Shown here: positions 1 through 64,000 of the stretch, one piece after another
How positions within the stretch are numbered: position 1 is the stretch's first letter
Layout of the letters: every line of letters starts with the position of its first letter
Virus record (IMG/VR): IMGVR_UViG_3300031951_000043
Length of the DNA stretch: 64,000 nucleotides
Strand: one strand, 5' to 3'
DNA from: an uncultured virus (IMG/VR IMGVR_UViG_3300031951_000043)
Taxonomy: Duplodnaviria > Heunggongvirae > Uroviricota > Caudoviricetes
Program-made: the position numbers and the translations under genes
Notes under the pieces: model-generated
Database searches by the model: none
Seen by the model: the letters and a program-made list of their open reading frames with translations, nothing else
Told to the model about the DNA's origin: nothing

Positions 1-2
1 TT

Positions 3-551
3 AAACATCTTAATAACAAATATGATGAGATTGTTGTTAATGGGGGTTTGGATTTAGAAAAAACACAAATTCAATCCTTACCGGATAATCTTCATGTTGA
101 AGGGAGTATGTATTTAAATAGATGCAAAAATCTTCAATCCTTACCGGATAATCTTTATGTTGGGGGAAGTTTGGATTTAGGTTATACACCAATTCAATCC
201 TTACCGGATAATCTTTATTTTGAAAAAGATTTGGATTTAGGAGGAACACCAATTCAATCCTTACCTGATAATCTTTATGTTGAAGGGAGTATGTATTTAA
301 ATAGATGCAAAAATCTTCAATCCTTACCGGATAATCTTTATGTTGGGGGATATTTGAATTTACATGAAACACAAATTCAATCCTTACCGGATAATCTTTA
401 TGTTGGGGGATATCTAAATTTAGATAAAACACCAATTCAATCCTTGCCGGATAATCTTGATGTTAAAGGGGTAATTTATATTCGTGGAACACCATTAAAA
501 GATAATGATGAATTGGTTGCGAAATATAGGAAAAAATATAGGATTTTATAG
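3..551 (+). CDS. Leucine-rich repeat protein, 5' truncated by window edge; paralog of 42808-43626
   Basis: Tandem 20-21 aa repeats (IQSLPDNLxVxGxLxL); frame open back to position 3; first ~40 nt closely match 42953 onward. Confidence 0.9.
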   Translation, partial: KHLNNKYDEIVVNGGLDLEKTQIQSLPDNLHVEGSMYLNRCKNLQSLPDNLYVGGSLDLGYTPIQSLPDNLYFEKDLDLGGTPIQSLPDNLYVEGSMYLNRCKNLQSLPDNLYVGGYLNLHETQIQSLPDNLYVGGYLNLDKTPIQSLPDNLDVKGVIYIRGTPLKDNDELVAKYRKKYRIL

Positions 552-563
552 AACTTTTTAATT

Positions 564-1043
564 ATGAAAAAGATTAAATTAACAGAATCCGACCTTTATA
601 ATATTATAGAGCGAGTTCTTCTTGAGCAAGAGGAAAATAATAAACGTGTTTGGAATACAACTCCAGAACGTTTTATTATGGTTCTTAATAATGTTTTTAA
701 TGGAAATTCTGAAATGTTCAGAAAAATTCTTAATAAAAAATATGATAACATTATTATTAATGAAGATTTGGATTTGAGTGAATCACGAATTAAAACCTTA
801 CCTGATAATCTTAAAGTTAAAGGTTATCTTAATTTAAATTATACAAAAATAGAATCCTTACCGGATAATCTTCATGTTGAGGGGAATTTGTATTTAGCTT
901 TTACACGAATTTATTCTTTACCGGATAATCTTCGTGTTGGAGGTAAAATCTATATTCATGGAACACTATTAGTTAGAAATAGTGATTTAGTTGCGGAATA
1001 TAGAAACAAACATAAAATTGAAGGATATTTTTGGTCATCATGA
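564..1043 (+). CDS. LRR protein with MKKIKLTESDLY..VLLEQE leader
   Basis: Three LPDNLxV repeats; shared N-terminal motif. Confidence 0.88.
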   Translation: MKKIKLTESDLYNIIERVLLEQEENNKRVWNTTPERFIMVLNNVFNGNSEMFRKILNKKYDNIIINEDLDLSESRIKTLPDNLKVKGYLNLNYTKIESLPDNLHVEGNLYLAFTRIYSLPDNLRVGGKIYIHGTLLVRNSDLVAEYRNKHKIEGYFWSS

Positions 1044-1435
1044 TATCAATAATAATTTTCATATTAATCGCATTATTTGCAAATAGAGAATCTTCTTTTG
1101 ATTTTACCAAAATAAAAAATCATGAGAAAATTAATCACATTCAATCATGGATATATCGAGCAACTTTTGTTATATTTATAATACTGCTTACGAACCTTTC
1201 AATCTTCAATAAAATAATTTTATCGATAGGTTCAGCATTTTTATTTTCATCAATATTCAGAGCAAGATTAAATCACAGAAGAAAAAAAGATTTAACATAT
1301 ATAAGCAATAGTAATTATTATGATTCATTTTTTATAAAACTTTTCCCAAAAAAACATGGTATGATGATATATGTTGTTGAAATCATTATCTTTGTAACCC
1401 CAACAATAATCTATATAGTAACAAACAATGGATAA
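1040..1435 (+). CDS. Hypothetical membrane protein
   Basis: ATG overlaps upstream TGA; several hydrophobic segments. Confidence 0.6.
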   Translation: MISIIIFILIALFANRESSFDFTKIKNHEKINHIQSWIYRATFVIFIILLTNLSIFNKIILSIGSAFLFSSIFRARLNHRRKKDLTYISNSNYYDSFFIKLFPKKHGMMIYVVEIIIFVTPTIIYIVTNNG

Positions 1436-1679
1436 AAAAATATTATACTTTACAGCAGCATGGTGTGGACCATGTAGAGCAATGGCTCCAGCAATTGAAG
1501 AACTTTCATCGACTCTGAATATTGAAAAAATTGATGTTGACTCAAAGGATGGTAGAATCTTTGATTATAAAATCAAAGCGGTCCCCTCTTTTGTGTTAGT
1601 TGACCAACAAAATAATGAATTAAAAAGAGTTGTCGGACTTCAATCAAAAGATACATTAAGAAATTTGTTTAACGATTAA
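1428..1679 (+). CDS. trxA: Thioredoxin family protein
   Basis: WCGPC active site, AVP cis-Pro motif. Confidence 0.92.
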   Translation: MDKKILYFTAAWCGPCRAMAPAIEELSSTLNIEKIDVDSKDGRIFDYKIKAVPSFVLVDQQNNELKRVVGLQSKDTLRNLFND

Positions 1680-1682
1680 AAA

Positions 1683-1859
1683 ATGTGGGTTATAGTTAAA
1701 TTTATTAAAAATAAAGATGGAAAAGAACTTCCAGTAATTATTTTGGACTCTCAAGAAGAAATATTAGAATTTGAGAATGATGAGGACGCACAAAAACAAA
1801 AAAATTTGTTTTTGATTAATTCGGATTCTGGATATAGATATGAAGTAAAGAAAATTTAA
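1683..1859 (+). CDS. Small hypothetical protein (58 aa, MWVIVKFIK...), absent from ORF track
   Basis: ATG-TAA frame filling the gap between co-oriented genes. Confidence 0.65.
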   Translation: MWVIVKFIKNKDGKELPVIILDSQEEILEFENDEDAQKQKNLFLINSDSGYRYEVKKI

Positions 1860-1865
1860 CTTCAT

Positions 1866-2060
1866 ATGGATGAATTAAAGAAAAAAATTAAAGAAAGTCA
1901 CTATAGAAAATTTTTGGGTGTTGCACCTGAAGGTTTTATTATCATTCCTGAAGTGACATTTGAAAAATTAAAAGATTTTGATTTTTGGAAGGAATGGAAA
2001 AATAATCCTGAATATTTGAGGGAAGAAGCAATTAAAGACACTAAAGAAAATTTTTTTTAG
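1866..2060 (+). CDS. Hypothetical protein
   Basis: ORF in operon context. Confidence 0.65.
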   Translation: MDELKKKIKESHYRKFLGVAPEGFIIIPEVTFEKLKDFDFWKEWKNNPEYLREEAIKDTKENFF

Positions 2061-2066
2061 AAAACA

Positions 2067-2098
2067 TTTGGAAGTTTGAAAAGAAGTATCTATCTTTG
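2067..2098 (+). promoter_or_regulatory. Bacteroidota primary-sigma promoter (TTTG -33, TATCTTTG -7) for tRNA cluster 1
   Basis: TTTG at 2067-2070, TAnnTTTG at 2091-2098, 20-nt spacer. Confidence 0.75.
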
Positions 2099-2110
2099 TG
2101 TTGTTAAAAT

Positions 2111-2186
2111 GCTCCTATAGCTCAGTTGGTCAGAGCGCCAAGCTTATACCTTGGGTCTGTCACAGGTTCAAGTCCTGTTAGGAGTA
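2111..2186 (+). tRNA. trnI: tRNA-Ile(TAT)
   Basis: Cloverleaf; anticodon arm CCAAG-CTTATAC-CTTGG; GGTTCAAGTCC T arm. Confidence 0.88.
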
Positions 2187-2194
2187 CGAAATAT

Positions 2195-2268
2195 TGTGGG
2201 GTGGAGCAGATGGTTAGCTCGGAGGTCTCATAAATCTCAGGTCGCTGGTTCAAGTCCAGCCCCCGCAA
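2195..2268 (+). tRNA. trnM: tRNA-Met(CAT), initiator-like
   Basis: TGTGGGG/CCCCGCA acceptor stem, CTCATAA loop. Confidence 0.85.
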
Positions 2269-2270
2269 CA

Positions 2271-2366
2271 AAATGTTGATTAGTAGTTTAGTGGTTGAAC
2301 TAAAAAGAAAATCTGACGCTCAGTAGCAATAAATACCACCAGTCAGCTTCGTTCTAATTAACATTT
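2271..2366 (+). ncRNA. Putative structured RNA of unknown family
   Basis: 13-bp closing stem AAATGTTGATTAG/CTAATTAACATTT with internal hairpins. Confidence 0.4.
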
Positions 2367-2409
2367 TATTTTTATTGTTCTTTGACATATTTATCTTAAA
2401 AAAATTAAT

Positions 2410-2613
2410 ATGCAAAAAATATCTTTTATTAAATTTAATTTTAAAAATGGATTAATTCATTTATTGACATTATTTTTTGGTAGTTTAATATTATTACCAA
2501 TAACAGGTAATGAGATTTTTGAATTTAAAATTTGGTTCATTATTTTATTGTTTCTTAGTATCTTTATGACGTACTTCAATTATCGTGTTTGGAAAAAATT
2601 AAAAATTAAATAA
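2410..2613 (+). CDS. Small membrane protein
   Basis: Two hydrophobic helices; ATATTTAT motif upstream. Confidence 0.55.
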   Translation: MQKISFIKFNFKNGLIHLLTLFFGSLILLPITGNEIFEFKIWFIILLFLSIFMTYFNYRVWKKLKIK

Positions 2614-3277
2614 TAATTCTTTGATTTATTATGTTTGTGATAATATCAAGATATTTTTGAGAGGTAATCTCTTTAAAATATTTTTGTGCTGATGTATCAA
2701 TAACACAAAAATCAATTTTTGCGTCATGACATGCTTTTGACTTTGATTTATCATTTTCTTGAATTTGATTTAATTTTTTAATGCCATAAATTGGTTCATA
2801 GTGAAAAATTCCATTAAGTTCAAATGCAATATTTAATGATGGAATATAAATATCTAATTCTGAGTTAATAGCTAATTTATCATTAAATTTGATATCTAGG
2901 TTTGGGTATAAAAATTCTAACTGCGATTGAATCCAAATTTCAAGTTTTGATTTTCTGTTGCCGTGTTTTTTATTTTTATTGTTATATGTTGCGGCACAAG
3001 ATTTCGAACAAAAATGATTTATAGATCTAGAAATTTGATTATTTGCTTTGATAAATTTTTTATCACAATTAGTACATGTAACCTCTTTTCTTTTTTTTGC
3101 TGACAAACCATTACATTGTATTGAACAAAAACGTAATTGATTTTTTTGTTTTTCAATATTATATTTAATATGTCTTTTTTCAATATAGAAAAAATTATCA
3201 CAATATTCACATATTAATCTTAACTTATCAAAATGTTTTGCATTATAATAATCAAATTCTGAATACGCTTTTTTCAT
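2606..3277 (-). CDS. Zinc-finger plus Vsr/PD-(D/E)XK-like endonuclease, probable homing endonuclease
   Basis: Repeated CxxC..FCSxxC motifs; ELDIYIPSLNIAFELNGIFHY nuclease motif. Confidence 0.75.
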   Translation of the reverse strand: MKKAYSEFDYYNAKHFDKLRLICEYCDNFFYIEKRHIKYNIEKQKNQLRFCSIQCNGLSAKKRKEVTCTNCDKKFIKANNQISRSINHFCSKSCAATYNNKNKKHGNRKSKLEIWIQSQLEFLYPNLDIKFNDKLAINSELDIYIPSLNIAFELNGIFHYEPIYGIKKLNQIQENDKSKSKACHDAKIDFCVIDTSAQKYFKEITSQKYLDIITNIINQRIII

Positions 3278-3343
3278 TTATACATATATTTATATATAAA
3301 TATATTAAATTTAATTTTCGAATCTGAAGTACTTTGAAATTAT

Positions 3344-3428
3344 GGAGGATCCCACTGGCGCGGTACGTAGTCTTGAAAACTATGAGGTCGGTAATACCGA
3401 TGTGAAGGTTCGAGTCCATCATCCTCCG
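3344..3428 (+). tRNA. trnS: tRNA-Ser(TGA)
   Basis: GGAGGAT/ATCCTCC acceptor, CTTGAAA loop, long variable arm; atypical D arm. Confidence 0.8.
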
Positions 3429-3438
3429 CTAGATAAAA

Positions 3439-3470
3439 TTTGGAAGTTTGAAATTTTAGTTGTATCTTTG
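3439..3470 (+). promoter_or_regulatory. Bacteroidota primary-sigma promoter
   Basis: TTTG-N20-TATCTTTG. Confidence 0.7.
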
Positions 3471-3611
3471 TAGAGCGTGTGAAGCATGTGAGCTAAGTTA
3501 TCGAGGTGCTTGGTACGATTCGCGGTCGTGTTGCGCTGGAAACCATCAAAGGTTAAAAGACGTGAAACCAAGTTAAATGGTAAAATCTGACACATTCAGC
3601 CTTAAATTTAC

Positions 3612-3687
3612 GCCACTGTAGCTCAATTGGCAGAGCACTAGTTTTGTAAACTAGCGGTTAGCGGTTCGACTCCGCTCAGTGGCTCCA
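3612..3687 (+). tRNA. trnT: tRNA-Thr(TGT)
   Basis: CTAGT-TTTGTAA-ACTAG; encoded CCA. Confidence 0.93.
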
Positions 3688-3706
3688 AGAGTTCTTTGAA
3701 AAAGTT

Positions 3707-3836
3707 TGAGAAAAAGCGGAAGTACGAAAGTACGGGAAGATTGTGATAAAAAGAACAAGGAAATAGTCCCTCCCATTGCAGTCACAAGCATAATTGGGTA
3801 GAGTGGAAAGGTGAGTCCACGAACCGCTTTTTCTCA
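3707..3836 (+). ncRNA. Putative structured RNA
   Basis: Perfect 13-bp closing stem TGAGAAAAAGCGG/CCGCTTTTTCTCA; GTAC-GAAA-GTAC and GTGGA..TCCAC hairpins. Confidence 0.5.
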
Positions 3837-3847
3837 TTTTACATGAA

Positions 3848-4026
3848 AATATAAAATTAGTGAGCAAAGAGAAAGTGACTTCACCAGTCAGCGTAGTATA
3901 CAACGGAAGCACGGGCAAGAAAGTAGCATGGTAGCTACCTGAAATAAAAATCGATTGCTGGGACAAAACTGAAAACGTTTAATTGGATACCCTTAAAATG
4001 AAGATATACCTCACTAACTTTATATT
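3848..4026 (+). ncRNA. Putative structured RNA
   Basis: 16/17-bp closing stem AATATAAAATTAGTGAG/CTCACTAACTTTATATT; GC-richer interior; no credible ORF. Confidence 0.5.
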
Positions 4027-4031
4027 AAAAA

Positions 4032-4175
4032 TTTGTGGTCAGTACGGATTGACGTACCTAGTAAGCTGGTAAATTACATTACGAAGAAACGCTGAAGCGA
4101 CTAAGAAATGTACTAATATGTAATTATTAGTGGGTTGTTGTTAAGTCTTAGTATGTTAGTTTTTAACACCACAAA
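4032..4175 (+). ncRNA. Putative structured RNA
   Basis: 8-bp closing stem TTTGTGGT/ACCACAAA plus internal hairpins. Confidence 0.35.
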
Positions 4176-4179
4176 AAAA

Positions 4180-4253
4180 GCGAGTGTAGCTTAGTTGATT
4201 AAAGCGCCGTCCTTCCAAGTCGGAGATCGTCAGTTTGAGTCTGACCACTCGCT
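4180..4253 (+). tRNA. trnG: tRNA-Gly(TCC)
   Basis: GCGAGTG/CACTCGC acceptor, CTTCCAA loop. Confidence 0.88.
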
Positions 4254-4339
4254 CACTAATCCCCTCTAACCTCTGAAGAAATTCAAGTTATTGGGTAAAA
4301 CAGTTTCTTTTCATATTTATAGAATAAACATCTATCAAT

Positions 4340-7300
4340 ATGATTAAGAAAATATTTTTATCATTAGCAATACTTGCTTCAATTTTAAGCAATGCTGCAA
4401 CATATTATGTTTCACCAAACGGAAATGATTCAAATAATGGGACTTCAATAACCACTCCGTGGAAAACAATAAGTAAAGTTAACACCAGACAATTAGTAGC
4501 TGGGGACCAAATTTTATTTGAACGAAATGGAACATACAGAGGTAATTTAACAATTAACTATTCGGGTACCGATGTCAACCCAATTCTAATTTCCACTTAT
4601 GGTAGTGGAAATAACCCCATATTACTTGGTTCACAATTAATTTCAAACTGGATATTACATCAAGGAAATATTTGGAAGACTCAAGTAAATGCAACACAAG
4701 TTGTTCATTTGTTCTTCAATGACAGTTTAATGCCAATTGCAAGATATCCAAATAATGGTTGGTTAAGAAATATACAAGGAACAAATTCTCAAATAACAGA
4801 TAATCAATTAACACAACCAGCGAATTATTGGAATGGTAGTACAATGGTTATTCGTAGTTCTTCTTGGAGTTATGATACAAGTAGAGTTTTATCATATAGT
4901 CCGGGGGTTATTAACTTTAGACCTATTAGTTATAACTTAGGAAACAGTACGTGGGGTTATTTTATCCGAAATAAATTTCAAGAATTAGATGCCCCCGGTG
5001 AATGGTTTTTTGATAAGACCATCAACACATTATATTTTTACTCCCCAACAGGAAACCCAAATTTAAACGCGATTGAAATAATAACAGCCAATCAATCAAC
5101 AAATGGTGTAGGAATAAGGGTTACTTGGCAAAGAAATAATATTATTATTGAAAATCTTACAATTAATAAGTATGGTTATGCTGGTGTTAGCACAAGCGGT
5201 ACATCTAATATAACTGTAAGAAATTGTAATATTAGTCAATGTGATCATGGTATGTGGTTATATGGTAATAATCAAATTATTAGAAATAATTTCATCACAA
5301 AATGTCCCCAAATGGGTTTAAATGCTGTTTCTGGTGGAAGCCCAATTAGTTATGGAAACAACAATACATTTGAAGATAATACCATCCAAAATTGTGCATT
5401 ATATCCCGGTCTTGGAAAAAGCTCATGGGGTTATTTCGGAATGACCGTCACTGGTTCCAATAATATAATAAGAAAAAATAATATTACAAATATTGGTTAT
5501 ATTGCATTATCTTTCGAATCAAACCCATTAATTGAAAATAACTTTATAAGTAATGCATGTTCAATTTTAAATGATGGTTCTGGTATTGCATTTGATAGAA
5601 CAAATGGTGCTGTTATTAGAAATAACATTGTTTTAAATACAATTGGTAATATTGAAAGTTGTGCAACAAATACAACCAACTGTGACCCAAAAGGTAAAGG
5701 AATATATTTTGGAAATGTTAGCAATAAAAATAATTTAGTTGATGGTAATACTGTCGCATATTGTAACGGTGCTGGTATTTGGTTTGATCATACTATGCTA
5801 TCAGAAGGTAATCAAATTATTAATAATACCTTATTTGGGAACAATTTATATCAATTAGGTATTTCAGATTTTTCAAACTATAATAGTCCCGGAGCAATTG
5901 CTCCTTATGCAGTTCCGGTGTATAGTAACCAACTTGTTAGAAATAATATTTTTTATTCAAATAACCAACAACAGAAAACCATGTACCACATAAATAAGTG
6001 GTATTCTGGTGTTGATTTTGCAAATTTTAATGAAAATAAATATATTAACCCTTGGGATACTGTTAGTATTCAAGTTTTTGATATAGCAAATAATGGTAAT
6101 TCTTTAAATTATTCATTAAATCAATGGAAAAATGTTAGAGGTGATGACTCTTTATCTACAAACCAACCTTATCTCCCTCAATCCGAATCATCTGATCATA
6201 TTTTGGTTTATAATAATCAAATAACAGAACAATCAATTAGTTTACCAAGTGGTACTTGGTCAGATTTAAACGGTAATTTATATAATTCTTCAATTAATAT
6301 ACCAGCATTTGAATCAAAACCTTTATTTAATTCATTATTACTTCCTCCACCACCCTCAACCCCAAGCACTATTGTTTCTTTATTGGTTCAAGCTAGTGTT
6401 AATTCAACAACACCATCAATTACACTTTCATGGATTAGTTATTCCACTGCAACAGGTTATTCTGTGTTCAGAAAATTAAAAAATGCAACATCTTGGGGAA
6501 GCGCAATAGCTACCTTAGGGGGTAGTGCAACTCAGTATGTTGATAATAACGTTTCTTTAAATACATATTATGAATATCGTGTTGTTAGAAACGCTTCTGT
6601 TGGTACTGCATATGGTTATGTTGCAACAGGTATTAATCTCAATACAATTGATTATAGAGGTAAGCTAATATTAGTTGTTGATAATACATTTACAAGTAGT
6701 TTATCTTCACAACTAACTCAATTACAAAATGATCTAAAATTAGATGGTTGGAATGTTATTAGAGTTGATGTTTCAAGAACAACAACACCAGCGTCAGTAA
6801 AATCTCAAATACAGACAATTTACAATACTGATCCAACTAATGTAAAATCAGTTTTATTATTTGGGCATGTTCCGGTTTATCGTTCTGGTAATATTGCACC
6901 AGATGGACATAGTTTAATTCCTTGGGCATGTGATTCCTATTATGGTGATATGAATGGTTCTTGGACAACACCTCCCACAGCATTACCTTCAGATTTGGAG
7001 TTACAAGTGGGGAGGATTGATTTATTTAATTTACCCGCGTTTGGACAAACAGAACAACAATTATTGTCAAATTATTTAACTAAATTACATCAATTTAAAA
7101 CAAAACAATTTACTCCTCAAAACAGAATGTTAATTCAGGATAATTTAACTTGGGTTAATAATCCACTAGCTGAAACTTCTTATAGAACTGGTGGTCCTTT
7201 AGTTGGTGAAGCAAATATTACAACAATACCAGCAAATAATCAACCAAATTTTGTATCAAGAATGTCTGATGGTTGGTTATGGGGTTATTTTTCTGGTGGT

Positions 7301-8695
7301 GGAACATACAATTCCGCTGCTGGGATTGGTAATACATCAAATTTCGCAACAACACAAAATAATGTAGTTTTCAATATGAGTTTGGGTAGTTATTTTGGTA
7401 ATTGGGATTCTAGTACACCAGTTCCGGATTGGAATAATAACAATAATAATTTATTAAGAGCGGTATTAGCTAGCGGTCAAGCACTTACAAACGTTTGGGC
7501 GGGTTTACCAAATTGGTTTTTCCACCACATGGGAATGGGAGATCCTATTGGTTATTCAACAATGTTAACCATTAATAATAGAACATCAAACGCATTATAT
7601 CAATTACAAAATGGTGGTTGGCAAGGACAAGGATTAACAACAGTACATCTTGGTTTAATGGGTGATCCGTCATTAAGAATGAATTATGTTGCACCTCCAA
7701 GTAATTTAACAATAATTAATAATGGAAATTCGTTAACATTTAACTGGACAGCATCAGCAGAGCAGGTTGATGGGTATTATTTATATGAAATTGTTTCTGG
7801 TGTACCAACAAGAATAACACCAAATCTAATTACAACAAATACATTAACTGGGAATTTTAACTTAACCACTGGTACAGAATATATGGTTAGAGCGGTTAAA
7901 TTGGTTAATAATTTTAGTGGTAGTTATTATAATTTATCATTAGGTTCGGCAAATACGGTACCACAATCGGTAGCACCAACATTAATAGCAAAAGTTTTTC
8001 TAGGTGGTGCGTATGATAATGGTTTAATGTATGATTCATTACGTGTTAAAAATTTAATACCACTTTCTGATCCTTATCCCGCTTTAGGTTATACACATGT
8101 AATAGGTGGTGGACAAACGACAACGCAATCCGTTTTAACAGTTTCAGGAAATTCAGCAATTGTTGATTGGGTGGTTATTGAATTAAGGAATGCAACCACA
8201 CCATCAACCAGAGTATACACAAGAAGTGCTTTAATCCAAAGAGACGGTGATATTGTTGATATGGATGGTGTATCACCGGTTAGTTTACAAATAACTAGTG
8301 GTCAGTATTATGTTGCAATTAAACATCGAAATCACTTGGGCGTTATGACAGCGCAACCTATTTCTTTGCAGAACAACACAATAATTAATTTTACAACAAT
8401 TGCAACATTTGGAACCGAAGCTCAAAAAACAATTGGTTCTGTAAAAGTAATGTGGGATGGTAATTCTAATTTTGATGACATAATCAAATATACCGGTCAA
8501 AATAATGATAGGGATTTTATCTTATCTAGAATTGGTGGTGTAATTCCAACTAATGTTGTAACAGGATATTATTCAGAAGATTTAAATATGGATGGTTTTG
8601 TTAAATACACCGGTCAAAATAATGATAGAGATATTATCTTATTTAATATTGGTGGTACAACACCTACAAATACAAAAGTTCAACAGATTCCTTGA
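4340..8695 (+). CDS. Large secreted multidomain protein: signal peptide, parallel beta-helix, FN3-like, C25-like domain, Bacteroidota-type C-terminal domain
   Basis: ATYYVSPNGNDSNNGTS start, beta-helix repeats, VLLFGHVP..VGRID, VDWVVIELR..KHRNHLGVMT tail. Confidence 0.75.
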   Translation: MIKKIFLSLAILASILSNAATYYVSPNGNDSNNGTSITTPWKTISKVNTRQLVAGDQILFERNGTYRGNLTINYSGTDVNPILISTYGSGNNPILLGSQLISNWILHQGNIWKTQVNATQVVHLFFNDSLMPIARYPNNGWLRNIQGTNSQITDNQLTQPANYWNGSTMVIRSSSWSYDTSRVLSYSPGVINFRPISYNLGNSTWGYFIRNKFQELDAPGEWFFDKTINTLYFYSPTGNPNLNAIEIITANQSTNGVGIRVTWQRNNIIIENLTINKYGYAGVSTSGTSNITVRNCNISQCDHGMWLYGNNQIIRNNFITKCPQMGLNAVSGGSPISYGNNNTFEDNTIQNCALYPGLGKSSWGYFGMTVTGSNNIIRKNNITNIGYIALSFESNPLIENNFISNACSILNDGSGIAFDRTNGAVIRNNIVLNTIGNIESCATNTTNCDPKGKGIYFGNVSNKNNLVDGNTVAYCNGAGIWFDHTMLSEGNQIINNTLFGNNLYQLGISDFSNYNSPGAIAPYAVPVYSNQLVRNNIFYSNNQQQKTMYHINKWYSGVDFANFNENKYINPWDTVSIQVFDIANNGNSLNYSLNQWKNVRGDDSLSTNQPYLPQSESSDHILVYNNQITEQSISLPSGTWSDLNGNLYNSSINIPAFESKPLFNSLLLPPPPSTPSTIVSLLVQASVNSTTPSITLSWISYSTATGYSVFRKLKNATSWGSAIATLGGSATQYVDNNVSLNTYYEYRVVRNASVGTAYGYVATGINLNTIDYRGKLILVVDNTFTSSLSSQLTQLQNDLKLDGWNVIRVDVSRTTTPASVKSQIQTIYNTDPTNVKSVLLFGHVPVYRSGNIAPDGHSLIPWACDSYYGDMNGSWTTPPTALPSDLELQVGRIDLFNLPAFGQTEQQLLSNYLTKLHQFKTKQFTPQNRMLIQDNLTWVNNPLAETSYRTGGPLVGEANITTIPANNQPNFVSRMSDGWLWGYFSGGGTYNSAAGIGNTSNFATTQNNVVFNMSLGSYFGNWDSSTPVPDWNNNNNNLLRAVLASGQALTNVWAGLPNWFFHHMGMGDPIGYSTMLTINNRTSNALYQLQNGGWQGQGLTTVHLGLMGDPSLRMNYVAPPSNLTIINNGNSLTFNWTASAEQVDGYYLYEIVSGVPTRITPNLITTNTLTGNFNLTTGTEYMVRAVKLVNNFSGSYYNLSLGSANTVPQSVAPTLIAKVFLGGAYDNGLMYDSLRVKNLIPLSDPYPALGYTHVIGGGQTTTQSVLTVSGNSAIVDWVVIELRNATTPSTRVYTRSALIQRDGDIVDMDGVSPVSLQITSGQYYVAIKHRNHLGVMTAQPISLQNNTIINFTTIATFGTEAQKTIGSVKVMWDGNSNFDDIIKYTGQNNDRDFILSRIGGVIPTNVVTGYYSEDLNMDGFVKYTGQNNDRDIILFNIGGTTPTNTKVQQIP

Positions 8696-8735
8696 CGAAA
8701 TAAAGATAATATTTTAAATTTAAAAAACCTAAAAC

Positions 8736-9011
8736 ATGTCGCACATATTTTTTGATTCTCCCACATATATTAATATAACTAATTTCTTAAACAAAGAAGA
8801 AGGTACACCTATTTCTTGGAATGAAATAATGGAAGCATATTTTAAAATTTATCAAATTGAGTTGGAAAAAGTTAAAAGTCTTAAAGAATTGGAGATTTTT
8901 CACGCTCAATTAGCGGTAAAAAAACTAAATGGTTCCCATAATTTTGAAATTTGGGCGAACACAATCGATAAGTTTTGCGAATCTTGGTTAAAATCAGCGG
9001 TTCTTCAATAA
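8736..9011 (+). CDS. Hypothetical protein
   Basis: ORF with A-rich leader. Confidence 0.55.
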   Translation: MSHIFFDSPTYINITNFLNKEEGTPISWNEIMEAYFKIYQIELEKVKSLKELEIFHAQLAVKKLNGSHNFEIWANTIDKFCESWLKSAVLQ

Positions 9012-9521
9012 TTCCAAAATGTCTTTTTTACTTAACTGAGAAAAATGTTCTTTTATTTTTTGCTCAGGACTAATTGGTTTTGGTTTTATTATTTCCTTAA
9101 TTGTTGATTTTTGCTTTGGTTTAGGTACAACAGGTTTTACCGTTTCTTTAACAACTGGTTTTTGTTCTTGTTTAGCAACCTCAACTGTAATTTTTGGTTT
9201 GTCGTCAATTTGCTCCTGAACGATAACCGCAACCTTTTTATTTGTTTCTACAATATATTCCGAACTCCAAGGTTGGAAAAATACGTCATCAGCAATAACT
9301 TCTAATTTAACAATACCTGTTGATTTTTCAGGTAAAAAGTTTTTTGTTTTCGGTATTGTAACTTCACAGTTACCTCCTTCATAAATAATACCATCAAACA
9401 TATAATTAATTCCCTCAGATTCAACAACTAATCTGACTTTTGAATTAGCTAATGATGTACCATCAACTTGAACGGTACAGCTAAACTTATTGACTTTATC
9501 TGTATATAATTTATAGCTCAT
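8994..9521 (-). CDS. Hypothetical protein
   Basis: 175-aa ORF coupled to 9524-9859. Confidence 0.75.
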   Translation of the reverse strand: MSYKLYTDKVNKFSCTVQVDGTSLANSKVRLVVESEGINYMFDGIIYEGGNCEVTIPKTKNFLPEKSTGIVKLEVIADDVFFQPWSSEYIVETNKKVAVIVQEQIDDKPKITVEVAKQEQKPVVKETVKPVVPKPKQKSTIKEIIKPKPISPEQKIKEHFSQLSKKDILELLKNR

Positions 9522-9523
9522 TT

Positions 9524-9859
9524 TTATTTCTGTTCATTTATAAATATCCCAACTTTTATATTTTTCACTTCAGAAATAAAATTAGCCACGTCTTTTATTG
9601 TTACTTTAACGTTTTTATTCTTTTGTTTATTTACTCTTTTTTGAAAATTAACGTCTTGAGCGTGAATTTGAACAAATAATTCAATAAGTACTTTTTTTTC
9701 CTCTTTAGATAATTTTTCTAATTTTTTTCTTATTTGAGATGGCGGACCAGAACCAACCGTCTCAACCACCTTTTTTATAATACAGAAAAACGCCCAAGTT
9801 AGCTCAACGGTATTCCATTGAACATCAGCATCATTCCATTTATAACAAAAAACACTCAT
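9524..9859 (-). CDS. Hypothetical protein
   Basis: 111-aa ORF. Confidence 0.7.
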   Translation of the reverse strand: MSVFCYKWNDADVQWNTVELTWAFFCIIKKVVETVGSGPPSQIRKKLEKLSKEEKKVLIELFVQIHAQDVNFQKRVNKQKNKNVKVTIKDVANFISEVKNIKVGIFINEQK

Positions 9860-9956
9860 TTATTTATTTTGTATTTAAAAAGACTAAATTTAAAACTAAT
9901 AAAGTTAAACATAGGTGTATATTTATAATAAATACACAAATATTGAATAGTAAATA

Positions 9957-10670
9957 ATGTCAGATATATCGAATCTTCTTGTTAAAGATACATATGACTA
10001 TGTTCTTCAATCTGACATTGTTACAGGTGTAGTATATAGAATTGGTGGTGCGGTACCCGTAAATCCTATATTTTCATCTGGTGCTACCTTTTTACAATCT
10101 TTAAGATATTCTGACGGAACAGAACAAAGTGGTTATGTTTTAACTTCAGATGTTAATGGTAATGCGTTTTGGGGTCCGGTATCTGGGGCAAGTTCAGGTA
10201 ATTTTTTAAATCTAAGTGGCGGTACTGTAAGTGGATTAACAATATTCCAAAGCGGATTAACAACAAATTCATTTACAGCAACAACATTTACTTTTAATAA
10301 TGGAAATCAACAAAATGGCTATATTTTAACATCAGATATTAATGGCAATTCTGATTGGAAACCTAGTGGTGCAATAACCGGTATTACTTTATCAGGTAAT
10401 ACATTATTAATATATAATAATTCAGGTCAAACTATAAGTACTAATGGGTTTATACAAAAATTTGCAATAGATATTGGTGATAGCTCCGCAAATACAATAA
10501 CAATAAATCATAATTTTAATAGTCGAGATATACAAGTTGAGGTTTATAGAAATACTAGTCCTTGGGATACAGTATTTTGTGATATTACTCGTTTAACCGT
10601 GAATTCGGTTAATTTAACTTTTGCAAATCCTCCGGGTATAAATGAATATAGAGTTGTTATAATTAGTTAA
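9957..10670 (+). CDS. Putative virion structural / tail-fibre-associated protein
   Basis: S/G/T-rich; GYVLTSDxNGN repeats; C-terminus shared with next gene; late motif upstream. Confidence 0.6.
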   Translation: MSDISNLLVKDTYDYVLQSDIVTGVVYRIGGAVPVNPIFSSGATFLQSLRYSDGTEQSGYVLTSDVNGNAFWGPVSGASSGNFLNLSGGTVSGLTIFQSGLTTNSFTATTFTFNNGNQQNGYILTSDINGNSDWKPSGAITGITLSGNTLLIYNNSGQTISTNGFIQKFAIDIGDSSANTITINHNFNSRDIQVEVYRNTSPWDTVFCDITRLTVNSVNLTFANPPGINEYRVVIIS

Positions 10671-10681
10671 TATATATTAAT

Positions 10682-11119
10682 ATGGCAACAACAGAACTTA
10701 AAATAGGTAATCTTGGTGATATTCAAATACAAACCGGAAAAGGTAATCCGAATCATAGTTCATACCCCGGAACGGTTTATTTAGATAAAACTACTGGATT
10801 CTTATATAAAGGAATTAGTGGTACGACTTGGCAATATATTGGTTCCACATATTCTTATTTAATTTATGATTTTTCTGGTGCAACAACAAGTGGTGGTACA
10901 GTAAATAAATATGTACAAAATATTGGTGATAATATATCTACAACAATAAATGTAAATCACGGATTAAATTCAGAAGATGTTTTGGTTGAGGTTTATAGAA
11001 ATGGAGTACCTAAGGACACAATTTTTTGTGATATAGAAAGAGTTGATGCAAACAATATTCAATTACTTTTTGCAAACCCCCCAACAACAAATGAATATCG
11101 TGTGATAATTATATCATAA
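10682..11119 (+). CDS. Putative structural protein; C-terminus paralogous to 9957-10670
   Basis: Shared IxHx(F/L)NS.D..VEVYRN..DT.FCDI..FANPP..NEYRVIIIS. Confidence 0.65.
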   Translation: MATTELKIGNLGDIQIQTGKGNPNHSSYPGTVYLDKTTGFLYKGISGTTWQYIGSTYSYLIYDFSGATTSGGTVNKYVQNIGDNISTTINVNHGLNSEDVLVEVYRNGVPKDTIFCDIERVDANNIQLLFANPPTTNEYRVIIIS

Positions 11120-11129
11120 TACATAATAT

Positions 11130-13484
11130 ATGCCAAAATTTTTAAAAGAAATAACATTTAGTGGTCAATCAACACCATCAATACCAGATCCCGGTTATGG
11201 TTCATTATATATTGATGGATTAACTAATTTATTATATTATATTGATGATGCTGGTGTTACATATAACTTAACGTCAGGTGGAACAGATACTTATGCTACA
11301 GGTTTTACATACAATAATGCAAATACGTTAACAATTCAACAAAATAACGCTCAACCTGATTTAACCGCATCAATAAACGTAATGACCGGATTAACAGTTA
11401 ATGGTAACTTATCAGCAACAACAATTGACACTGAATATATTGATTTCTTACCACTAACCGCTAGACCAGCACATTCAGAAGCAAGAATTTATTGGTATGA
11501 TGATGAAAATACCCTTGAACTTCAAACAGAAAATAATGATTTTAATATTGAAGTTGGTCATCAAACCGTTGTTAGAGTTAGAAATACAACCGGTGGTCCC
11601 TTAACAAAAGGGAGACTTGTCTACATTAATGGTGGTTCAGGAAATAATCCGACAGTAACTTTAGCAAGTTATGAAAATGATTTAAATAGTGCAAGAACAT
11701 TAGGTTTTCTTGGTACAAATATAAATGATAATCAATTTGGATACGTAATTACAAATGGTATGTTACGTAATGTGAATACCTCAGCTTATTCTACTGGTAC
11801 ACAGTTATATCTATGGTCTGCTGGTACATATTCAAATCAAATTCCCGAAGCACCATTACACGAAGTAAGAGTTGGTATCGTAATTAGACAAAGTGCAACT
11901 GTTGGTATTATTTTCGTTGCAATAATGAATGGTTATGAGTTAGGTGAACTTCACGATGTTTTAATTTCTGGTTTAACAAATAACGATTTATTACATTATA
12001 ATTCCTCATTAAGTGCTTGGACTAATACACAAAATATACAAATAAATTCTATTTCAGCAACAACTTATCAGAATTTACCAACTGATATTAGAGTAACTGG
12101 TGGAACATATTCTGATGGTTCTGCAACATTTACAAATAATACTGGGGGAACATTTACTGTTAGTGGATTCCAAAATTGGAAATGGTATGCTGAAAATACA
12201 ACTGCACCAATTGTTCCCCCACAAGCAAACGGAAGTGGTTCAATTGCATTAGGTGATAATGCTTGTGCTAGAGGTGATAATATGTTTGTTTATGGTAACT
12301 GTGCTGGTATTGGTTCAGTTGTTACAGATAATTCAAATTTCTTAGGTCATAATGCAGGAACAAATTCAGCATATGGATTTAGTTCAAATTTCTTTGGTTG
12401 TAAAGCTGGTAAAGATGCTACATTAGCTAATAATTCAAATTTCTTAGGAGAAAATGCAGGTAATTTAGCAACAAATGCTGATAATTCAAATTTCTTAGGT
12501 ACAAACTCAGGTTATTTAGCTACATCAGCTTGTCATTCTAACTTTATTGGTCGTAATGCTGGTTGTAACGCAAAAGGTGCAAATAATTCTAACTTTATTG
12601 GTGAAAATGCTGGACGTGAAGCTGATTTTGCAACTTATTCAAATTTATTTGGATATAATGCTGGTGCAACATTTGGTTCTAATGTTATTAAAGAAAATAA
12701 TATTATTATTGGTACAAATATTTCATTACCAAATGGTGCAATAAATTCATTAAATATTGGTGCTACAATATTTGGTACTGATTTATATGGTAATACAATT
12801 GGAGACCCCTCTATTACAGTTCAATCTTCAGGTAGAATCGGTATTGGTGTTCTTAATCCAACAACCACATTACACATATCAGGAGCAACCAATCCTTTAA
12901 GGATTGAGGGTTTATTAACATCGGCAAATACTGAATATCTTACAATCAGTCCAACAGGTGTTGTAACAAAAACATCCGGTGCAACTGGGGTTGATACATT
13001 TACAACGGGATTTACTTATTCAAGTAACACGTTCTCAATTTTTAGAAATCAGGGACTCCCAAATCTAACTGCAACAATTAATTCTGTTACCGGATTAACA
13101 TCTACAGGAACAATTTCATCAAGTATTATTTCAGCAACAACTTATCAGAATTTACCATATGGTTTAGCTGGGATTAATAATCAAACAGTTACAGCATATA
13201 CGTTTACTTTATTGGATTCTGGTTATTTAGTAACATTTAGTTCATCAACCTCTGTCCTAGCAACTATACCAACAAATATATCAGCACCGTTAGCAATTGG
13301 ATCTCAAATTATGCTATCCCAACTTGGCTCCGGACAATTAAGAATTACTGGTGATACGGGTGTTACTTTATATTCTTACGGAAATGCATATAATTTAGTC
13401 GGACAATATTCTACAGCATTTTTAACTAAACAAGGAACAAATACTTGGATTTTAGATGGAAATTTAACAACTTTAAATTTATAA
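11130..13484 (+). CDS. Tail fibre-like protein
   Basis: T/G/S-rich repeats; 14-aa NSNFLGxNAG repeats; GRIGIGVLNPTTTLHISG motif. Confidence 0.7.
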   Translation: MPKFLKEITFSGQSTPSIPDPGYGSLYIDGLTNLLYYIDDAGVTYNLTSGGTDTYATGFTYNNANTLTIQQNNAQPDLTASINVMTGLTVNGNLSATTIDTEYIDFLPLTARPAHSEARIYWYDDENTLELQTENNDFNIEVGHQTVVRVRNTTGGPLTKGRLVYINGGSGNNPTVTLASYENDLNSARTLGFLGTNINDNQFGYVITNGMLRNVNTSAYSTGTQLYLWSAGTYSNQIPEAPLHEVRVGIVIRQSATVGIIFVAIMNGYELGELHDVLISGLTNNDLLHYNSSLSAWTNTQNIQINSISATTYQNLPTDIRVTGGTYSDGSATFTNNTGGTFTVSGFQNWKWYAENTTAPIVPPQANGSGSIALGDNACARGDNMFVYGNCAGIGSVVTDNSNFLGHNAGTNSAYGFSSNFFGCKAGKDATLANNSNFLGENAGNLATNADNSNFLGTNSGYLATSACHSNFIGRNAGCNAKGANNSNFIGENAGREADFATYSNLFGYNAGATFGSNVIKENNIIIGTNISLPNGAINSLNIGATIFGTDLYGNTIGDPSITVQSSGRIGIGVLNPTTTLHISGATNPLRIEGLLTSANTEYLTISPTGVVTKTSGATGVDTFTTGFTYSSNTFSIFRNQGLPNLTATINSVTGLTSTGTISSSIISATTYQNLPYGLAGINNQTVTAYTFTLLDSGYLVTFSSSTSVLATIPTNISAPLAIGSQIMLSQLGSGQLRITGDTGVTLYSYGNAYNLVGQYSTAFLTKQGTNTWILDGNLTTLNL

Positions 13485-13487
13485 ATA

Positions 13488-14411
13488 ATGTCAATATTTA
13501 GTTACGGAAATAGATATGCAAACATACCTCTTACAATAATAAGGGAGTATACTGGAGATACTACTTGGAATAAACCAGATGGGATTAAAGAAATTTTGGT
13601 TATATGTGTTGGCGCTGGTGGTGGTGGAGGCGGAGCCGGTCAGCGGAACGGTGCTGCTACTGGAGCATCAGGTGGTGGCGGAGGAATGGTCGGATGGCTT
13701 CGCATTGACGCTACTAGCCTTGGATTAACAGAAACCATTGTAATCGGAGCGGGTGGAAATGGCGGTAGTGGAGGCACTGGAGCAGCAAGTGCTGGTGCAA
13801 ATGGTGGTGCTGGTGGTACAACGTCATTCGGGTCATTTATCAGCGCAGGTGGTGGTTCAGGAGGATTGCGTGGTGAATCAACAGGTACTATTGCTGGTGG
13901 TGCTGGTGGAACTATTGCAAGTGTTCGATTTTTTCTTCCGGGTGCTGCTGGTGGACAAGCAATAACCAACAATATCGGCTCACCCGGATTGAGTGGTTGG
14001 GGACAATTAACATCAGGTGCTGGTGGAGGTGGTGGTGGTGCGTGTTCAAGCGTTACTCCGTTTGCTTGGGCTGCTGGTGCTGGTGGTGGAGTTTTTGATT
14101 GGAATGGGTCAGCATGGACTCTTATTTCAGGCCCTTCCGGACCTGCTGCAAGCGCAGGTGCTGGTGGCAATGGTGTGAATGACCAATGCTTGTATCTTCT
14201 CCAGTCATTCTCACAGATTCCTACCATTGGACTTGGTACGGGAGGTGCTGGTGGATCCGGTCAGAATGGCACAGGATCAGCTACTGGCAACGCTGGCGGC
14301 AATGGAGGACGTGCGGCTGGTGGAGGAGGCGGCGGCGCTGTGCGATTTGGAACAGGCGGTAATGGAGGAAACGGAGGAAATGGTCTTTGTATTGTAGTTG
14401 AATACTATTAA
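13488..14411 (+). CDS. Glycine-rich tail fibre-associated protein
   Basis: WNKPDG..VICVGAGGGGG...GNGGNGLCIVVEY architecture. Confidence 0.8.
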   Translation: MSIFSYGNRYANIPLTIIREYTGDTTWNKPDGIKEILVICVGAGGGGGGAGQRNGAATGASGGGGGMVGWLRIDATSLGLTETIVIGAGGNGGSGGTGAASAGANGGAGGTTSFGSFISAGGGSGGLRGESTGTIAGGAGGTIASVRFFLPGAAGGQAITNNIGSPGLSGWGQLTSGAGGGGGGACSSVTPFAWAAGAGGGVFDWNGSAWTLISGPSGPAASAGAGGNGVNDQCLYLLQSFSQIPTIGLGTGGAGGSGQNGTGSATGNAGGNGGRAAGGGGGGAVRFGTGGNGGNGGNGLCIVVEYY

Positions 14412-14428
14412 ATAATAAAATAAAAAAA

Positions 14429-14629
14429 ATGATTTACTCACTTATTATAAGAAATAATATTGTAATAAATAAGACGATAGGAAATGAATTGTTAACAACA
14501 TACCCATTTCCTTATGATTTAATAATTCAAGATGTAAATGAAAATGTTTTAATTGATTCAACATACAATCCAGTGAATGGAACATTTACATTAATTGGTG
14601 CTCCGTATAACAATGAAAATGGAAATTAA
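14429..14629 (+). CDS. Small hypothetical protein, possible fibre chaperone
   Basis: Directly follows the Gly-rich gene. Confidence 0.55.
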   Translation: MIYSLIIRNNIVINKTIGNELLTTYPFPYDLIIQDVNENVLIDSTYNPVNGTFTLIGAPYNNENGN

Positions 14630-14702
14630 TAATTTAATAGAAAAAAACCTTATAGATTTGTAAAACAAATAAAAAACTTATAAATTTGTAAAAAAAATAA
14701 AA

Positions 14703-14879
14703 ATGGCGTTTTATAGAGAAAATTTTTCAGATTACGAAGATTTTAATCATGATTTTTCTTCAAGAAAAGGAAAGAAAAATTTTAAAAAAAGAAAAGGAGA
14801 AGATTTTGAAAGAGGTTTTGGTAATAATAAGAAAAAAAATAAACCAAAACGAGGTAATAGAGATTATGATGATTATTAA
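14703..14879 (+). CDS. Small basic protein (58 aa, MAFYRENF...DYDDY), absent from ORF track
   Basis: ATG-TAA frame downstream of tandem TAnnTTTG boxes. Confidence 0.55.
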   Translation: MAFYRENFSDYEDFNHDFSSRKGKKNFKKRKGEDFERGFGNNKKKNKPKRGNRDYDDY

Positions 14880-14975
14880 TACTTTATTTATATTTTATTA
14901 AAAAAATAAGACATTTTTTATTTTTCTTTTTATGAATACGTAATCATCACGATATTTATATAAAAAGAAAAATAA

Positions 14976-15722
14976 ATGATAAAAAAATACATTATACTAT
15001 TTTTAAGTTTTTTTATACATTTAAAAATAAATGCACAAAATAGTAATTGTTCATTAGCAATACCATTTATTGATAATGATTGTATATTATTTTCGCCCCC
15101 AACAGCAGGACCGATAACAAGATGTTATTCTTTCTATTTAGTGGATGATTCTGTTGATTTTAATTTTGTTTCATTTGCACCACTAAATACTTGTACTGAT
15201 GCTATTGCTTGGTATACGTTATATGATTCAAATTGTGATACAATTACCACAAATTTAGACGGTAATTTTCAAAATCTAATAGAAAATTCTAATTATACTA
15301 TTTGCTATACAATACAATGTCCAACAAATGGTGTAATTAATTTATTATGTACATATGAATTAATTGTTTTACCAATAGAGTTATTATATTTTAATGCTCG
15401 TATTGAATATAACAACATAAGATTAATATGGGAAACAACTACCGAAACAAATAATTGTTGTTTTACACTATACCACTCAACTGATTTTGTAAATTGGTTG
15501 AGTATCGGTAGAGTAGACGGTGCTGGTAATTCAATAACACCGCTATCATATAGTTTTATTTTTAATAATCCAAGTAATGGTGTAAATTATTTTAAATTAA
15601 TTCAAGAAGATTTTGATGGTAAACGCACTGAGTTTAATATTTTAGCGATTCCTTTTATAAAAAAAACCAAACCAAACGATATATTTCAAAAATACAATAT
15701 ATTAGGTCAACAAATTAAATAA
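14976..15722 (+). CDS. Secreted Cys-rich protein with Bacteroidota LPIEL-type Ig-like domain
   Basis: Signal peptide; LPIELLYF..W.T.TE.NN..F..GAGNS motif typical of T9SS cargo. Confidence 0.7.
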   Translation: MIKKYIILFLSFFIHLKINAQNSNCSLAIPFIDNDCILFSPPTAGPITRCYSFYLVDDSVDFNFVSFAPLNTCTDAIAWYTLYDSNCDTITTNLDGNFQNLIENSNYTICYTIQCPTNGVINLLCTYELIVLPIELLYFNARIEYNNIRLIWETTTETNNCCFTLYHSTDFVNWLSIGRVDGAGNSITPLSYSFIFNNPSNGVNYFKLIQEDFDGKRTEFNILAIPFIKKTKPNDIFQKYNILGQQIK

Positions 15723-15737
15723 TAAAAACCACCAACC

Positions 15738-16355
15738 ATGAACAAAGTTTTATTAATATTTTTAATGTTATTATCAGTCAATGTTTTTTCACAAAATATT
15801 GTTAATGCTAAAATAACACAAATAACATCATCATATATTGATGTTACGTTATATCCCTCAATTTATGAAACTTCTGTATTATCCAATGTTGTATTTACTC
15901 TAAAATGGGAAAATAAACAAAATATATCTTTTGGTGAGCCGCAATTAGATAATTCATTAATTGTTAAAAAATCAGGACCGGTTTTAACAAATGACACTTG
16001 GAAATATCAAATATTTTGCGGATTTAGTTTTGTTATTACAAATATTGGTCAACCAATTATAATTCGCATACCAAAATCCGGAAACGCTAATTTAATAGTA
16101 GCAACAGATGAATTTGTTAAAAATATTATGGTAAATGGTGATTATTATGTCTCAATTGGTGGACAAGATGTTACGGGTGAAATTTTGGAAGGAAAGTCCA
16201 TTGAGTTTGAAGAAACTAATCAACATAAAATGTATTTCGACCAGAGATTTAATAGATTTTTATTTGAGGTAAATGGTGTTTTTTTAACAACTTTAGGTCA
16301 GTACATTGATGTTCAAGATAAAACAAATTTAATTTTAGTTAAAAAAGTTAACTAG
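15738..16355 (+). CDS. Secreted hypothetical protein
   Basis: Signal peptide ending VFS-Q. Confidence 0.7.
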   Translation: MNKVLLIFLMLLSVNVFSQNIVNAKITQITSSYIDVTLYPSIYETSVLSNVVFTLKWENKQNISFGEPQLDNSLIVKKSGPVLTNDTWKYQIFCGFSFVITNIGQPIIIRIPKSGNANLIVATDEFVKNIMVNGDYYVSIGGQDVTGEILEGKSIEFEETNQHKMYFDQRFNRFLFEVNGVFLTTLGQYIDVQDKTNLILVKKVN

Positions 16356-16404
16356 TATTTGTAGCAATCACTTTTTTGTATTATCTTCGCACAAAATAAA
16401 AACA

Positions 16405-16587
16405 ATGAAAGATAAACTTTATAGAACAGATAATTGTATAGTTGGTGGTGTTTGTAGTGGATTGGGTGAATACTTTAATATCGATGAAAATATTATCAGG
16501 GTTGCATTTTTCTTAGCAATCTTCACACCCTTTCCAATCATTATCACATACCTTTTTATGTGGATGCTAGTTCCAAATCAAAGATAA
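16405..16587 (+). CDS. pspC: PspC domain protein
   Basis: KLYR..IVGGVCSGLGEYFNID..IIR..YL.MW..VP. Confidence 0.88.
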   Translation: MKDKLYRTDNCIVGGVCSGLGEYFNIDENIIRVAFFLAIFTPFPIIITYLFMWMLVPNQR

Positions 16588-17198
16588 GTTAATAAACTTT
16601 GAGCTTCTTTTTGTAATTTAACTTTAAAGTCTTCTTTAAAGTTATCATTTTCACTTAATTCTACCGGTACTTCGGTAAATGACCAATCTAAAGCTAGTGT
16701 TGCAACTAGATTCTTATCTTTATCAAAGATTGGAACAACAGCATGTGAATTTGTACCATGAGAACGAATAACTGATTTGGTTGCTAAATCATTAACATCA
16801 TCATAGACCGAATAAAAAAATCCATTATTCTCAAGGGCTTGGTGATAATACCAAGAAAAATTACTAACTAAAATATTCTGATATTTTTGTGCTATTGGTT
16901 CAAGACCATCGGTCATTCTTTCATATGTCATAGATGATTTTTGCATTGAGGAGTTTGTGTAAAAATTACCACCGTTATGAAATTGCGTTATTGTAATTCT
17001 ATCAGCATCATAATTTCTTTTAATTTCTTTTAAAGAGAAGTGAATAATTTCGTCTTTTGCAAATTGTTCGGTTAAATCTTTTTTAGATTTTCTTTCTTTC
17101 CGCAAATCCATAATTTTTTTAAAATAACCAGCGGTTATTAATGCAACTGATATTGAAGTAAAAGCTGTTATTAATGATGTAATTATAGTCGTTCCCAT
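16578..17198 (-). CDS. Putative T4 gpT-like holin (N-terminal TM helix plus GAF-like domain)
   Basis: Single TM; ADRITITQFHNGG motif; late motif upstream. Confidence 0.55.
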   Translation of the reverse strand: MGTTIITSLITAFTSISVALITAGYFKKIMDLRKERKSKKDLTEQFAKDEIIHFSLKEIKRNYDADRITITQFHNGGNFYTNSSMQKSSMTYERMTDGLEPIAQKYQNILVSNFSWYYHQALENNGFFYSVYDDVNDLATKSVIRSHGTNSHAVVPIFDKDKNLVATLALDWSFTEVPVELSENDNFKEDFKVKLQKEAQSLLTYL

Positions 17199-17290
17199 TC
17201 ACAAATCTTTTAATATAAATATATTAAAAATGTAAATAGAAAAAAAAAATACCATCGAATGATGGTATTTATAAAACTTTTTTATTTAAT

Positions 17291-17464
17291 TTAGTTTTTT
17301 GTTGTGTCTACCGCTGTTGTGTCAACAGAAACCATTGTGGTATCAGCAACCATAGCAGAATCAACAGAAACCGCAGTAGTGTCTACAGTAGCGGTTTCTT
17401 CTGTTGTTACAGGAGTTCCGCATGATGCTAAAACTACTAAAGAACCAAGAACAATTTTTTTCAT
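17291..17464 (-). CDS. Small lipoprotein (57 aa) with repeated D-T/S-T/A motifs, absent from ORF track
   Basis: MKKIVLGSLVVLAS-C lipobox; Thr/Val/Asp-rich mature part. Confidence 0.75.
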   Translation of the reverse strand: MKKIVLGSLVVLASCGTPVTTEETATVDTTAVSVDSAMVADTTMVSVDTTAVDTTKN

Positions 17465-17575
17465 TTTTTGTTTTTTTATATGTTTATTTGTACAATAATT
17501 ATCAAAAAAGATGAAAAAGTCAAATATTTTAAAAATTTTATTTTATTTGTGATATTTATAGTAAAATAATTCATT

Positions 17576-17908
17576 ATGAGTAAAATTGTTAAACTTAAAG
17601 AAAGAGATTTAACTGAGATAGTTAAACGTGCTTTAATCGGTAAAATGTTTATAGAAGAACAAAAAAAGGAAAAGATTGAAATACCGCAAAATTGTTTTGG
17701 CGGTCCAAAAACAGGTTTAGGTGGTTTAATTTTATTTACAACAATGTTGCAAAAAGAAGCGGATAATGGCGATATGAATAGTGAAAAATTAATTGCTGAT
17801 ATGAAAACCTTTTTAAAAGGTATGAATAGAGCAAACCCCGAAATGATTGCAACGTTATTAAAAAAATATAATAAAGAAAAGTACCTGCCTTGGGTGGGTT
17901 GTTTTTAA
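17576..17908 (+). CDS. Hypothetical late protein with KLKERDL..IV..IEEQ leader
   Basis: ATATTTAT upstream; leader resembles the LRR leader. Confidence 0.7.
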   Translation: MSKIVKLKERDLTEIVKRALIGKMFIEEQKKEKIEIPQNCFGGPKTGLGGLILFTTMLQKEADNGDMNSEKLIADMKTFLKGMNRANPEMIATLLKKYNKEKYLPWVGCF

Positions 17909-17975
17909 TATTCTAATCCCGTCGAATTCGAGGGGTTTAAAAGCAAAAAGGGTTCACAAAGGAACCCTTTTTAAT

Positions 17976-18350
17976 TGGTGGAGATGGAGGGTTTCGAAAC
18001 CCTCGTCTTCCGCTGTCAACCTAAAGAGACTACACGCTTAGAACAACATTAGTTCTTAATGTTTCGAAATATCAAGTTTCACTATATACCAACTTGCAAA
18101 GGTTTTCTTTGGTTAATTTTAAGTATCAACCACACTTTTTTTGGAATTTCTGTTGCTAGGTAAATTCCCAAATTACCCCTTGTAGGTGTTAGCCTTAGGC
18201 TACAGCTACTTCTTCAGTCTTGATGAGACCCAAAACTGACATCTTGTCTAAAACGTTGCCGTTTACTTGTTTGAACCATTTTAACAAGGTTGATTCACCC
18301 TTGACGTGCCTATTTAACCTAATCATCGGAATCAAATCCAACTCATCCCC
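17976..18350 (-). ncRNA. ssrA: tmRNA, predicted tag GNVLDKMSVLGLIKTEEVAVA
   Basis: 5' GGGGATG, 3' T arm and CATCTCCACCA, G3:U70 pair, internal frame 18260-18195 ending AVA-stop. Confidence 0.92.
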
Positions 18351-18422
18351 ATATATTTTCAAAGAACAATGCAAAGATAAGAACAAATTTTAAACTGACA
18401 AGTACCAACCTAAAAATAAATA

Positions 18423-18454
18423 TTTGCATAATAACAAAAGACTTTGTATATTTG
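18423..18454 (+). promoter_or_regulatory. Bacteroidota primary-sigma promoter, divergent from the tmRNA promoter box at 18372-18379
   Basis: TTTG-N20-TATATTTG. Confidence 0.7.
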
Positions 18455-18475
18455 TGGTATAAAATATAAAAAAAA

Positions 18476-19297
18476 ATGAATAATTTTGAATTTTTAAAGG
18501 AAGTACTATCGGTACCAAGTTCTTCATATAAAGAACATTTAATGATTGAGTTTTTGGAAAAATGGTTGACTGAAAATAATATCCCCCATTATACGGATGA
18601 TTTTGGAAATGTATATGCAACAAAAAAAACGAACTTAAAGGAAGGTGAGTTTTTTCCTTGCGTAGTGTCACACACCGATACCGTACATGATATTAGTAAT
18701 ATTAATATTTTAGAAAAGCAACTTCCGGATTCAGATAATATTATTAAATTAGCTCTAACGTCTGTAAATGATGATGGAATACCTAACGGTATTGGTGGTG
18801 ATGATAAATGTGGTGTTTATATTTGTCTTAGACTTTTAAAAGATTTACCGAATGTAAAAGCGGCGTTTTTTGTTAGTGAAGAAATTGGTTGTAGGGGTTC
18901 ATTAAATGCTGACCCAAATTTCTTTAAAGATGTTGGTTATGCGATTCAGTTTGATGCACCAGAAAACTGGATGGTTACATATACGTGTATGGGCGTGGAA
19001 TTATTTGATATGAAATCAGAATTTTTTGATAAATGTCATAATGTTCTTACCGAAAACTTTAACCATAAAAAAGATTATCTTAAACATCCATATACAGATG
19101 TTTACGCATTAAGAAAGAAATTTGACTTTGCTTGCATTAATATTTCATGTGGATATTACAATTATCACAGACCAAATGAATATGTTGTAGTTGATGATGT
19201 TGAGAACGCATATGATGTTGGAGTAAAGATGATTAGTGATTTGGGATGTTGTAGTTATATTTTTAATAAATCAAAAAAAACAAAATTTATGTTATAA
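18476..19297 (+). CDS. M20/M28/M42-clan zinc peptidase
   Basis: SHTDTVH, GGDDKCG, SEEIG, QFD and YHRPNE motifs. Confidence 0.85.
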   Translation: MNNFEFLKEVLSVPSSSYKEHLMIEFLEKWLTENNIPHYTDDFGNVYATKKTNLKEGEFFPCVVSHTDTVHDISNINILEKQLPDSDNIIKLALTSVNDDGIPNGIGGDDKCGVYICLRLLKDLPNVKAAFFVSEEIGCRGSLNADPNFFKDVGYAIQFDAPENWMVTYTCMGVELFDMKSEFFDKCHNVLTENFNHKKDYLKHPYTDVYALRKKFDFACINISCGYYNYHRPNEYVVVDDVENAYDVGVKMISDLGCCSYIFNKSKKTKFML

Positions 19298-19312
19298 AGA
19301 AAAGGGGGAAAC

Positions 19313-21499
19313 TTATTTCCCCTTTTCAATTTTAACCTTATCTTTTACGAATTTTAATTTATACTTTTTCATCTCAATCATCTCACCCTTTAGAATTTCC
19401 TCGGATATAAAATCTTCCACATATTCTTGTATTGCTCGTTTTAATGGTCTTGCACCAAACTGAGGGTCAAATCCAACTTTAGCGATGTGCTCGACCAATG
19501 AATTATCATATTTGATAAAATATTTTAATTTATTTAATCTTTCTACCAATCTATCCAATTCAATCTTAACAATTTCCTTGACATCATCTTCTTTTAATGT
19601 ATTAAAGACAACAACCTCATCAATTCTATTTAAGAATTCTGGAGCAAAGAAATTCTTCATTTCTTTTTGAATTATATCTCGTTTAGCTTCTTCATTAGCA
19701 AATGAGTTTTTACCGAAGCCAATTCCAGAACCAAAATCTTGTATTTTTTTAACACCAAGATTTGATGTTAAAATAATTAATGAGTTTCTAAAGTTTATTT
19801 TTCTACCTAAACTATCAGTTATAAAACCTTCGTCTAAAACCCTCAATAAGATTGAGAATATTTCTTTATTTGCTTTTTCAACCTCATCAAATAAAATAAC
19901 CGAATATGGTTTGTTTTTTACTTGTTCGGTTAATTGACCACCTTTATCATAACCAACATAACCGGGGGGAGCACCAACCAATCTAGATACGCTATGTTTT
20001 TCTTGATATTCTGACATATCAATTCTAATTAAGTTATCTTCGCTACCAAAGATTTCTTTCGCCATCTGTTTAGCTAAATGAGTTTTACCAACACCACTAT
20101 TACCAAGCAATATGAACGCACCAATCGGTCTATTTGGGTCTCTAATACCTAATCTATTTCTGCGAATAGCTTTCGCCATTTTTGTAATTGCTTCTTGTTG
20201 ACCAACAACTTTTTCACCCACATTCTTTTCCAAATTCAATAAATTCTTTGTATCGTCAGTGTTTAATTTGTTAATTGGTATTTTTGTCATTGTTGATACA
20301 ACATCATAAACCAATTCAGTTGTAACTTCTTTTCTTTTGGTTAAAAGAGTTTCTTCAAATTTCTTTTTTTCTTCATTAAGTTTATCGACAATCTTTTTTT
20401 CTTTATCCCTTAATTCCGCAGCTTTCTCATAATCCTGTTGTTTTACAACGATTAATTTTTCTTCCTTAATTTTATGTGCTTCATCTTTAAGGTGGTTAAT
20501 AATTTCCGGTAATTCAATATCTACTTGACTTCTAGCACCAACTTCATCAATAATGTCAAATGCTTTATCGGGAAATTCTCTGTCAGTTATATATCTATCA
20601 GCAAGGTTTACACATAAATCTAAAACCTCATCATTGTAACTTACTCGATGATAAAATTCATATTTATCTTTAACGTTTTTTAAAATTTCTAATGTTTCTT
20701 CTTTTGAGGGTGAATCAACAACAACTTTTTGAAATCTTCGTTCTAATGCACCATCTTTTTCAAAATTTTCACGATATTCATCTAGCGTTGTTGCACCGAT
20801 ACATTGAATTTCTCCTCTTGCTAATGCTGGTTTAAAGATGTTTGACGCATCTAATGACCCAGATGAATTACCAGCACCAACTAATGTATGAATTTCATCA
20901 ATAAAGACAATTATATCGGGGTTATTTTGTAATTCTTCAAGAATAACTTTAAGACGTTCTTCAAATTGACCTCTATATTTTGTCCCAGCAACAATAGATG
21001 TTAAATCAAGTAGTACAATTCTTTTATTTTCAAGGTTTCTTGGACATTCACCTAGATAAATTTTCATAGCAAGACCTTCAACTATGGCAGTTTTACCACA
21101 ATTATGTGAAGATATGCCATTTGTTAAATATTTTCTTTCCTCATCTAATACTTCTAAATCAAAAGTATCGTGAACCCCAATATATTCTTTTTCAATAACA
21201 TCATGTAATTGATTATCGTCATACCAAACTAAATCTCCAATATTAATATTCTTTAATGATAACCAATATGTGTTATTCTGTTCTTCAACTAAATTATTTG
21301 CACAATCAAAAGATGTCTCAACTAAATGGGATTCTGAACCAGAAAGCTCAACGTTATTTGATAATGTTATTTTATAACACTCTTTTTTTGTTTTTTTAAA
21401 CAAATTACCAATTAATTTGTAACCAGATGGGGTCTTTACTTTATAAGTTCCCCCGTTTTTTTCAACATCGTTAAAAAAATCTTCAATTTTTATTTTCAT
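19313..21499 (-). CDS. clpC: Split-intein C-fragment (133 aa) fused to the C-terminal part of a ClpC/ClpB AAA+ chaperone
   Basis: Intein blocks (SESHL, DTFDLEV, ISSHN/C) then CGKT, FIDEIH, GATT, GNSGVGKT, GARPLKR. Confidence 0.93.
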   Translation of the reverse strand: MKIKIEDFFNDVEKNGGTYKVKTPSGYKLIGNLFKKTKKECYKITLSNNVELSGSESHLVETSFDCANNLVEEQNNTYWLSLKNINIGDLVWYDDNQLHDVIEKEYIGVHDTFDLEVLDEERKYLTNGISSHNCGKTAIVEGLAMKIYLGECPRNLENKRIVLLDLTSIVAGTKYRGQFEERLKVILEELQNNPDIIVFIDEIHTLVGAGNSSGSLDASNIFKPALARGEIQCIGATTLDEYRENFEKDGALERRFQKVVVDSPSKEETLEILKNVKDKYEFYHRVSYNDEVLDLCVNLADRYITDREFPDKAFDIIDEVGARSQVDIELPEIINHLKDEAHKIKEEKLIVVKQQDYEKAAELRDKEKKIVDKLNEEKKKFEETLLTKRKEVTTELVYDVVSTMTKIPINKLNTDDTKNLLNLEKNVGEKVVGQQEAITKMAKAIRRNRLGIRDPNRPIGAFILLGNSGVGKTHLAKQMAKEIFGSEDNLIRIDMSEYQEKHSVSRLVGAPPGYVGYDKGGQLTEQVKNKPYSVILFDEVEKANKEIFSILLRVLDEGFITDSLGRKINFRNSLIILTSNLGVKKIQDFGSGIGFGKNSFANEEAKRDIIQKEMKNFFAPEFLNRIDEVVVFNTLKEDDVKEIVKIELDRLVERLNKLKYFIKYDNSLVEHIAKVGFDPQFGARPLKRAIQEYVEDFISEEILKGEMIEMKKYKLKFVKDKVKIEKGK

Positions 21500-21505
21500 T
21501 TTAAA

Positions 21506-21799
21506 TTATAATATTTCAATATTATGCGTATTAACATCAGAAATTTTTTCAACCTCTATGTACGTATCACCAAGTACACACCCCGGTTCACCAATTATAA
21601 TTGGATTATTTTTCTTTCTTCTAGATAAGATTTGAGCAATTCTGTTAATTTCATTTTCTCTACCAATAACAGGGTCAAGTTTTCCTTGTTCTGCCATTTT
21701 TATCAAATCTTTACTAAAATTATCTAAAACCGGTGTTGAACCATCTTTTGTTTTTTCGGAACCAGATTTTTGGTTGCTATTTTCTTCAAATTCTATCAT
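21506..21799 (-). CDS. clpC: ClpC N-terminal part (73 aa) fused to a 24-aa split-intein N-fragment
   Basis: [22 protein letters not shown] followed by intein block A CVLGDT. Confidence 0.92.
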
Positions 21800-21915
21800 G
21801 ATTTTATTTTAAAAATAAAATGTGGTTATTTAAAATAAATAGTTCAGAAAAAACTAAAAAGTTTTCATCTCTATTGAAAAAATTTGTTATATTTGCAGAA
21901 TAAAACAAAACAACC

Positions 21916-22476
21916 ATGAAAAAGTTAATCATTATTCTAAGTTTATTTCCGAGTATTGTTTGTTCTCAAACAAGATTGGATACGCTCATTTTAAATGAGG
22001 TGAATAAATATCGAGCGGAAAATGGTTTAAATCTTTTAACGTTCACTGCGCAAGGTCAATGTGTTGCTGAAAACCAAAAAGACTATATGTTGCTAACTGG
22101 TTGTGTTAATCATGAACAAATTGAGGATGTTGATGATTTTGATGTTGAACCAGATTTTGCAAAAAGAAATTTTAAGTGTGGAATTGATACATTGGATACC
22201 AAAACAGTTTACATGGAAGTTCTTGTTGCTGTGTTGGACACAACAAATGCTTCATTAGAGGATATTGCAATTAAAGCTGTAAATGGTTGGAAAAGTTCAG
22301 AGGGACATAACTTCGCAATCTTATTACCAATGATTAACTATGTTGGTGTTTCTAGCGGTACTAACCATAAACTAGTTGAATACTACGAAGACCTTTACAC
22401 GGGTGAACTTACTATGGTTGTTACAGAACAAAAATATTGGTTTGTATCTTTAAATGCTTATAATATTTATTATTAA
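21916..22476 (+). CDS. Secreted CAP/SCP domain protein
   Basis: VNKYRAENGL, WKSSEGHN motifs; signal peptide. Confidence 0.82.
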   Translation: MKKLIIILSLFPSIVCSQTRLDTLILNEVNKYRAENGLNLLTFTAQGQCVAENQKDYMLLTGCVNHEQIEDVDDFDVEPDFAKRNFKCGIDTLDTKTVYMEVLVAVLDTTNASLEDIAIKAVNGWKSSEGHNFAILLPMINYVGVSSGTNHKLVEYYEDLYTGELTMVVTEQKYWFVSLNAYNIYY

Positions 22477-22560
22477 GAAAATATCATAAAAACTTGCACA
22501 AGGATTTTTTTATATGTATCTTTGTGATGTTCTTAAATTAATAATTAAAAACAAAACAAA

Positions 22561-22836
22561 ATGAAAAAAACATTTTTTTCCGTGTCAGTAATTATTGGTC
22601 TTATGACATCGTGTAATAATCAGAATAATCGGCAAGAAATCCAACAAACTGAACCGATTGTTGGGGTAAAGGAAATTAGAGCCGATACTTCATTTACTAT
22701 TAATGAAGAAACTGGTGAACCAATGATGGTAATTGAGGAAAAAGTCGTAATTGTAAAGCGAGATACTTTCCATAGTATGGACGAAAAAACCGGATTTTTT
22801 AATATGGTTGTTGTTGAAACAATAATTTCTGAATAA
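22561..22836 (+). CDS. Lipoprotein
   Basis: LMTS-C lipobox; host-type promoter upstream. Confidence 0.7.
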   Translation: MKKTFFSVSVIIGLMTSCNNQNNRQEIQQTEPIVGVKEIRADTSFTINEETGEPMMVIEEKVVIVKRDTFHSMDEKTGFFNMVVVETIISE

Positions 22837-23397
22837 TTACTTTCTCTGATAAATGGGTTTTATGGTACCCGGTGTAGGTTCTATTGGTTTAGTATGTGTG
22901 GCTTTAACTTTTGATTCCTTAAAACTAAAAACTTTTAACATGTAATCTAAATACGCATCAACCGTATTTGTACCTAAGTTACCATCAACAAAATCTCTTT
23001 CTTGACCAGAACTATCTTTAAATTTTAAAGGTAAACCAGCAAGTTTCACTAAATCAGACTGAAGCGATTTAATTGCTTCTACGGAAACTCCCGATTTTTT
23101 TGCCATTTCAGTTAATTGATTCATATTATATTTCCTCAATTCAACTTTTGCTTTTTTTATTTCATTTTCTCTTTCCAATCGTCTTTCATCTGGCGATAAA
23201 GATGAAAATGGTACAGAAGAATATTTTCCTATTTTAAATAATTTATTAATAAACTCAATAGCAGGTGAACTTTCCTGACTCATAGATAGGGATATACTTT
23301 TCTGTTGTTCATCCAAATATTGTTGGTAAATAGCTGTTTTGTGCATTTCCAATATTCTGGATTTTTCATTTTGGTCTATTGTGAATATTTTTTTCAT
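22837..23397 (-). CDS. Late protein with peptidoglycan-binding-like motif
   Basis: IKSLQ..VDGNLGTNT; EKSRILEMH leader. Confidence 0.6.
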   Translation of the reverse strand: MKKIFTIDQNEKSRILEMHKTAIYQQYLDEQQKSISLSMSQESSPAIEFINKLFKIGKYSSVPFSSLSPDERRLERENEIKKAKVELRKYNMNQLTEMAKKSGVSVEAIKSLQSDLVKLAGLPLKFKDSSGQERDFVDGNLGTNTVDAYLDYMLKVFSFKESKVKATHTKPIEPTPGTIKPIYQRK

Positions 23398-23494
23398 TTT
23401 CCCTTTTTATATAAATATTTGTATTATACAAAAACAACAATCCCCCACCATTTAATTTTGATAGGGGATTATTTATGTTGTGTATGTCGGAATT

Positions 23495-25657
23495 TTAAGA
23501 ACCCATTAAGTTTTGTTTCAATTGTCCTGTTACGTCAGAGAACTTAGAACTAACTTTTGATAATTGGGGACAAACAAAACTCAATAATTTATCTTCAACT
23601 ACCTTAACTAATTCAGATTTATCTCTAAATAAGAGGTCAGAAATTGAGTTTCTAATGAGATCTTCAATGTAGTTTGTTTCACCAGTTTTACTCATTTTCT
23701 TTCTAAAAACTGTGTTTACAATTGTTTCAGCAATCCATTTAACTAATGTATTACAATCACCAGATAGTATTTTACCAATATTATCTAAATCGAAGCTAGC
23801 AAATCCGGTAATTAATAGATTTGATAAATAACTATCTTTTGGTACATTTAATTTCTCTAATATCCAAGCCATTAATCTTTCTTGTAAAGTATCCGCAAAA
23901 CCACCAAAACCTAATTTACCTAAGAAATTAAACCAGTTTTCTTGAATTAAATTTTCATTAAATCCTTGTTCCTTTAAGAAATTAGCTTCACTAATTAAAG
24001 ATTCAAATAATTGATTGTAATCTGATTGAGTTTTTAAACCATTAGATGCTTCAACCAAAACGTATAATCTGTTTTTGATTATTTTGTTTTCTTTAATAAG
24101 TCTTTGTTTCTTCGTTTTTTCAACTATTAAGTTTTCTTTAATCATATTTTTTAAATTTTTCGTTGATTCCATTTTTAATTTTCTACCTTCTTTTCCGAGT
24201 TTTTTACATGATTCGGTTACATCGGCAAAAGGTATTCTATATTCACCAGCACTTGCTGATCTTAGGTCAACAATTATTCTATCAGCACTTTTTTCTTGTG
24301 GTGTTCTAAACATTCTCTTGAAACGTGTCTCATCTTTATTAATCAACTTACATTGATTATTGCAAGCCATAAGAAACTTTTTAGTTCGTTCTGTTGAACT
24401 TTGGTCGATTGGTTTTTTACCTAAGAAATTTTTATACCATTGAAATAATGCTGTTAAACATTTTTCATCATTAATGTCTTCTATTTTTGTACTTATAGTA
24501 GAAGTGTCTATACCAGATTTAACGCTGGGCCAAATATACACAAGAATGCTTTCAGAAGTATTCCCTTGGGGGAATGATTGTATTAATTCTTTTAATGGAA
24601 TTTGTTTGAAGCTACTTCTTTGTGATGTGGGATCATTTAATTGGTCTATTGAATTATCCTTACCTATTTCATCAATTGGATAGTTAATGAAATTATCAGA
24701 TTTGACCATAGATGTTATTGTATTTGGGTCAAGATCGGTATACTTATCTGGATAAGTTTGTTTTAAAAGTTTAAGACCTTCTTTAAAGGTATAAAAAGCG
24801 TTTGATTGATAACCATTTTTAAGGGCGCTTAAAATTCCTTTATAAATAGAATTTATTCTATTTTCATCGGGCGGATTATCAAGAATTCCGAGATTCCTAA
24901 GAAATTGATTGTTAGTCTGTGTACCAGCTTGTTGTTGTGTGGTTGTTGTTTGTGTACCTGCTTGTTGTGTACCTGTTGGTGTGGCGGCTTGTTGTTGTGT
25001 GGTTACCGCTTGTTTTTTTCTTGATGTAATAATTTGTTCCACCATTTCTTTTTTTTCTGGTTGAGTGTTTGTTTCATCAGGTATAAAATCTGCAAGTTCA
25101 TATGTTCCGCGATCAGTTTCCGCATTATTAACATATTTTCTCCAAGTATTATTTTTAAAGAAATAATAAAATCCTTGCCCAATCGGTTCGGAATCACCAT
25201 CAATTAAATTCGCAGCTTTTTTATAAGCAAGTTGACCAGTTTTAGCTTTTATTAATGAACCACCACTAAATGTACCATTTTTTATATTTTCTTCAAACCA
25301 TTTTTGTTCTTCGGATTTTTCTTCCGTTTTTGTTTTTTCGGGTTCGGGGGTACTAAGTTTAGTTCCAGATTTTTTATATTCTTCACCATAAGAATTCCAA
25401 GCTGCGGTTGTTTTTGGACCAAATCTTCCATAACCACCGGCTTTGTTTAAAACACCGTTTGGATAACCTGTTGCCCAACCCGGATGAGTTTTATCCAACC
25501 AATCTTGGAATTTTTTAACACCATCAACATTACCTAAAAATTCAGGAATTGATGACGGTCTTGGTGTTTGAGTTGTTCCAGTTCCGGTTCCACTTGCGCG
25601 AGGTGGTTTGCCACTAGGTGTTGGCGGTTTACCTTCTTTAATTATTATAGGTTTCAT
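23495..25657 (-). CDS. Large hypothetical late protein with PG-binding-like motif and Q/T-rich linker
   Basis: VKKFQDWLD..GRFGPKTTAAW; many I/L-x-E sites. Confidence 0.75.
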   Translation of the reverse strand: MKPIIIKEGKPPTPSGKPPRASGTGTGTTQTPRPSSIPEFLGNVDGVKKFQDWLDKTHPGWATGYPNGVLNKAGGYGRFGPKTTAAWNSYGEEYKKSGTKLSTPEPEKTKTEEKSEEQKWFEENIKNGTFSGGSLIKAKTGQLAYKKAANLIDGDSEPIGQGFYYFFKNNTWRKYVNNAETDRGTYELADFIPDETNTQPEKKEMVEQIITSRKKQAVTTQQQAATPTGTQQAGTQTTTTQQQAGTQTNNQFLRNLGILDNPPDENRINSIYKGILSALKNGYQSNAFYTFKEGLKLLKQTYPDKYTDLDPNTITSMVKSDNFINYPIDEIGKDNSIDQLNDPTSQRSSFKQIPLKELIQSFPQGNTSESILVYIWPSVKSGIDTSTISTKIEDINDEKCLTALFQWYKNFLGKKPIDQSSTERTKKFLMACNNQCKLINKDETRFKRMFRTPQEKSADRIIVDLRSASAGEYRIPFADVTESCKKLGKEGRKLKMESTKNLKNMIKENLIVEKTKKQRLIKENKIIKNRLYVLVEASNGLKTQSDYNQLFESLISEANFLKEQGFNENLIQENWFNFLGKLGFGGFADTLQERLMAWILEKLNVPKDSYLSNLLITGFASFDLDNIGKILSGDCNTLVKWIAETIVNTVFRKKMSKTGETNYIEDLIRNSISDLLFRDKSELVKVVEDKLLSFVCPQLSKVSSKFSDVTGQLKQNLMGS

Positions 25658-26337
25658 TATTGTACGAATATAAATTTATTTCCTTCAAGTTTATAATTAA
25701 ATCTAGCTTTATTCTCATCAATTACATAATATAAGTCACCTTCAATACCAAAGACTTCATTACCTTTAAAATCATTTGCCCAATCATTTTTAACAAATGT
25801 TTTAAATAATTCAAAGTTGTTATTATTTGTTTGTTGTGGTGGATTATTTGTTTGTTGTGGCGAATTATCATATTTGTCTTTAAGATTTGAAAAGACATCA
25901 ACAAAATTAATCCATTCATCGTCATAATCAATATCATCATCAATCCACGTAAAAAAATTATCGCCTTGACCATATCGTGTTTCAAAAAATGCATTAACCG
26001 CACATAAATCACCAAAAGTCCCTACTGATAATTTATCTAACCCCTCTTTTACTTTATCTAAATCTGTTCCAGTTGGAATTCCAAGAGTAGCCCTTGAAAA
26101 TGCATCATAAAAAGTACGTGCAATAATTTTAATCTCTTCATCAGTAAATGTTTTAGTTTTTAATACTTCTGTTGTGCAAGCATCTAAAATTTTTTCAACA
26201 TCTTCGGGATGACCTTCATTTAAAAGACCTTTTATTTTTTCCTCATTTTCAGTTAACGTCATATCATTTTTATATGACATAAGGAGTTTAACTCTATTAA
26301 GAGATTCCAAACCCTCATCTAATTTATATTTTTCCAT
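25657..26337 (-). CDS. Hypothetical late protein
   Basis: Start MEKYK downstream of ATATTTAT; internal 21-nt tandem duplication. Confidence 0.75.
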   Translation of the reverse strand: MEKYKLDEGLESLNRVKLLMSYKNDMTLTENEEKIKGLLNEGHPEDVEKILDACTTEVLKTKTFTDEEIKIIARTFYDAFSRATLGIPTGTDLDKVKEGLDKLSVGTFGDLCAVNAFFETRYGQGDNFFTWIDDDIDYDDEWINFVDVFSNLKDKYDNSPQQTNNPPQQTNNNNFELFKTFVKNDWANDFKGNEVFGIEGDLYYVIDENKARFNYKLEGNKFIFVQ

Positions 26338-26369
26338 AATTAAAAAGTTTTTTATATAAATATATCGAC

Positions 26370-27071
26370 TTATAATAAAGTATTTGCTTTTCCGCGAGTT
26401 AAATCTGTTGACCATTTATTTTTTTGGTCAATTGTATTTGCTTTACCTCTTTTTATTGGATAAGTTTCAGACCATTTTTGTTTTGGATTAGTCGGATTTG
26501 CCGGTCCTCTTTTTACACCGCTATCCCATTTTGTTACCGCAGGATATGCTGGGTTTTCACCACTTGTTGGTTCTTGTTCTTTTAATTCACTGCTTTTTTT
26601 TAAAATTTTTCCTATTATACTACCGCCAATTTTAATCCCATCTGGTAAATTTTTTATTTTTGTCCCACCAATTCTCAAATCACCACTAACATTAAGATCG
26701 TTAGGTAAAAATTTAATTCCAGTACCAGATAAATCTAAATTACCTATAACATTAAGATTTTTTGGTAAAGCAATTAATTGTTCACAACCATATAAAATAA
26801 AAGACCCATTTATGGTAAGATTATCTGGTAAAAATTCAATATCCCCAAAGATGAATTGAATTCCTCCATTAATAATAACCTTATCATATTGTTGATTAAA
26901 AACCCTTGTTAATTTCTCAGAATCATTTCTAAATACATTTTTAAGAATCATTTTAAAATATTCTGGATTCTTATTAAAAATTCTTCTGTTATTTTTTTCT
27001 TCTTCTTGCTCAAGAAGGACCTTTCTAACAATCCTATATAAATCTGATTCTGTTAATTTTATCTTTTTCAT
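26370..27071 (-). CDS. LRR protein with shared leader and C-terminal KW..RG(P/K)AN repeats
   Basis: MKKIKLTESDLYRIV leader; LPxxL repeats; three KW..RGxAN units. Confidence 0.85.
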   Translation of the reverse strand: MKKIKLTESDLYRIVRKVLLEQEEEKNNRRIFNKNPEYFKMILKNVFRNDSEKLTRVFNQQYDKVIINGGIQFIFGDIEFLPDNLTINGSFILYGCEQLIALPKNLNVIGNLDLSGTGIKFLPNDLNVSGDLRIGGTKIKNLPDGIKIGGSIIGKILKKSSELKEQEPTSGENPAYPAVTKWDSGVKRGPANPTNPKQKWSETYPIKRGKANTIDQKNKWSTDLTRGKANTLL

Positions 27072-27107
27072 AACCATAAATAGTTTGGTTTATGAAAAAT
27101 ATGAATT

Positions 27108-27437
27108 TTAAAATATAACAGCGGTAGGAATCTTATCCGGATTATCCAAATAAAATTCATTTATAAATGTCTTTAAATCTTCTTCTTGAATATCGTATAT
27201 GTTTGTATCATTATCATAATGTGAGTCGTCCATATCCTCATCACTATATTCGTTGTTTACTTCCTCAAAAATATCATAATCATCAGAAAAAACGTTAAAC
27301 CCATATTCTTCAATTAATGAAATATCAAAAGTGTCTTCTCTTATTTCAGAATCAGAATCTGTAGCAAATCTAAATTGCACTTCAATTGTTTTCGAAGATT
27401 CAATTATGTACTGCGAAACAATTTCTTTAACTTCCAT
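27108..27437 (-). CDS. Acidic hypothetical protein
   Basis: ORF, likely start MEVKE. Confidence 0.7.
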   Translation of the reverse strand: MEVKEIVSQYIIESSKTIEVQFRFATDSDSEIREDTFDISLIEEYGFNVFSDDYDIFEEVNNEYSDEDMDDSHYDNDTNIYDIQEEDLKTFINEFYLDNPDKIPTAVIF

Positions 27438-27438
27438 A

Positions 27439-27870
27439 TCAATACTTCTTAATTCGATTGAACATTTCAATGATTAAATTTCTTTGAGTGTTGAAACTTT
27501 CTTTAAGGTCTTCATCAATCTCTTCAAAGGTTTCAGCTTCACACTGCTCACAAACCTCATCTTCCTCAACATAATCAAATTTATCACCAAGTTCCGCTGT
27601 TTTATAGTTACATTCACAAACTTCTTCATTTAACCCGCATTGTTCACAAACCTTAACCTTTTCTTCATTTATTCCGAAGTTTTTGTATGTACTAACATTA
27701 CCTTTATTACTTAAAGTAATACCTCCCTTATCTTTTGCTAAATCTTCAATTGTTAAAGGTTGTGAGTTTGATGTTTTGCTTAAAGTGACATAACCATCAT
27801 AAAGAGTCTTATGTTGATTTTTAATTGCGTCTCTTTCTTCGTTTGAGATGTTAAAAAAGTATGCGTTCAT
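27439..27870 (-). CDS. Hypothetical late protein with CEQC motifs
   Basis: ORF; late motif upstream. Confidence 0.75.
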   Translation of the reverse strand: MNAYFFNISNEERDAIKNQHKTLYDGYVTLSKTSNSQPLTIEDLAKDKGGITLSNKGNVSTYKNFGINEEKVKVCEQCGLNEEVCECNYKTAELGDKFDYVEEDEVCEQCEAETFEEIDEDLKESFNTQRNLIIEMFNRIKKY

Positions 27871-27912
27871 GGTAATAAATTTAATAATAAATATGCGTTA
27901 ATTAGAAAAAAA

Positions 27913-28176
27913 TTATTCCAAAATTTTAATAATAAGTTCGGACGTTCCTTTTATTACTCGATGAAACATTTCTTTAGGAATAAAGATTTTTTCATTTTTA
28001 GCCAAACATTTTGGTAATTCATTATCCAATTGGAGTTTCCAATCGTTTTCATTTAATGCAATTACAGTCCTATCCTTTTTATCACGATGCCATTTTAACT
28101 CAATAGGGTCAATATCATCGGAAAATTTCCGAATCATAACATCATTTTCTATTATTTGTGAATAAGGTCTTTCCAT
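27913..28176 (-). CDS. Small cupin-like protein
   Basis: WHRD..IFIPKEMFHRVIKG. Confidence 0.7.
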   Translation of the reverse strand: MERPYSQIIENDVMIRKFSDDIDPIELKWHRDKKDRTVIALNENDWKLQLDNELPKCLAKNEKIFIPKEMFHRVIKGTSELIIKILE

Positions 28177-28733
28177 TACCAATAACCCGGATATGTTTTA
28201 CCTCCCCACAAGTGACCATAACGATTTACTCTGCAAGCCCAATATCCTGCGGTCATTCTATCTTTTTTATCTTTGCATCGATGTCTTGATGCGAATCTTT
28301 TTCTAGCTTCAGGATTTGAAACTTTCGCACTTAATCCTGTTGTATCACCAAAACTAATTTTTTTAACTTTTCCAGTTTTTGGGTTTTTAACGTATACATA
28401 ATATTTTTTTGAACCCCCACGCATAGGATATCCAATCCTAACGTCTTTTCCTTGGTACTCAGCTTCGATTAAAAATTCAATTTCCTCTATTGGAAGATCC
28501 AAAGGAACAATGTTTCCTTCATATTCATCCCACATACCGATATCGGTACTTTCATATAGCTCTCTGTCAACACCATTTAATTCAATTTCTTCAGAATCAT
28601 AAAGATTTCTTACTTCGGTTATTAAATTAAAATATGATTCAGAACCATGTCTGAAAACATTCTCGGTTATTTGAATATCATTTTCTAAATGATAATTTAA
28701 GTTTTCGGAAATTATTGTTTTTTTCATTTTCAT
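28176..28733 (-). CDS. Phage protein with basic C-terminal domain
   Basis: YVKNPKTGKVKKISFG..RHRC..AGYWACR. Confidence 0.75.
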   Translation of the reverse strand: MKMKKTIISENLNYHLENDIQITENVFRHGSESYFNLITEVRNLYDSEEIELNGVDRELYESTDIGMWDEYEGNIVPLDLPIEEIEFLIEAEYQGKDVRIGYPMRGGSKKYYVYVKNPKTGKVKKISFGDTTGLSAKVSNPEARKRFASRHRCKDKKDRMTAGYWACRVNRYGHLWGGKTYPGYW

Positions 28734-29215
28734 TCTATATTTGTTGATTCGATATCTGAACTATCAGAATCTTCTTGAATAAGGTCGCCATCCCAAGCAT
28801 CGGTAGTACCCTGATTAATATCAAAGATTAGTGCCTCTCTAGCATGATTATAATCATACGCTTGAAATGTGTGTCTATATGTTCTAGTCCAGACTTCGGT
28901 TGTTGTTTGTGTGACATCAAAACTAAAATCTTTTAATTCAGGAATAAAAATCGTTTCTTCGTTAAGTTTATTTTCTTTTATTAAATCAATGTTTTCTAGC
29001 ACCAATAATGTATAAAATGATAATTCATCCAAATCATAATGGTCAATGCTTAACGCACTTGATGCTTTTTCTAATAAATCAAGCCATTCACCGGGAACAT
29101 TAAAATCAAGATTTTCCAATTCATCCATTGGTATATTTCTTTTTAGGCTTACATTATAGAGTGCTTTAGCTATCTTTACTAAGGTTTGTTTGTCGCGTTC
29201 TCTTCCTTTCTTCAT
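28730..29215 (-). CDS. Hypothetical protein
   Basis: ORF. Confidence 0.7.
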   Translation of the reverse strand: MKKGRERDKQTLVKIAKALYNVSLKRNIPMDELENLDFNVPGEWLDLLEKASSALSIDHYDLDELSFYTLLVLENIDLIKENKLNEETIFIPELKDFSFDVTQTTTEVWTRTYRHTFQAYDYNHAREALIFDINQGTTDAWDGDLIQEDSDSSDIESTNIE

Positions 29216-29228
29216 TTGTTTTTTTACA

Positions 29229-29244
29229 TATAAATATATTTATA
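29229..29244. promoter_or_regulatory. Palindromic bidirectional late-promoter motif TATAAATATATTTATA
   Basis: 16-bp palindrome with ATATTTAT on both strands between divergent genes. Confidence 0.6.
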
Positions 29245-29247
29245 AAT

Positions 29248-29658
29248 ATGAATCTATCAAAAATTTTAAATAAAGAAACATTATCTGAAATTGTTAACTT
29301 TCTAAAAGAAAGAGGTTTAGATAATGATGAAATACGTTTTGGTATTAATAATGCAACAAATCTTCTTAAAGACGTACCAAAAAAATTTAAAATATATCGA
29401 ATTATTTATTTAAATAATCCATCTGAATTAGATAAAGAAAAATTAGGCGCTCATTGGACCTTAAATAAGGAAAACCTACTTGAGTCGTACCGTATAATGG
29501 ATGAAAAAAATTATTGCTTAGTCACAGCAAATGTAAGTGAAGAAAGAGTTATTCTTAGAAGAACATTTGAATTAAATGCTGAATATCCAAATGAGATGGA
29601 AATATTAATTGATAATGATGGGAAAAATTTAGATGTTGTTAGTATTGAATGTTTTTAA
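29248..29658 (+). CDS. Hypothetical protein
   Basis: IYR..LGAHWT..EMEI pattern, weakly ADP-ribosyltransferase-like. Confidence 0.65.
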   Translation: MNLSKILNKETLSEIVNFLKERGLDNDEIRFGINNATNLLKDVPKKFKIYRIIYLNNPSELDKEKLGAHWTLNKENLLESYRIMDEKNYCLVTANVSEERVILRRTFELNAEYPNEMEILIDNDGKNLDVVSIECF

Positions 29659-29891
29659 TCGGGTTTAATCGTTTTCCAATTTGTTATTTTACCAGAAGGT
29701 AATTTTTCTGCTAACCAAATACAAATTTCTTGTTTTTTACCAGTCAATTTACAAATACGATATAGATATGGTATTTTATATCGTTCACCCTTTTTTTGAG
29801 GTAATTCAAAAGTAATTTTATGACGAATATAATATTCCCAAATGTGAATGTTCAATTTGTCCATAAGAATGGCAAAAAGGGAACGTTTCAT
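29655..29891 (-). CDS. Hypothetical protein
   Basis: ORF. Confidence 0.5.
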   Translation of the reverse strand: MKRSLFAILMDKLNIHIWEYYIRHKITFELPQKKGERYKIPYLYRICKLTGKKQEICIWLAEKLPSGKITNWKTIKPD

Positions 29892-29941
29892 GACAACTGG
29901 GAATCATTTTATTATTGGTTTAGTTTTTTTTAATAAATATA

Positions 29942-30625
29942 CTAATCTCTATTAAAATCATTCGTCTCAATATCAAAATCTTTTTCAAGAACACAATGTT
30001 GTATTGTCTTTACAGTAAAATGCATCATACCGTCAGTTGGGTCATAATCACAGTTAATAGCATCTTTTAATTCCATATCACTTGGAAGTTCGGTATAACC
30101 ACCAAAAGGGTTAAATCTTTTAATGATTCCCTTATGTGCTTTGCGAATATCAAATGCTTGAATACCATACGACGAATCGGCACCCCAAACACAACCAGCA
30201 ACAAAAATGATTGGTAGATATTTTGTTTTTTCAATATCTTCTTTTTTTATTCCTTTTACTTCTTGATCACCAAGATAAACTTCATACCTAGAATCTTCAG
30301 CACGTTTAATCTTATGAACTTTTGGTTGGTAATAATGAACAGGACAAAACCCATATTCATTATATTCTTCACCACCGATATCCTCACATGAAGGAAGTTT
30401 CATAATACGAGTCATAACATATTTTGGTGAAAATAAAGCGTACCAATTACCATCTTCACCAACAAAAGGAATAAATGTTGTATTACCTCCGGTTGGATAA
30501 TTTCTGGTATATTCACCAATTTTTTTCTTTTTATCAAAAACTTCAACTAACTGATGATTCCAATAACCGGTTTCTTCTCGATTAATGACTTTAGCTTCGA
30601 CCCTGTATTCGTGTTTTGTTGCCAT
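29942..30625 (-). CDS. Hypothetical protein
   Basis: 227-aa ORF. Confidence 0.78.
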   Translation of the reverse strand: MATKHEYRVEAKVINREETGYWNHQLVEVFDKKKKIGEYTRNYPTGGNTTFIPFVGEDGNWYALFSPKYVMTRIMKLPSCEDIGGEEYNEYGFCPVHYYQPKVHKIKRAEDSRYEVYLGDQEVKGIKKEDIEKTKYLPIIFVAGCVWGADSSYGIQAFDIRKAHKGIIKRFNPFGGYTELPSDMELKDAINCDYDPTDGMMHFTVKTIQHCVLEKDFDIETNDFNRD

Positions 30626-30630
30626 ATTAA

Positions 30631-30945
30631 TTAATAATTTATTTCTTTTTCAATTGACGTTTCAATAAAAACATCATAACGACTGCAAATATACATAAAA
30701 AAACCATGCTTATCCACTGAAACTTTTCTAATGAAAGAATTTTTAAATTCCAAACCATTAACTTTAAAATTATAATCACCATCATCAATATGTTTTTCGG
30801 AATAAAAAACAAATTCTGGTAAGTCATCACCATAATCATTATTGAGTTTTAAAAACTTATTTATTTTTCTTTTTTTTGAAAGTAATACGTTTTTAACTTC
30901 TTCAGCGTTATGATTTGTTGTTACAATTTTAAGATTTTTTGTCAT
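30631..30945 (-). CDS. Hypothetical protein
   Basis: Start MTKNL downstream of tRNA-Val. Confidence 0.65.
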   Translation of the reverse strand: MTKNLKIVTTNHNAEEVKNVLLSKKRKINKFLKLNNDYGDDLPEFVFYSEKHIDDGDYNFKVNGLEFKNSFIRKVSVDKHGFFMYICSRYDVFIETSIEKEINY

Positions 30946-30960
30946 GTTTATTATTTCTTG

Positions 30961-31035
30961 TAGTTCCTTTCGGACTCGAACCGAAAACCTTTTCCACGTC
31001 AAGGAAACGCTCTGAACCAATTGAGCTAAGGAACT
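30961..31035 (-). tRNA. trnV: tRNA-Val(GAC)
   Basis: TTTCC-TTGACGT-GGAAA. Confidence 0.9.
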
Positions 31036-31164
31036 GTTAACAAAGGGGGTTAATGATAACCCCATTTGTTTTCTACCAACCTAAATCTTTCGAAACTTTG
31101 CCATGTCACCTGTAAATAGTGACACTTATTCAGAAGTTGGTGGACCCGGTGAGGCTCTTTTTTG

Positions 31165-31233
31165 TACTCCGTGAGAGATTCGAACTCTCAGCCTTCTCGT
31201 TAGGAGTGAGATGCTCATCCAGTTGAGACGGGG
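31165..31233 (-). pseudogene. trnR: Degenerate tRNA-Arg(CCT) with damaged 5' end
   Basis: CTCCTAA loop and T arm intact; 5' acceptor strand and positions 8-10 broken. Confidence 0.65.
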
Positions 31234-31239
31234 CATGAA

Positions 31240-31743
31240 CTATCTATATCTGTTCTCCACGTACCAATATATGGCTTTATTTTTCACCTCAACACGTTCC
31301 TTGACTATACCACGAACTCCAGATGAAGTAGCATATTTTCTTGATAGAGACTTGTCAGACAATATAAGTTGTATTACATATCCACTCCACACACTATCAT
31401 AGAGTCCGTCCGACTCCACAACTTCTTCCTCTTGTGTTGTTATTGGAGAGAATTCTGGAAGTCTACGAAACTCTTTCTCTGTTCCATCTTCCGCGTAGAA
31501 GCGGAAACCATCACTCTCGGCAATAATGGTCAAATCACCTTCCATAAGATCTATCAGACAAGATTGTATACCAACCCTGACCTTGTATAATCCAGATTCA
31601 AAATGCTTAGTGATTTCTCCTTTTCCATATTCAACTTCTTTCAATTGATGATCTATTACAACAATTCTTAGATCTTCACTAGGAGCTTTCACGCGCAACT
31701 CATACTCGACAATGGTTTTAGTTGGTATTGTGGTCACTCTCAT
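31240..31743 (-). CDS. Hypothetical protein, GC-richer than flanks
   Basis: 167-aa ORF. Confidence 0.65.
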   Translation of the reverse strand: MRVTTIPTKTIVEYELRVKAPSEDLRIVVIDHQLKEVEYGKGEITKHFESGLYKVRVGIQSCLIDLMEGDLTIIAESDGFRFYAEDGTEKEFRRLPEFSPITTQEEEVVESDGLYDSVWSGYVIQLILSDKSLSRKYATSSGVRGIVKERVEVKNKAIYWYVENRYR

Positions 31744-31807
31744 TTGGCAGCGTCTTTTATGATGTGCTTGACCTCTTCGCTGGAGAAGCCCATTATGTGC
31801 TTGAGTA

Positions 31808-33001
31808 TCATTTTTGTTTCAAATCTAAGTTAAGATCTTTAGCCGATTTCATCATCATAATTTCCATGAAATTTGCCGCCGCATTGCTAGAACCACTTGA
31901 GTTACCACTCATATATTGAGGAACAACATTTCCTTGATATTTCGAGAAGGCGTTTGCCCAATATTCTTGTGATTTAAGCCAAGCATCCAACTTTTGCTCA
32001 AGAGCGCCATTAGCAGACATTACAAGACGTTTCTTTTCAGCTTCACCTTGACCTTCAAGAATTTGTTTTTCTTTATTAAGTCTAGCAGTTTCAACATCAA
32101 GTTCAGCAACTCGTTTACGCGATTCAGCCTCAGTCACTTGTTTTGCTTTAATAACCTCTTGATCCCACTTAGCTTTAGCTGCTTCAGCTTCACCTTGTTT
32201 TGCGATGGTAATAGCATCTTGTTCGGCTTTTTTAGAATTTGCAATTGCCAATTGTACACTCATTAATGCTTGTTGTTGATTTTGAATTTGCTTTTCAACG
32301 GTCGCATCATATGTAATACCATTAATTGAAATATTATAGAGTCTAATTCCATATCCAGCAATTGGTGATTCTTCTTGTCGAATTGGTTGACCGGGAGTCT
32401 TTTCAACAATCTCAACTTTGGTTACTAATTTTTCCTCACCAGTCAATGGATCAGCTTCTTTAACCTCAACTTGTTTAGTTTTATATACACCTCTAGAAGC
32501 TTGATCTTCAATATAGAAAATCAAATCATTTCTTTTTTCCGCATACGACTCTTTAGATGTCATAAGCGGTCCAGTCATGTAAACTGATTTTTCAATGTTA
32601 GTTTTAATTAACTGATTCTCCAACGCTTCTTGCGAACCAAATGTTGAGTGTAATTTAATAATTTGTTCAGAAGATAAGGGAAGATCATAACGAACCGATC
32701 CTGAAATTGTTGCATGTCCACCATCATTCCATTTTACGGCAATTGATTTATCTGTTTCACCCTCCTCTTTTGGAGAAGAAAACCAAAATTGATTTGATTT
32801 ACGATAATGTGTTGCCCTACCAAATAATTGCCAAACCCAACCCGGTTCAGTATATGTATGAAGATTACCATCAAATGGGTCTTGAATAACAACAACTTCT
32901 CCAGCATCAACATCTTCCCAAATAAGGGGAACAAAGATTAGACCAAGAACAATAAATACGCCAATAACAATTGCACTAATAGATTTTTTAAAGTTTTCCA
33001 T
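31808..33001 (-). CDS. SPFH/band-7 domain membrane protein
   Basis: N-terminal TM, VDAGEVVV, Ala/Glu/Lys coiled coil. Confidence 0.85.
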   Translation of the reverse strand: MENFKKSISAIVIGVFIVLGLIFVPLIWEDVDAGEVVVIQDPFDGNLHTYTEPGWVWQLFGRATHYRKSNQFWFSSPKEEGETDKSIAVKWNDGGHATISGSVRYDLPLSSEQIIKLHSTFGSQEALENQLIKTNIEKSVYMTGPLMTSKESYAEKRNDLIFYIEDQASRGVYKTKQVEVKEADPLTGEEKLVTKVEIVEKTPGQPIRQEESPIAGYGIRLYNISINGITYDATVEKQIQNQQQALMSVQLAIANSKKAEQDAITIAKQGEAEAAKAKWDQEVIKAKQVTEAESRKRVAELDVETARLNKEKQILEGQGEAEKKRLVMSANGALEQKLDAWLKSQEYWANAFSKYQGNVVPQYMSGNSSGSSNAAANFMEIMMMKSAKDLNLDLKQK

Positions 33002-33007
33002 GTTTTT

Positions 33008-33274
33008 TTAAATTTTTGTTTTGTTTTTAATTTTATTAATTTTATTTACAGTTTGATTAACTTCATCATTCACCACATTATACTTCTCAACCGCCTTATC
33101 AACTTTTTCTTCCAGTTCATCTATCGTTGATGAGTGTTGGATTTTTTCTTTATTTTTCTTTTTAAGAAACCAAAAAAATTCTAATTTGGGAATAAAAAGA
33201 GGTAGAATTATTTGTGTTATAATTGTTAGTATGCTTATAACTGTTAATAAAAATATTATAATTATTTTAGCCAT
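33008..33274 (-). CDS. Small membrane protein
   Basis: TM helix plus coiled coil. Confidence 0.65.
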   Translation of the reverse strand: MAKIIIIFLLTVISILTIITQIILPLFIPKLEFFWFLKKKNKEKIQHSSTIDELEEKVDKAVEKYNVVNDEVNQTVNKINKIKNKTKI

Positions 33275-33467
33275 TTTGGTTTTTAAATTTAAAAATTATA
33301 TCATTTATATCATTTCTTATTGATTCCATATCATCTATGTCAAGATAAAATGAAAATGAATCATCACCTTGACTACAGGTTAACCATATTTCATCATCAC
33401 CACCTTGAATAAAAAATTCCAAGTCTTTATCTCCTTGTGAAAATTTATATGTTTTTATTGTTTTCAT
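33267..33467 (-). CDS. Hypothetical protein
   Basis: Likely start MKTIK. Confidence 0.55.
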   Translation of the reverse strand: MKTIKTYKFSQGDKDLEFFIQGGDDEIWLTCSQGDDSFSFYLDIDDMESIRNDINDIIFKFKNQNG

Positions 33468-33508
33468 TTTATAGTACAAATATAGTATATGTTTTTAACA
33501 TAAACAAA

Positions 33509-33694
33509 TCAAATGAAAATTTCACCAAATAAGGAAATATATTCATTTTTTGGTATTTTACAATAAACATCACCAACCCAAAAAAATACATCGTCACCAA
33601 TTTCATTCGGTTCGGTGATATTCCATTTTTTAACAATATTGACAGGTATTTTGTCGTAATCTAAATTAGGGAAAGCAACATGTACGTAGTCCAT
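33509..33694 (-). CDS. Hypothetical protein
   Basis: ORF downstream of TAnnTTTG. Confidence 0.55.
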   Translation of the reverse strand: MDYVHVAFPNLDYDKIPVNIVKKWNITEPNEIGDDVFFWVGDVYCKIPKNEYISLFGEIFI

Positions 33695-33773
33695 TTTTTT
33701 TTAGTTTACACAAAGATAATAACAAATATTTAAATTTCCAATAACTGATAATATTTATTTTAAAAGTTGGTAT

Positions 33774-34559
33774 ATGAGAAATCTAATCAAAAAAGTTTTG
33801 CGTGAATTTGTATTAAAAGAAGCGGAAGAGACAGACCACGCAAAATGTCGTTATGTTAATAGAGTTGCGAATGAAAGAAATCATAAAACAACAAATGTTA
33901 AGGACAAAATTGGTAAAGAAGGAATTGAAAACATTAAATTTATCATCGAACTTGTTAAAAAAATAGATTTTCCAAAAAATATCGATATTGCAATTAATTT
34001 AGCTTATTCACCATCAAGAGATGTTAACAATCCAGAAGGTTTTGAAAACGCAAAAGGATTTTATTTTAATGACCCTAATGATAATTGTACTAAAAAAGAA
34101 AATATTGAACCTAGCTGGGGACATTATTTGTGGTTAATAATAAGAGATAATTCTATCACAACAATAATGATTCATAGAACCAAACCAAAAGATTTAAGAG
34201 AGGTTAATATAGATAGATTAATAAATAATTTAAATAACTATTTTGGACTTAATATTAAAGAAAAAGAACTTTCGTCGGCTGAAAATTTAAAACAAATAGA
34301 TTTAACAAATGAGAGACTTTTCTTTAAGATGATTAGTAAACCAGAAAAAAAATCTGAGGAATCTCCTTTAAAAAATGAAGAAATACTTCTTGTTAAACAA
34401 AAAAAATATGTTATTGATAAAATTAAAAAAACAATTCATCCAAAAAATAAACCAAAAGAAATACAGAAAATAGAAGAATTTATCAATTTAATTTTAAATT
34501 TAGAACCTTTTACCCCTGAAGATGAGAAAGCTATTGAATACTTAATTTCTTTGATTTGA
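33774..34559 (+). CDS. Hypothetical late protein (LIKKVLRE leader)
   Basis: ATATTTAT upstream. Confidence 0.72.
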   Translation: MRNLIKKVLREFVLKEAEETDHAKCRYVNRVANERNHKTTNVKDKIGKEGIENIKFIIELVKKIDFPKNIDIAINLAYSPSRDVNNPEGFENAKGFYFNDPNDNCTKKENIEPSWGHYLWLIIRDNSITTIMIHRTKPKDLREVNIDRLINNLNNYFGLNIKEKELSSAENLKQIDLTNERLFFKMISKPEKKSEESPLKNEEILLVKQKKYVIDKIKKTIHPKNKPKEIQKIEEFINLILNLEPFTPEDEKAIEYLISLI

Positions 34560-34841
34560 TTTTATAATTAATCTGTCATAATGCGTGAAATAACCCCGTT
34601 TATTAGCCTCATCTAATATTTCATCAGTTGTTGGTCTTGGTTGTTTTTCCAAATAATATTTGATATTTTTTTCATCCATATATTCTCTAATGGTTTCTTC
34701 AACATTACTAAATAAGCGATAAATATTATCAGCTAAAATATCAGCATCAACCAATCCGGTTACATTTTCCATCATATCATCAAAAACAAAATTTGATGAT
34801 TCATCCTTTTTAATAATCAAGATATAATAGTCGTATTTCAT
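34542..34841 (-). CDS. Hypothetical protein
   Basis: ORF coupled to upstream gene. Confidence 0.6.
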   Translation of the reverse strand: MKYDYYILIIKKDESSNFVFDDMMENVTGLVDADILADNIYRLFSNVEETIREYMDEKNIKYYLEKQPRPTTDEILDEANKRGYFTHYDRLIIKSNQRN

Positions 34842-35293
34842 CTGCAATGATAATCCGCCGCTTTAGTTGCGATTTGAATATTTGGTTTTACATTAACTTG
34901 ATACCCCAATGAATTCGCCCACCCCTTTGTTGCACTGATTAATTGATTACTTTTATAAAATTCATCCTCATTATAATCCATATCTAATTCAAGTTTTAGA
35001 CTGACATTAACTTTGTTTTTAAACCATTCCGCAATTTCAATCGTGCTTTCAGCTTCCTTCCAAAGTCTAGTCCATAAATCATTAATTCTATTGATTCTTT
35101 CTTTTGTGAAAATATAATGGACACCCCTAGTACCATAACGATAGGCGATAACGGAAACATAAACGGTTTCATTTGACACGTTTTGTGAATCAGTACCGAT
35201 ATGGATTTTTACATCAGGATTTTCCCTGATAACCTCAAGAGTATGTTTTACAACATCTACTGGAGTTCCATCTAATTTTCTAAACACTTTCAT
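34838..35293 (-). CDS. Ribonuclease H-like YkuK (DUF458) family protein
   Basis: IHIGTDSQ..RLWKE..ELDMDYN..KAAD. Confidence 0.82.
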   Translation of the reverse strand: MKVFRKLDGTPVDVVKHTLEVIRENPDVKIHIGTDSQNVSNETVYVSVIAYRYGTRGVHYIFTKERINRINDLWTRLWKEAESTIEIAEWFKNKVNVSLKLELDMDYNEDEFYKSNQLISATKGWANSLGYQVNVKPNIQIATKAADYHCR

Positions 35294-35305
35294 TTTATAG
35301 TTATT

Positions 35306-35662
35306 TTATTCGTCTACACTGATGAGGGGGAATTCAATTTTAAGTCTATAATGAATAAAATCATTCATATCTTCCACTAAATCAAAATATTTTCTATAAG
35401 ACTCACCATTTGACATTTTTATTTTTAAAAATGGTTTGTAATAAACAACATAATCCTCAATATATAAGTTTTTGTTTTTAAGAATCTCTTCTTCTGTTAT
35501 AAAAAAAGTTCCATTGTAATACCAATCAGCGTAATAAAATCCTTCTTTTCTTTCTTTACAAAATAAACTTTTTTTTCTGCGATTTTGCCAAACAAATTTA
35601 TCATTTTCTATTTTTTCAAATTTTCTAATACTACAAATTTGTTTGATATTAATTTCTTCCAT
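35306..35662 (-). CDS. Hypothetical protein
   Basis: ORF downstream of TAnnTTTG. Confidence 0.65.
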   Translation of the reverse strand: MEEINIKQICSIRKFEKIENDKFVWQNRRKKSLFCKERKEGFYYADWYYNGTFFITEEEILKNKNLYIEDYVVYYKPFLKIKMSNGESYRKYFDLVEDMNDFIHYRLKIEFPLISVDE

Positions 35663-35807
35663 TTTTAAAAGTTTGGTACAAAGATATGAAAAGTTTTATG
35701 AAAAAAAAAATTGCAACGATTTTAGCCTACGTTAATATTTTGTGGGAAGAGCTTATCGTTATTAAGTTTCGCTTATTATACCAACACAATTTTTAATTCA
35801 TAATACA

Positions 35808-35883
35808 TGGTGGACCGGAAGGGATTCGAACCCTCATCCTCCTGAGTGCAAATCAGGTGCTCATCCAGTTGAGCTACCAGCCC
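35808..35883 (-). tRNA. trnA: tRNA-Ala(TGC)
   Basis: CCTGA-TTTGCAC-TCAGG; G3:U70; CCA. Confidence 0.92.
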
Positions 35884-35992
35884 ATGTTCCCGTTTTTCTT
35901 CATCATTTAGTTCACCACCCAGATGAACAAGTGGTGGATTTTGCTTTTGGAAGTCTGCATTACAGACCGTCACCACGGGAAAACCAACGCAG

Positions 35993-36067
35993 TAGTTCCT
36001 GTGTGACTTGAACACACGCCCTTTCGAATGTAAATCGAACGCTCTAAACCAACTGAGCTAAGGAACT
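35993..36067 (-). tRNA. trnV: tRNA-Val(TAC)
   Basis: TTCGA-TTTACAT-TCGAA. Confidence 0.9.
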
Positions 36068-36075
36068 ATATTTCG

Positions 36076-36147
36076 CACCCCCTGAAGAATTCGAATCCTC
36101 ACCAACGATGTTGGAGATCGTTACTCTACCAATTGAGCTAAAGGGGT
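36076..36147 (-). tRNA. trnW: tRNA-Trp(CCA)
   Basis: ACGAT-CTCCAAC-ATCGT. Confidence 0.88.
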
Positions 36148-36155
36148 ATGTATTT

Positions 36156-36233
36156 TGGGTGAATAACGAGACTCGAACTCGCAAAAATCCGGGACCACAA
36201 TCCGGAGTGTATACCAATTCCACCATATTCACC
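36156..36233 (-). tRNA. trnH: tRNA-His(GTG)
   Basis: TTGTGGT loop; G-1 extended acceptor stem. Confidence 0.88.
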
Positions 36234-36241
36234 ATAATTCG

Positions 36242-36320
36242 TACTCCCGGTGAGAATCGAACTCACACCCTTTCGGATCTGTTCCTAAAACAGACGCGGC
36301 TACCGTTACGCCACAGGAGT
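36242..36320 (-). tRNA. trnL: tRNA-Leu(TAG)
   Basis: TCTGT-TTTAGGA-ACAGA; variable arm. Confidence 0.9.
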
Positions 36321-36371
36321 GTTTAACATCACAAAGATATAACTTTATTTTCTTATCTCCAAATTAAACTG

Positions 36372-36443
36372 AGGTCGAAGTGAGAATCGAACTCACGTAA
36401 GAAGTTTTGCAGACTTCCGCCTAAACCACTCGACCATTCGACC
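36372..36443 (-). tRNA. trnC: tRNA-Cys(GCA)
   Basis: GAAGT-CTGCAAA-ACTTC; U73. Confidence 0.92.
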
Positions 36444-36629
36444 TTACTTTTCACCTAATTTTCTAATAATACCTCCCTTAGCTTCATACCAAGTACCCTG
36501 ATAATTAAATTCAAATCCGGTATCTCTCATACAAATACCCATAAATTCACCGTCTCTTGTTTTTAAACCAACCCCTGAAAAAACATCTTCAAGAATTATT
36601 TCACCGTTTTCATCTGTTGTTAATTTCAT
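36444..36629 (-). CDS. Small hypothetical protein within the tRNA array
   Basis: Start MKLTTD downstream of tRNA-Arg. Confidence 0.65.
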   Translation of the reverse strand: MKLTTDENGEIILEDVFSGVGLKTRDGEFMGICMRDTGFEFNYQGTWYEAKGGIIRKLGEK

Positions 36630-36646
36630 AATTTTAATTTTTTTTG

Positions 36647-36718
36647 TATCCCCCGAAGGATTCGAACCCTCACCAACTGAGTCGAAATCAGGTATGCTAT
36701 CCATTACACTAGAGGGAC
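36647..36718 (-). tRNA. trnR: tRNA-Arg(TCG)
   Basis: TTTCGAC loop. Confidence 0.9.
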
Positions 36719-36978
36719 TTTTTCTCTTTTCTTTTTTTCCATTCTACAGCAAGTGCTGCTCCAATAAAAGCGCCTAACATTGCAGCACCAAATAAACGTG
36801 TATCATTTACATAATTTACAGTGGTGAAAGCACCAAATAAAACAATTAATGCTGACCATATTCCGGATGCGATAGTTTTTCTTTCCTCCACTTTAATAAA
36901 ATATAAAGTCCATGCAATATCAGCTAAAATCATGGAAAACATAACCAGCAAAAATTTTAATTCAAAGGGTATATTCAT
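36709..36978 (-). CDS. Small multi-pass membrane protein
   Basis: Three hydrophobic helices. Confidence 0.7.
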   Translation of the reverse strand: MNIPFELKFLLVMFSMILADIAWTLYFIKVEERKTIASGIWSALIVLFGAFTTVNYVNDTRLFGAAMLGAFIGAALAVEWKKRKEKKSL

Positions 36979-37412
36979 CTTTTTAATAATTTATCACATT
37001 TATTTTTCCAATTTGATGAGAGACATGAAATTGGTGTTACTTTTGTAAGTTGATTAATTAATCTAATTTCTTGTGGATTATCATCCAAATGAAATACAAA
37101 ATCATTTCCATTCTTTTTAAACCACCAAGCCTTTGGGTCGTGGTTTGTAAAAATCACTCGTTCCCTTGGGATTCCTAAATCTTTCGCCACCAAAAACAAA
37201 TCTTCTTCATTTGACCACCAAAGAACATCATCGTCTCTTTTAAAAGTTTCATCATCAGGATATTTCTTTCTGAAAAATTCTTTTGGATTTTCCGGTCTTG
37301 AGGTAACAATCCATACCTCAATGTTGGAATCTTCAATTAATTCCTTACAATAATTTTGTATGAACAGCGAATGACCAAGACAATCATCAAAATCAAAACT
37401 TACTTTTTTCAT
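36975..37412 (-). CDS. HAD-superfamily hydrolase
   Basis: VSFDFDDCL, IVTSR, HLDDN. Confidence 0.8.
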   Translation of the reverse strand: MKKVSFDFDDCLGHSLFIQNYCKELIEDSNIEVWIVTSRPENPKEFFRKKYPDDETFKRDDDVLWWSNEEDLFLVAKDLGIPRERVIFTNHDPKAWWFKKNGNDFVFHLDDNPQEIRLINQLTKVTPISCLSSNWKNKCDKLLKR

Positions 37413-37711
37413 GCTAACCAACGAATTAAATATTTTGCTTGCATTTGAGATGTAAAATCAGCCTCACCCATATCTGTAACAGGAATTTCAAAACTTATCA
37501 CTTCAGTATCCTCACCACCATCTCCCAAAAATAATGAATAATAAGCAACACCGAGTCTGATTTTATCAAAAAACGCTATTGGATTGTTTTTATATAGCAT
37601 TTTTTTAATTTCGTTTTTTCTTATTGTATTTAATTTTTTATCCATTTTATCTAAAGTTATTTTATCAACGCTATCCATTGCTTCTTTATATAATTCTTCG
37701 TCTGTCTTCAT
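37409..37711 (-). CDS. Hypothetical protein
   Basis: ORF with ATGA overlaps. Confidence 0.65.
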   Translation of the reverse strand: MKTDEELYKEAMDSVDKITLDKMDKKLNTIRKNEIKKMLYKNNPIAFFDKIRLGVAYYSLFLGDGGEDTEVISFEIPVTDMGEADFTSQMQAKYLIRWLA

Positions 37712-39225
37712 CGTATTAAATTAATATTACCAATTTTATTAATTAAGTTATTAGCTATAATTCCGCTAAATTTATAAACATAAACACCATTCTGACAATT
37801 AAGCCCATCCCATGATTCGTTTTGATTGGTAAATTCATAAATTTTCTCACCCCAACTATTATAAATTTGCATTTTAAAATTTTCAATTTTTGAAATTGTT
37901 GTTACTTTAAATGAATCATTTATATTATCATAATCGGGTGAAAATGTGTTAGGAATATAAATATCTCCACAAATTTCTGAATAAATTTCTAATGTTGTTA
38001 AATCGCCAAAACAACCAAATTCATTTATCTCATAAACACTTAATATGTTTTCAAAATTAGAAATGTTTGGTAAATTTATTGTTATAGTATTTTGTGTCAA
38101 ATTTAATGTATCTTGATTTAAAATCCAAATATATGAAGAATTTATATTACCAGTTGTTAAAAATTGTAAAGTTCTATCGAATTCTGAGCAATTTACAAAA
38201 CTATTTTCACCGATAATAATAACATCTTCAGGATTTGGATTCACAACAACTAATATCGAATCGTTGTTTCTACAACCAAAAGAATCAATAAATGTATATT
38301 CAACCCAATTTGTTCCAAATTGTGGTAAATAATTAGGACCAATATTCCAAGTACCACCAATAGGGAATGCTTGCATTTGAACCGGTGAATCATTAAAACA
38401 TAGTGTGTCAACAGGATTAATTAATACTACAGGTAATTGATTTACGTTTACAGTAAAAATAGTTGTATCTATACAATTATTAATTGTTTCTTCAATAATA
38501 CTAATTTGTTGAGTCCCTATATTATTCCAAATATTTATTTGGGGATTACCTGTATAAAAAATTGAGTTATTTGTTGGATTTGCTAATTCATGAATTGTCG
38601 TATCCCCAAGACATACGGTTTGGACCAATGGGGTTATTGGATTACTTTCAAAGTCTAAAGGAATATTGGTACCATTAAATAAATTAAATGGTGATAGATT
38701 ACAGTTATTATTTCCCCAAGATCCCCAAGTACCGTCAGCACCAGCGGTTATTTGAATTATAATGTCCTCAGAGGAACATGTCTCAACAACTGTGGTTGTA
38801 AAACAAAAATTCCATGTACAATTTCCAAAATCACCCCAATCATTACCGGGATTTCCATCAATAACACCACCTTGATTTGTTTCAAAAAACCAACCCGGTC
38901 CAGCAGAAATACCCGTTGATGATGATGTTACCGTACCAGAAATCCAAACCCAATTACCAGAACCACCATTACAATTGGTAGGTGATGCTTGCGGAATAGG
39001 GGGTGTTAAAGAAGGACTTAGATTAATTTCAAATCCCTCAACCCAATTTGAACTAACGTTCAAACCGTTCCAACCATTCATTGTATAACACACATTTAAA
39101 ACAGTTCCACTAGCGTATTGACCATTAATTGGGGTTGGGTTTATTGAAAAACTTTCAATCCCATTACATTGATTAAACGCTAAATTACTAATTAAAGTAA
39201 AAATTATTAATAATACTTTTTTCAT
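37708..39225 (-). CDS. Secreted protein with gliding-motility-associated (T9SS type B) C-terminal domain
   Basis: Signal peptide; YIPNTFSPD.D..ND.F..IYNSWGEKIY..WDG..GVYVY..G.INLIR. Confidence 0.85.
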   Translation of the reverse strand: MKKVLLIIFTLISNLAFNQCNGIESFSINPTPINGQYASGTVLNVCYTMNGWNGLNVSSNWVEGFEINLSPSLTPPIPQASPTNCNGGSGNWVWISGTVTSSSTGISAGPGWFFETNQGGVIDGNPGNDWGDFGNCTWNFCFTTTVVETCSSEDIIIQITAGADGTWGSWGNNNCNLSPFNLFNGTNIPLDFESNPITPLVQTVCLGDTTIHELANPTNNSIFYTGNPQINIWNNIGTQQISIIEETINNCIDTTIFTVNVNQLPVVLINPVDTLCFNDSPVQMQAFPIGGTWNIGPNYLPQFGTNWVEYTFIDSFGCRNNDSILVVVNPNPEDVIIIGENSFVNCSEFDRTLQFLTTGNINSSYIWILNQDTLNLTQNTITINLPNISNFENILSVYEINEFGCFGDLTTLEIYSEICGDIYIPNTFSPDYDNINDSFKVTTISKIENFKMQIYNSWGEKIYEFTNQNESWDGLNCQNGVYVYKFSGIIANNLINKIGNINLIR

Positions 39226-39391
39226 TTTTTATAAAAAATTAAGAGTTTAAACCACCACTTCCACCACATGAATTTTAATGTTAAAAGACCTTCTGGGTCA
39301 TGGTAGTATATGATTGTTGGAATTAAAGGTTTATGGTCCTCGATAATAAATCGCTTTGACCTATCTGTTCTAATTTTCATGTTTGTTAATT

Positions 39392-39664
39392 TTATCGTTT
39401 ACAATAATTCCATATTTCTTCCGCTGTATTCCATTCCGAACCAACGTTTAACATACCGATTGGGTCTTCTTTAAACCACATTCGTTCTTTCCATTCACCA
39501 GTACCATTTAATCTAAAATAACTTATAATTGAGAGTGAGATATTACTTGGTTCTAGTTCATTTGGGTCATTTGCGGAATTACCAATCCAATGGTCGATAA
39601 ATCCATCTTTACAATAAATTCGTCGAAATTTAACCCACCCTTCTTGTAGTTTTTCGGTTTTCAT
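39392..39664 (-). CDS. Hypothetical protein
   Basis: ORF. Confidence 0.6.
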   Translation of the reverse strand: MKTEKLQEGWVKFRRIYCKDGFIDHWIGNSANDPNELEPSNISLSIISYFRLNGTGEWKERMWFKEDPIGMLNVGSEWNTAEEIWNYCKR

Positions 39665-39918
39665 ATAATTTCTAATGATATTAAACTCATAAATCTATCA
39701 TGTGAGTCTAAAGAATAATAAATTCTAACTTTTTGACCTTGTTCACTTATTAATTCTTTAAAATGTTTATGAATTAAAATTTTAACATCTTTATTTATCA
39801 CCATAAATAAATGATTTTCTTTAAAATCAAGTTCAGATGGAATTTCTGTGTAATAAACATTTTTAATAATCAACTCAATAAAAGGGAATTTGTTTGTGTA
39901 TGATGTTTCAATATTCAT
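39661..39918 (-). CDS. Hypothetical protein
   Basis: ORF. Confidence 0.55.
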   Translation of the reverse strand: MNIETSYTNKFPFIELIIKNVYYTEIPSELDFKENHLFMVINKDVKILIHKHFKELISEQGQKVRIYYSLDSHDRFMSLISLEII

Positions 39919-39934
39919 TATTATTAATTTTTAG

Positions 39935-40008
39935 TTGTCCCACTCTGACTCGAACAGAGAACCTCCACATTATCAGTGTGACGATCTAACCAATTGATCT
40001 ATGAGACA
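39935..40008 (-). tRNA. trnI: tRNA-Ile(GAT)
   Basis: CTGATAA loop; TGTCTCA/TGGGACA acceptor. Confidence 0.9.
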
Positions 40009-40250
40009 ATAAGTGGTTATTTTATCGCTTTTATCCCTTGATCAGAGGGGAAGTGCTCGTAAAATAACCAAAACCAAACTTCAAATATCATTATATGTTC
40101 TATATAAAATTCGACAAAAGATAAACCCTAAAAAGCAACAAATCAAATTTATAATGGTAACATCATAAGATTGGGGATATAATATTTGTGTATATACACC
40201 AGCTAGGAATAAGGTAATGTAAGATAATACTTTAAGTACGTGTTTCATTT

Positions 40251-40499
40251 TTATATAAAATAAGGTCCGTAGATAACACCCCCTGACTCAACAACACCCT
40301 TTTCCATTTCCCAAGCTTTTTTTAATGCTTCTTTAAGGGTATATACAGGACTAGCACCATTACCCCTAATTAACATGTGTGCGTGTTTGAAAACTCTTTT
40401 CTTTGAGATTTCTTTGGGAAAAATGATTAAGCTATTATCGCTATTTTTTTGATTTAAATAACGAGTTAACATTCCTTTTTTTGGTTCCATATCATTCAT
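40251..40499 (-). CDS. Hypothetical protein
   Basis: ORF; LKEALKKAW motif. Confidence 0.6.
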   Translation of the reverse strand: MNDMEPKKGMLTRYLNQKNSDNSLIIFPKEISKKRVFKHAHMLIRGNGASPVYTLKEALKKAWEMEKGVVESGGVIYGPYFI

Positions 40500-40646
40500 T
40501 GTTTTTTTCTTTATCTTTAATTTCTTCTATACGTCTGATGGTTGAGGGTTTAGTACATCTTCCACCGTAACCACAAAGATACGAAAGATTTCTGGTTTTT
40601 CTACGCACAATTTTACCTTGTTTACTCATTTTGATTTTTTTATATG

Positions 40647-40718
40647 CGGTCTATGACGGGTTCGATCCGTCTACTCTACCGTGACAGGGTAGGATGATAG
40701 CCATTTCACCAATAGACC
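40647..40718 (-). tRNA. trnD: tRNA-Asp(GTC)
   Basis: CTACC-CTGTCAC-GGTAG. Confidence 0.9.
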
Positions 40719-40729
40719 AAAAGAAATTG

Positions 40730-40801
40730 AGGACTCGGAGAATTACGATATCTCGACCTAAAAGTTAACAGCTTTTTGCTCTGCCCCTGAGCTACGAGTC
40801 C
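40730..40801 (-). tRNA. trnN: tRNA-Asn(GTT)
   Basis: AAAAG-CTGTTAA-CTTTT; variant T loop. Confidence 0.85.
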
Positions 40802-40807
40802 TTATTG

Positions 40808-40880
40808 TGGTACTTCGTGGTTCCGAGCCACGCTCCTCCCGTCTTCAGCGGGATGCTTTCACCAGATTAGCTTAAGTACC
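40808..40880 (-). tRNA. trnF: tRNA-Phe(GAA)
   Basis: TCCCG-CTGAAGA-CGGGA. Confidence 0.85.
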
Positions 40881-40935
40881 GTTATCAGTTACAAAACCTC
40901 TCAAATTAGGAACTTCACCGATGTAGTTTTTTTAG

Positions 40936-41019
40936 TGGAAGTAGTAAGACTCGAACTTACGAACCCCTTTCGGAGAAGTGATTTACAGTCACTTGGAATT
41001 GCCGCTATCCGATACTTCC
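40936..41019 (-). tRNA. trnY: tRNA-Tyr(GTA)
   Basis: AGTGA-CTGTAAA-TCACT; variable arm. Confidence 0.9.
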
Positions 41020-41022
41020 ATT

Positions 41023-41087
41023 TGCTGTCTCTCCATGCTGTCAATGCGGATGTTTTATCATGAATTTAGGTACCTCGCATTGCTCCC
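41023..41087 (-). ncRNA. Small structured RNA ending TGACAG-N3-GGAGAGAC (copy 1)
   Basis: Same 3' module at 41962-42017. Confidence 0.45.
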
Positions 41088-41093
41088 ATATTG

Positions 41094-41165
41094 TAGTCCC
41101 GACGAGAATCGAACTCGCATTACCGGAGTGAAAATCCGGGTTCCGAACCATTAGAAGACGGGACC
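41094..41165 (-). tRNA. trnE: tRNA-Glu(TTC)
   Basis: CCGGA-TTTTCAC-TCCGG. Confidence 0.9.
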
Positions 41166-41189
41166 ATTTAAAATTTTAATGAACTAAAG

Positions 41190-41263
41190 CTGTCCCGGAA
41201 GGGGTCGAACCTTCAAACTTCCCCTTCAAAGGGGGATGACTTTGCCAATTTGTCTACAGGACA
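41190..41263 (-). tRNA. trnQ: tRNA-Gln(TTG)
   Basis: TCCCC-CTTTGAA-GGGGA; U1-A72. Confidence 0.88.
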
Positions 41264-41268
41264 ATAAG

Positions 41269-41402
41269 CGGGGGAGGTTGGATTCGCACCAACAATCGTT
41301 ACATTTCAGAGTAATTGCTTTACTGTTTCGAAGTATCTCATATTCTCACCACTCGGACGAGGGAAAATGAAATGAGTTTTTCTTTTTATTAGCTTCTCCC
41401 CC
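41269..41402 (-). ncRNA. tRNA-like RNA with ~60-nt insertion in the D loop and an 8-nt anticodon loop
   Basis: GGGGGAG/CTCCCCC acceptor; GTTGG-TGCGAAT-CCAAC T arm. Confidence 0.65.
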
Positions 41403-41414
41403 AAGAAATTATAG

Positions 41415-41497
41415 TGGATGTTGACGGAATCGAACCGCGTTTCCAAACAGCACCCCCAACCTCATCATGAACGGTCGGTCAAGGTTTAGCAACACCC
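41415..41497 (-). ncRNA. Miniature RNA resembling the tRNA-like domain of tmRNA
   Basis: GGGTGTT/AACATCC-A with G3:U70; unpaired D region ending TTGAC; GGTTCGATTCC T loop; no anticodon arm. Confidence 0.6.
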
Positions 41498-41508
41498 AAA
41501 AAAGTTAG

Positions 41509-41582
41509 TTCTCCCAGCGAGACTCGAACTCACAACTCCCATATTAAAAGTATGGTACTCTAACCAATTGAGTTACAGGAGA
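41509..41582 (-). tRNA. trnK: tRNA-Lys(TTT)
   Basis: CCATA-CTTTTAA-TATGG. Confidence 0.9.
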
Positions 41583-41587
41583 TTATG

Positions 41588-41721
41588 TGATGAGTGATGG
41601 ATTCGAACCACCATAAGCTGCTTCGTTTAGGATATCCTCTAAGCAACAGCGGGATATGTATAGTGTTGGGTAACTATATCACTAATATCCACCGCAACCC
41701 GTTCCCTTGGGCTATCTCATC
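41588..41721 (-). ncRNA. tRNA-like RNA with enlarged anticodon and variable arms
   Basis: GATGAG/CTCATC acceptor, GCCC..GGGT D arm, GGTTCGAATCC T arm; 134 nt. Confidence 0.65.
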
Positions 41722-41726
41722 AAATT

Positions 41727-41872
41727 GAGAGGACACCGATACCTCCTCTCTGGGTGGGTCTAATTTCGAATTCTTTTATGACTTGTTCTGAAAGTCGCCA
41801 ACATACTCATCATTTCTGATTTAGTCATTGCACGTCCCACTTAACTTTAAACGCGGTCGGTTTTAAGGTATG
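41727..41872 (-). ncRNA. Putative structured RNA between tRNA-like units
   Basis: Nested complementary segments and a terminal GAGAGGA/TCCTCTC hairpin. Confidence 0.4.
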
Positions 41873-41879
41873 TATTGTG

Positions 41880-41955
41880 TCGAGGTGAGAGGATTTGAAC
41901 CTCCATGATATCTTCGCCCCAAACGAAGAGACTTAGCCAATTAGTCCACACCTCG
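41880..41955 (-). tRNA. trnP: tRNA-Pro(TGG)
   Basis: CTTCG-TTTGGGG-CGAAG. Confidence 0.9.
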
Positions 41956-41961
41956 ATAATT

Positions 41962-42017
41962 AATCGTCTCTCCGATCTGTCACACTTATTCATTGTTACG
42001 TCGATTGACACTAAGTG
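41962..42017 (-). ncRNA. Small structured RNA ending TGACAG-N3-GGAGAGAC (copy 2)
   Basis: CACTTA/TAAGTG stem, then the shared module. Confidence 0.45.
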
Positions 42018-42097
42018 TTTAAATTCAATCGAACATGATAATAATCAAATTATTATTATCTAAATTTCTTGGTATTACAATATGTCAACGAACGTCA

Positions 42098-42129
42098 CAA
42101 AGTTATGTCTTATTCTTCAAACTACCAAA
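42098..42129 (-). promoter_or_regulatory. Bacteroidota primary-sigma promoter for the tRNA array
   Basis: TTTG-N20-TAACTTTG on minus strand. Confidence 0.7.
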
Positions 42130-42141
42130 ACTTTTTTGGTA

Positions 42142-42176
42142 TAAAATTTAAAACCCCGGATTTTTTGTCCGGGGTT
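42142..42176 (-). terminator. Attenuator terminator hairpin AACCCCGGA-CAAAAAA-TCCGGGGTT plus U-rich tail
   Basis: 9-bp stem; 5' arm also complementary to 42210-42218. Confidence 0.75.
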
Positions 42177-42197
42177 ACATTTTCTTTGTGTTAAAAA

Positions 42198-42296
42198 TTA
42201 TTTCACAAAAACCCCGGAATACATAATGGGAGCATAAAACCAATCACACTGATTTGGTTTTACTACCTCAAGATTATGTTTACGTAGATTGTTCAT
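42198..42296 (-). CDS. Putative attenuator leader peptide MNNLRKHNLEVVKPNQCDWFYAPIMYSGVFVK
   Basis: ATG-TAA, 32 codons, 19 of 20 amino acids; overlaps the antiterminator arm; ATATTTAT at 42312-42319. Confidence 0.75.
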   Translation of the reverse strand: MNNLRKHNLEVVKPNQCDWFYAPIMYSGVFVK

Positions 42297-42343
42297 TTAA
42301 AATAATTTTCAATAAATATATACAAGTTTTGAAAAAAGTCAAA

Positions 42344-42745
42344 TCATTCTAATTTTTTTTCTAAATTTAAATAATCGATTGCTTTTTGTAATAATTTTAC
42401 ATCATCATTAAATCTACCCAAACCCAAGTTGCAGTTGTTGCATATATAACCCCTAAACGTATCAGTAAAATGACAATGATCTAAAACCCATGATGTTGTA
42501 TGTTTATCACATATTGGACAATTTCCGGATGGTGGTGGTGAATACTTAATTTTTAAATGTTTTCTTATTTCAGCTAATTTTTGATTGCAACTTTTGCATG
42601 TATTTTTTCTTCCAGCATCGATTGTTGAGAAGAATGGAAATTCGTCAATTTGTTTTTCAATATTGCAATTTCTGCATGTTTTTGTTTCTCCTGAAATAAC
42701 TGGTTTTATGTTTTCTTCAGGTTCAAATAAATTTAATTGATTCAT
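42344..42745 (-). CDS. Endonuclease VII-type HNH protein
   Basis: CPIC..VLDHCH..RGYICNNCNLGLGRFND. Confidence 0.88.
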   Translation of the reverse strand: MNQLNLFEPEENIKPVISGETKTCRNCNIEKQIDEFPFFSTIDAGRKNTCKSCNQKLAEIRKHLKIKYSPPPSGNCPICDKHTTSWVLDHCHFTDTFRGYICNNCNLGLGRFNDDVKLLQKAIDYLNLEKKLE

Positions 42746-42807
42746 CAAATTTTATTTGAACATAATGAGGTTCTGTGTTAAAGTAAACTATTCATATATT
42801 TATGGTT

Positions 42808-43626
42808 ATGAAAAAGATTAAATTAACAGAATCGGATTTATATAGAATTGTTAGAAAGGTTCTTCTTGAGCAAGATGAAAAAAAGAAAAGTTTTACATTT
42901 TCTCCGGGTTCATTTGAATCTCTTATAACATCATCATCAGGTGAAAGATTTGTTAAACATCTTAATAACAAATATGATAGGGTTATTGTTAATGAAGAGT
43001 TGGATTTAAGTGAAACACCAATTCAATCCTTGCCGGATAATCTTCATGTTGAGGGAAATTTGGATTTAGAAGGAACGCAAATTCAATCCTTACCGGATAA
43101 TCTTCATGTTGGGGGGAATTTGTTTTTATATGGATGCAAAAATCTTAAATCCTTACCGGATAATCTTTATGTTGGGGGAAATTTGGAGTTAGATGGAATA
43201 CCAATTCAATACTTAGGGAATAATATTCATGTTAAGGGAAATTTGGAGTTAGATGGAATACCAATTCAATCCTTACCGGATAATCTTCATGTTGGGGGAG
43301 ATTTGAGTTTAGTAGGAACACCAATTCAATCCTTACCGGATAATCTTCATGTTGGGGGATATTTGGATTTATATGGAACACCAATTCAATCCTTACCGGA
43401 TAATCTTCATGTTGGGGGAAGTTTGTATTTAAGAGGAACACCAATTCAATCCTTACCGGATAATCTTCATGTTGAGGGAGATTTGTTTTTAGGTAAAACA
43501 CCAATTCAATCCTTACCGAATAATCTTGACGTTAAGGGGACAATTTATATTAAAGGAACACCATTAAATGATAATGATGAATTGGTTAAGAAATATGAAG
43601 AAAAATATAGAATTATTAGAGTTTAA
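42808..43626 (+). CDS. LRR protein with shared leader (about 9 repeats)
   Basis: 60-nt tandem repeats with core CCAATTCAATCCTTACCGGATAATCTTCATGTTG. Confidence 0.92.
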   Translation: MKKIKLTESDLYRIVRKVLLEQDEKKKSFTFSPGSFESLITSSSGERFVKHLNNKYDRVIVNEELDLSETPIQSLPDNLHVEGNLDLEGTQIQSLPDNLHVGGNLFLYGCKNLKSLPDNLYVGGNLELDGIPIQYLGNNIHVKGNLELDGIPIQSLPDNLHVGGDLSLVGTPIQSLPDNLHVGGYLDLYGTPIQSLPDNLHVGGSLYLRGTPIQSLPDNLHVEGDLFLGKTPIQSLPNNLDVKGTIYIKGTPLNDNDELVKKYEEKYRIIRV

Positions 43627-43653
43627 TAATAAACACATAACACACATAAAAAA

Positions 43654-43962
43654 ATGGGAATATTTGAACTAGTTAATACATTATTTGTATTATCATCGTT
43701 AGTTGTCGTTGCTTCAGAATATGCAAGCAAATATACAAAAGTTAAAGGAACGTTATCACAAATCCAATCTTGGGTAATTTCAATCCTAATTGGTATTTTT
43801 TGTGCATGGTTAAACTTTGGAGTATTCAATGGTGTGGACACCAAAGGGGGCATTCTCTATGGAATATTAATCGGATTAATATCAAATGGAATATTTGACA
43901 TGTCATTCGTTAAACAAATCTTAACAATGATTGGTGCTAGAGCAAATACTTTAAAGGATTAA
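43654..43962 (+). CDS. Putative holin / three-TM membrane protein
   Basis: Three TM segments; convergent with endolysin-like gene. Confidence 0.6.
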   Translation: MGIFELVNTLFVLSSLVVVASEYASKYTKVKGTLSQIQSWVISILIGIFCAWLNFGVFNGVDTKGGILYGILIGLISNGIFDMSFVKQILTMIGARANTLKD

Positions 43963-44567
43963 ACGATATCTTTACTTTCAATTAAGGTGTAGGTAAATCT
44001 ATTACCGTGGATATTTCTTGCTTTATTTAAAATTGTCATAAATTCATTAAAGTCTTTGACTCTTTTAAATACAGAACATCCTTCGCTCCAATCGTTTACA
44101 AATTGTGATTCAGTTTTTGGATTTGAACGATGTATATTAATACCAAAAACACCCTCATGAATTGTTGCGGGGTCCATATCAAATTTCATATCTTTATTTT
44201 TATCACGATAAACTTTAACAGGTCTGTCTTGACATAAAGCATCATATTTTCCTTGGTGCTTTCTTATAATATATGCACTTCTATATTGACCCGGAACAAG
44301 AATTGCAACACCCCTTGTATTACTAAATTCTCTCACAGCTTTTGTTCCCGGATCTGTCGTAATATCCCACTCATGATATTTCCACACACCATTTTCTTTA
44401 TATGTTAATGTTAATTTATCATCAAAAACATTTGTAACTCTTGAACCCGGTCCTGAGTTTCTAATGCTAACAACGTTAACATCAAATCCTTTATTTGAAT
44501 CATCATTAAACCAAACATAACCTTTTGATTTAAGAGCGTTTTCTATTTTTTCTTTTGAGTATAACAT
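43959..44567 (-). CDS. Putative endolysin, L,D-transpeptidase-like
   Basis: TTDPG, GINIHR..WSEGC His/Cys motif. Confidence 0.65.
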   Translation of the reverse strand: MLYSKEKIENALKSKGYVWFNDDSNKGFDVNVVSIRNSGPGSRVTNVFDDKLTLTYKENGVWKYHEWDITTDPGTKAVREFSNTRGVAILVPGQYRSAYIIRKHQGKYDALCQDRPVKVYRDKNKDMKFDMDPATIHEGVFGINIHRSNPKTESQFVNDWSEGCSVFKRVKDFNEFMTILNKARNIHGNRFTYTLIESKDIV

Positions 44568-44642
44568 GTGATATATAGTTTAACCATAAATATTATTGAT
44601 TTATTTTTTATATAATTTATTTTTTCATAAAAACTTAAACAA

Positions 44643-44885
44643 ATGTCAATATTAAAAGAAGAAATCAAAGGAACGAAGATTTATAATGAAATTCAATCTT
44701 CAAATATTGTGAGAACAGAATATGATACACAAACTGAAATTATGATAGTTGAATTTAAAAATGGTTCTAGGTTTGAGTATGAAAAAGTACCCCATAAAAT
44801 ATATTCTCAATTTAGATTAGCTGAATCGCAGGGAAAGTTCTTTTCATCCTCAATATCAAAAGCATATAAGTATAAAAAAATTTAA
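44643..44885 (+). CDS. KTSC domain protein
   Basis: SSNI...YD...VEFKNG..YE.VP...AESQGKFF. Confidence 0.88.
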   Translation: MSILKEEIKGTKIYNEIQSSNIVRTEYDTQTEIMIVEFKNGSRFEYEKVPHKIYSQFRLAESQGKFFSSSISKAYKYKKI

Positions 44886-44941
44886 TAAATTTAAAAACTT
44901 ATTGGTTACCATATATTTATGGTTAAAGCTTTTTTAAATAT

Positions 44942-46933
44942 ATGAGTGAAGAATCGAAAATAATTTCATCGTTTTCATTACAAGAAACATTAAATCCGAA
45001 AATTTGGGATAATTATAAAAATCCTGAAAAAGCTTCGCTTAAACCAGAAATAAGAAAGAAACTTCTTGAGATTGCTCATGAGTTTATGGATTTTATTGAT
45101 ATTGAGTTTTTTGTTGATGATATTATTTTTACCGGTTCTCTTTCAAATTTTAATTGGTCAGATTTTTCTGACGTTGATTTACATCTTGAAGTTGATTTTA
45201 CCCAGTTTGATACTGATTCAGTTGAGTTATATCGTGAACTGTTTAATTTAAAAAAACTCTTATTTAATACCAATCATGATATTACCATAAAGGGGTTTGA
45301 GGTTGAGCTTTATGTTCAAGATATTATTGAACCCCACACAAGTGGTGGGATTTATTCGGTTCTTTTTGATGAATGGACGGTTGTACCACAAAAAAAAGAT
45401 GTTAAAATAGATAGGAATCTTTTAAAGAAAAAAATTAAAACGTGGACCAATAAAATTGATGAAATTACCGAACAAGTTAAAAATGGTGATTATGACGAAT
45501 CAATTTTATTAATTAAAGAATTAAGAGATAAGATTAAAAAATATAGAAAAGCTGGTCTTGAAAAGAATGGTGAATTTTCATATGAGAATTTGGTATTCAA
45601 ATACTTAAGAAGGGGTAAATATATTGAAAGATTAATAGACTTATCCAATCAATTAAAAGATAAAAAGCTGTCTTTAGAATCGTTAAATGAAGCTAAATTA
45701 ATTGGTGGTGATTTTAAATGGGGTGGTGGACCAAAAGAACACGGTAAAAGAGCATTCGGTAATTGGCAATCTGATAACGCTTATGATTTAATGGCTCCGG
45801 TAGGTACGCCCGTTTATTCATTAACTGATGGGACAATCACAAAAACATATTTCACTGAAGGAGGTGAAAGTGGAAAACAAACTAAAATCTATGGTTGGCA
45901 AGTAACTATAAAAGGTGATGATAATAATTTTTTTTATACCCATTTAGGTGAAATAAATCCAAACATAAAGGTTGGTAATAGAATTTCTAAAGGTGATTTA
46001 ATTGGTACAATTGGCGCACCTACAAGTGGTAGAAAATGGTATCCACATTTACACATTGCGGTTCAAAATGGTGATTTAAAATCATACATAAATGATACGG
46101 CAATTATAAAAAAAGAAGAAAGTATTTTTGATAAGATTTTAAAGTTTTTAGGTCTTGAAGGATTAATAACATCAGAAGAAACAAATTTTGTTAAAGAGTT
46201 AGAAAGTTTAATACAGTCAAATACTGAGTTAAAATGGGAAAAAAATAAAAAGATAGAATATAATGATAATACTAAAACACTGCAAAGCATTCTACAATTA
46301 TTAGGATATTCTTTACCCAAATGGGGTGTTGATGGAAAGTTTGGTCCTGAAACAAATACGGCTGTTATTAATTTCCAAAAAGAAAATAATTTAACACCAA
46401 ATGGTGTTGTTGATAACATCACACTTAAAGTAATTCTTAAAGAATTATCAAAAATTGATTTGAATCAAGATAAAATTAGTGGAATTCAAAAAAATAAAGA
46501 AAATCTAAAAATAAACCCAACAAGTAATAAAAATAAAATTTTAAAGTTTTTAACCGATAAGGGATTAACAATAGAACAAGCATCTGGAGTAGCTGGTAAT
46601 TTACAAGCAGAATCTAATTTTAATCCGAGTGCTGTTGGCGATAATGGAACATCTTTAGGTATTGCTCAATGGCATAAAAGTAGAAAAGATAATTTAATTA
46701 ATTTTTGTAATTCAAAAAAACAAAATTCAGAATCACTTGATTGTCAATTAGATTTCTTGTGGAGTGAGTTAAATACAAAATATTCAAATGTTTTATCCTC
46801 TATTAAGGCAAGTAACTCTGCTGGTGATGTAGCTGAAATTTTTGCATCAAAATACGAAAAACCAAGTAGTACAGATTATAGTAAAAGAATAAATTTTGCA
46901 GAAAAAATATATAGTGATACAACAATTTCTTAA
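44942..46933 (+). CDS. Fusion of pol-beta-type nucleotidyltransferase, M23 peptidase, PG-binding domain and phage tail lysozyme-like domain
   Basis: TGSL..SDVDLH; HGKR..YD..YTHL..HLH; LQ..VDGKFGPET; GNLQAESNFNP..GIAQW..YEKP. Confidence 0.82.
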   Translation: MSEESKIISSFSLQETLNPKIWDNYKNPEKASLKPEIRKKLLEIAHEFMDFIDIEFFVDDIIFTGSLSNFNWSDFSDVDLHLEVDFTQFDTDSVELYRELFNLKKLLFNTNHDITIKGFEVELYVQDIIEPHTSGGIYSVLFDEWTVVPQKKDVKIDRNLLKKKIKTWTNKIDEITEQVKNGDYDESILLIKELRDKIKKYRKAGLEKNGEFSYENLVFKYLRRGKYIERLIDLSNQLKDKKLSLESLNEAKLIGGDFKWGGGPKEHGKRAFGNWQSDNAYDLMAPVGTPVYSLTDGTITKTYFTEGGESGKQTKIYGWQVTIKGDDNNFFYTHLGEINPNIKVGNRISKGDLIGTIGAPTSGRKWYPHLHIAVQNGDLKSYINDTAIIKKEESIFDKILKFLGLEGLITSEETNFVKELESLIQSNTELKWEKNKKIEYNDNTKTLQSILQLLGYSLPKWGVDGKFGPETNTAVINFQKENNLTPNGVVDNITLKVILKELSKIDLNQDKISGIQKNKENLKINPTSNKNKILKFLTDKGLTIEQASGVAGNLQAESNFNPSAVGDNGTSLGIAQWHKSRKDNLINFCNSKKQNSESLDCQLDFLWSELNTKYSNVLSSIKASNSAGDVAEIFASKYEKPSSTDYSKRINFAEKIYSDTTIS

Positions 46934-46975
46934 TTTTTTTAAAATCAACTATATTTATATATAAAAAATAATAAA

Positions 46976-47149
46976 ATGCCAGAAACAGTATCAGCGGGAA
47001 CTTATAACTATGTAATACAAGATTGCGCTTGTACGGGTAATACTCAGTTTTATTCACCACATCCTGAATATGTTAACCCAAAGAATGGTGATACCGTTGT
47101 TCAAATCTCTTCCATTGAGCTTGGTGGGTTCAATGGATTAAATAATTAA
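46976..47149 (+). CDS. Small late protein (57 aa), absent from ORF track
   Basis: ATG-TAA frame downstream of ATATTTAT. Confidence 0.6.
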   Translation: MPETVSAGTYNYVIQDCACTGNTQFYSPHPEYVNPKNGDTVVQISSIELGGFNGLNN

Positions 47150-47161
47150 AAATATAAAAAA

Positions 47162-48349
47162 ATGGGAACATTAAAACCAGTAGGTAGTGAAAAATTACAG
47201 GGGGCGGATAAAATCGCTCGTATTATGGAAATTGCCAGATATAAAGAAGCTTTACCTAATCAAGAAAAAAATTTACAAACAGAATCATTTTCAGTTCAGT
47301 TAGCTGATGGTAATACCTATAGAATTTTATACGAGAAGAACGGCTATATTATTCAGAAATCTGTAAATGAATCATTTGATTATATTGAACCGATGAAGAA
47401 TAGAAAATATTATTCATCATATTCTGACGCATTTAAAAGAGTAAATTTGATTGCTAAGGAATTAAATACTTTGTATGAAAATAAAGACGGTGTTTCATTA
47501 TTTGGTGAACAAAAAAAGTTCGTTTTAAAGGCTCCAACACCTCCCGCACCAGAAATGGCTCCCGAAATTAGTGCTCCAGCACCTAATTCCGGAATACCAG
47601 AAACACCTGCGGTTGATGATATTTCTTTAGATATTGAAACACCTTCTACTGATTTAGCGGAACCAATGACCGGTGAAGTTCCTTCAGAAACAGGTGAAGT
47701 ATCGTTTAAACAAATACAAAAATTAACCGGAAAACTTGCTCAAAAATTAAGAGAATTTAAAGTTTCTGGTGAAATGTCATCAAAAGATATAAAATACGTT
47801 GTTAATTCAATATTATCTGCTTTGGATTTAACATCGCTTGAGGAGGAAGATAAAGAAGAAATTTTATCAAGATTTGATAGTGAAGATATGGATATTGACA
47901 TAGAAACTGACATGAGTGCTGAAGCTGGTCTTGAAACACCGGAAGAGGAAATTCCTATGGGTGAAGGTTGGGATGTTGAGGAATCATATGAGGAGGTTGA
48001 GGAGGAAGAATCACCTGAAAATAAATTCACAAAAGATATTATGGATTCAATTTTTTCAGAATCAAAAGTTGAATCTACATTAACAAAGTATTTTGAAAAA
48101 ACAAAATCAGAAATTTTAAGTGAACAGAAAAAATATAATCAATTTAAGGAAAGTTTAAAAACTAAAATTAAACAAGAATTAAGTGAAATTAAAAAATTAG
48201 CTGAGAATACTAATCAAGAAAAAAATGCTAAAACTTTCTTACGTGAGAACCCTACTTTTAACTTTGTTGGAAAAACTAATAAGAAAAGTTTAGTGTTTGA
48301 AAATAAAGGCGAACAAATAAGAATCACAAAGGAAGGTAATGTATTATGA
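47162..48349 (+). CDS. Putative head/core protein with acidic and Pro-rich linkers
   Basis: Operon leading to terminase; many x-x-E cleavage-like sites. Confidence 0.7.
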   Translation: MGTLKPVGSEKLQGADKIARIMEIARYKEALPNQEKNLQTESFSVQLADGNTYRILYEKNGYIIQKSVNESFDYIEPMKNRKYYSSYSDAFKRVNLIAKELNTLYENKDGVSLFGEQKKFVLKAPTPPAPEMAPEISAPAPNSGIPETPAVDDISLDIETPSTDLAEPMTGEVPSETGEVSFKQIQKLTGKLAQKLREFKVSGEMSSKDIKYVVNSILSALDLTSLEEEDKEEILSRFDSEDMDIDIETDMSAEAGLETPEEEIPMGEGWDVEESYEEVEEEESPENKFTKDIMDSIFSESKVESTLTKYFEKTKSEILSEQKKYNQFKESLKTKIKQELSEIKKLAENTNQEKNAKTFLRENPTFNFVGKTNKKSLVFENKGEQIRITKEGNVL

Positions 48350-48747
48350 GTCATCTAGTATATGTGAACGGGTTAGGACCAAATTATAAAGGTGAACATA
48401 TATATGAATTTATTTTTTCAGAATCTGATGAAATTAGTGGTGATTATTGGGACGCAAAACCATCGCATGGTCAACCAAAACCTCCAGATTTGGAGTATGT
48501 AAAAAAAGTTGGTATACTTAGAAATAGTGGTGTTATTTTTGACTTAATACAGAACTCTGACGTTTTTGGAATGGAAGACGCTGTAGATGGTATTATAGCA
48601 TTAGCTTGGGAAAACGACGAAACTAAAACTAATTTTAAAAAATTGGTATTCTTATTTGGTGAAGAAGAAAAAATTATAAAAGATAAACTATATTCAAGAG
48701 ATTTAATTCTTGAATTTGAAAAAGAAATGAGTTATGAAATCGATTAA
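48346..48747 (+). CDS. Hypothetical protein
   Basis: Translationally coupled ORF. Confidence 0.75.
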   Translation: MSHLVYVNGLGPNYKGEHIYEFIFSESDEISGDYWDAKPSHGQPKPPDLEYVKKVGILRNSGVIFDLIQNSDVFGMEDAVDGIIALAWENDETKTNFKKLVFLFGEEEKIIKDKLYSRDLILEFEKEMSYEID

Positions 48748-49432
48748 AGAAAAATACAACGAATTAATTCAAAAAGGTTTTTCCAAAAAAACCCTTTATT
48801 CTTTAAATGAGACTGAACTTTCAGATCTTCATAAGCTAATTACTGAACAAGTAAAACAAACAACTAAACAAGTTACAACCACAACAATTCCCTCGTCTGT
48901 TGCAAAATCAACCGGTGCTAATGTTGGTAATGTCGATATAAAACAGGACGCTTCCGGAAATATTGTTGCAACAAAAATGGAGGGTGAAATGAAAGAAGGT
49001 GGAAAGAAAAAAGTAAATCCTTGGGCGGTTTGTACTTCAAATATGGGTAAAAAGTTTGGTACAACTGAAAGAAGTGAGTGGAATAAAGAACAAATGGATG
49101 AATATGAGCGTTGTATTATGGATGTTAAAAAATCCGCAAAAAAATATAAGAAAAAAATTGATGAAGAATTGGAAAAACAACTTGTAAAGTTAGTTGAAAA
49201 GCATATCTCACCAAGAATGACTAAGGGTGATTTACTTAATTTAATTGAGCAAGGAACAAAAGAAGCGCCAACAAAACCTAAAGAAAAGGAAAAGGAGCGT
49301 ACAAAACCTTGGCATCCCGGAAGAGATCCCCGTCCCGGTGTTGAACCAGCACCGAAAGCTAAAAAATCGGATGAGAAGAAAAAAGAGGATATTATGAAAA
49401 TAATTGCAAAAATATTAAACAATAATGAGTAA
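48734..49432 (+). CDS. Hypothetical late protein
   Basis: NPWAVC..YERCI motif. Confidence 0.75.
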   Translation: MKSIKEKYNELIQKGFSKKTLYSLNETELSDLHKLITEQVKQTTKQVTTTTIPSSVAKSTGANVGNVDIKQDASGNIVATKMEGEMKEGGKKKVNPWAVCTSNMGKKFGTTERSEWNKEQMDEYERCIMDVKKSAKKYKKKIDEELEKQLVKLVEKHISPRMTKGDLLNLIEQGTKEAPTKPKEKEKERTKPWHPGRDPRPGVEPAPKAKKSDEKKKEDIMKIIAKILNNNE

Positions 49433-50669
49433 AAAATTTAAATTATCTGAAGCTCCGGTTGATTATGGTGATTATCCGGAAAGAATGGACCCAGAAACTG
49501 AAAGAAAAGTTTCAAGTCCCGAAAATCCATTTGCAAAAGCATTAAGAGGTGGTGTTTCTGATGTTGAAAAATTAATCGGTTCTCGATTTAAAAAAGTCGT
49601 TGATAAACTCAAAGCTGCGACTGGAATTGAGGATTTGAGCAATCATGAGGTTACTAGTAGCTTGGTCAAAGATTTGTTTAATAATATAAATAGCGTTGTT
49701 CAAATTGAATCGAGATATAAAGAAGAGTTAACAGAATTAGCGATTAAATTAGCGATAGACGCTGCTGATGCTGAAGAAGATTGGTATGAGATTGAGGCTC
49801 GTCTTAATCCGATTGGGATTGATACTTCAAAGTTTAGATTGAAAAAAGAAGCGCCGCCCAAATTTCAACCCTCAACTTCATTTGAAATGGATACTTTAAC
49901 AGATGAGGAAAAATTTGAATTAGAAAAGGCAAAAAGAAATATAATTAATGCTATTGTACAAGGCTCATCAAAAAAAGGACATTATATTTTTCAATTACCA
50001 GAAGTTAAAGAAAAGTTAGATGAAATTAATCCTTCGTTATATGATTTTTACTCTAAAATAATGGCGGTTAATGATATTATGTATTTTACTATGGATAAGC
50101 TTATTGAAGCTGCGAGTAAAACTGGTCGGGGTGTTGCTGGTAAAGTACAAACAATGAGTAATGATGATGAAGACGATGAAAATGCACCAGACATAAAAAT
50201 TGTTGCTGAAGGATTAATGTTTCCGATATTAGTTCATGAAATAATAAAAGGTATTGAGGAAGCAAAAGCTAAATATGGTTTACCCGAAGACCCTGAAATG
50301 GCGATGAAAGTTATGGGTCAAACAGATGTTCTTTCTCAGGAACCCATGCAATTAAGAATTGGACCTGAATTAGTGGAGAAAATAAAGTTTGCGTTACCCG
50401 CAGAAATTTTTGAACCCGAAAATAAAGGTTTAATTAGCTTTTTCCAAACTGAACTTTATTCTTTACCAGCTAAAGAATTCTTAGATGTTATTAGTGATAT
50501 TGTTTCTGAAAATGATGCTGAGAATAGAAACGGAATAAAAAAATTCAATGATTTATTGAAAATTGCAAAAAACAAAAAAAACCAATACGACAAATCAAAA
50601 AAATCAACTGATTCGGGTGATGATGAGGATGAGGAATTTGGTTCATTTTTAAAGGACTTAGGTTTATAA
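49425..50669 (+). CDS. Hypothetical protein upstream of terminase
   Basis: 414-aa ORF. Confidence 0.8.
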   Translation: MSKKFKLSEAPVDYGDYPERMDPETERKVSSPENPFAKALRGGVSDVEKLIGSRFKKVVDKLKAATGIEDLSNHEVTSSLVKDLFNNINSVVQIESRYKEELTELAIKLAIDAADAEEDWYEIEARLNPIGIDTSKFRLKKEAPPKFQPSTSFEMDTLTDEEKFELEKAKRNIINAIVQGSSKKGHYIFQLPEVKEKLDEINPSLYDFYSKIMAVNDIMYFTMDKLIEAASKTGRGVAGKVQTMSNDDEDDENAPDIKIVAEGLMFPILVHEIIKGIEEAKAKYGLPEDPEMAMKVMGQTDVLSQEPMQLRIGPELVEKIKFALPAEIFEPENKGLISFFQTELYSLPAKEFLDVISDIVSENDAENRNGIKKFNDLLKIAKNKKNQYDKSKKSTDSGDDEDEEFGSFLKDLGL

Positions 50670-50705
50670 AATCACTCTATTAGTTATTCTAATAGATAAT
50701 ATATA

Positions 50706-52475
50706 ATGCAAGGATTAACAAAAGAGCAATTAGCGTTAGAGTATGTTAGGTGTTTAAAAAGCACACCATATGCACTTAAAACGTATTTACAAACATATGA
50801 TAACACGGTACAAAAATATGTCCCTCTTGAGCTATTCAAAGACCAGCAACAACTAATCAACGATTATGATACGTTTGAAGAAAACATTGCGTTAAAATAT
50901 CGTCAAGCTGGCGTATCAACAGCTACAGCGGGTTGGGCTTCAAAAATACTTGCTTTTGCGAAAAAAGAAAAACCTGAAAAAATTCTAATTATTGCAAACA
51001 AATTGGATACCGCCGTTGAGATGGCGAATAAGATTAGAAGTTTTATTGACCAGTGGCCTAAATGGGTTGGTATTGAGTTTTCAGATGAAAAGAACGCTGC
51101 TAGACATTTTAAATTAAATAATGATAGTGAGGTTAAAGCTGTTGCCACTTCTAAAGATGCTCTTAGAGGTTATACACCAACAATTCTTATTTTTGATGAG
51201 GCAGCTTATATTGAAGCTGATGATGATTTCTGGGCTGCTTGTATGGCATCTCTTTCCACCGGTGGTAAAGTCATTGTAATATCAACACCAAACGGATTTG
51301 ATCCAATTTATTATGAAATTTATGACCAATCAATTCGTAATATGAATAACTTCAAAATTACAGAAATGTATTGGTATAGAGATCCCAGATATACAAAAGA
51401 TTTATATCTAGTTAAAACAAATGATATCGTGGATTATCTTTTAAATAGAGAAGAAAGAAAAGATTTAGAAATTATTGATTTTTCACATATAAGTCCACAT
51501 GAAAGAGATTTTAATATAATCAAGGATTATATTGGTCAAGGGTTCAAACCATGCTCAACATGGTTTGAAAATATGGTTAAAAAATTAAAATATGATAGAA
51601 GAAAAGTTGCACAAGAACTAGATTGTCAGTTTTTAGGTTCAGGTGACAACGTTGTAGATTCAACAATTCTTGAAGATATTAGAGAAAATCAAGTTTGTGA
51701 GCCAAAATATAAAACAATGGGAGGTTCTTTATGGGTTTGGAAAGAACCCGAACTTGGTCATAAGTACGTTTGTGGCTTGGATGTCTCAAGAGGAGACAGT
51801 GATGATTTTTCAGCTTTTCAGATAATTGATTTTGAAACCAGAGAACAAGTTGCGGAATATCTTGGTAAAGTACCACCAGATGTGATGGCGGAAATAGCGT
51901 ATAAGTGGGGAACAACATATAACGCTTATATTGTTATTGATATTACCGGTGGTATGGGGGTTTCTACTGCTAGAAAATTACAAGAATTAAATTATAAAAA
52001 TTTATATATCGATGGGCTTGAGCTTGGTAATAAATGGAAATATGATGCAAAAGCACTTGATAAAATTCCCGGTATTAATTTCAATAATAAAAGAGTTCAG
52101 ATTATTTCTTCATTTGAGGAGGCTTTAAGACATAAATTTAAAGTTTATAGTAGTAGATTATTAAATGAGTTAAATTCATTTGTTTATATTAATGGTAGAC
52201 CTGATCACCAAAAGGGTCGTCATGATGATTTAATCATGTCAATTGCTATGGCAATTTATGTTTCCGAATTTTCTTTCACACAATTAGAAAAAGTTACGGA
52301 ACATACGAAAGTTATGATTGAATCATGGCAAGTTAATACATATGAACCAAAACAAACTTCACAATTCTTTAATCCAAGCGTATCTTTTACTGATGATAAA
52401 AGTATATATAGAAATAACCCAACAAGAAAAGACTATGAACAACATTCTTGGTTATTTGGTGGGATAAGAAGGTAA
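50706..52475 (+). CDS. gp17: Terminase large subunit (T4 gp17-like)
   Basis: KYRQAGVST, LIFDEAA, ISTPNG, GLDVSRG, HDDLIMS. Confidence 0.95.
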   Translation: MQGLTKEQLALEYVRCLKSTPYALKTYLQTYDNTVQKYVPLELFKDQQQLINDYDTFEENIALKYRQAGVSTATAGWASKILAFAKKEKPEKILIIANKLDTAVEMANKIRSFIDQWPKWVGIEFSDEKNAARHFKLNNDSEVKAVATSKDALRGYTPTILIFDEAAYIEADDDFWAACMASLSTGGKVIVISTPNGFDPIYYEIYDQSIRNMNNFKITEMYWYRDPRYTKDLYLVKTNDIVDYLLNREERKDLEIIDFSHISPHERDFNIIKDYIGQGFKPCSTWFENMVKKLKYDRRKVAQELDCQFLGSGDNVVDSTILEDIRENQVCEPKYKTMGGSLWVWKEPELGHKYVCGLDVSRGDSDDFSAFQIIDFETREQVAEYLGKVPPDVMAEIAYKWGTTYNAYIVIDITGGMGVSTARKLQELNYKNLYIDGLELGNKWKYDAKALDKIPGINFNNKRVQIISSFEEALRHKFKVYSSRLLNELNSFVYINGRPDHQKGRHDDLIMSIAMAIYVSEFSFTQLEKVTEHTKVMIESWQVNTYEPKQTSQFFNPSVSFTDDKSIYRNNPTRKDYEQHSWLFGGIRR

Positions 52476-52487
52476 AAAAGATATAAA

Positions 52488-55400
52488 ATGGAAGATGAAA
52501 AACTAACAATATGGCAACGACTTTCTAAAGGATTTGGTCCAAACTCATTACTTGGACAAGAAAGTCCAACATTTAAATTTGATAAGAAGGTTTTATTAAA
52601 AACACCGAATAAGCAAGAGTACGAAAGAGAAAAACTCCAAGCACAACAAACAGCTTATTTAACATACCAATGGAGTAAGATTGAAAATAATTTATATACA
52701 CAATCAGTATATTATGAACCCACTAGATTAGCATCATATTATGATTATGAGAGTATGGAATATTTTCCGGAAATTTCAGCAGCATTAGATACATTTTCGG
52801 AAGAATCTACAACGCCAAATCAAGATGGTCAAATGTTACAGATTTATTCTGAATCAAAAAGAATTAAATCAATTTTAACAGATTTATTCTATAATCAATT
52901 AGATATTAACACAAATCTACCCATGTGGACAAGAAATACTTGTAAGTATGGTGATAATTTTGTGTTTTTAAAACTAGACCCAGAAAAAGGTATTGTTGGT
53001 TGTTTTCAACTACCAAATATTGAAATTGAACGTATTGAAAAGGGGATGGTTAAACGTCCGGGTGGGACACCAAATAGCGACCCAGAAAATAAACAAATGA
53101 AATTCTCTTGGAAACAAAAAGATTTAGATTTTAATACTTGGGAGGTCGCACATTTTAGATTATTGGGTGATGATAGAAAATTACCATACGGTACTTCGAT
53201 GTTAGAAAAAGCGAGAAGAATTTGGAAACAATTAGTTCTTGCTGAAGATGCAATGTTAATTTATAGAACATCTAGAGCACCGGAAAGAAGAGTATTTAAA
53301 GTTTTTGTTGGTAATATGGATGATAAAGATGTTGAAGCATATGTGCAAAGATTTGCAAATAAATTTAAGCGAGACCAAGTAGCGGACCCAAAAACGGGTA
53401 ATGTGGATTTACGTTTTAATCAAATGGCGGTAGACCAAGATTATTTTGTACCGGTTAGGGATATTGCTGCACCTAATCCGATTGATACATTACCGGGAGC
53501 GTGTATTGATTTAAATACCAGAATTCCCCTTCTTGATGGTAGAACTTTAACTTTACAACAAATAATTAATGAGTGGGATAATGGTAATAGAAACTTATGG
53601 GTTTATTCTTGTGACCCAAATACAGGGTCCGTACATCCGGGTATGGTAACTTGGGCTGGTGTAACAAGAAAAGACGCTGAAGTTATTAAAATTACATTAG
53701 ACAATGGTGAAGAGGTGATTACAACTCCAGACCATAAATTTGTTCATAGAACTAGAGAATTTGTTGAAGCGAAAGATTTAATTGTTGGGGATAGTTTAAT
53801 GCCTTTTTATTCAAGAACCGAAAAAATAAAGACCAACACTAATGATTATCACCAAATTTTTGATAATGAAAAAAATCAATGGGTTTTTACGCATAGAATG
53901 GTAAAAAACAGTACTGTTGGTAGTTCTTTAGTAAAAGAATGGGTTTTTAATTCTGAATTTAAAAATAAAGATAAAAAAATAATTCACCATAAAGACCATA
54001 ATCGCTTTAATAATAATCCAAATAATTTACTAATAATGAATGGTGAAGACCATTTAAAATATCACCAACATATCATAAAAGAAACGATTTGGAAAGATAT
54101 TGAACTTAATAAGAAAAAAATTTCAGAAGGTATTAAAAATTATTTAAATAATCTTTCTTCAGATGAATTACAAAAAAGACATGAAAGAATTAATAATCCA
54201 ATATCAAAAGCTAAAACAACTAAAAAGTTATTGGAATGGAATAAAAATGATGAAAATTTAAAAAATAAAGGTAAAAAAATTTCAAAAGCTTATACAGAAG
54301 AAAGAAAAAATAAGATAAAGGAATTAAATTTAATAAGGTGGTTGAATGATGATTATCGAAATAAAGTTTTTTCTAAAAAACAAACAATAACATTTGATGA
54401 TTATATATATAATTCATTTGTTAGTGAATTTAAAAAGACTTTACGTGCTGATTTAGCGTTAAAGAACTTAAATAATTCTTTTGAATTTATTTCACATTTT
54501 AAACAAATTAATGAGGAAATTAGAAGTTCGTTAACAAACTTAAATGAATTCACGCAAAACCATGTAGATAAAATGGTTAAACAACAAGGGTTTAAAAATT
54601 TTACTGAATGGAAACATTTTGAGTGTAAAAAGAGAGGATTTAAAAATATTCGTCAATGGAAATATAATGTTGAGAAAGAAATTTATTTTAACCATAAAAT
54701 AACAAAAATTGAATGGTTAACAAATAAAATTGACACTGGTACGATTACGGTTGATGGTAATGAATTATATTCAAAATCTCACACTTTTGCTATTGAAAGT
54801 GGTATTTTTATTAAAAATTCTAACCTTTCTGAAATTGCAGATATAGAATACATCCAGAAAAAACTTTTAACAGCATTAAGGATACCAAAAGCGTTCCTTG
54901 GGTTTGAAGAAGTTGTTGCTGATGGTAAAAATCTTGCGTTACAAGATATTCGTTTTGCTAGAACAATTAACAGAATACAAAAAAGTATGTTAGCGGAATT
55001 AAATAAAATTGCTATTATACATTTATTTATTTTAGGTTTTGAAGATGAACTTTCTAACTTTACATTAGGATTAACAAACCCATCAACACAAGCTGATTTA
55101 TTAAAGGTTGAGGTTTGGAAAGAGAAAATCTTACTTTATAAAGACGCTGTTGCAGGAATTGAGGGTATTGCACCAACTTCACATTCTTGGGCTAAAAAAC
55201 ATATTCTTGGTTTCTCGGATGATGAAATTAAACTTGATATTCAACAACAAAGAATTGAAAAGGCGGTCGCAAAAGAACTTGAGAACACACCAAATGTGAT
55301 TGTAAAAACAGGTATTTTTGATAGTGTTGATGCAATCTACGGTCAAAAAGGTGGTGGTACTCAAGCTGGAACTCCCCCTCAAGAACCAACATCTGATATG

Positions 55401-55628
55401 ACAATGCCTGAAACTAGTCCAGCATCATCACCATCAATAACTCCACCAGAAGCTCCTGAGAGCGCACCAACTGAAACTCCAACAACAGTACCTGAATCAA
55501 AACAGGAAAGAGTAAATATTTTACTTGAAGGTGGTCTTTTAAATGAAGATGAAGAAATCGATTTGAGTAAAGCTAGAATTCAATTAGGTGAAATGGAAGA
55601 ACATTTAAATAAACTTCTAAAGTCGTGA
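52488..55628 (+). CDS. gp20: Portal protein (T4 gp20-like) containing an intein
   Basis: EDAMLIYR.SRAPERRVF, DYFVP, ALRIPKAFL, QDIRFAR. Confidence 0.93.
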   Translation: MEDEKLTIWQRLSKGFGPNSLLGQESPTFKFDKKVLLKTPNKQEYEREKLQAQQTAYLTYQWSKIENNLYTQSVYYEPTRLASYYDYESMEYFPEISAALDTFSEESTTPNQDGQMLQIYSESKRIKSILTDLFYNQLDINTNLPMWTRNTCKYGDNFVFLKLDPEKGIVGCFQLPNIEIERIEKGMVKRPGGTPNSDPENKQMKFSWKQKDLDFNTWEVAHFRLLGDDRKLPYGTSMLEKARRIWKQLVLAEDAMLIYRTSRAPERRVFKVFVGNMDDKDVEAYVQRFANKFKRDQVADPKTGNVDLRFNQMAVDQDYFVPVRDIAAPNPIDTLPGACIDLNTRIPLLDGRTLTLQQIINEWDNGNRNLWVYSCDPNTGSVHPGMVTWAGVTRKDAEVIKITLDNGEEVITTPDHKFVHRTREFVEAKDLIVGDSLMPFYSRTEKIKTNTNDYHQIFDNEKNQWVFTHRMVKNSTVGSSLVKEWVFNSEFKNKDKKIIHHKDHNRFNNNPNNLLIMNGEDHLKYHQHIIKETIWKDIELNKKKISEGIKNYLNNLSSDELQKRHERINNPISKAKTTKKLLEWNKNDENLKNKGKKISKAYTEERKNKIKELNLIRWLNDDYRNKVFSKKQTITFDDYIYNSFVSEFKKTLRADLALKNLNNSFEFISHFKQINEEIRSSLTNLNEFTQNHVDKMVKQQGFKNFTEWKHFECKKRGFKNIRQWKYNVEKEIYFNHKITKIEWLTNKIDTGTITVDGNELYSKSHTFAIESGIFIKNSNLSEIADIEYIQKKLLTALRIPKAFLGFEEVVADGKNLALQDIRFARTINRIQKSMLAELNKIAIIHLFILGFEDELSNFTLGLTNPSTQADLLKVEVWKEKILLYKDAVAGIEGIAPTSHSWAKKHILGFSDDEIKLDIQQQRIEKAVAKELENTPNVIVKTGIFDSVDAIYGQKGGGTQAGTPPQEPTSDMTMPETSPASSPSITPPEAPESAPTETPTTVPESKQERVNILLEGGLLNEDEEIDLSKARIQLGEMEEHLNKLLKS
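53502..54818 (+). mobile_element. Intein (439 aa) with HNH homing endonuclease in the portal gene
   Basis: GA/CIDLNT, TTPDHKF, HHKDHNRFNNNPNNL, HTFAIESGIFIKN/S. Confidence 0.9.
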
Positions 55629-55655
55629 TATTTATTTAAAAATATATTTTGAAAA

Positions 55656-56363
55656 ATGAAAACCTTTGGAACTATAAAAACAAAAATTGAGGATAAATTA
55701 ACTGATTCCTACAAAAAAAATACATTTAAAAAAGAATTAAAGAAATTTAAAACACTTGTTTTAGAAGATAAAAATGTTGTGCAAATTTATCACATTTATG
55801 ACAATTTATCTAAACCTCAAGGATATTCCGAAGAAACATCAAAATTATTTTTAGATGAAGCAATTAATATGGTTAAAAAATCAATCGAAAAAACTGATTT
55901 TAAAAAATTAAATGAATGGATAAGTGATGTAAAATCTGAAAACAGATATTCACATATTGATATGATTGTTGAGGGTAAAGTCCAACAAATTGAATCTATT
56001 ATTAATAGTAAAAAATTAATAATTGAAAATTTACAGAAAAAACAAGATAAGAAAGAGGTAATTAATCTACCACTAAAAACTATGTTAGGTGTAGCAAATA
56101 AAGCATTAAATTCAATTGTGTCTAATTTGAATGAGGAAGAGAAAAAAGAGTTAACTCATATTATTTCTTTATCTGAAAATGATATAAAAATTCAATTTAG
56201 TGATTTAAAGGAAAGTACAATAAAAAAATTAGAAAGTTTATTATTAGAACAAACTGATGTCGAGTTGGTTAATAAGATTCAAGATACTATTACAAAAATA
56301 AAAGATGAGACTCCCGGAAGTTTAAGTCTATATAAGTTACTAACGTTAAATAAAACATTTTAA
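55656..56363 (+). CDS. Hypothetical head-module protein
   Basis: Between portal and protease; late motif upstream. Confidence 0.8.
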   Translation: MKTFGTIKTKIEDKLTDSYKKNTFKKELKKFKTLVLEDKNVVQIYHIYDNLSKPQGYSEETSKLFLDEAINMVKKSIEKTDFKKLNEWISDVKSENRYSHIDMIVEGKVQQIESIINSKKLIIENLQKKQDKKEVINLPLKTMLGVANKALNSIVSNLNEEEKKELTHIISLSENDIKIQFSDLKESTIKKLESLLLEQTDVELVNKIQDTITKIKDETPGSLSLYKLLTLNKTF

Positions 56364-56433
56364 AAAAAATTTGTTAATTCAGTATTTGTTTTCTATACTT
56401 TAAAAAATAAACTTTTATGTGAGATGAGTATAG

Positions 56434-56904
56434 ATGAAGACAGGAAAAACATTAAAACTAACCGGTTATAATAATATAAAAGTTAGTTACGGTACGGTGG
56501 ATTTTAAAAATTTTAAATCGTTATATTTAAATATTCAAAGTTGGTTGCAACCAAAGATTGATTTGGAAGATTGGGATCGAGTCGTGGGTAATTTACGAAA
56601 AGATGTAAAGCACGTAATTCATGATATATTAAATCCAATTTTTTTTGAAAATAATTATATTGTTGATTTGGATTTAAGAACTAGCGGAATCCAATATGGA
56701 AAAAGGAGTTTTATGAATTTAGAAATAACACTTTACGTTAAAAACAATATAAACTTTAAATCAAGTGAACTTAGAAATGAACTTAATTACATTTCAAGAA
56801 CAATAAATGATAATGTCTTTTTAAATAATAAATATTTTACATATTCAATAACAAAAAAGATTACACAAGAAAATATATTAGAAAATACACATATTTATAG
56901 ATAA
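56434..56904 (+). CDS. Hypothetical protein
   Basis: ORF. Confidence 0.78.
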   Translation: MKTGKTLKLTGYNNIKVSYGTVDFKNFKSLYLNIQSWLQPKIDLEDWDRVVGNLRKDVKHVIHDILNPIFFENNYIVDLDLRTSGIQYGKRSFMNLEITLYVKNNINFKSSELRNELNYISRTINDNVFLNNKYFTYSITKKITQENILENTHIYR

Positions 56905-56914
56905 AAAATTATCT

Positions 56915-57637
56915 ATGAAAATCTTAGGACCAAACGAAATAGGACAAAGAGGTATTCTTATTGAAATGGATGCTGGTTATATTTCACCAAGTGATGAACG
57001 TAATTTAGCAATCATTAAAGAATCTAAAAACTTATTGGATTATTCAAAACCATTTGAATTTTATGCTGTATTACAAAAATACGGAGTACCAAACAGAAAT
57101 GGTAGAATTTATCCTGAAAGTATATTAAAAAGAGAATCTGAAAATTATTTAAAATTAATCAAACAAGGGAAAGCTATGAGTGAATTAAATCACCCAGAAT
57201 CTTCCCTTATTGATTTGGATAGAGTTTCACATCTTATTACAGATATGTGGTGGGACGGTCATATTTTAATGGGTAAATTAAAGTTATTAACATCACCCGG
57301 ATTCCATGAAAGAGGTATTGTATCAACAAAAGCGGACATTGCTGCTAATTTGTTAAGACACGGTGCAACTTTGGGTATTTCCTCAAGAGGTGTTGGTTCA
57401 TTGGTTAAAAAGGGTGAACAAAATGAGGTTCAATCAGATTTTGAATTAATTTGTTTTGATTTGGTATCATCACCTTCAACACCGGGTGCGTATCTCTTTA
57501 GTGATGTTAATGATAGAAACAAATTTGAAGAGAATATTGAGGAAGAGAAAAAATTGAGACAGCAGCCTATTTCAGATAAAAAAGAAATTAAGTCACTTGA
57601 CTTAATGAAAAGATTATCCGATTATTTGGGAAAATAA
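56915..57637 (+). CDS. gp21: Prohead core protease (T4 gp21-like)
   Basis: NRNGRIYP, ELNHP, RVSH, GISSRGVGS, DLVSSPSTPGA. Confidence 0.95.
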   Translation: MKILGPNEIGQRGILIEMDAGYISPSDERNLAIIKESKNLLDYSKPFEFYAVLQKYGVPNRNGRIYPESILKRESENYLKLIKQGKAMSELNHPESSLIDLDRVSHLITDMWWDGHILMGKLKLLTSPGFHERGIVSTKADIAANLLRHGATLGISSRGVGSLVKKGEQNEVQSDFELICFDLVSSPSTPGAYLFSDVNDRNKFEENIEEEKKLRQQPISDKKEIKSLDLMKRLSDYLGK

Positions 57638-57654
57638 TCTAAAACATTTTAAAA

Positions 57655-57870
57655 ATGAACGAAAATCAAAAGTATTTTGTGGCAAAAGTTTCTTTGGACA
57701 TTCCAGATCTTGACAGCGGTAGAATTAAAACAAAAAAAGAAGAGAAATTAGTTATGGGATATTCCGTAACTGATGTTGAAGCTAAAATTACAAAAAAATA
57801 TGAAGGATTTCCTAGTGATTGGAGAATTACTGCGGTAGTTGAGAGTAAAATAGATGAGGTGATAAGTTAA
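57655..57870 (+). CDS. Small protein, DUF4494-like
   Basis: LV.GYSVTDVEAKI..RITAV.ESKI. Confidence 0.6.
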   Translation: MNENQKYFVAKVSLDIPDLDSGRIKTKKEEKLVMGYSVTDVEAKITKKYEGFPSDWRITAVVESKIDEVIS

Positions 57871-57891
57871 TAACTTTATAAATAATTTAAT

Positions 57892-57920
57892 AAAAAGAGG
57901 ACATTTTGTCCTCTTTTTTT
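57892..57920 (+). terminator. Intrinsic terminator
   Basis: GAGGACA-TTT-TGTCCTC plus T-tract. Confidence 0.8.
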
Positions 57921-57974
57921 GTTTTTTTATGATTTTTTCAAATTAGCACATATTTATTGTTAAAAATATAATAA

Positions 57975-59522
57975 ATGTCAGAAAAAAAATCATTAGTAGA
58001 AGATACTCTAATCCAAATGAGAAATTTGGAGGAAGCTATCCAAGAAAATGCAAAAGGAATACTTGCTTCAACCATGAAGGAAGAAATCAGTGATTTAGTA
58101 AAAGAGTCTTTAAATGAGACTGAAACAGAAGAGGAAATGGATGAAATGGAAATGGAGTCCAAGACCGATGATAAAGTTGACGAGCAAGAGTCATCCGATT
58201 TAGAAATGGACATGGATATGGAAGATGAAGTTAGTGACGAATCTGAAGAAGAGTCTGATGAAGATTCAGAAGAGATGATGGGCGCTGAAATGAATCTTGA
58301 CATGGACGTAGAAGATGAAGTCCCGATGGACTTAACAAACGCATCAACAGAAGAGCTTTTAAAAGTTTTTAAAGCTATGGGTGAAGAAGATGGTATTATC
58401 GTTAAAAAAGAAGATGATAAAATCCATCTAAAAGATGATTCAGAAGGTGTTGAATATATGATTGATTTAGGAGAAAGCATTAATGAACAACCTCTTGATT
58501 TGGGCGATGAGTCTGAGGAAGAAGAATTTGACTTTAATTTAGATGATGAATCTGAAGATGAGGAATTTGAATTCGATGAGTTTGAAGAAAGAATGCCAAT
58601 GCGTAAATCACATAGAATTCGCAAAATGAAAAGAGATGAAGAAATGCATGAACAATCATTTGCGGATGAGACAGAGTCTGAAAAACAAGCCGATATTGAT
58701 GCGATGTTAGACGATATCTTTAATGAATCAGAAGTATCTGAGGAGGAAGAGGTTGTCTATGAAATTGAGCTAGATGAAGAGGATGATAATGAAGATATGA
58801 CGGAAGAAACTGAAGAAACAGATGAGGAAATGAATGAAACCTATGATTTAGAGGAAGCATTCAAACCAAAAATGTTCAAAGGTAAAAATCCTGAAAATAA
58901 AACAAATAAAGGTCCGAAAAAGATGTTAATGAAAAAACCTACCGGAAAAATGTTTGGTATGACACCAAAAATCGGTAAAACAACAAAAACATCGGAATCT
59001 GATGTAAAGAAAGTTGAGACCAAAGAAGCAGCAAGAACCTTGGGTATGGGTAGTAAATTTAGAAAAGGTGGTTTACCAAAACCTAAAGCTGCCCCAAGAC
59101 ATCTCGGAGAAGATTTTGATTTTGAAGCGATGAACGCTGAGTTAGTTTCTTTAAGAGAAAAAAATGAAGAATATAGAAAAGCATTAAATATCTTCAGAGA
59201 AAAACTTAATGAGGTTGCTATATTCAATTCAAATCTTGCTTATGCGACAAGACTTTTCACCGAACATTCAACTTCTAAGCAAGAAAAAATTAATATTCTT
59301 AGAAGATTTGATGGTGTTGAGACAATTAAGGAATCTAAAAATCTTTACACAACAATAAAAGAGGAATTAAGTTCCAAGGGTGTTACACCAATAACCGAAT
59401 CGATTGAGTCAAAAATTGAAAAAACTCCATCTAGCGGTTCTGCGGCTAATTTGATTGAGTCAAAAACTTATGAGAATCCGCAGTTCTTGAGAATGAAAGA
59501 CCTCATGAATAAAATAAAATAA
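57975..59522 (+). CDS. Prohead scaffolding/core protein (gp22-like)
   Basis: Highly acidic, coiled coil, immediately upstream of the major capsid gene. Confidence 0.8.
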   Translation: MSEKKSLVEDTLIQMRNLEEAIQENAKGILASTMKEEISDLVKESLNETETEEEMDEMEMESKTDDKVDEQESSDLEMDMDMEDEVSDESEEESDEDSEEMMGAEMNLDMDVEDEVPMDLTNASTEELLKVFKAMGEEDGIIVKKEDDKIHLKDDSEGVEYMIDLGESINEQPLDLGDESEEEEFDFNLDDESEDEEFEFDEFEERMPMRKSHRIRKMKRDEEMHEQSFADETESEKQADIDAMLDDIFNESEVSEEEEVVYEIELDEEDDNEDMTEETEETDEEMNETYDLEEAFKPKMFKGKNPENKTNKGPKKMLMKKPTGKMFGMTPKIGKTTKTSESDVKKVETKEAARTLGMGSKFRKGGLPKPKAAPRHLGEDFDFEAMNAELVSLREKNEEYRKALNIFREKLNEVAIFNSNLAYATRLFTEHSTSKQEKINILRRFDGVETIKESKNLYTTIKEELSSKGVTPITESIESKIEKTPSSGSAANLIESKTYENPQFLRMKDLMNKIK

Positions 59523-59545
59523 ACCTAAAAAACAATTAAAAAACA

Positions 59546-61405
59546 ATGGGTGCATTATTAGAAAGCGGTCTTGTTGGTAACATTGGTCTTAAGCATCTTA
59601 AGGTTATCAAGGAAGACACAATTAACAAGTGGGACAAATTAGGATTCTTAGAGGGTCTTAGAGGTCACTTAAAGGAAAACATGGCTCAGTTGTATGAAAA
59701 CCAAGCTTCACATCTTATTAACGAAGCTGCTTCAACAACTGATAGCGGTTCATTTGAAACCGTAGTTTTCCCGATTATCAGAAGAGTTTTCTCAAAACTC
59801 TTGGCGAACGATATCGTATCAGTTCAAGCCATGAACCTTCCTATCGGTAAGTTATTCTACTTTATTCCGAGAATTCAGGGTTATACCGGCGCTACTGCTG
59901 ATGCCGCTATCCCCGGTGGTTTCTCAGATTCAGGTCAGCACTACGCTCCGGTTGGTTCTCCCGGTAACTATCCCGGAGATCCTAACACTGGATATCCCCC
60001 TGCTTCAAATGCTTATGGAAAGAATCTTTACGATCTCTTCTATGAGGGTAATGAGCCGGGATTAAATCCTGCCGGTCTTTTCGATTACTCAAAGGGTAGA
60101 TTCCTCATCGTAACTGCTAACACACAAACTGTTGCTTGGAGCGGTTCTGACCTTATCGCTTCTGCTTACACCGCTGGTGAATTCAGAAAGATTTTAGTCG
60201 CTCTTTCAGGTTTCTCAACTGTAGGTGCTGGTAAGCTTATTGGTCCTGATGGTCAAGAAATGGATACAGAGTCATTCTTGTCAGATCTTACTCTTTATAC
60301 TTCAAACGCAACAGTTGCTTCACAATTAGGTACTTCGACAATAACTCCTCTTCTTTACAGAGTTGTAACTCAGAAGTATGGTAAGGGTATTGTTGAGTAC
60401 GGTACCACAACTCAGGCTCCGTTTAACAGAACTACAACTGGTGGAAATGGTGGTTACTTTGATAACATCTGCTCACCGACCGGTATCATTTACCTCGAAG
60501 TTGACGCTCAAGTCCCTGTTTGTATTTCATGTAATAACGCTAACACAATTGATGGTTACTCTGGTGCCACTATTACATCTGCCGCTTGGTCAGGTTCATC
60601 TGGAAGTGGTCAAATTATGGCAGCTTGGAAGCGTTACGAAGAACTCGAATTTGAAGACAAGATTGGTGAAGTTTCGTTTGACCTTCAGTCAGTAACTGTT
60701 TCAGTAACTGAAAGAAAGTTAAGAGCACAATGGTCACCTGAACTCGCTCAAGACGTTGCGGCTTTCCACAACATTGATGCTGAGGCTGAATTAACCGCTC
60801 TCTTATCTGAACAAGTTGCTGCTGAAATCGACAGAGAAATCTTAAGAGATTTAAGAAAGGGTGCTGCTTGGACATTAAGATGGGATTACAATGGTTGGAA
60901 GAGATTAGGTACCGCTGCTGTTCCTTATACCCAAAAGGACTGGAACCAGACCCTCATCACCGCTATCAACCAAATCTCAGCACAAATCCACAAGTCAACC
61001 TTAAGAGGTGGTGCTAACTGGATTGTTGTATCATCTGAAATCTCAGCTATCTTCGACGATCTCGAATACTTCCACGTTTCAAACGCTGCTCCTGAACAGG
61101 ATCAGTACAACATGGGTATTGAGAAAATCGGTACATTAGCTGGAAGATATCAGGTTTACAGAGATCCTTACTTCCCACCCAACACTGTGTTGCTCGGTCA
61201 CAAGGGAACCTCTCTCTTAGATACTGGTTACGTCTACGCTCCGTATGTACCTCTCCAGTTAACTCCGACAATGTACAATCCGTTCAACTTTACCCCGATT
61301 AAGGGTATCATGACCCGTTACGCCAAAAAAATGGTAAATAACCGGTTCTATGGTAGAATTACTGTTGACGGTGTTCGTTCATTTGACTTAAGAGAATTGA
61401 GATAA
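59546..61405 (+). CDS. gp23: Major capsid protein (T4 gp23-like)
   Basis: RKLRAQWSPELAQD..DAEAEL..EIDREI, YAPYVPL, GIMTRY. Confidence 0.97.
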   Translation: MGALLESGLVGNIGLKHLKVIKEDTINKWDKLGFLEGLRGHLKENMAQLYENQASHLINEAASTTDSGSFETVVFPIIRRVFSKLLANDIVSVQAMNLPIGKLFYFIPRIQGYTGATADAAIPGGFSDSGQHYAPVGSPGNYPGDPNTGYPPASNAYGKNLYDLFYEGNEPGLNPAGLFDYSKGRFLIVTANTQTVAWSGSDLIASAYTAGEFRKILVALSGFSTVGAGKLIGPDGQEMDTESFLSDLTLYTSNATVASQLGTSTITPLLYRVVTQKYGKGIVEYGTTTQAPFNRTTTGGNGGYFDNICSPTGIIYLEVDAQVPVCISCNNANTIDGYSGATITSAAWSGSSGSGQIMAAWKRYEELEFEDKIGEVSFDLQSVTVSVTERKLRAQWSPELAQDVAAFHNIDAEAELTALLSEQVAAEIDREILRDLRKGAAWTLRWDYNGWKRLGTAAVPYTQKDWNQTLITAINQISAQIHKSTLRGGANWIVVSSEISAIFDDLEYFHVSNAAPEQDQYNMGIEKIGTLAGRYQVYRDPYFPPNTVLLGHKGTSLLDTGYVYAPYVPLQLTPTMYNPFNFTPIKGIMTRYAKKMVNNRFYGRITVDGVRSFDLRELR

Positions 61406-61430
61406 TAGACTCAAAAACAACAAAATAAAG

Positions 61431-61458
61431 AAGGCGGGAGATTTCTCCCGCTTTTTTT
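61431..61458 (+). terminator. Intrinsic terminator after the capsid gene
   Basis: GCGGGAGA-TT-TCTCCCGC plus T-tract. Confidence 0.85.
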
Positions 61459-61524
61459 ATTTATATTTTTCATGGTTAATTGACGATTCTATGGATTAAT
61501 GTTATATTTATTAAAAAGGTAAAA

Positions 61525-62952
61525 ATGAAAAAAATAGAACCAACAAAAGAACAAGTAGAAGAAATGCTACATTTATATAATGTCGAGTTACTTGGTTCTC
61601 CGACAATAGCGGAAAAAATGGGGCTATCAAAACCAACTGTAATACGTATCCTAAAAGAAAATGGTGCTAAGTTTGGACCGTCTGGTAGAAAATTTAAAGG
61701 GGGTAAATCAGTTTCCGATAAAAAATACCGAACTAAAAAAGAAGTTGTTGATAGAATAAAAAGTTATTTTAAAAATTGGTCAAAAGAAAACAAAGAACAT
61801 TTAAATGAATATTGTAAAAATTGGACTGAAAAAAACATAGAAAGGGTAAGAGCAAAAAAAGCCCAATATGAGCGAGAGAAAAAAGCAAAAGACCCCAAAT
61901 ACAAAATATCCAGCGTATTTAGAACCGCACTATATACAGCGTTAAAAGAAAAGGATATTCTTAAAGATAAAAAATGTTTTGAGTTATTAGGTTACACTAA
62001 AAATGATTTAATAAAACATTTAACTAAATTACTAGAACCCGGAATGACCTTAGAAAATTATGGTGAGTGGCATATCGATCATATAATTCCAATATCTAAA
62101 TTTAATTACACCTCAACGCAAGATGATGAATTTAAGGAATGTTGGTCATTAAGTAATTTAAAACCCATGTGGGGTCCAGAAAACATTAGTAAGAGTGATA
62201 AGATTATTGCGCATCAATATAAAATAAGACAACAAAAAGAAATCGAACAACAAAATGCAATTGATTTTAATATTACAAAAGTAAGTTTAAAGAATTGTGA
62301 AATTAGACAGATAACTAGAAAAGAATGTGAACCAATCATAAATGAATATGAATGGTTAGGTTATCTTCCAAGATATACAAATTATTATTTTGGTATTTTC
62401 TTTAAGATTGACGATAGAGAAATTCTTGGGGGTGTTGTCGCATATCAACCCGAATATGGTGAGAATATGGGGGTATGGGATAAATATGGTTATACGGGTA
62501 AAATAATACAATTAAGCAGAGGTGTTTGTCTTTGGTGGACACCAAAAAATACAGCATCTTTCTTTATTACAAGAACAAATGAATGGTTAAAAAAGAATAC
62601 ACACTATAAGGTAGTTACAGCAACCGTGGACTCTTCCGCTGGTGAAATTGGTACTATATATCAATCAATGAATTGGTATTATGTTGGTACGTTTGGTGGT
62701 AATATAACAAAAACCGGTAAAGAGAGAATTCGTTATGGTTATATTATAAATGGTAAGACATACAATCAAAGACATATAAGAAGTATGATTGGTACAGCAA
62801 AAAAAGAAAATGTGTTAAAGCATTTTCCAGATGTTAAAATGGTTAATTTGGGTAGGAAAAAAAGATATTTTACTTTCTTAGGTAATAAGAAAGAAAACGA
62901 AGAACTATTCAAACCAATAAAAAATTTAATTAAGGAATATCCGAAACGATAA
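61525..62952 (+). CDS. Fusion of HTH, HNH endonuclease and Mom-like GNAT DNA-modification domain
   Basis: IAEKMGLSKPTV; WHIDHIIP..NLKPMW..EN..K; QLSR..NTASFFI..GTIYQSMNW. Confidence 0.75.
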   Translation: MKKIEPTKEQVEEMLHLYNVELLGSPTIAEKMGLSKPTVIRILKENGAKFGPSGRKFKGGKSVSDKKYRTKKEVVDRIKSYFKNWSKENKEHLNEYCKNWTEKNIERVRAKKAQYEREKKAKDPKYKISSVFRTALYTALKEKDILKDKKCFELLGYTKNDLIKHLTKLLEPGMTLENYGEWHIDHIIPISKFNYTSTQDDEFKECWSLSNLKPMWGPENISKSDKIIAHQYKIRQQKEIEQQNAIDFNITKVSLKNCEIRQITRKECEPIINEYEWLGYLPRYTNYYFGIFFKIDDREILGGVVAYQPEYGENMGVWDKYGYTGKIIQLSRGVCLWWTPKNTASFFITRTNEWLKKNTHYKVVTATVDSSAGEIGTIYQSMNWYYVGTFGGNITKTGKERIRYGYIINGKTYNQRHIRSMIGTAKKENVLKHFPDVKMVNLGRKKRYFTFLGNKKENEELFKPIKNLIKEYPKR

Positions 62953-62954
62953 TA

Positions 62955-63197
62955 TTACCAAATTATTTTTTTCCAATCATCAATAAGTTTTTTTCTTTTT
63001 TCTTGGTCAATTCCAAGACTTTTTAAATCGTCCTCAATTTTTTGAACTAGTGTTGTTCTTTGTTCAATGATATTATCAACACCACCACCAAATGAAATTA
63101 CCTTTCCAATTTTTGTTACATTAGATAAAACTTCATGGTATTCTTGGGATGTTAATCCGGTTAAATGAAAGTTTGCTTGATATAATTGTTCACTCAT
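62955..63197 (-). CDS. Hypothetical protein
   Basis: Coupled ORF. Confidence 0.6.
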   Translation of the reverse strand: MSEQLYQANFHLTGLTSQEYHEVLSNVTKIGKVISFGGGVDNIIEQRTTLVQKIEDDLKSLGIDQEKRKKLIDDWKKIIW

Positions 63198-63402
63198 TGG
63201 TCATTATATATCTTAAAGCTTTGGATACAACTTCACTCTCCTCAAGAGAAAAGACTCCTCTTGAGTGTGCTGCTTTTATTGCTTGATTTAAACAATAAAT
63301 TGCTTGTTCATTTGTCATTCCATTTGAAAAAGCATCCAAATCATTATTTGAATAATAATTTATTGAATTAAATAACGTACCTATTGGTGTTTTTTCTTCC
63401 AT
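63190..63402 (-). CDS. Hypothetical protein
   Basis: ORF. Confidence 0.65.
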   Translation of the reverse strand: MEEKTPIGTLFNSINYYSNNDLDAFSNGMTNEQAIYCLNQAIKAAHSRGVFSLEESEVVSKALRYIMTNE

Positions 63403-63461
63403 TTTTATTTAAATATATAAAAATTTATCTCGCATTCAAGATATTTATTGTAAAAACTTTT

Positions 63462-64000
63462 ATGAAAGTTAAAAAAGAAATAATTTTTAGATTTTTGGAT
63501 TTAAGATTTAGTCGATATACGTTGGTTAAATCAAAATGTTCTGTTACTGGTGATTTGAGTTTTATCGTACCAGCTTGGGCAATGTATGCAATTGAATGCG
63601 GTAATTACGAGACATTAAGTGAAGAGGAAATTGAAAGTCTTAATGATTTTTTGGATGATTTGGTTAAAACTTATGGTAATGCTGTGTTAGCTTTTGGGGA
63701 TGAATCATATTTTTCAACAATCAATGATATTGATAATTTAGGTGGTGACGTTTTTCAGGCTAGTTTAGTTCCAAGTGTAGTAAATACCTATATTGTGGAT
63801 TTAAATAACGATAAATTAATAATGAAACACGAATTTAAAAGTAATTATGTTTTTTTTAAGGATATAATATTTGAAATGAATTCTATTTTTAGTTTAAAAG
63901 AAGACGATTACAATTCACTTAGAGAAATTATTAATGAGTGGGTTGAGGACAGATTTAATATACCAAGAAGTTTATCGACATTTCATACATTCTCAAAAAT
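63462..64000 (+). CDS. Hypothetical protein, runs off the window
   Basis: ATG downstream of ATATTTAT; frame appears open to the end. Confidence 0.65.
   Translation, partial: MKVKKEIIFRFLDLRFSRYTLVKSKCSVTGDLSFIVPAWAMYAIECGNYETLSEEEIESLNDFLDDLVKTYGNAVLAFGDESYFSTINDIDNLGGDVFQASLVPSVVNTYIVDLNNDKLIMKHEFKSNYVFFKDIIFEMNSIFSLKEDDYNSLREIINEWVEDRFNIPRSLSTFHTFSK

Follow-up and report, generated by a model that had tools for sequence, protein, structure and literature searches.

Can one ATPase be assembled from two phage genes when the point at which they are separated lies inside its first Walker A motif, and is the stop codon that separates them real? These questions are raised by a locus in the window, i.e. 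the whole 64-kb stretch of DNA that was analysed, which forms the first part of a 116,550-base virus record (30% GC; the record is 39% complete) and carries T4-like terminase, portal and major capsid genes together with 22 tRNAs and a tmRNA. A relative of 256 kb, 85% complete (G001), has a Clp locus identical to that of the window. The sequencing runs that hold the locus are mostly labelled freshwater or 'fungus' metagenome, and one is marine.

On the minus strand, a first ORF of 97 aa (21799-21506) and a second of 728 aa (21499-19313) lie in one frame, and the protein is cut at GEPG|CGKT. An earlier note, made from the letters alone, had described a ClpC encoded in two ORFs, with an N-terminal intein fragment of 24 aa and a C-terminal one of 133 aa, in the same frame and separated by TAA plus 6 nt. 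All of its coordinates hold on recheck (TAA at 21508-21506, spacer at 21505-21500), and the exteins, when joined, amount to 73 + 595 = 668 aa. The features are as follows:

21581..21799, minus strand: N-extein, 73 aa, which opens the first AAA+ module and ends in the GEPG half of Walker A; matches to the ClpB/ClpA profiles begin at about position 145-150
21509..21580, minus strand: IntN, 24 aa, with Cys1, block A and strand beta-2, followed by a conserved tail in which His19 is invariant; net charge -4
21506..21508, minus strand: TAA stop of the first gene, which the RNA contig X10 and the DNA contig X8 both carry unaltered
21500..21505, minus strand: 6-nt spacer, the site of a free-standing nuclease gene of about 1.2 kb in relatives
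21101..21499, minus strand: IntC, 133 aa, beginning before strand beta-3 and helix alpha-1 and ending in SHN; block B Ser55/His58, block F Asp114, His132-Asn133; net charge of the first 40 aa +5
19316..21100, minus strand: C-extein, 595 aa, with Cys+1 and the second half of Walker A (CGKT), Walker B and the AAA lid, then the UVR coiled coil, an intact second AAA+ module, the IGF motif and the D2-small domain
20081..20104, minus strand: second Walker A (GNSGVGKT), uninterrupted in the window
19313..19315, minus strand: TAA stop of the second gene

The host protein

ClpC proteins are characterised by a short middle coiled coil of the UVR type and by an IGF/IGL motif for docking to ClpP. The protein encoded here has two AAA+ modules with Walker A and B motifs, a lid and a D2-small domain, the first Walker A being complete only after splicing; its UVR coiled coil scores above the cut-off of PF02151, and an IGF motif, whose role is ClpP docking, is found at residue 593 of the second ORF. 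No Pfam match to the Clp N-terminal repeat domain was obtained on the 97-aa ORF, at the start of which the Clp profiles are already well past their own beginning. We therefore call the protein ClpC-type and not a full ClpC, so that the name given in the earlier note stands for the modules, the coiled coil and the docking motif, but not for the N-domain. The sole Clp ATPase match in the 256-kb relative is its copy of the split Clp of the window, and ClpP (PF00574) was not found in that 85% complete record.

Reality and conservation of the stop codon

The stop codon of the first gene is real and conserved, and is not an artefact. It is spanned without any difference by one contig from an RNA run (X10, 20094-21817) and by another from a DNA run (X8, 20895-21614), neither run being flagged as a possible source, and two further viral records show no difference at the junction. 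Two more runs were not counted: for X13 no change at the stop is among the changes listed, and the X12 contig has fewer than 31 letters beyond the stop on one side. The RNA contigs carry no strand information and do not resolve transcripts. The earlier note had asked for confirmation of the TAA in reads and homologues, and had proposed that a sense codon at 21506-21508 would point to a contiguous mini-intein; the contigs have TAA there, and the homologues are almost all split as well.

Among the best 80 of 593 confirmed viral loci, GEPG-CGKT is unbroken in 56 and carries an insert at exactly that bond in 24, a distribution that is not due to chance. In 23 of these 24 the reading frame stops after 24 intein residues; the remaining one (L021) encodes a contiguous mini-intein of 151 aa. 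A pooled set of 158 loci (the window plus 157) comprised 87 in which both halves could be parsed, 56 that are intein-free and 15 that were dropped, either because a half lay outside the fetched DNA or because host or pattern was unmatched. The 87 parsed loci reduce to 39 distinct alleles, 29 in close Clp genes, 1 in a distant Clp and 9 in another AAA host. The split is at the same place in 28 of the 29 close Clp alleles, with an IntN of 24 aa in 27 of them and of 26 aa in 1; the stop falls at the same codon in 27 of the 28. Its identity varies (TGA in 15, TAA in 12, TAG in 1), the frame offset between the halves is 0, 1 or 2 in 8, 5 and 15 alleles, respectively, and the spacer ranges from 6 to 1214 nt. 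Given three stop codons and all frame offsets, an error, readthrough or recoding is excluded as a general explanation.

An alternative genetic code was rejected as well, TAA being the end of 86 of the 111 ORFs on the contig, and so was an RNA intron: the Rfam search of four loci and of window positions 17000-23000 returned the tmRNA only, and the RNA contig X10 keeps the junction. Joints that skip the intein do occur in DNA run X8, on a divergent contig (23 differences); they are taken to represent intein-free relatives and not RNA splicing. As 45 of 77 same-strand neighbours on the contig are no more than 12 nt apart, a gap of 6 nt is nothing unusual between its genes. RNA runs X10 and X12 show a loose end at 21507, which matches neither G000 nor G001 and is probably a short chance match.

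Type, predicted fold and selection of the split intein

The residues needed for splicing (Cys1, Ser55/His58, Asp114, His132, Asn133 and Cys+1) are present in all 29 close alleles. His19 of the IntN tail is found in the 28 split alleles and is missing from the contiguous one. The NCBIfam intein models match the window only below their cut-offs. For the contiguous relative, whose IntC part is 57% identical to that of the window, a HINT fold was predicted with a pLDDT of 95, and its best structural match is VidaL (Z 22.3, rmsd 1.3 Å over 138 residues, Foldseek E 3e-12), followed by the next at Z 19.2. By its splice residues and by the predicted fold of this relative, the intein is of class 1, and the same evidence makes it look active.

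VidaL resides in UvsX, whereas the host here is a Clp ATPase; identity between the two inteins is about 20%, and relative to VidaL about 12 residues are inserted in the window IntC. The likeness to VidaL (PDB 6vgv/6vgw) nevertheless extends to cysteine-dependent class-1 chemistry and to the position of helix alpha-1 on the C-part, and in the alignment the second residue of the window IntC falls on chain residue 25 of the fused VidaL structure. The available text of PMC13014065 distinguishes inteins split after beta-2 (S1; VidaL, PolB16) from those split after helix alpha-1 (S2; AceL-TerL, GOS-TerL), with natural short IntN of 15-37 aa. The model of the contiguous allele has strands at residues 7-12 and 17-22 and a helix at 23-33, and the window IntC begins at model residue 19, i.e. 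ahead of the helix; thus, as far as the model goes, the window intein is of the S1 type, like VidaL and PolB16. Compared with the 16-aa IntN of VidaL (PMC13014065, available text), that of the window is 8 residues longer, on account of the tail that bears His19.

The earlier note had placed the intein with AceL-TerL. What remains of this is the atypical split and the 24-aa IntN; the AceL-TerL (S2) type itself was rejected, since helix alpha-1 is encoded by the second gene, and VidaL is the closest type. With AceL-TerL, GOS-TerL and Cat (PDB 6dsl) the intein shares a short IntN (25-30 aa for AceL-TerL and Cat), a long IntC and a phage origin, and CatC matches the intein profile at E 3e-4; unlike in these, the cut precedes strand beta-3 as well as helix alpha-1, and the host is no terminase. 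PolB16 OarG (PDB 8cpn/8cpo), as described in the available part of PMC10189870, resembles the window intein by its S1 split, its short IntN (15 aa) and its fold (match at Z 15.3), but uses Ser1 and Ser+1 and can dispense with the block B His, whereas the window has Cys1 and Cys+1 and keeps this His.

Comparison of codons among alleles shows both genes to be under purifying selection. Against 15-16 viral alleles, pN/pS was 0.16 for the N-extein, 0.18 for IntN residues 1-15, 0.35 for the IntN tail, 0.46 for IntC, the least constrained part, and 0.22 for the C-extein, all without correction and with synonymous sites near saturation and non-independent pairs. In 50 N-extein codons compared with one allele (L006) there are 17 synonymous changes and 1 non-synonymous change.

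The halves are oppositely charged, IntN being acidic and the start of IntC basic, in line with the charge complementarity of split-intein halves described in the available part of PMC2677866. A predicted complex of the window IntN with the IntC part of the contiguous allele scored 0.85, against 0.02 for the best control; the mark used is reached by 116 of 157 solved pairs and by 2 of 215 mismatched pairs. At least 84% of the contacts agreed between runs and partner pLDDT was at least 60, IntN residues 18-24 not being confidently placed. As the pair is a cross-allele one and resembles solved inteins, this pass shows likeness only. Profile searches at the locus also gave a weak match to NleH (E 0.033) and matches to POU, spectrin and ankyrin models, all far below cut-off and ascribed to chance.

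A probable fractured gene without its nuclease

A spacer of about 1.2 kb separates the halves in 18 of the 28 split alleles, and in the other 10 the distance is 6 to 360 nt. The long spacers that were inspected contain an ORF of about 390 aa, which overlaps the start of IntC and is broken in one allele (L008). The sister allele of the window (L138; support 100/99, 96% extein identity) holds such an ORF of 389 aa, with a match to a PHROG homing endonuclease at E 2e-7 and a weak likeness to T7 endonuclease I (E 0.51). The label 'nuclease' is derived from this one PHROG match and the weak likeness, and no Pfam match was obtained for the spacer ORF. Since the sister has the nuclease, the allele of the window most likely lost it. 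The earlier note's observation that there is no endonuclease domain is thus accurate for the window locus, but it describes a derived state, most relatives having a free-standing nuclease gene between the halves. The short spacers of two alleles (L022 and L026) retain the 3′ end of the nuclease ORF, and the intein tree calls for no fewer than 6 changes in nuclease presence. A nuclease homolog was not found in the 256-kb relative, in a search made without a positive control.

The motif TATTTAT follows the IntN stop in all 18 insert-bearing alleles and in 1 of the 10 with short spacers. Upstream of the nuclease, a hairpin is significant in two of the four relatives folded (L007 and L018) and not in the others (L024 and L138), with z values of -4.0, -3.2, -1.7 and +0.1 over the four. 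The window has neither promoter motif nor hairpin (z 0.80).

This arrangement recalls the 'fractured genes' of environmental phages of Dassa et al. 2009, which include a nuclease-less stage (step III, locus gp41-7) (PMC2677866, available text). The order host-N/IntN, free-standing endonuclease, IntC/host-C on the same strand is found in 18 of the 28 split relatives; as in the published cases, the nuclease gene overlaps the start of IntC, and it is preceded by a promoter-like motif, accompanied in two of the four relatives folded by a significant hairpin. The window itself, where each of two ORFs on one strand is joined to an intein half, matches step III, so that on sequence comparison its locus is most likely a fractured gene of the Dassa type minus its endonuclease. 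There are also differences from what the available part of PMC2677866 describes: the hosts named there do not include Clp ATPases, all but one of its inteins are canonically split, its motif is TATAAATA and not TATTTAT, its gp41-7 locus differs from the window, which keeps no hairpin, and the nuclease at the site studied here has no Pfam match to Vsr/DUF559 or GIY-YIG.

Proposed assembly of the ATPase and alternative explanations

We consider it likely, with a probability of roughly 0.88, that the products of the two genes associate via an S1-split class-1 intein and splice in trans to a ClpC-type ATPase of 668 residues with a restored GEPGCGKT; this estimate draws on the comparison of alleles and on the structure models. 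Both genes would be translated from one transcript, the second by re-initiation 6 nt past the first stop, and the acidic IntN is predicted to dock onto the basic N-terminal region of IntC. From the conserved splice residues and the established chemistry we infer a class-1 ligation, in which a thioester at Cys1 would be transferred to Cys+1 and Asn133 would cyclise, leaving Gly-1 ligated to Cys+1. The restored Walker A would then allow ATP binding at the first site. The element itself is most likely a tolerated selfish insertion and not a regulator.

Four other explanations share what is left, and even together they are improbable. The halves could be joined non-covalently, the intein pieces serving as docking tags, so that the ATPase would work unligated as the fragmented Aeh1 NrdA does. 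For such tail-mediated assembly without splicing there is a precedent in this NrdA (available part of PMC3045599), and our complex model shows docking, not chemistry. However, the splice residues would hardly be expected to be invariant in 29 of 29 alleles, and a domain of 157 residues in the middle of the P-loop would, to judge from P-loop geometry, displace the Walker A lysine; we regard this possibility as quite unlikely. Still less credit goes to a stop that is read through, bypassed or removed in RNA to give one cis-splicing precursor. The two ORFs here share a frame across a gap of just 9 nt, and one allele is indeed contiguous, but 20 of the 28 split alleles are out of frame, with the variable spacers and three stop codons mentioned above; TAA is also the usual terminator on this contig, and removal from RNA is opposed by the lack of an Rfam intron in the four loci and by the unchanged junction in the RNA contig.

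About as improbable is that the locus is a pseudogene, or that the first ATP site no longer functions, leaving the long second gene as the only one of importance. The intact second AAA+ module on that gene would permit this, and host Clp proteins could complement the loss. Yet the N-extein and IntN are, by the uncorrected ratios, as constrained as the C-extein, the N-extein has accumulated nearly all its changes against L006 at synonymous positions, and the length of IntN is fixed in 27 of the 28 alleles. Hardly any weight can be given to the idea that the mini-intein is contiguous and the TAA was introduced in error by sequencing or assembly: an in-frame gap of 9 nt would look alike if one base were wrong, but the junction recurs in the two other viral records and in the X10 and X8 contigs, and the stop stands at the same codon in 27 of the 28 split alleles.

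Relation to known systems

Atypically split inteins, fractured genes and insertion sites in P-loops are already known, and the finding by itself shows neither new chemistry nor new regulation. The P-loop of NTPases is a known intein hot spot (DnaB-b, MCM-a, RFC-S-a), and LonB is listed among the intein-bearing P-loop NTPases (PMC4760082, available text). The window insertion, inside an NTPase P-loop, resembles this set; ClpP and LonB are named in the available part of that source, but no ClpA, ClpB or ClpC host. In the literature searched, which mostly omits subscription journals, we found no Clp ATPase as host of a split intein and nothing relevant on a split intein in a huge phage; the host protein is apparently unpublished for such an intein.

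Natural short-IntN split inteins that have been characterised are only a handful. As a possible tool, the present family offers 28 natural split alleles, with an IntN of 24 aa, within the range of peptide synthesis, in 27 of them, and a contiguous natural control. For evolution, it presents the gene-breaking stages of Dassa et al. within one family, with the nuclease present, decaying or gone, and re-fusion without the nuclease is possibly a step absent from their model. Its bearing on phage biology is that fractured genes reach beyond DNA metabolism into protein quality control.

Probable mobility and re-fusion, and the wider family

Intein-free alleles are interspersed among intein-bearing ones on the host tree. 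On an extein tree of 63 rows (27 intein-bearing and 36 distinct empty alleles, 3 intein alleles being too short for inclusion), presence of the intein changes at least 11 times, at least 5 of which are forced by starred branches. Such a pattern is as expected of a mobile element and fits homing: a cassette of split intein and free-standing nuclease may spread among Clp alleles in this way, and the allele of the window, having lost its nuclease, could no longer home by itself. Repeated precise loss is another possible source of the patchiness, and the presence of the intein is indeed more clustered than in shuffled data (11 changes against a mean of 20.5).

The contiguous allele nests within the split ones behind several starred branches, and the outgroups are themselves split. 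It is therefore likely, from these trees, that it arose by re-fusion of a split intein; the AU test of re-fusion fell just short of significance (p=0.053), and trees without the larger allele set gave the allele no clear placement.

In three alleles ClpC is divided into three pieces by two different split inteins, a second and different one being found at the second Walker A in L086, L095, L131 and L045. No natural three-piece gene of this kind was met in the literature searched, mostly without subscription journals. Among 1.84 billion representatives, a profile search found 329 matches at E<=0.001, of which 47 reach E<=1e-10. In 39 of the latter 47 the match lies within the first 30 residues, although gene calls on fragments may inflate this number; hence the statement of the earlier note that the short-N type is the rarer one holds for characterised examples only. 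In the subset scanned with Pfam (44 of the 150 matches listed), most are then followed by (C/T/S)GK(T/S), in AAA, PhoH, RecA-like or helicase hosts.

We lean slightly towards a broader reading, for which the odds are a little better than even. The S1-split family, with its conserved His-bearing N-part of 24 residues and its free-standing nuclease, would be one mobile cassette aimed at the Walker A DNA of phage P-loop ATPases of several unrelated kinds. It would pass through a full cycle from invasion through nuclease loss to re-fusion into a contiguous mini-intein, and two cassettes in one Clp gene would make a natural three-piece protein needing two orthogonal trans-splicing reactions. If so, no earlier family would have allowed split-to-contiguous reversal and natural tandem ligation to be tested on close natural alleles. 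None of 17 candidates in GTDB genome contigs was a relative of the intein. GenBank phages gave only 8 distant matches (27-33% identity), 7 of which are to records of cultured phages, mostly annotated as terminase.

A second split intein in the Clp gene

The Clp gene is encoded in three pieces in three loci of viral relatives:

L095:3508-9043, three-piece Clp gene
L086:4598-9003, three-piece Clp gene
L131:1993-6327, three-piece Clp gene

In each, the second Walker A motif is cut after GVGK by a second split intein, which differs from that of the first motif and has an IntN of 31-32 aa and Thr as the +1 residue. An ORF of 391-406 aa, DUF559-like in L086, separates its halves in L095 and L086; unlike in these two loci, L131 has no ORF between the halves. 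Another relative, L045, carries an IntN at the second site while the first is empty.

Related inteins in other ATPases

Related split inteins, whose IntN likewise measures 24 aa and has the His in its tail, are found in the Walker A motif of other ATPases (L115, L144-L151 and L154; L142/L143/L153). The nuclease ORFs of L142 and of L138, the sister allele of the window, are 37% identical despite the different host genes, and in L115 a NUMOD3/TnsA-like nuclease takes the place of this type of ORF.

Nuclease decay and contiguous alleles

At L008:3340-4525 the nuclease ORF that separates the two parts of the intein is fragmented, and this is an early stage of decay. A domain resembling endonucleases (TnsA-like, NUMOD3) is apparently fused in frame, ahead of IntC, in two library proteins (P0035, P0036). 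One relative has a contiguous allele:

L021:3217-3669, contiguous mini-intein, 151 aa

It lacks the His19 tail, the end part of the 24-aa IntN, and is placed inside the group of split alleles; it is likely a re-fusion of the split form (AU p=0.053). Two other library proteins (P0014, P0030) have apparently contiguous inteins, yet retain the tail together with a linker.

Other features of the window

17976-18350, minus strand, phage tmRNA (Rfam, 100 bits)
18476-19297, plus strand, M42/M20-like peptidase gene, in convergent orientation to Clp
2111-4254 and 30960-41955, 22 tRNA genes
52488-55628, portal ORF, 1046 aa, HNH-like stretch inside
59546-61405, major capsid ORF, 619 aa, exceeding the length of its family profile

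The tmRNA follows the Clp gene downstream at a distance of about 1 kb; its region has an RNA contig depth far above that of its neighbours and, in one run, an end-to-start joint. Some of the relatives (L026, L107, L131) have neighbours similar to the peptidase gene.

A Shine-Dalgarno-like motif precedes only 2 of the contig's 111 ORFs, whose leaders are A-rich, a combination known from Bacteroidota hosts. TATTTATA occurs upstream of 20 of the 111 in the orientation of the ORF and of 7 in the reverse orientation. Both the portal and the major capsid ORFs may contain insertions.

Follow-up and report, generated by a model that had tools for sequence, protein, structure and literature searches.

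A candidate ribosome-sensed attenuator ahead of a phage tRNA array

Why phages carry arrays of tRNA genes is a live question, for which passages of three papers propose codon compensation and escape from tRNA-cleaving defences (PMC10264068, PMC11464382, PMC11555353). The locus described here raises the further question of whether the output of such an array could be regulated by the supply of the tRNAs themselves. It lies in the window, i.e. the whole stretch of 64,000 nucleotides that was analysed, which belongs to the 256,029-bp genome (29.9% G+C) of an uncultured virus of the Caudoviricetes. An initial annotation of this DNA had interpreted a short open reading frame (ORF) on the minus strand, together with the hairpins around it, as an attenuator whose leader peptide is composed of the amino acids served by the tRNA genes downstream. 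That interpretation is partly supported in silico, among other things by the attenuator geometry, the gene-like start of the ORF and analogues in other phages; orthologues, a leader ahead of the plus-strand tRNA cluster and an enrichment in strict codon matching were not found. Judged from the sequence, a ribosome-sensed leader-ORF attenuator with a tuned composition, controlling how much transcription continues into the tRNA array, is the favoured reading, to which we assign a probability of roughly 0.55; that some translation-coupled switch of any kind operates at this locus is considered probable.

Layout of the locus and the leader ORF

The minus strand reads in the order promoter, ATG, mid-ORF hairpin, arm 2, stop codon, arm 3, arm 4 and T-run, and this block with its sigma-A-type promoter is located 200-340 nt 5' of the first tRNA gene. 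The features are summarised in Table 1. On re-reading the sequence, all coordinates that the initial annotation had given for the ORF, the hairpins and the arm were borne out.

Table 1. Features of the leader region and of the tRNA genes in the window.
Feature	Position	Strand	Description
Promoter P1	42313..42343	-	TTTG (42343-42340), N19, TATATTTA (42320-42313); includes ATATTTAT
Leader ORF (putative)	42198..42296	-	32 codons and stop; reads MNNLRKHNLEVVKPNQCDWFYAPIMYSGVFVK
Proposed sensing zone, codons 2-24	42225..42293	-	16 different amino acids, equal to the co-oriented tRNA set
Mid-ORF hairpin	42236..42261	-	AAAACCAAATCAGTGTGATTGGTTTT; codons 12-21; -8.5 kcal/mol
Arm 2, antiterminator 5' strand	42210..42218	-	TCCGGGGTT; codons 27-29, TCC GGG GTT
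Arm 3, common to antiterminator and terminator	42168..42176	-	AACCCCGGA
Arm 4 and T-rich tail	42143..42160	-	TCCGGGGTT at 42160-42152, tail TTTTAAATTTT
Promoter P2, host sigma-A type	42098..42129	-	TTTGGTAGTTTGAAGAATAAGACATAACTTTG; between terminator and tRNA-Pro
Co-oriented tRNA array	30960..41955	-	17 tRNAs; protein genes between blocks
Plus-strand tRNA cluster	2111-4254	+	Five tRNAs: Ile(tat), Met, Ser, Thr, Gly

The sigma-A promoters of Bacteroidota share a -33 consensus of TTTG. Promoter P1, with a predicted transcription start at about 42308, contains the motif ATATTTAT at 42319-42312(-), which had been labelled a late motif; this label is unfounded, and the sequence fits a variant of the -7 box of Bacteroidota sigma-A promoters, which a passage of one paper gives as TAnnTTTG at -12 to -5 (PMC9723704). 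The motif occurs 40 times in the window as opposed to 16.8 times expected, and it is found at most 60 nt upstream of 45 of the 205 long ORFs. In 22 of 46 occurrences it sits 13-18 nt before an ATG, and the gap at the leader ORF is 15 nt. A sigma-70 scan also marks 42342-42315. In addition, the host-type promoters mentioned in the initial annotation were found again as TTTG-N-TAnnTTTG matches at 42129-42098(-), here named P2, and at 36363-36332(-), the latter falling inside the second minus-strand tRNA cluster. The extended motif of P2 also heads the plus-strand tRNA cluster (2067-2098, 3439-3470) and is present in 70 viral contig loci. Since P2 lies between the terminator and the tRNA genes, it would make the array independent of the switch.

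The start context of the leader ORF scores 3.35 bits, which corresponds to the 55th percentile of real genes (205 long ORFs) and to the top 5% of 5000 random ATGs. The start is gene-like, and the putative ORF would have a usable start close to a promoter. Its stop codon follows 9 nt after the end of arm 2, and on 3 contigs the ORF has been annotated as a gene. The peptide is an orphan, with no homologue among 1.84 billion representative proteins and no match in Pfam, and the search of Rfam at 42130-42345 gave no non-tRNA match at E up to 1, neither an amino-acid leader family nor a T-box.

ARAGORN predicted 22 tRNA genes in the window and none further in the genome. The 17 minus-strand genes, in the order Pro, Lys, Gln, Glu, Tyr, Phe, Asn, Asp, then Ile, then Arg, Cys, Leu, His, Trp, Val, Ala, and finally Val, serve exactly the amino acids P, K, Q, E, Y, F, N, D, I, R, C, L, H, W, V and A. 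These 16 identities are spread across 11 kb, with protein genes and the internal promoter match in between. Rfam supports 16 of the 17 genes, tRNA-Phe(gaa) at 40807-40880 being predicted by ARAGORN alone, and adds a weak tRNA-like gene with the anticodon CCU (Arg) at 31165-31234(-), which leaves the set of amino acids unchanged. As initially annotated, tRNAs for Met, Ser, Thr and Gly are absent from the minus-strand array and present in the plus-strand cluster. No comparable leader was found ahead of the plus-strand cluster.

Alternative folds and the proposed mechanism

The terminator-like hairpin AACCCCGGA-N7-TCCGGGGTT at 42176-42152 is followed by TTAAATTTTA; its 9-bp stem includes 6 G-C pairs and closes a loop of 7 nt, and the U-run in the subsequent TTTTAAATTTT is interrupted. 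Together with a hairpin at 31063-31046, it is the only strong terminator-like hairpin on the minus strand between 42400 and 30000. Codons 27-29 copy its 3' arm and can pair with its 5' arm, as the initial annotation had claimed. The resulting 2:3 fold, which includes a helper helix of TTTGTG (42209-42204) with CACAAA (42190-42185), has an energy of -18.1 kcal/mol as compared with -20.4 kcal/mol for the fold containing 3:4; the two are mutually exclusive and of near-equal energy. This agrees with the trp/his-type attenuator geometry recognised earlier, in which exclusive 2:3 and 3:4 pairings use a shared strand. When the growing chain was folded, a check suggested in the initial annotation, the minimum-energy fold kept the 2:3 pairing until arm 4 emerged. 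The further hairpin in codons 12-21 was likewise found and is possibly a pause hairpin for RNA polymerase.

A plain insulator, that is a hairpin without competing upstream pairing, does not describe this terminator, because arm 2 competes. The arm 9-mer TCCGGGGTT and its complement occur at this locus alone in the 256-kb genome. A third copy of the arm was found at one of the 13 strict terminators of the genome, namely this one, and at none of the 117 strict terminators in 1.32 Mb of other phage loci; the exact-copy test at the 70 loci with the promoter motif revealed no other triple arm. Of 145 distinct strict terminators examined in 1.73 Mb of phage DNA, four lie no more than 300 nt ahead of a co-oriented tRNA, and three of these have an upstream stretch complementary to their 5' arm, as opposed to none of the other 141 (Fisher p = 8e-6; 2.9e-4 with this locus left out). 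The possibility that arm 2 is a degenerate remnant of the 3' half of a former terminator was considered and rejected, as no convincing 5' arm is present upstream.

In the proposed mechanism, transcription from P1 would begin about 12 nt ahead of the ATG of the 32-codon ORF, and arm 2 would pair with arm 3 on the growing RNA, forming an antiterminator that blocks the 3:4 terminator. A ribosome close behind the polymerase that reaches the end of the ORF would cover arm 2, so that 3:4 forms and transcription stops at about 42145. A ribosome delayed in codons 2-22, possibly as far as codon 24, would leave arm 2 free and allow read-through past P2 into tRNA-Pro and onward, and slow reading of any of the 16 codon kinds would lead to more tRNA output. 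The footprint of a ribosome reaches about 15 nt 3' of the P site. With this footprint, stalls with A-site codons 2-22 would leave arm 2 free, and those with A-site codons 23-24 (P23, I24) would cover 1-4 nt of it, which counts against the mechanism. For this mechanism we infer that the ORF is translated, that ribosome and polymerase are coupled, that the mid-ORF hairpin causes pausing and that the terminator hairpin ends transcription, as well as the physiological signal. A purpose of the leader in countering anticodon nucleases is speculation.

Composition of the leader peptide

Comparison of the ORF translation with the ARAGORN predictions confirmed that the 16 amino acids of the minus-strand array, and no others, are encoded by codons 2-24, with 1-3 codons per amino acid and 9 of the 16 occurring once only. 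The common residues S, T and G are missing from the zone, whereas the rare W, C, H and Q are present. As had been noted, the residues outside the array set (M25, S27 and G28 only) are confined to the end of the leader, and they sit only where a stalled ribosome itself would cover the arm. Since every amino acid of the array has a codon in the zone and Met, Ser, Thr and Gly have none, slow reading of any of these 16 kinds of codon would raise tRNA output.

The match is post hoc and emerged from a very large scan. Translated in all six frames, the whole genome contains no second run in which all 16 amino acids occur without an intervening M, S, T, G or stop, and of the 1257 ATG ORFs with 20-80 aa no other has one. 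Second-order Markov sequence contained 89 such runs in 66.4 Mb, corresponding to 0.69 per genome, so the surprising feature is the place of the run and not its existence. The Markov expectation is 5.2e-4 per 390-nt co-oriented spacer and about 1.2e-5 if a Met is required just before the run.

The best surviving alternative is a real but generic attenuator, whose switch reads overall translation capacity and in which the 16-amino-acid match is a by-product of a varied, structure-constrained sequence. All structural evidence, namely the folds, the unique arm and the extra-arm statistics, holds for it too. Strict codon-anticodon matching with wobble is not enriched (19 of 23 codons readable versus 18.9 expected), most amino acids occur only once, and 1.4% of 23-residue windows hold exactly 16 different residues, about 1.7% holding 16 or more. 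However, the exact run of the array's 16 amino acids arose in only 21-76 of 2,000,000 random peptides of leader length, and when residues 2-32 were permuted, the restriction of the three non-array residues to the last 8 codons, and with it such a run, was obtained in 2753 of 200,000 trials (1.4%). The Leu and Arg codons (CTA, CTT, CGT) moreover fall into the rare CTN and CGN boxes that match Leu(tag) and Arg(tcg), with a joint probability of 0.016 from genome codon usage, and in the two analogues described below, L044 (Gly, Ser, Met) and L284 (only K, Q, R, N), the composition shifts with the array. We regard a generic attenuator as rather unlikely.

Relatives, analogues and known systems

Conservation of the ORF and the arms in relatives, which had been put forward as a check, was not found; both are kept in no relative, and only 100%-identical copies were detected. 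The exact terminator pattern is present at 2 loci in viral contigs, both of them 100% identical. The two nearest relatives are without the whole leader block: L006, with about 80% nucleotide identity, is without 42327-39230 of the window, and L201, whose EndoVII has 98% amino acid identity, is without 42310-35305. A 22-mer of tRNA-Pro was found at 5 loci, none syntenic, and the 90-aa protein of the block only in the same strain. The 202-aa neighbour gene occurs at 80 loci, of which L006 alone is close, and the EndoVII protein search (40 loci in viral contigs, 80 in metagenome contigs) led to L201 and L202, both without the leader. Blastn and tblastn of the leader against 129 loci, 7 of them copies of this locus, and against the genome detected no similar leader, only itself and promoter-like AT-rich matches. 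Among GenBank phages, only distant matches to the 202-aa gene were obtained, and for the analogues only tRNA-level matches.

A survey of other phage tRNA arrays, also suggested in the initial annotation, yielded no orthologue; it did yield two sequence-unrelated analogues of the same build, in both of which the predicted tendency of the leader composition to follow the array content is seen. L044 is another phage with the same neighbouring 202-aa gene. Its leader is a 34-codon ORF whose codons 2-24 comprise 19 different amino acids, only Thr missing, and when 783,801 windows of 23 residues were ranked by diversity, 5 of the top 15 came from this ORF. Arm 2 is located in codons 26-29, the 2:3 and 3:4 folds have energies of -20.1 and -20.2 kcal/mol, and there is a mid-ORF hairpin analogous to that of the window leader. 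Its 20 tRNAs for 18 amino acids (Ile and Thr missing) begin 40 nt downstream; the leader contains Gly, Ser and Met, and the array carries those tRNAs. BLASTP produced no alignment between the window leader and that of L044, so the common V-K-P..C-D is not evidence of homology. In L284, a sigma-70 promoter and a Shine-Dalgarno sequence precede the ORF MTRKQRNNQKP, behind which an antiterminator and a terminator of 15 bp are located. The tRNAs downstream are Lys(ctt), Gln(ctg), Gln(ttg), Lys(ctt), Arg(ccg), Asn(gtt) and Gln(ttg), 3 of the 7 being called by ARAGORN only, and 7 of the 8 K/Q/R/N codons are cognate at the anticodon level. Rfam gave no non-tRNA match over the leaders of L044 or L284. 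By their build, the two analogues support the class of attenuators, not orthology. No other clear leader was found at 66 further tRNA-block starts of other phages (regions G001-G007). A 14-codon ORF in L291 before a Thr-Pro-Ser-Leu-His-Asn block, with 8 of 13 residues in the set, was rejected, as it has no terminator.

A less probable explanation, which we consider quite unlikely, is a plain terminator combined with chance: the hairpin would end transcription of the EndoVII gene or from P1 and insulate P2, the ORF would be untranslated or meaningless, arm 2 would be a recombination relic at the edge of a hypervariable cassette, and the composition would be coincidental. The left edge of the region that differs among three relatives, at about 42310-42327, fits this explanation, as do a terminator followed by a promoter of the same type at 2 other loci of the 70 (L155, L195) and an orphan peptide without conservation, with about 0.7 runs expected per genome. 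However, several unlikely coincidences would be needed, including a GC-rich 9-mer repeated only here. The third arm is absent from all 141 other terminators, the ORF covers arm 2 and has both a nearby stop and a gene-like start, a run of this composition is hardly expected in this very spacer, and the same build recurs in unrelated sequences before the tRNA arrays of L044 and L284. Very improbable is that the ORF codes for a small protein expressed from a promoter and ended by a terminator of its own, or that the switch is set by another effector such as an RNA-binding protein or an RNA, the ORF being incidental. The promoter-ORF-terminator layout, the gene annotation on the 3 contigs and the alternative pairing, which is also typical of protein- and RNA-controlled attenuators, are compatible with this, but the composition match and the position of arm 2 inside the ORF before the stop are left unexplained, and the searches of the 1.84 billion representatives, Pfam and Rfam gave no match at the leader.

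Known attenuators repeat their regulatory codons, as in trpL, hisL and pheL, and multivalent leaders exist for ilvGMEDA (Ile/Leu/Val) and thr (Thr/Ile); Rfam contains Leu, His, Thr and Trp leader families. The proposed ribosome-sensed attenuator resembles such amino-acid operon leaders in its promoter-proximal short ORF, in antiterminator and terminator hairpins that exclude each other, in the position of the stop codon, at which a terminating ribosome would sit on the antiterminator strand, and in having an intrinsic terminator ahead of the genes. It differs from them in that the regulated genes are tRNA genes instead of biosynthetic enzymes, in that 16 amino acids are used mostly once as opposed to runs of 1-3 amino acids, in the second promoter after the terminator, and in that the Rfam leader families are unmatched. 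In addition, no 1:2 anti-antiterminator is evident here, so absent translation would give read-through, unlike in amino-acid operon leaders. The pheST (pheM) leader of E. coli is similar in that it attenuates a gene of the translation apparatus and senses the supply of charged tRNA; however, it senses one amino acid, controls a synthetase and is cellular, whereas the genes here are viral tRNA genes. In T-box riboswitches, the choice between terminator and antiterminator is likewise set by tRNA status, but they bind uncharged tRNA via a specifier codon and the T-box bulge and have no ORF, and T-boxes are not known from Bacteroidota. For a flavobacterium, a passage of one paper reports that leader-peptide attenuation is likely (PMC9723704). 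In the literature searched, most subscription journals being outside its scope, nothing was found on tRNA genes attenuated through a leader peptide.

If true, the proposed attenuator would be the first regulatory logic known for phage tRNA arrays, phages would sense tRNA supply instead of making tRNAs blindly, and trp/his-type attenuation would reach beyond enzymes to include tRNA genes and a multi-amino-acid 'inventory' peptide. Because the ORF is spelled in the amino acids of the array and is coupled to a switchable stop, the phage may make more tRNA under slow codon reading. A bolder extension, which we hold to be possible but doubtful, is that the leader acts as a pan-array tRNA gauge, in which one test codon per tRNA identity would detect loss through starvation or host tRNA-cleaving defences and P1 would supply replacement tRNAs even with P2 off, and that codon-matched leader attenuators of this kind, as a class so far undescribed, are widespread at the heads of phage tRNA blocks.

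Several sequencing libraries touch the locus, the RNA runs X11-X13 being freshwater metatranscriptomes in which this phage is present. The RNA contigs of X11 and X13 (Logan) start at 42166 and 42179, contig ends not being readable as transcript ends, and leave 42210-42317 uncovered, so the ORF is outside these contigs. A promoter inside the 3' end of the ORF (TaTG-N21-TAATTTTT) was considered for these contig ends and not adopted because only 10 of 12 positions match in AT-rich DNA. The DNA run X14 has a gap at 42196-42298 and is uninformative. The RNA-library contig X12 (Logan) extends over 42294..41478, from the start of the ORF across the terminator into tRNA-Pro and tRNA-Lys.

Leader architecture and proposed mechanism

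The window corresponds to bases 72-64071 of an IMG/VR virus record of 256,029 bp (completeness estimate 85%). The leader locus lies on the minus strand, and its features are listed in the table together with the tRNA blocks. The leader ORF, its coordinates and the third arm copy in codons 27-29 are present in the sequence as claimed in the initial annotation, as are a further hairpin in codons 12-21 and a host-type promoter match between the terminator and the tRNAs, of which a second match lies at 36363-36332 (-).

Features of the leader locus and of the tRNA blocks, in window positions
Feature	Position	Strand	Detail
Endonuclease_7-family (EndoVII) gene	42748-42344	-	Pfam E 9e-16
P1, promoter before the leader ORF	TTTG 42343-42340, 19 nt, then TATATTTA 42320-42313	-	second element includes ATATTTAT
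Leader ORF	ATG at 42296, stop 42200-42198	-	32 codons, MNNLRKHNLEVVKPNQCDWFYAPIMYSGVFVK
Mid-ORF hairpin	codons 12-21	-	-8.5 kcal/mol
Arm 2, TCCGGGGTT	codons 27-29	-	third arm copy
Terminator hairpin	42176-42152	-	AACCCCGGA-N7-TCCGGGGTT, then TTTTAAATTTT
P2, host-type promoter	42129-42098	-	TTTG-N20-TAACTTTG match
tRNA-Pro	at 41955	-	first of the array
17 tRNAs (array)	41955-30960	-	ARAGORN; identities P K Q E Y F N D I R C L H W V A
5 tRNAs	2111-4254	+	ARAGORN; Ile(tat), Met, Ser, Thr, Gly

The motif ATATTTAT is enriched (40 copies as opposed to 16.8 expected) and lies at most 60 nt upstream of 45 of the 205 long ORFs; 22 of 46 occurrences end 13-18 nt before an ATG, the gap at the leader ORF being 15 nt. 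In PMC9723704, TAnnTTTG is given as the Bacteroidota sigma-A -7 box, with positions -12 to -5. Since ATATTTAT reads as a variant of this box, its earlier label as a late motif is unfounded, and the position of the box predicts a P1 transcription start near 42308. The start context of the leader ORF scores 3.35 bits, a value at the 55th percentile for real genes and within the top 5% for random ATGs. An extended promoter motif, TTTGGnAGTTTGAA-N9-11-TAnCTTTG, heads tRNA blocks at 2067-2098 (+), 3439-3470 (+), 36363-36332 (-) and 42129-42098 (-); it was found in 70 viral-contig loci, nine of them with a tRNA at most 200 nt downstream, including four from this strain. The promoter type, a CHU_C type IX secretion signal domain in a 505-aa protein encoded mid-array (37708-39225, -) and distant matches to Bacteroides phages together suggest a Bacteroidota host.

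The arm 9-mer and its complement occur at this locus only in the whole genome (29.9% G+C), and a third arm copy accompanies one of the 13 strict terminators in the genome, that of the leader, and none of 117 in the other phage loci. In a 71-nt context, the antiterminator, in which arm 2 pairs with the terminator 5' arm (2:3) aided by TTTGTG:CACAAA, folds at -18.1 kcal/mol, and the terminator (3:4) at -20.4 kcal/mol. Co-transcriptional folding, which had been proposed as a check, gave 2:3 as the minimum-energy fold of the growing chain until arm 4, the terminator 3' arm, appears. With its promoter and gene-like ORF, a hairpin within the ORF, an arm just before the stop codon and a terminator whose 5' arm can pair either way, the leader has a build consistent with trp/his-type attenuation, where the antiterminator strand would be masked by the terminating ribosome itself.

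The footprint of a ribosome extends some 15 nt beyond the P site on the 3' side. With this footprint, stalls with codons 2-22 in the A site would leave arm 2 free; the earlier caution that stalls at codons 22-24 may cover the arm would hold for codons 23-24, where 1-4 nt would be covered, but not for codon 22. The non-array residues M25, S27 and G28 are all located beyond codons 2-24, the proposed sensing zone. Without a ribosome, 2:3 would form first, so that read-through would be the default, and the switch would add P1-driven array transcription during slow decoding; owing to P2, the array would also be transcribed on its own.

We consider a translation-coupled switch of some kind at the leader probable, and a leader attenuator with an adaptive 16-amino-acid zone somewhat favoured, at roughly 55%. 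The latter is opposed by the absence of orthologous conservation, the single codon for most amino acids, the position of P2 between terminator and tRNAs, the spread of the array over 11 kb and the post hoc discovery of the match. Leader-peptide attenuation is textbook knowledge for amino-acid operons and pheST. It is reported as likely in a flavobacterium (PMC9723704), and no account of it for tRNA genes was found in the literature searched, mainly outside subscription journals.

The locus is present as assembled contigs in three freshwater metatranscriptome runs. One contig (run X12) covers 42294-41478, from the ORF start over the terminator into tRNA-Pro and tRNA-Lys, which is a weak hint of a P1 transcript with read-through, given that neither the ends nor the levels of transcripts can be taken from contigs and that RNA libraries may contain contaminating DNA. 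The contigs of runs X11 and X13 reach from the tRNAs to 42166 and 42179, leaving the ORF uncovered, and their ends are not readable as transcript ends. RNA depth over the EndoVII gene is 0-4.

Composition of the leader and the tRNA set

All 22 tRNAs detected by ARAGORN in the genome lie within the window, and this set bears out that codons 2-24 specify exactly the 16 minus-strand tRNA identities. Of the residues outside the array set, Met is confined in the leader to codons 1 and 25 and Ser and Gly to the arm, and Thr is absent. The tRNA-Phe(gaa) at 40807-40880 (-) has a regular ARAGORN cloverleaf with an unusual T loop, and the Rfam tRNA model is silent on it even at E 10. A tRNA-like gene at 31165-31234 (-) with anticodon CCU (Arg), which reaches 29.3 bits in Rfam, equal to the gathering score, with several mismatched stem pairs and no ARAGORN call, could be a tRNA-Arg in decay. 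At the head of the plus-strand cluster, the promoter type of P2 directly follows a 64-aa ORF, and neither leader nor terminator was found there.

In the six-frame genome translation, the leader holds the single run that lacks M, S, T, G and stops and contains all 16 amino acids, and none of the other ATG ORFs of 20-80 aa (1257 in all) has such a run. Of 2,000,000 random 31-mers, 21 held such a run when drawn from protein composition and 76 when drawn from six-frame composition, and of 200,000 shuffles of residues 2-32, 2753 produced a complete one. Second-order Markov sequence contained 89 in 66.4 Mb, or 0.69 per genome, so that one run somewhere in the genome is expected; the two runs in 1.32 Mb of real DNA from other phage loci agree with this. 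The relevant chance figure is not this per-genome expectation but that per 390-nt co-oriented spacer, 5.2e-4, or ~1e-5 if Met is required before the run. Since the composition hypothesis was formed post hoc in a very large scan, the odds alone would not carry the claim.

Under strict wobble, array tRNAs can read 19 of the 23 zone codons versus 18.9 expected, which is no signal. Informative on codon match are the two six-fold amino acids: the zone uses CTA and CTT for Leu and CGT for Arg, the array tRNAs are Leu(tag) and Arg(tcg), and genome usage is dominated by TTA (59% of Leu) and AGA (71% of Arg), giving this choice a joint probability of 0.016.

Relatives and analogous array heads

Conservation of ORF and pairing in relatives, on which the initial annotation had made its reading depend, was not observed: no relative found keeps the element, and exact-pattern matches are 100% identical copies. 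A homologue of the leader peptide was not found in 1.84 billion protein representatives; the peptide is recorded only as itself, on three contigs. In the syntenic relative L006 (~80% nucleotide identity), the ATG of the CHU_C protein follows the EndoVII stop by 25 nt, and window 42327-39230, with leader, terminator, P2, nine tRNAs and three small ORFs, is missing; only Arg, Cys and Leu tRNAs are left. In the relative L201, whose EndoVII is 98% identical in amino acids, the same junction point is joined to a 151-aa gene at window 35293, so that the intervening 7 kb is absent, and with it all 16 tRNAs. One left edge is thus followed by 16 tRNAs (window), the CHU_C protein and three tRNAs (L006) or no tRNA (L201), as compared over window 42310-35305, L006 7996-8002 and L201 about 880-932. 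These absences from the same left edge mark the stretch downstream of the homing-endonuclease-like EndoVII gene as a hypervariable cassette zone, with its left edge at ~42310-42327.

A variant strain contig in DNA run X14 skips 77 nt (41985-42061) between P2 and tRNA-Pro and carries C>T at 42096. A multi-copy protein family of ~20-residue 'TPIQSLPDNLHVGG' repeats, with a weak Pfam hint of pAdhesive_15, is encoded at 42802-43626 (+), 3-551 (+), 564-1043 (+) and at many further sites in the genome; the first 400 nt of L201 match at least 10 genome places at 75-92% identity.

The tRNA-block heads of other phage records were scanned for a leader ORF with a switchable terminator. The search for related arrays with a leader and triple-copy arm yielded a similar build in two loci, L044 and L284, but with unrelated sequences, so that these are analogues of the element, not orthologues. 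L044, a 62-kb contig with a neighbouring 202-aa gene of 60% identity, has a 34-codon leader ORF, MQRIGQHIENMNLWFSVKPYGACDRSRALKLIIS, with 19 different amino acids (Thr alone absent) and no detectable sequence similarity to the window leader. Its codons 2-24 hold 19 amino acids by themselves, a count reached by only 15 of the 783,801 distinct 23-residue windows free of stops in all phage DNA examined; this ORF accounts for five of the 15. Arm 2, TCGGGCTCT (codons 26-29), pairs with AGAGCCCGA, which overlaps the 5' arm of the terminator AGCCCGAC-N8-GTCGGGCT, followed by TTTTTT; 2:3 (-20.1 kcal/mol versus -20.2 for 3:4) is the first to form. Downstream, 20 tRNAs for 18 amino acids (without Ile and Thr; three with anticodon CAT) begin after 40 nt, and Leu, Ile, Thr and Arg tRNAs lie 4.6 kb further along.

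In L284, a 259-kb record, TTGACA-N17-TATAAT and GAGG precede the ORF MTRKQRNNQKP, which is followed by a structured stretch with GCCTGGGG, able to pair with CCCCAGGC of the subsequent 15-bp terminator. The downstream tRNAs are Lys(ctt), Gln(ctg), Gln(ttg), Lys(ctt), Arg(ccg), Asn(gtt) and Gln(ttg), three of the seven called by ARAGORN only, and at anticodon level these tRNAs are cognate to seven of the eight K/Q/R/N codons (AAG twice, CAA, CAG, CGG, AAT twice). The Markov model gives 4.5e-4 such runs per 450 nt, and two more occur in 96 kb of strand of the same record.

Among 145 distinct strict terminators in 1.73 Mb of phage DNA, an upstream segment of 7-9 nt complementary to the 5' arm was found at three of the four located at most 300 nt before a co-oriented tRNA, the fourth, L288, being without it, and at none of the remaining 141 (Fisher p 8e-6; 2.9e-4 leaving out this locus). 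No other clear leader was seen at 66 further tRNA-block starts; an attenuator-type device appears to head some tRNA arrays, not all.

In the two related phages L281 (at about 1030-1110) and L291 (about 7260-7337, reverse strand), the first tRNA follows the 202-aa gene and a 21-bp inverted repeat, TTGACAAACAACCTCTTGGAG ... CTTCAAGAGGTTTGTTGTCAA, enclosing a TATATTTAAT-like box; neither leader ORF nor T-run was found there, so that array heads in this phage group differ in design. In another phage record (G004, 50 tRNAs), ARAGORN called, besides several odd tRNA-like genes, two tRNAs with anticodon CTA (labelled Pyl, i.e. amber-reading), at L285 1325-1399 and L286 15764-15837; these may be suppressor tRNAs.
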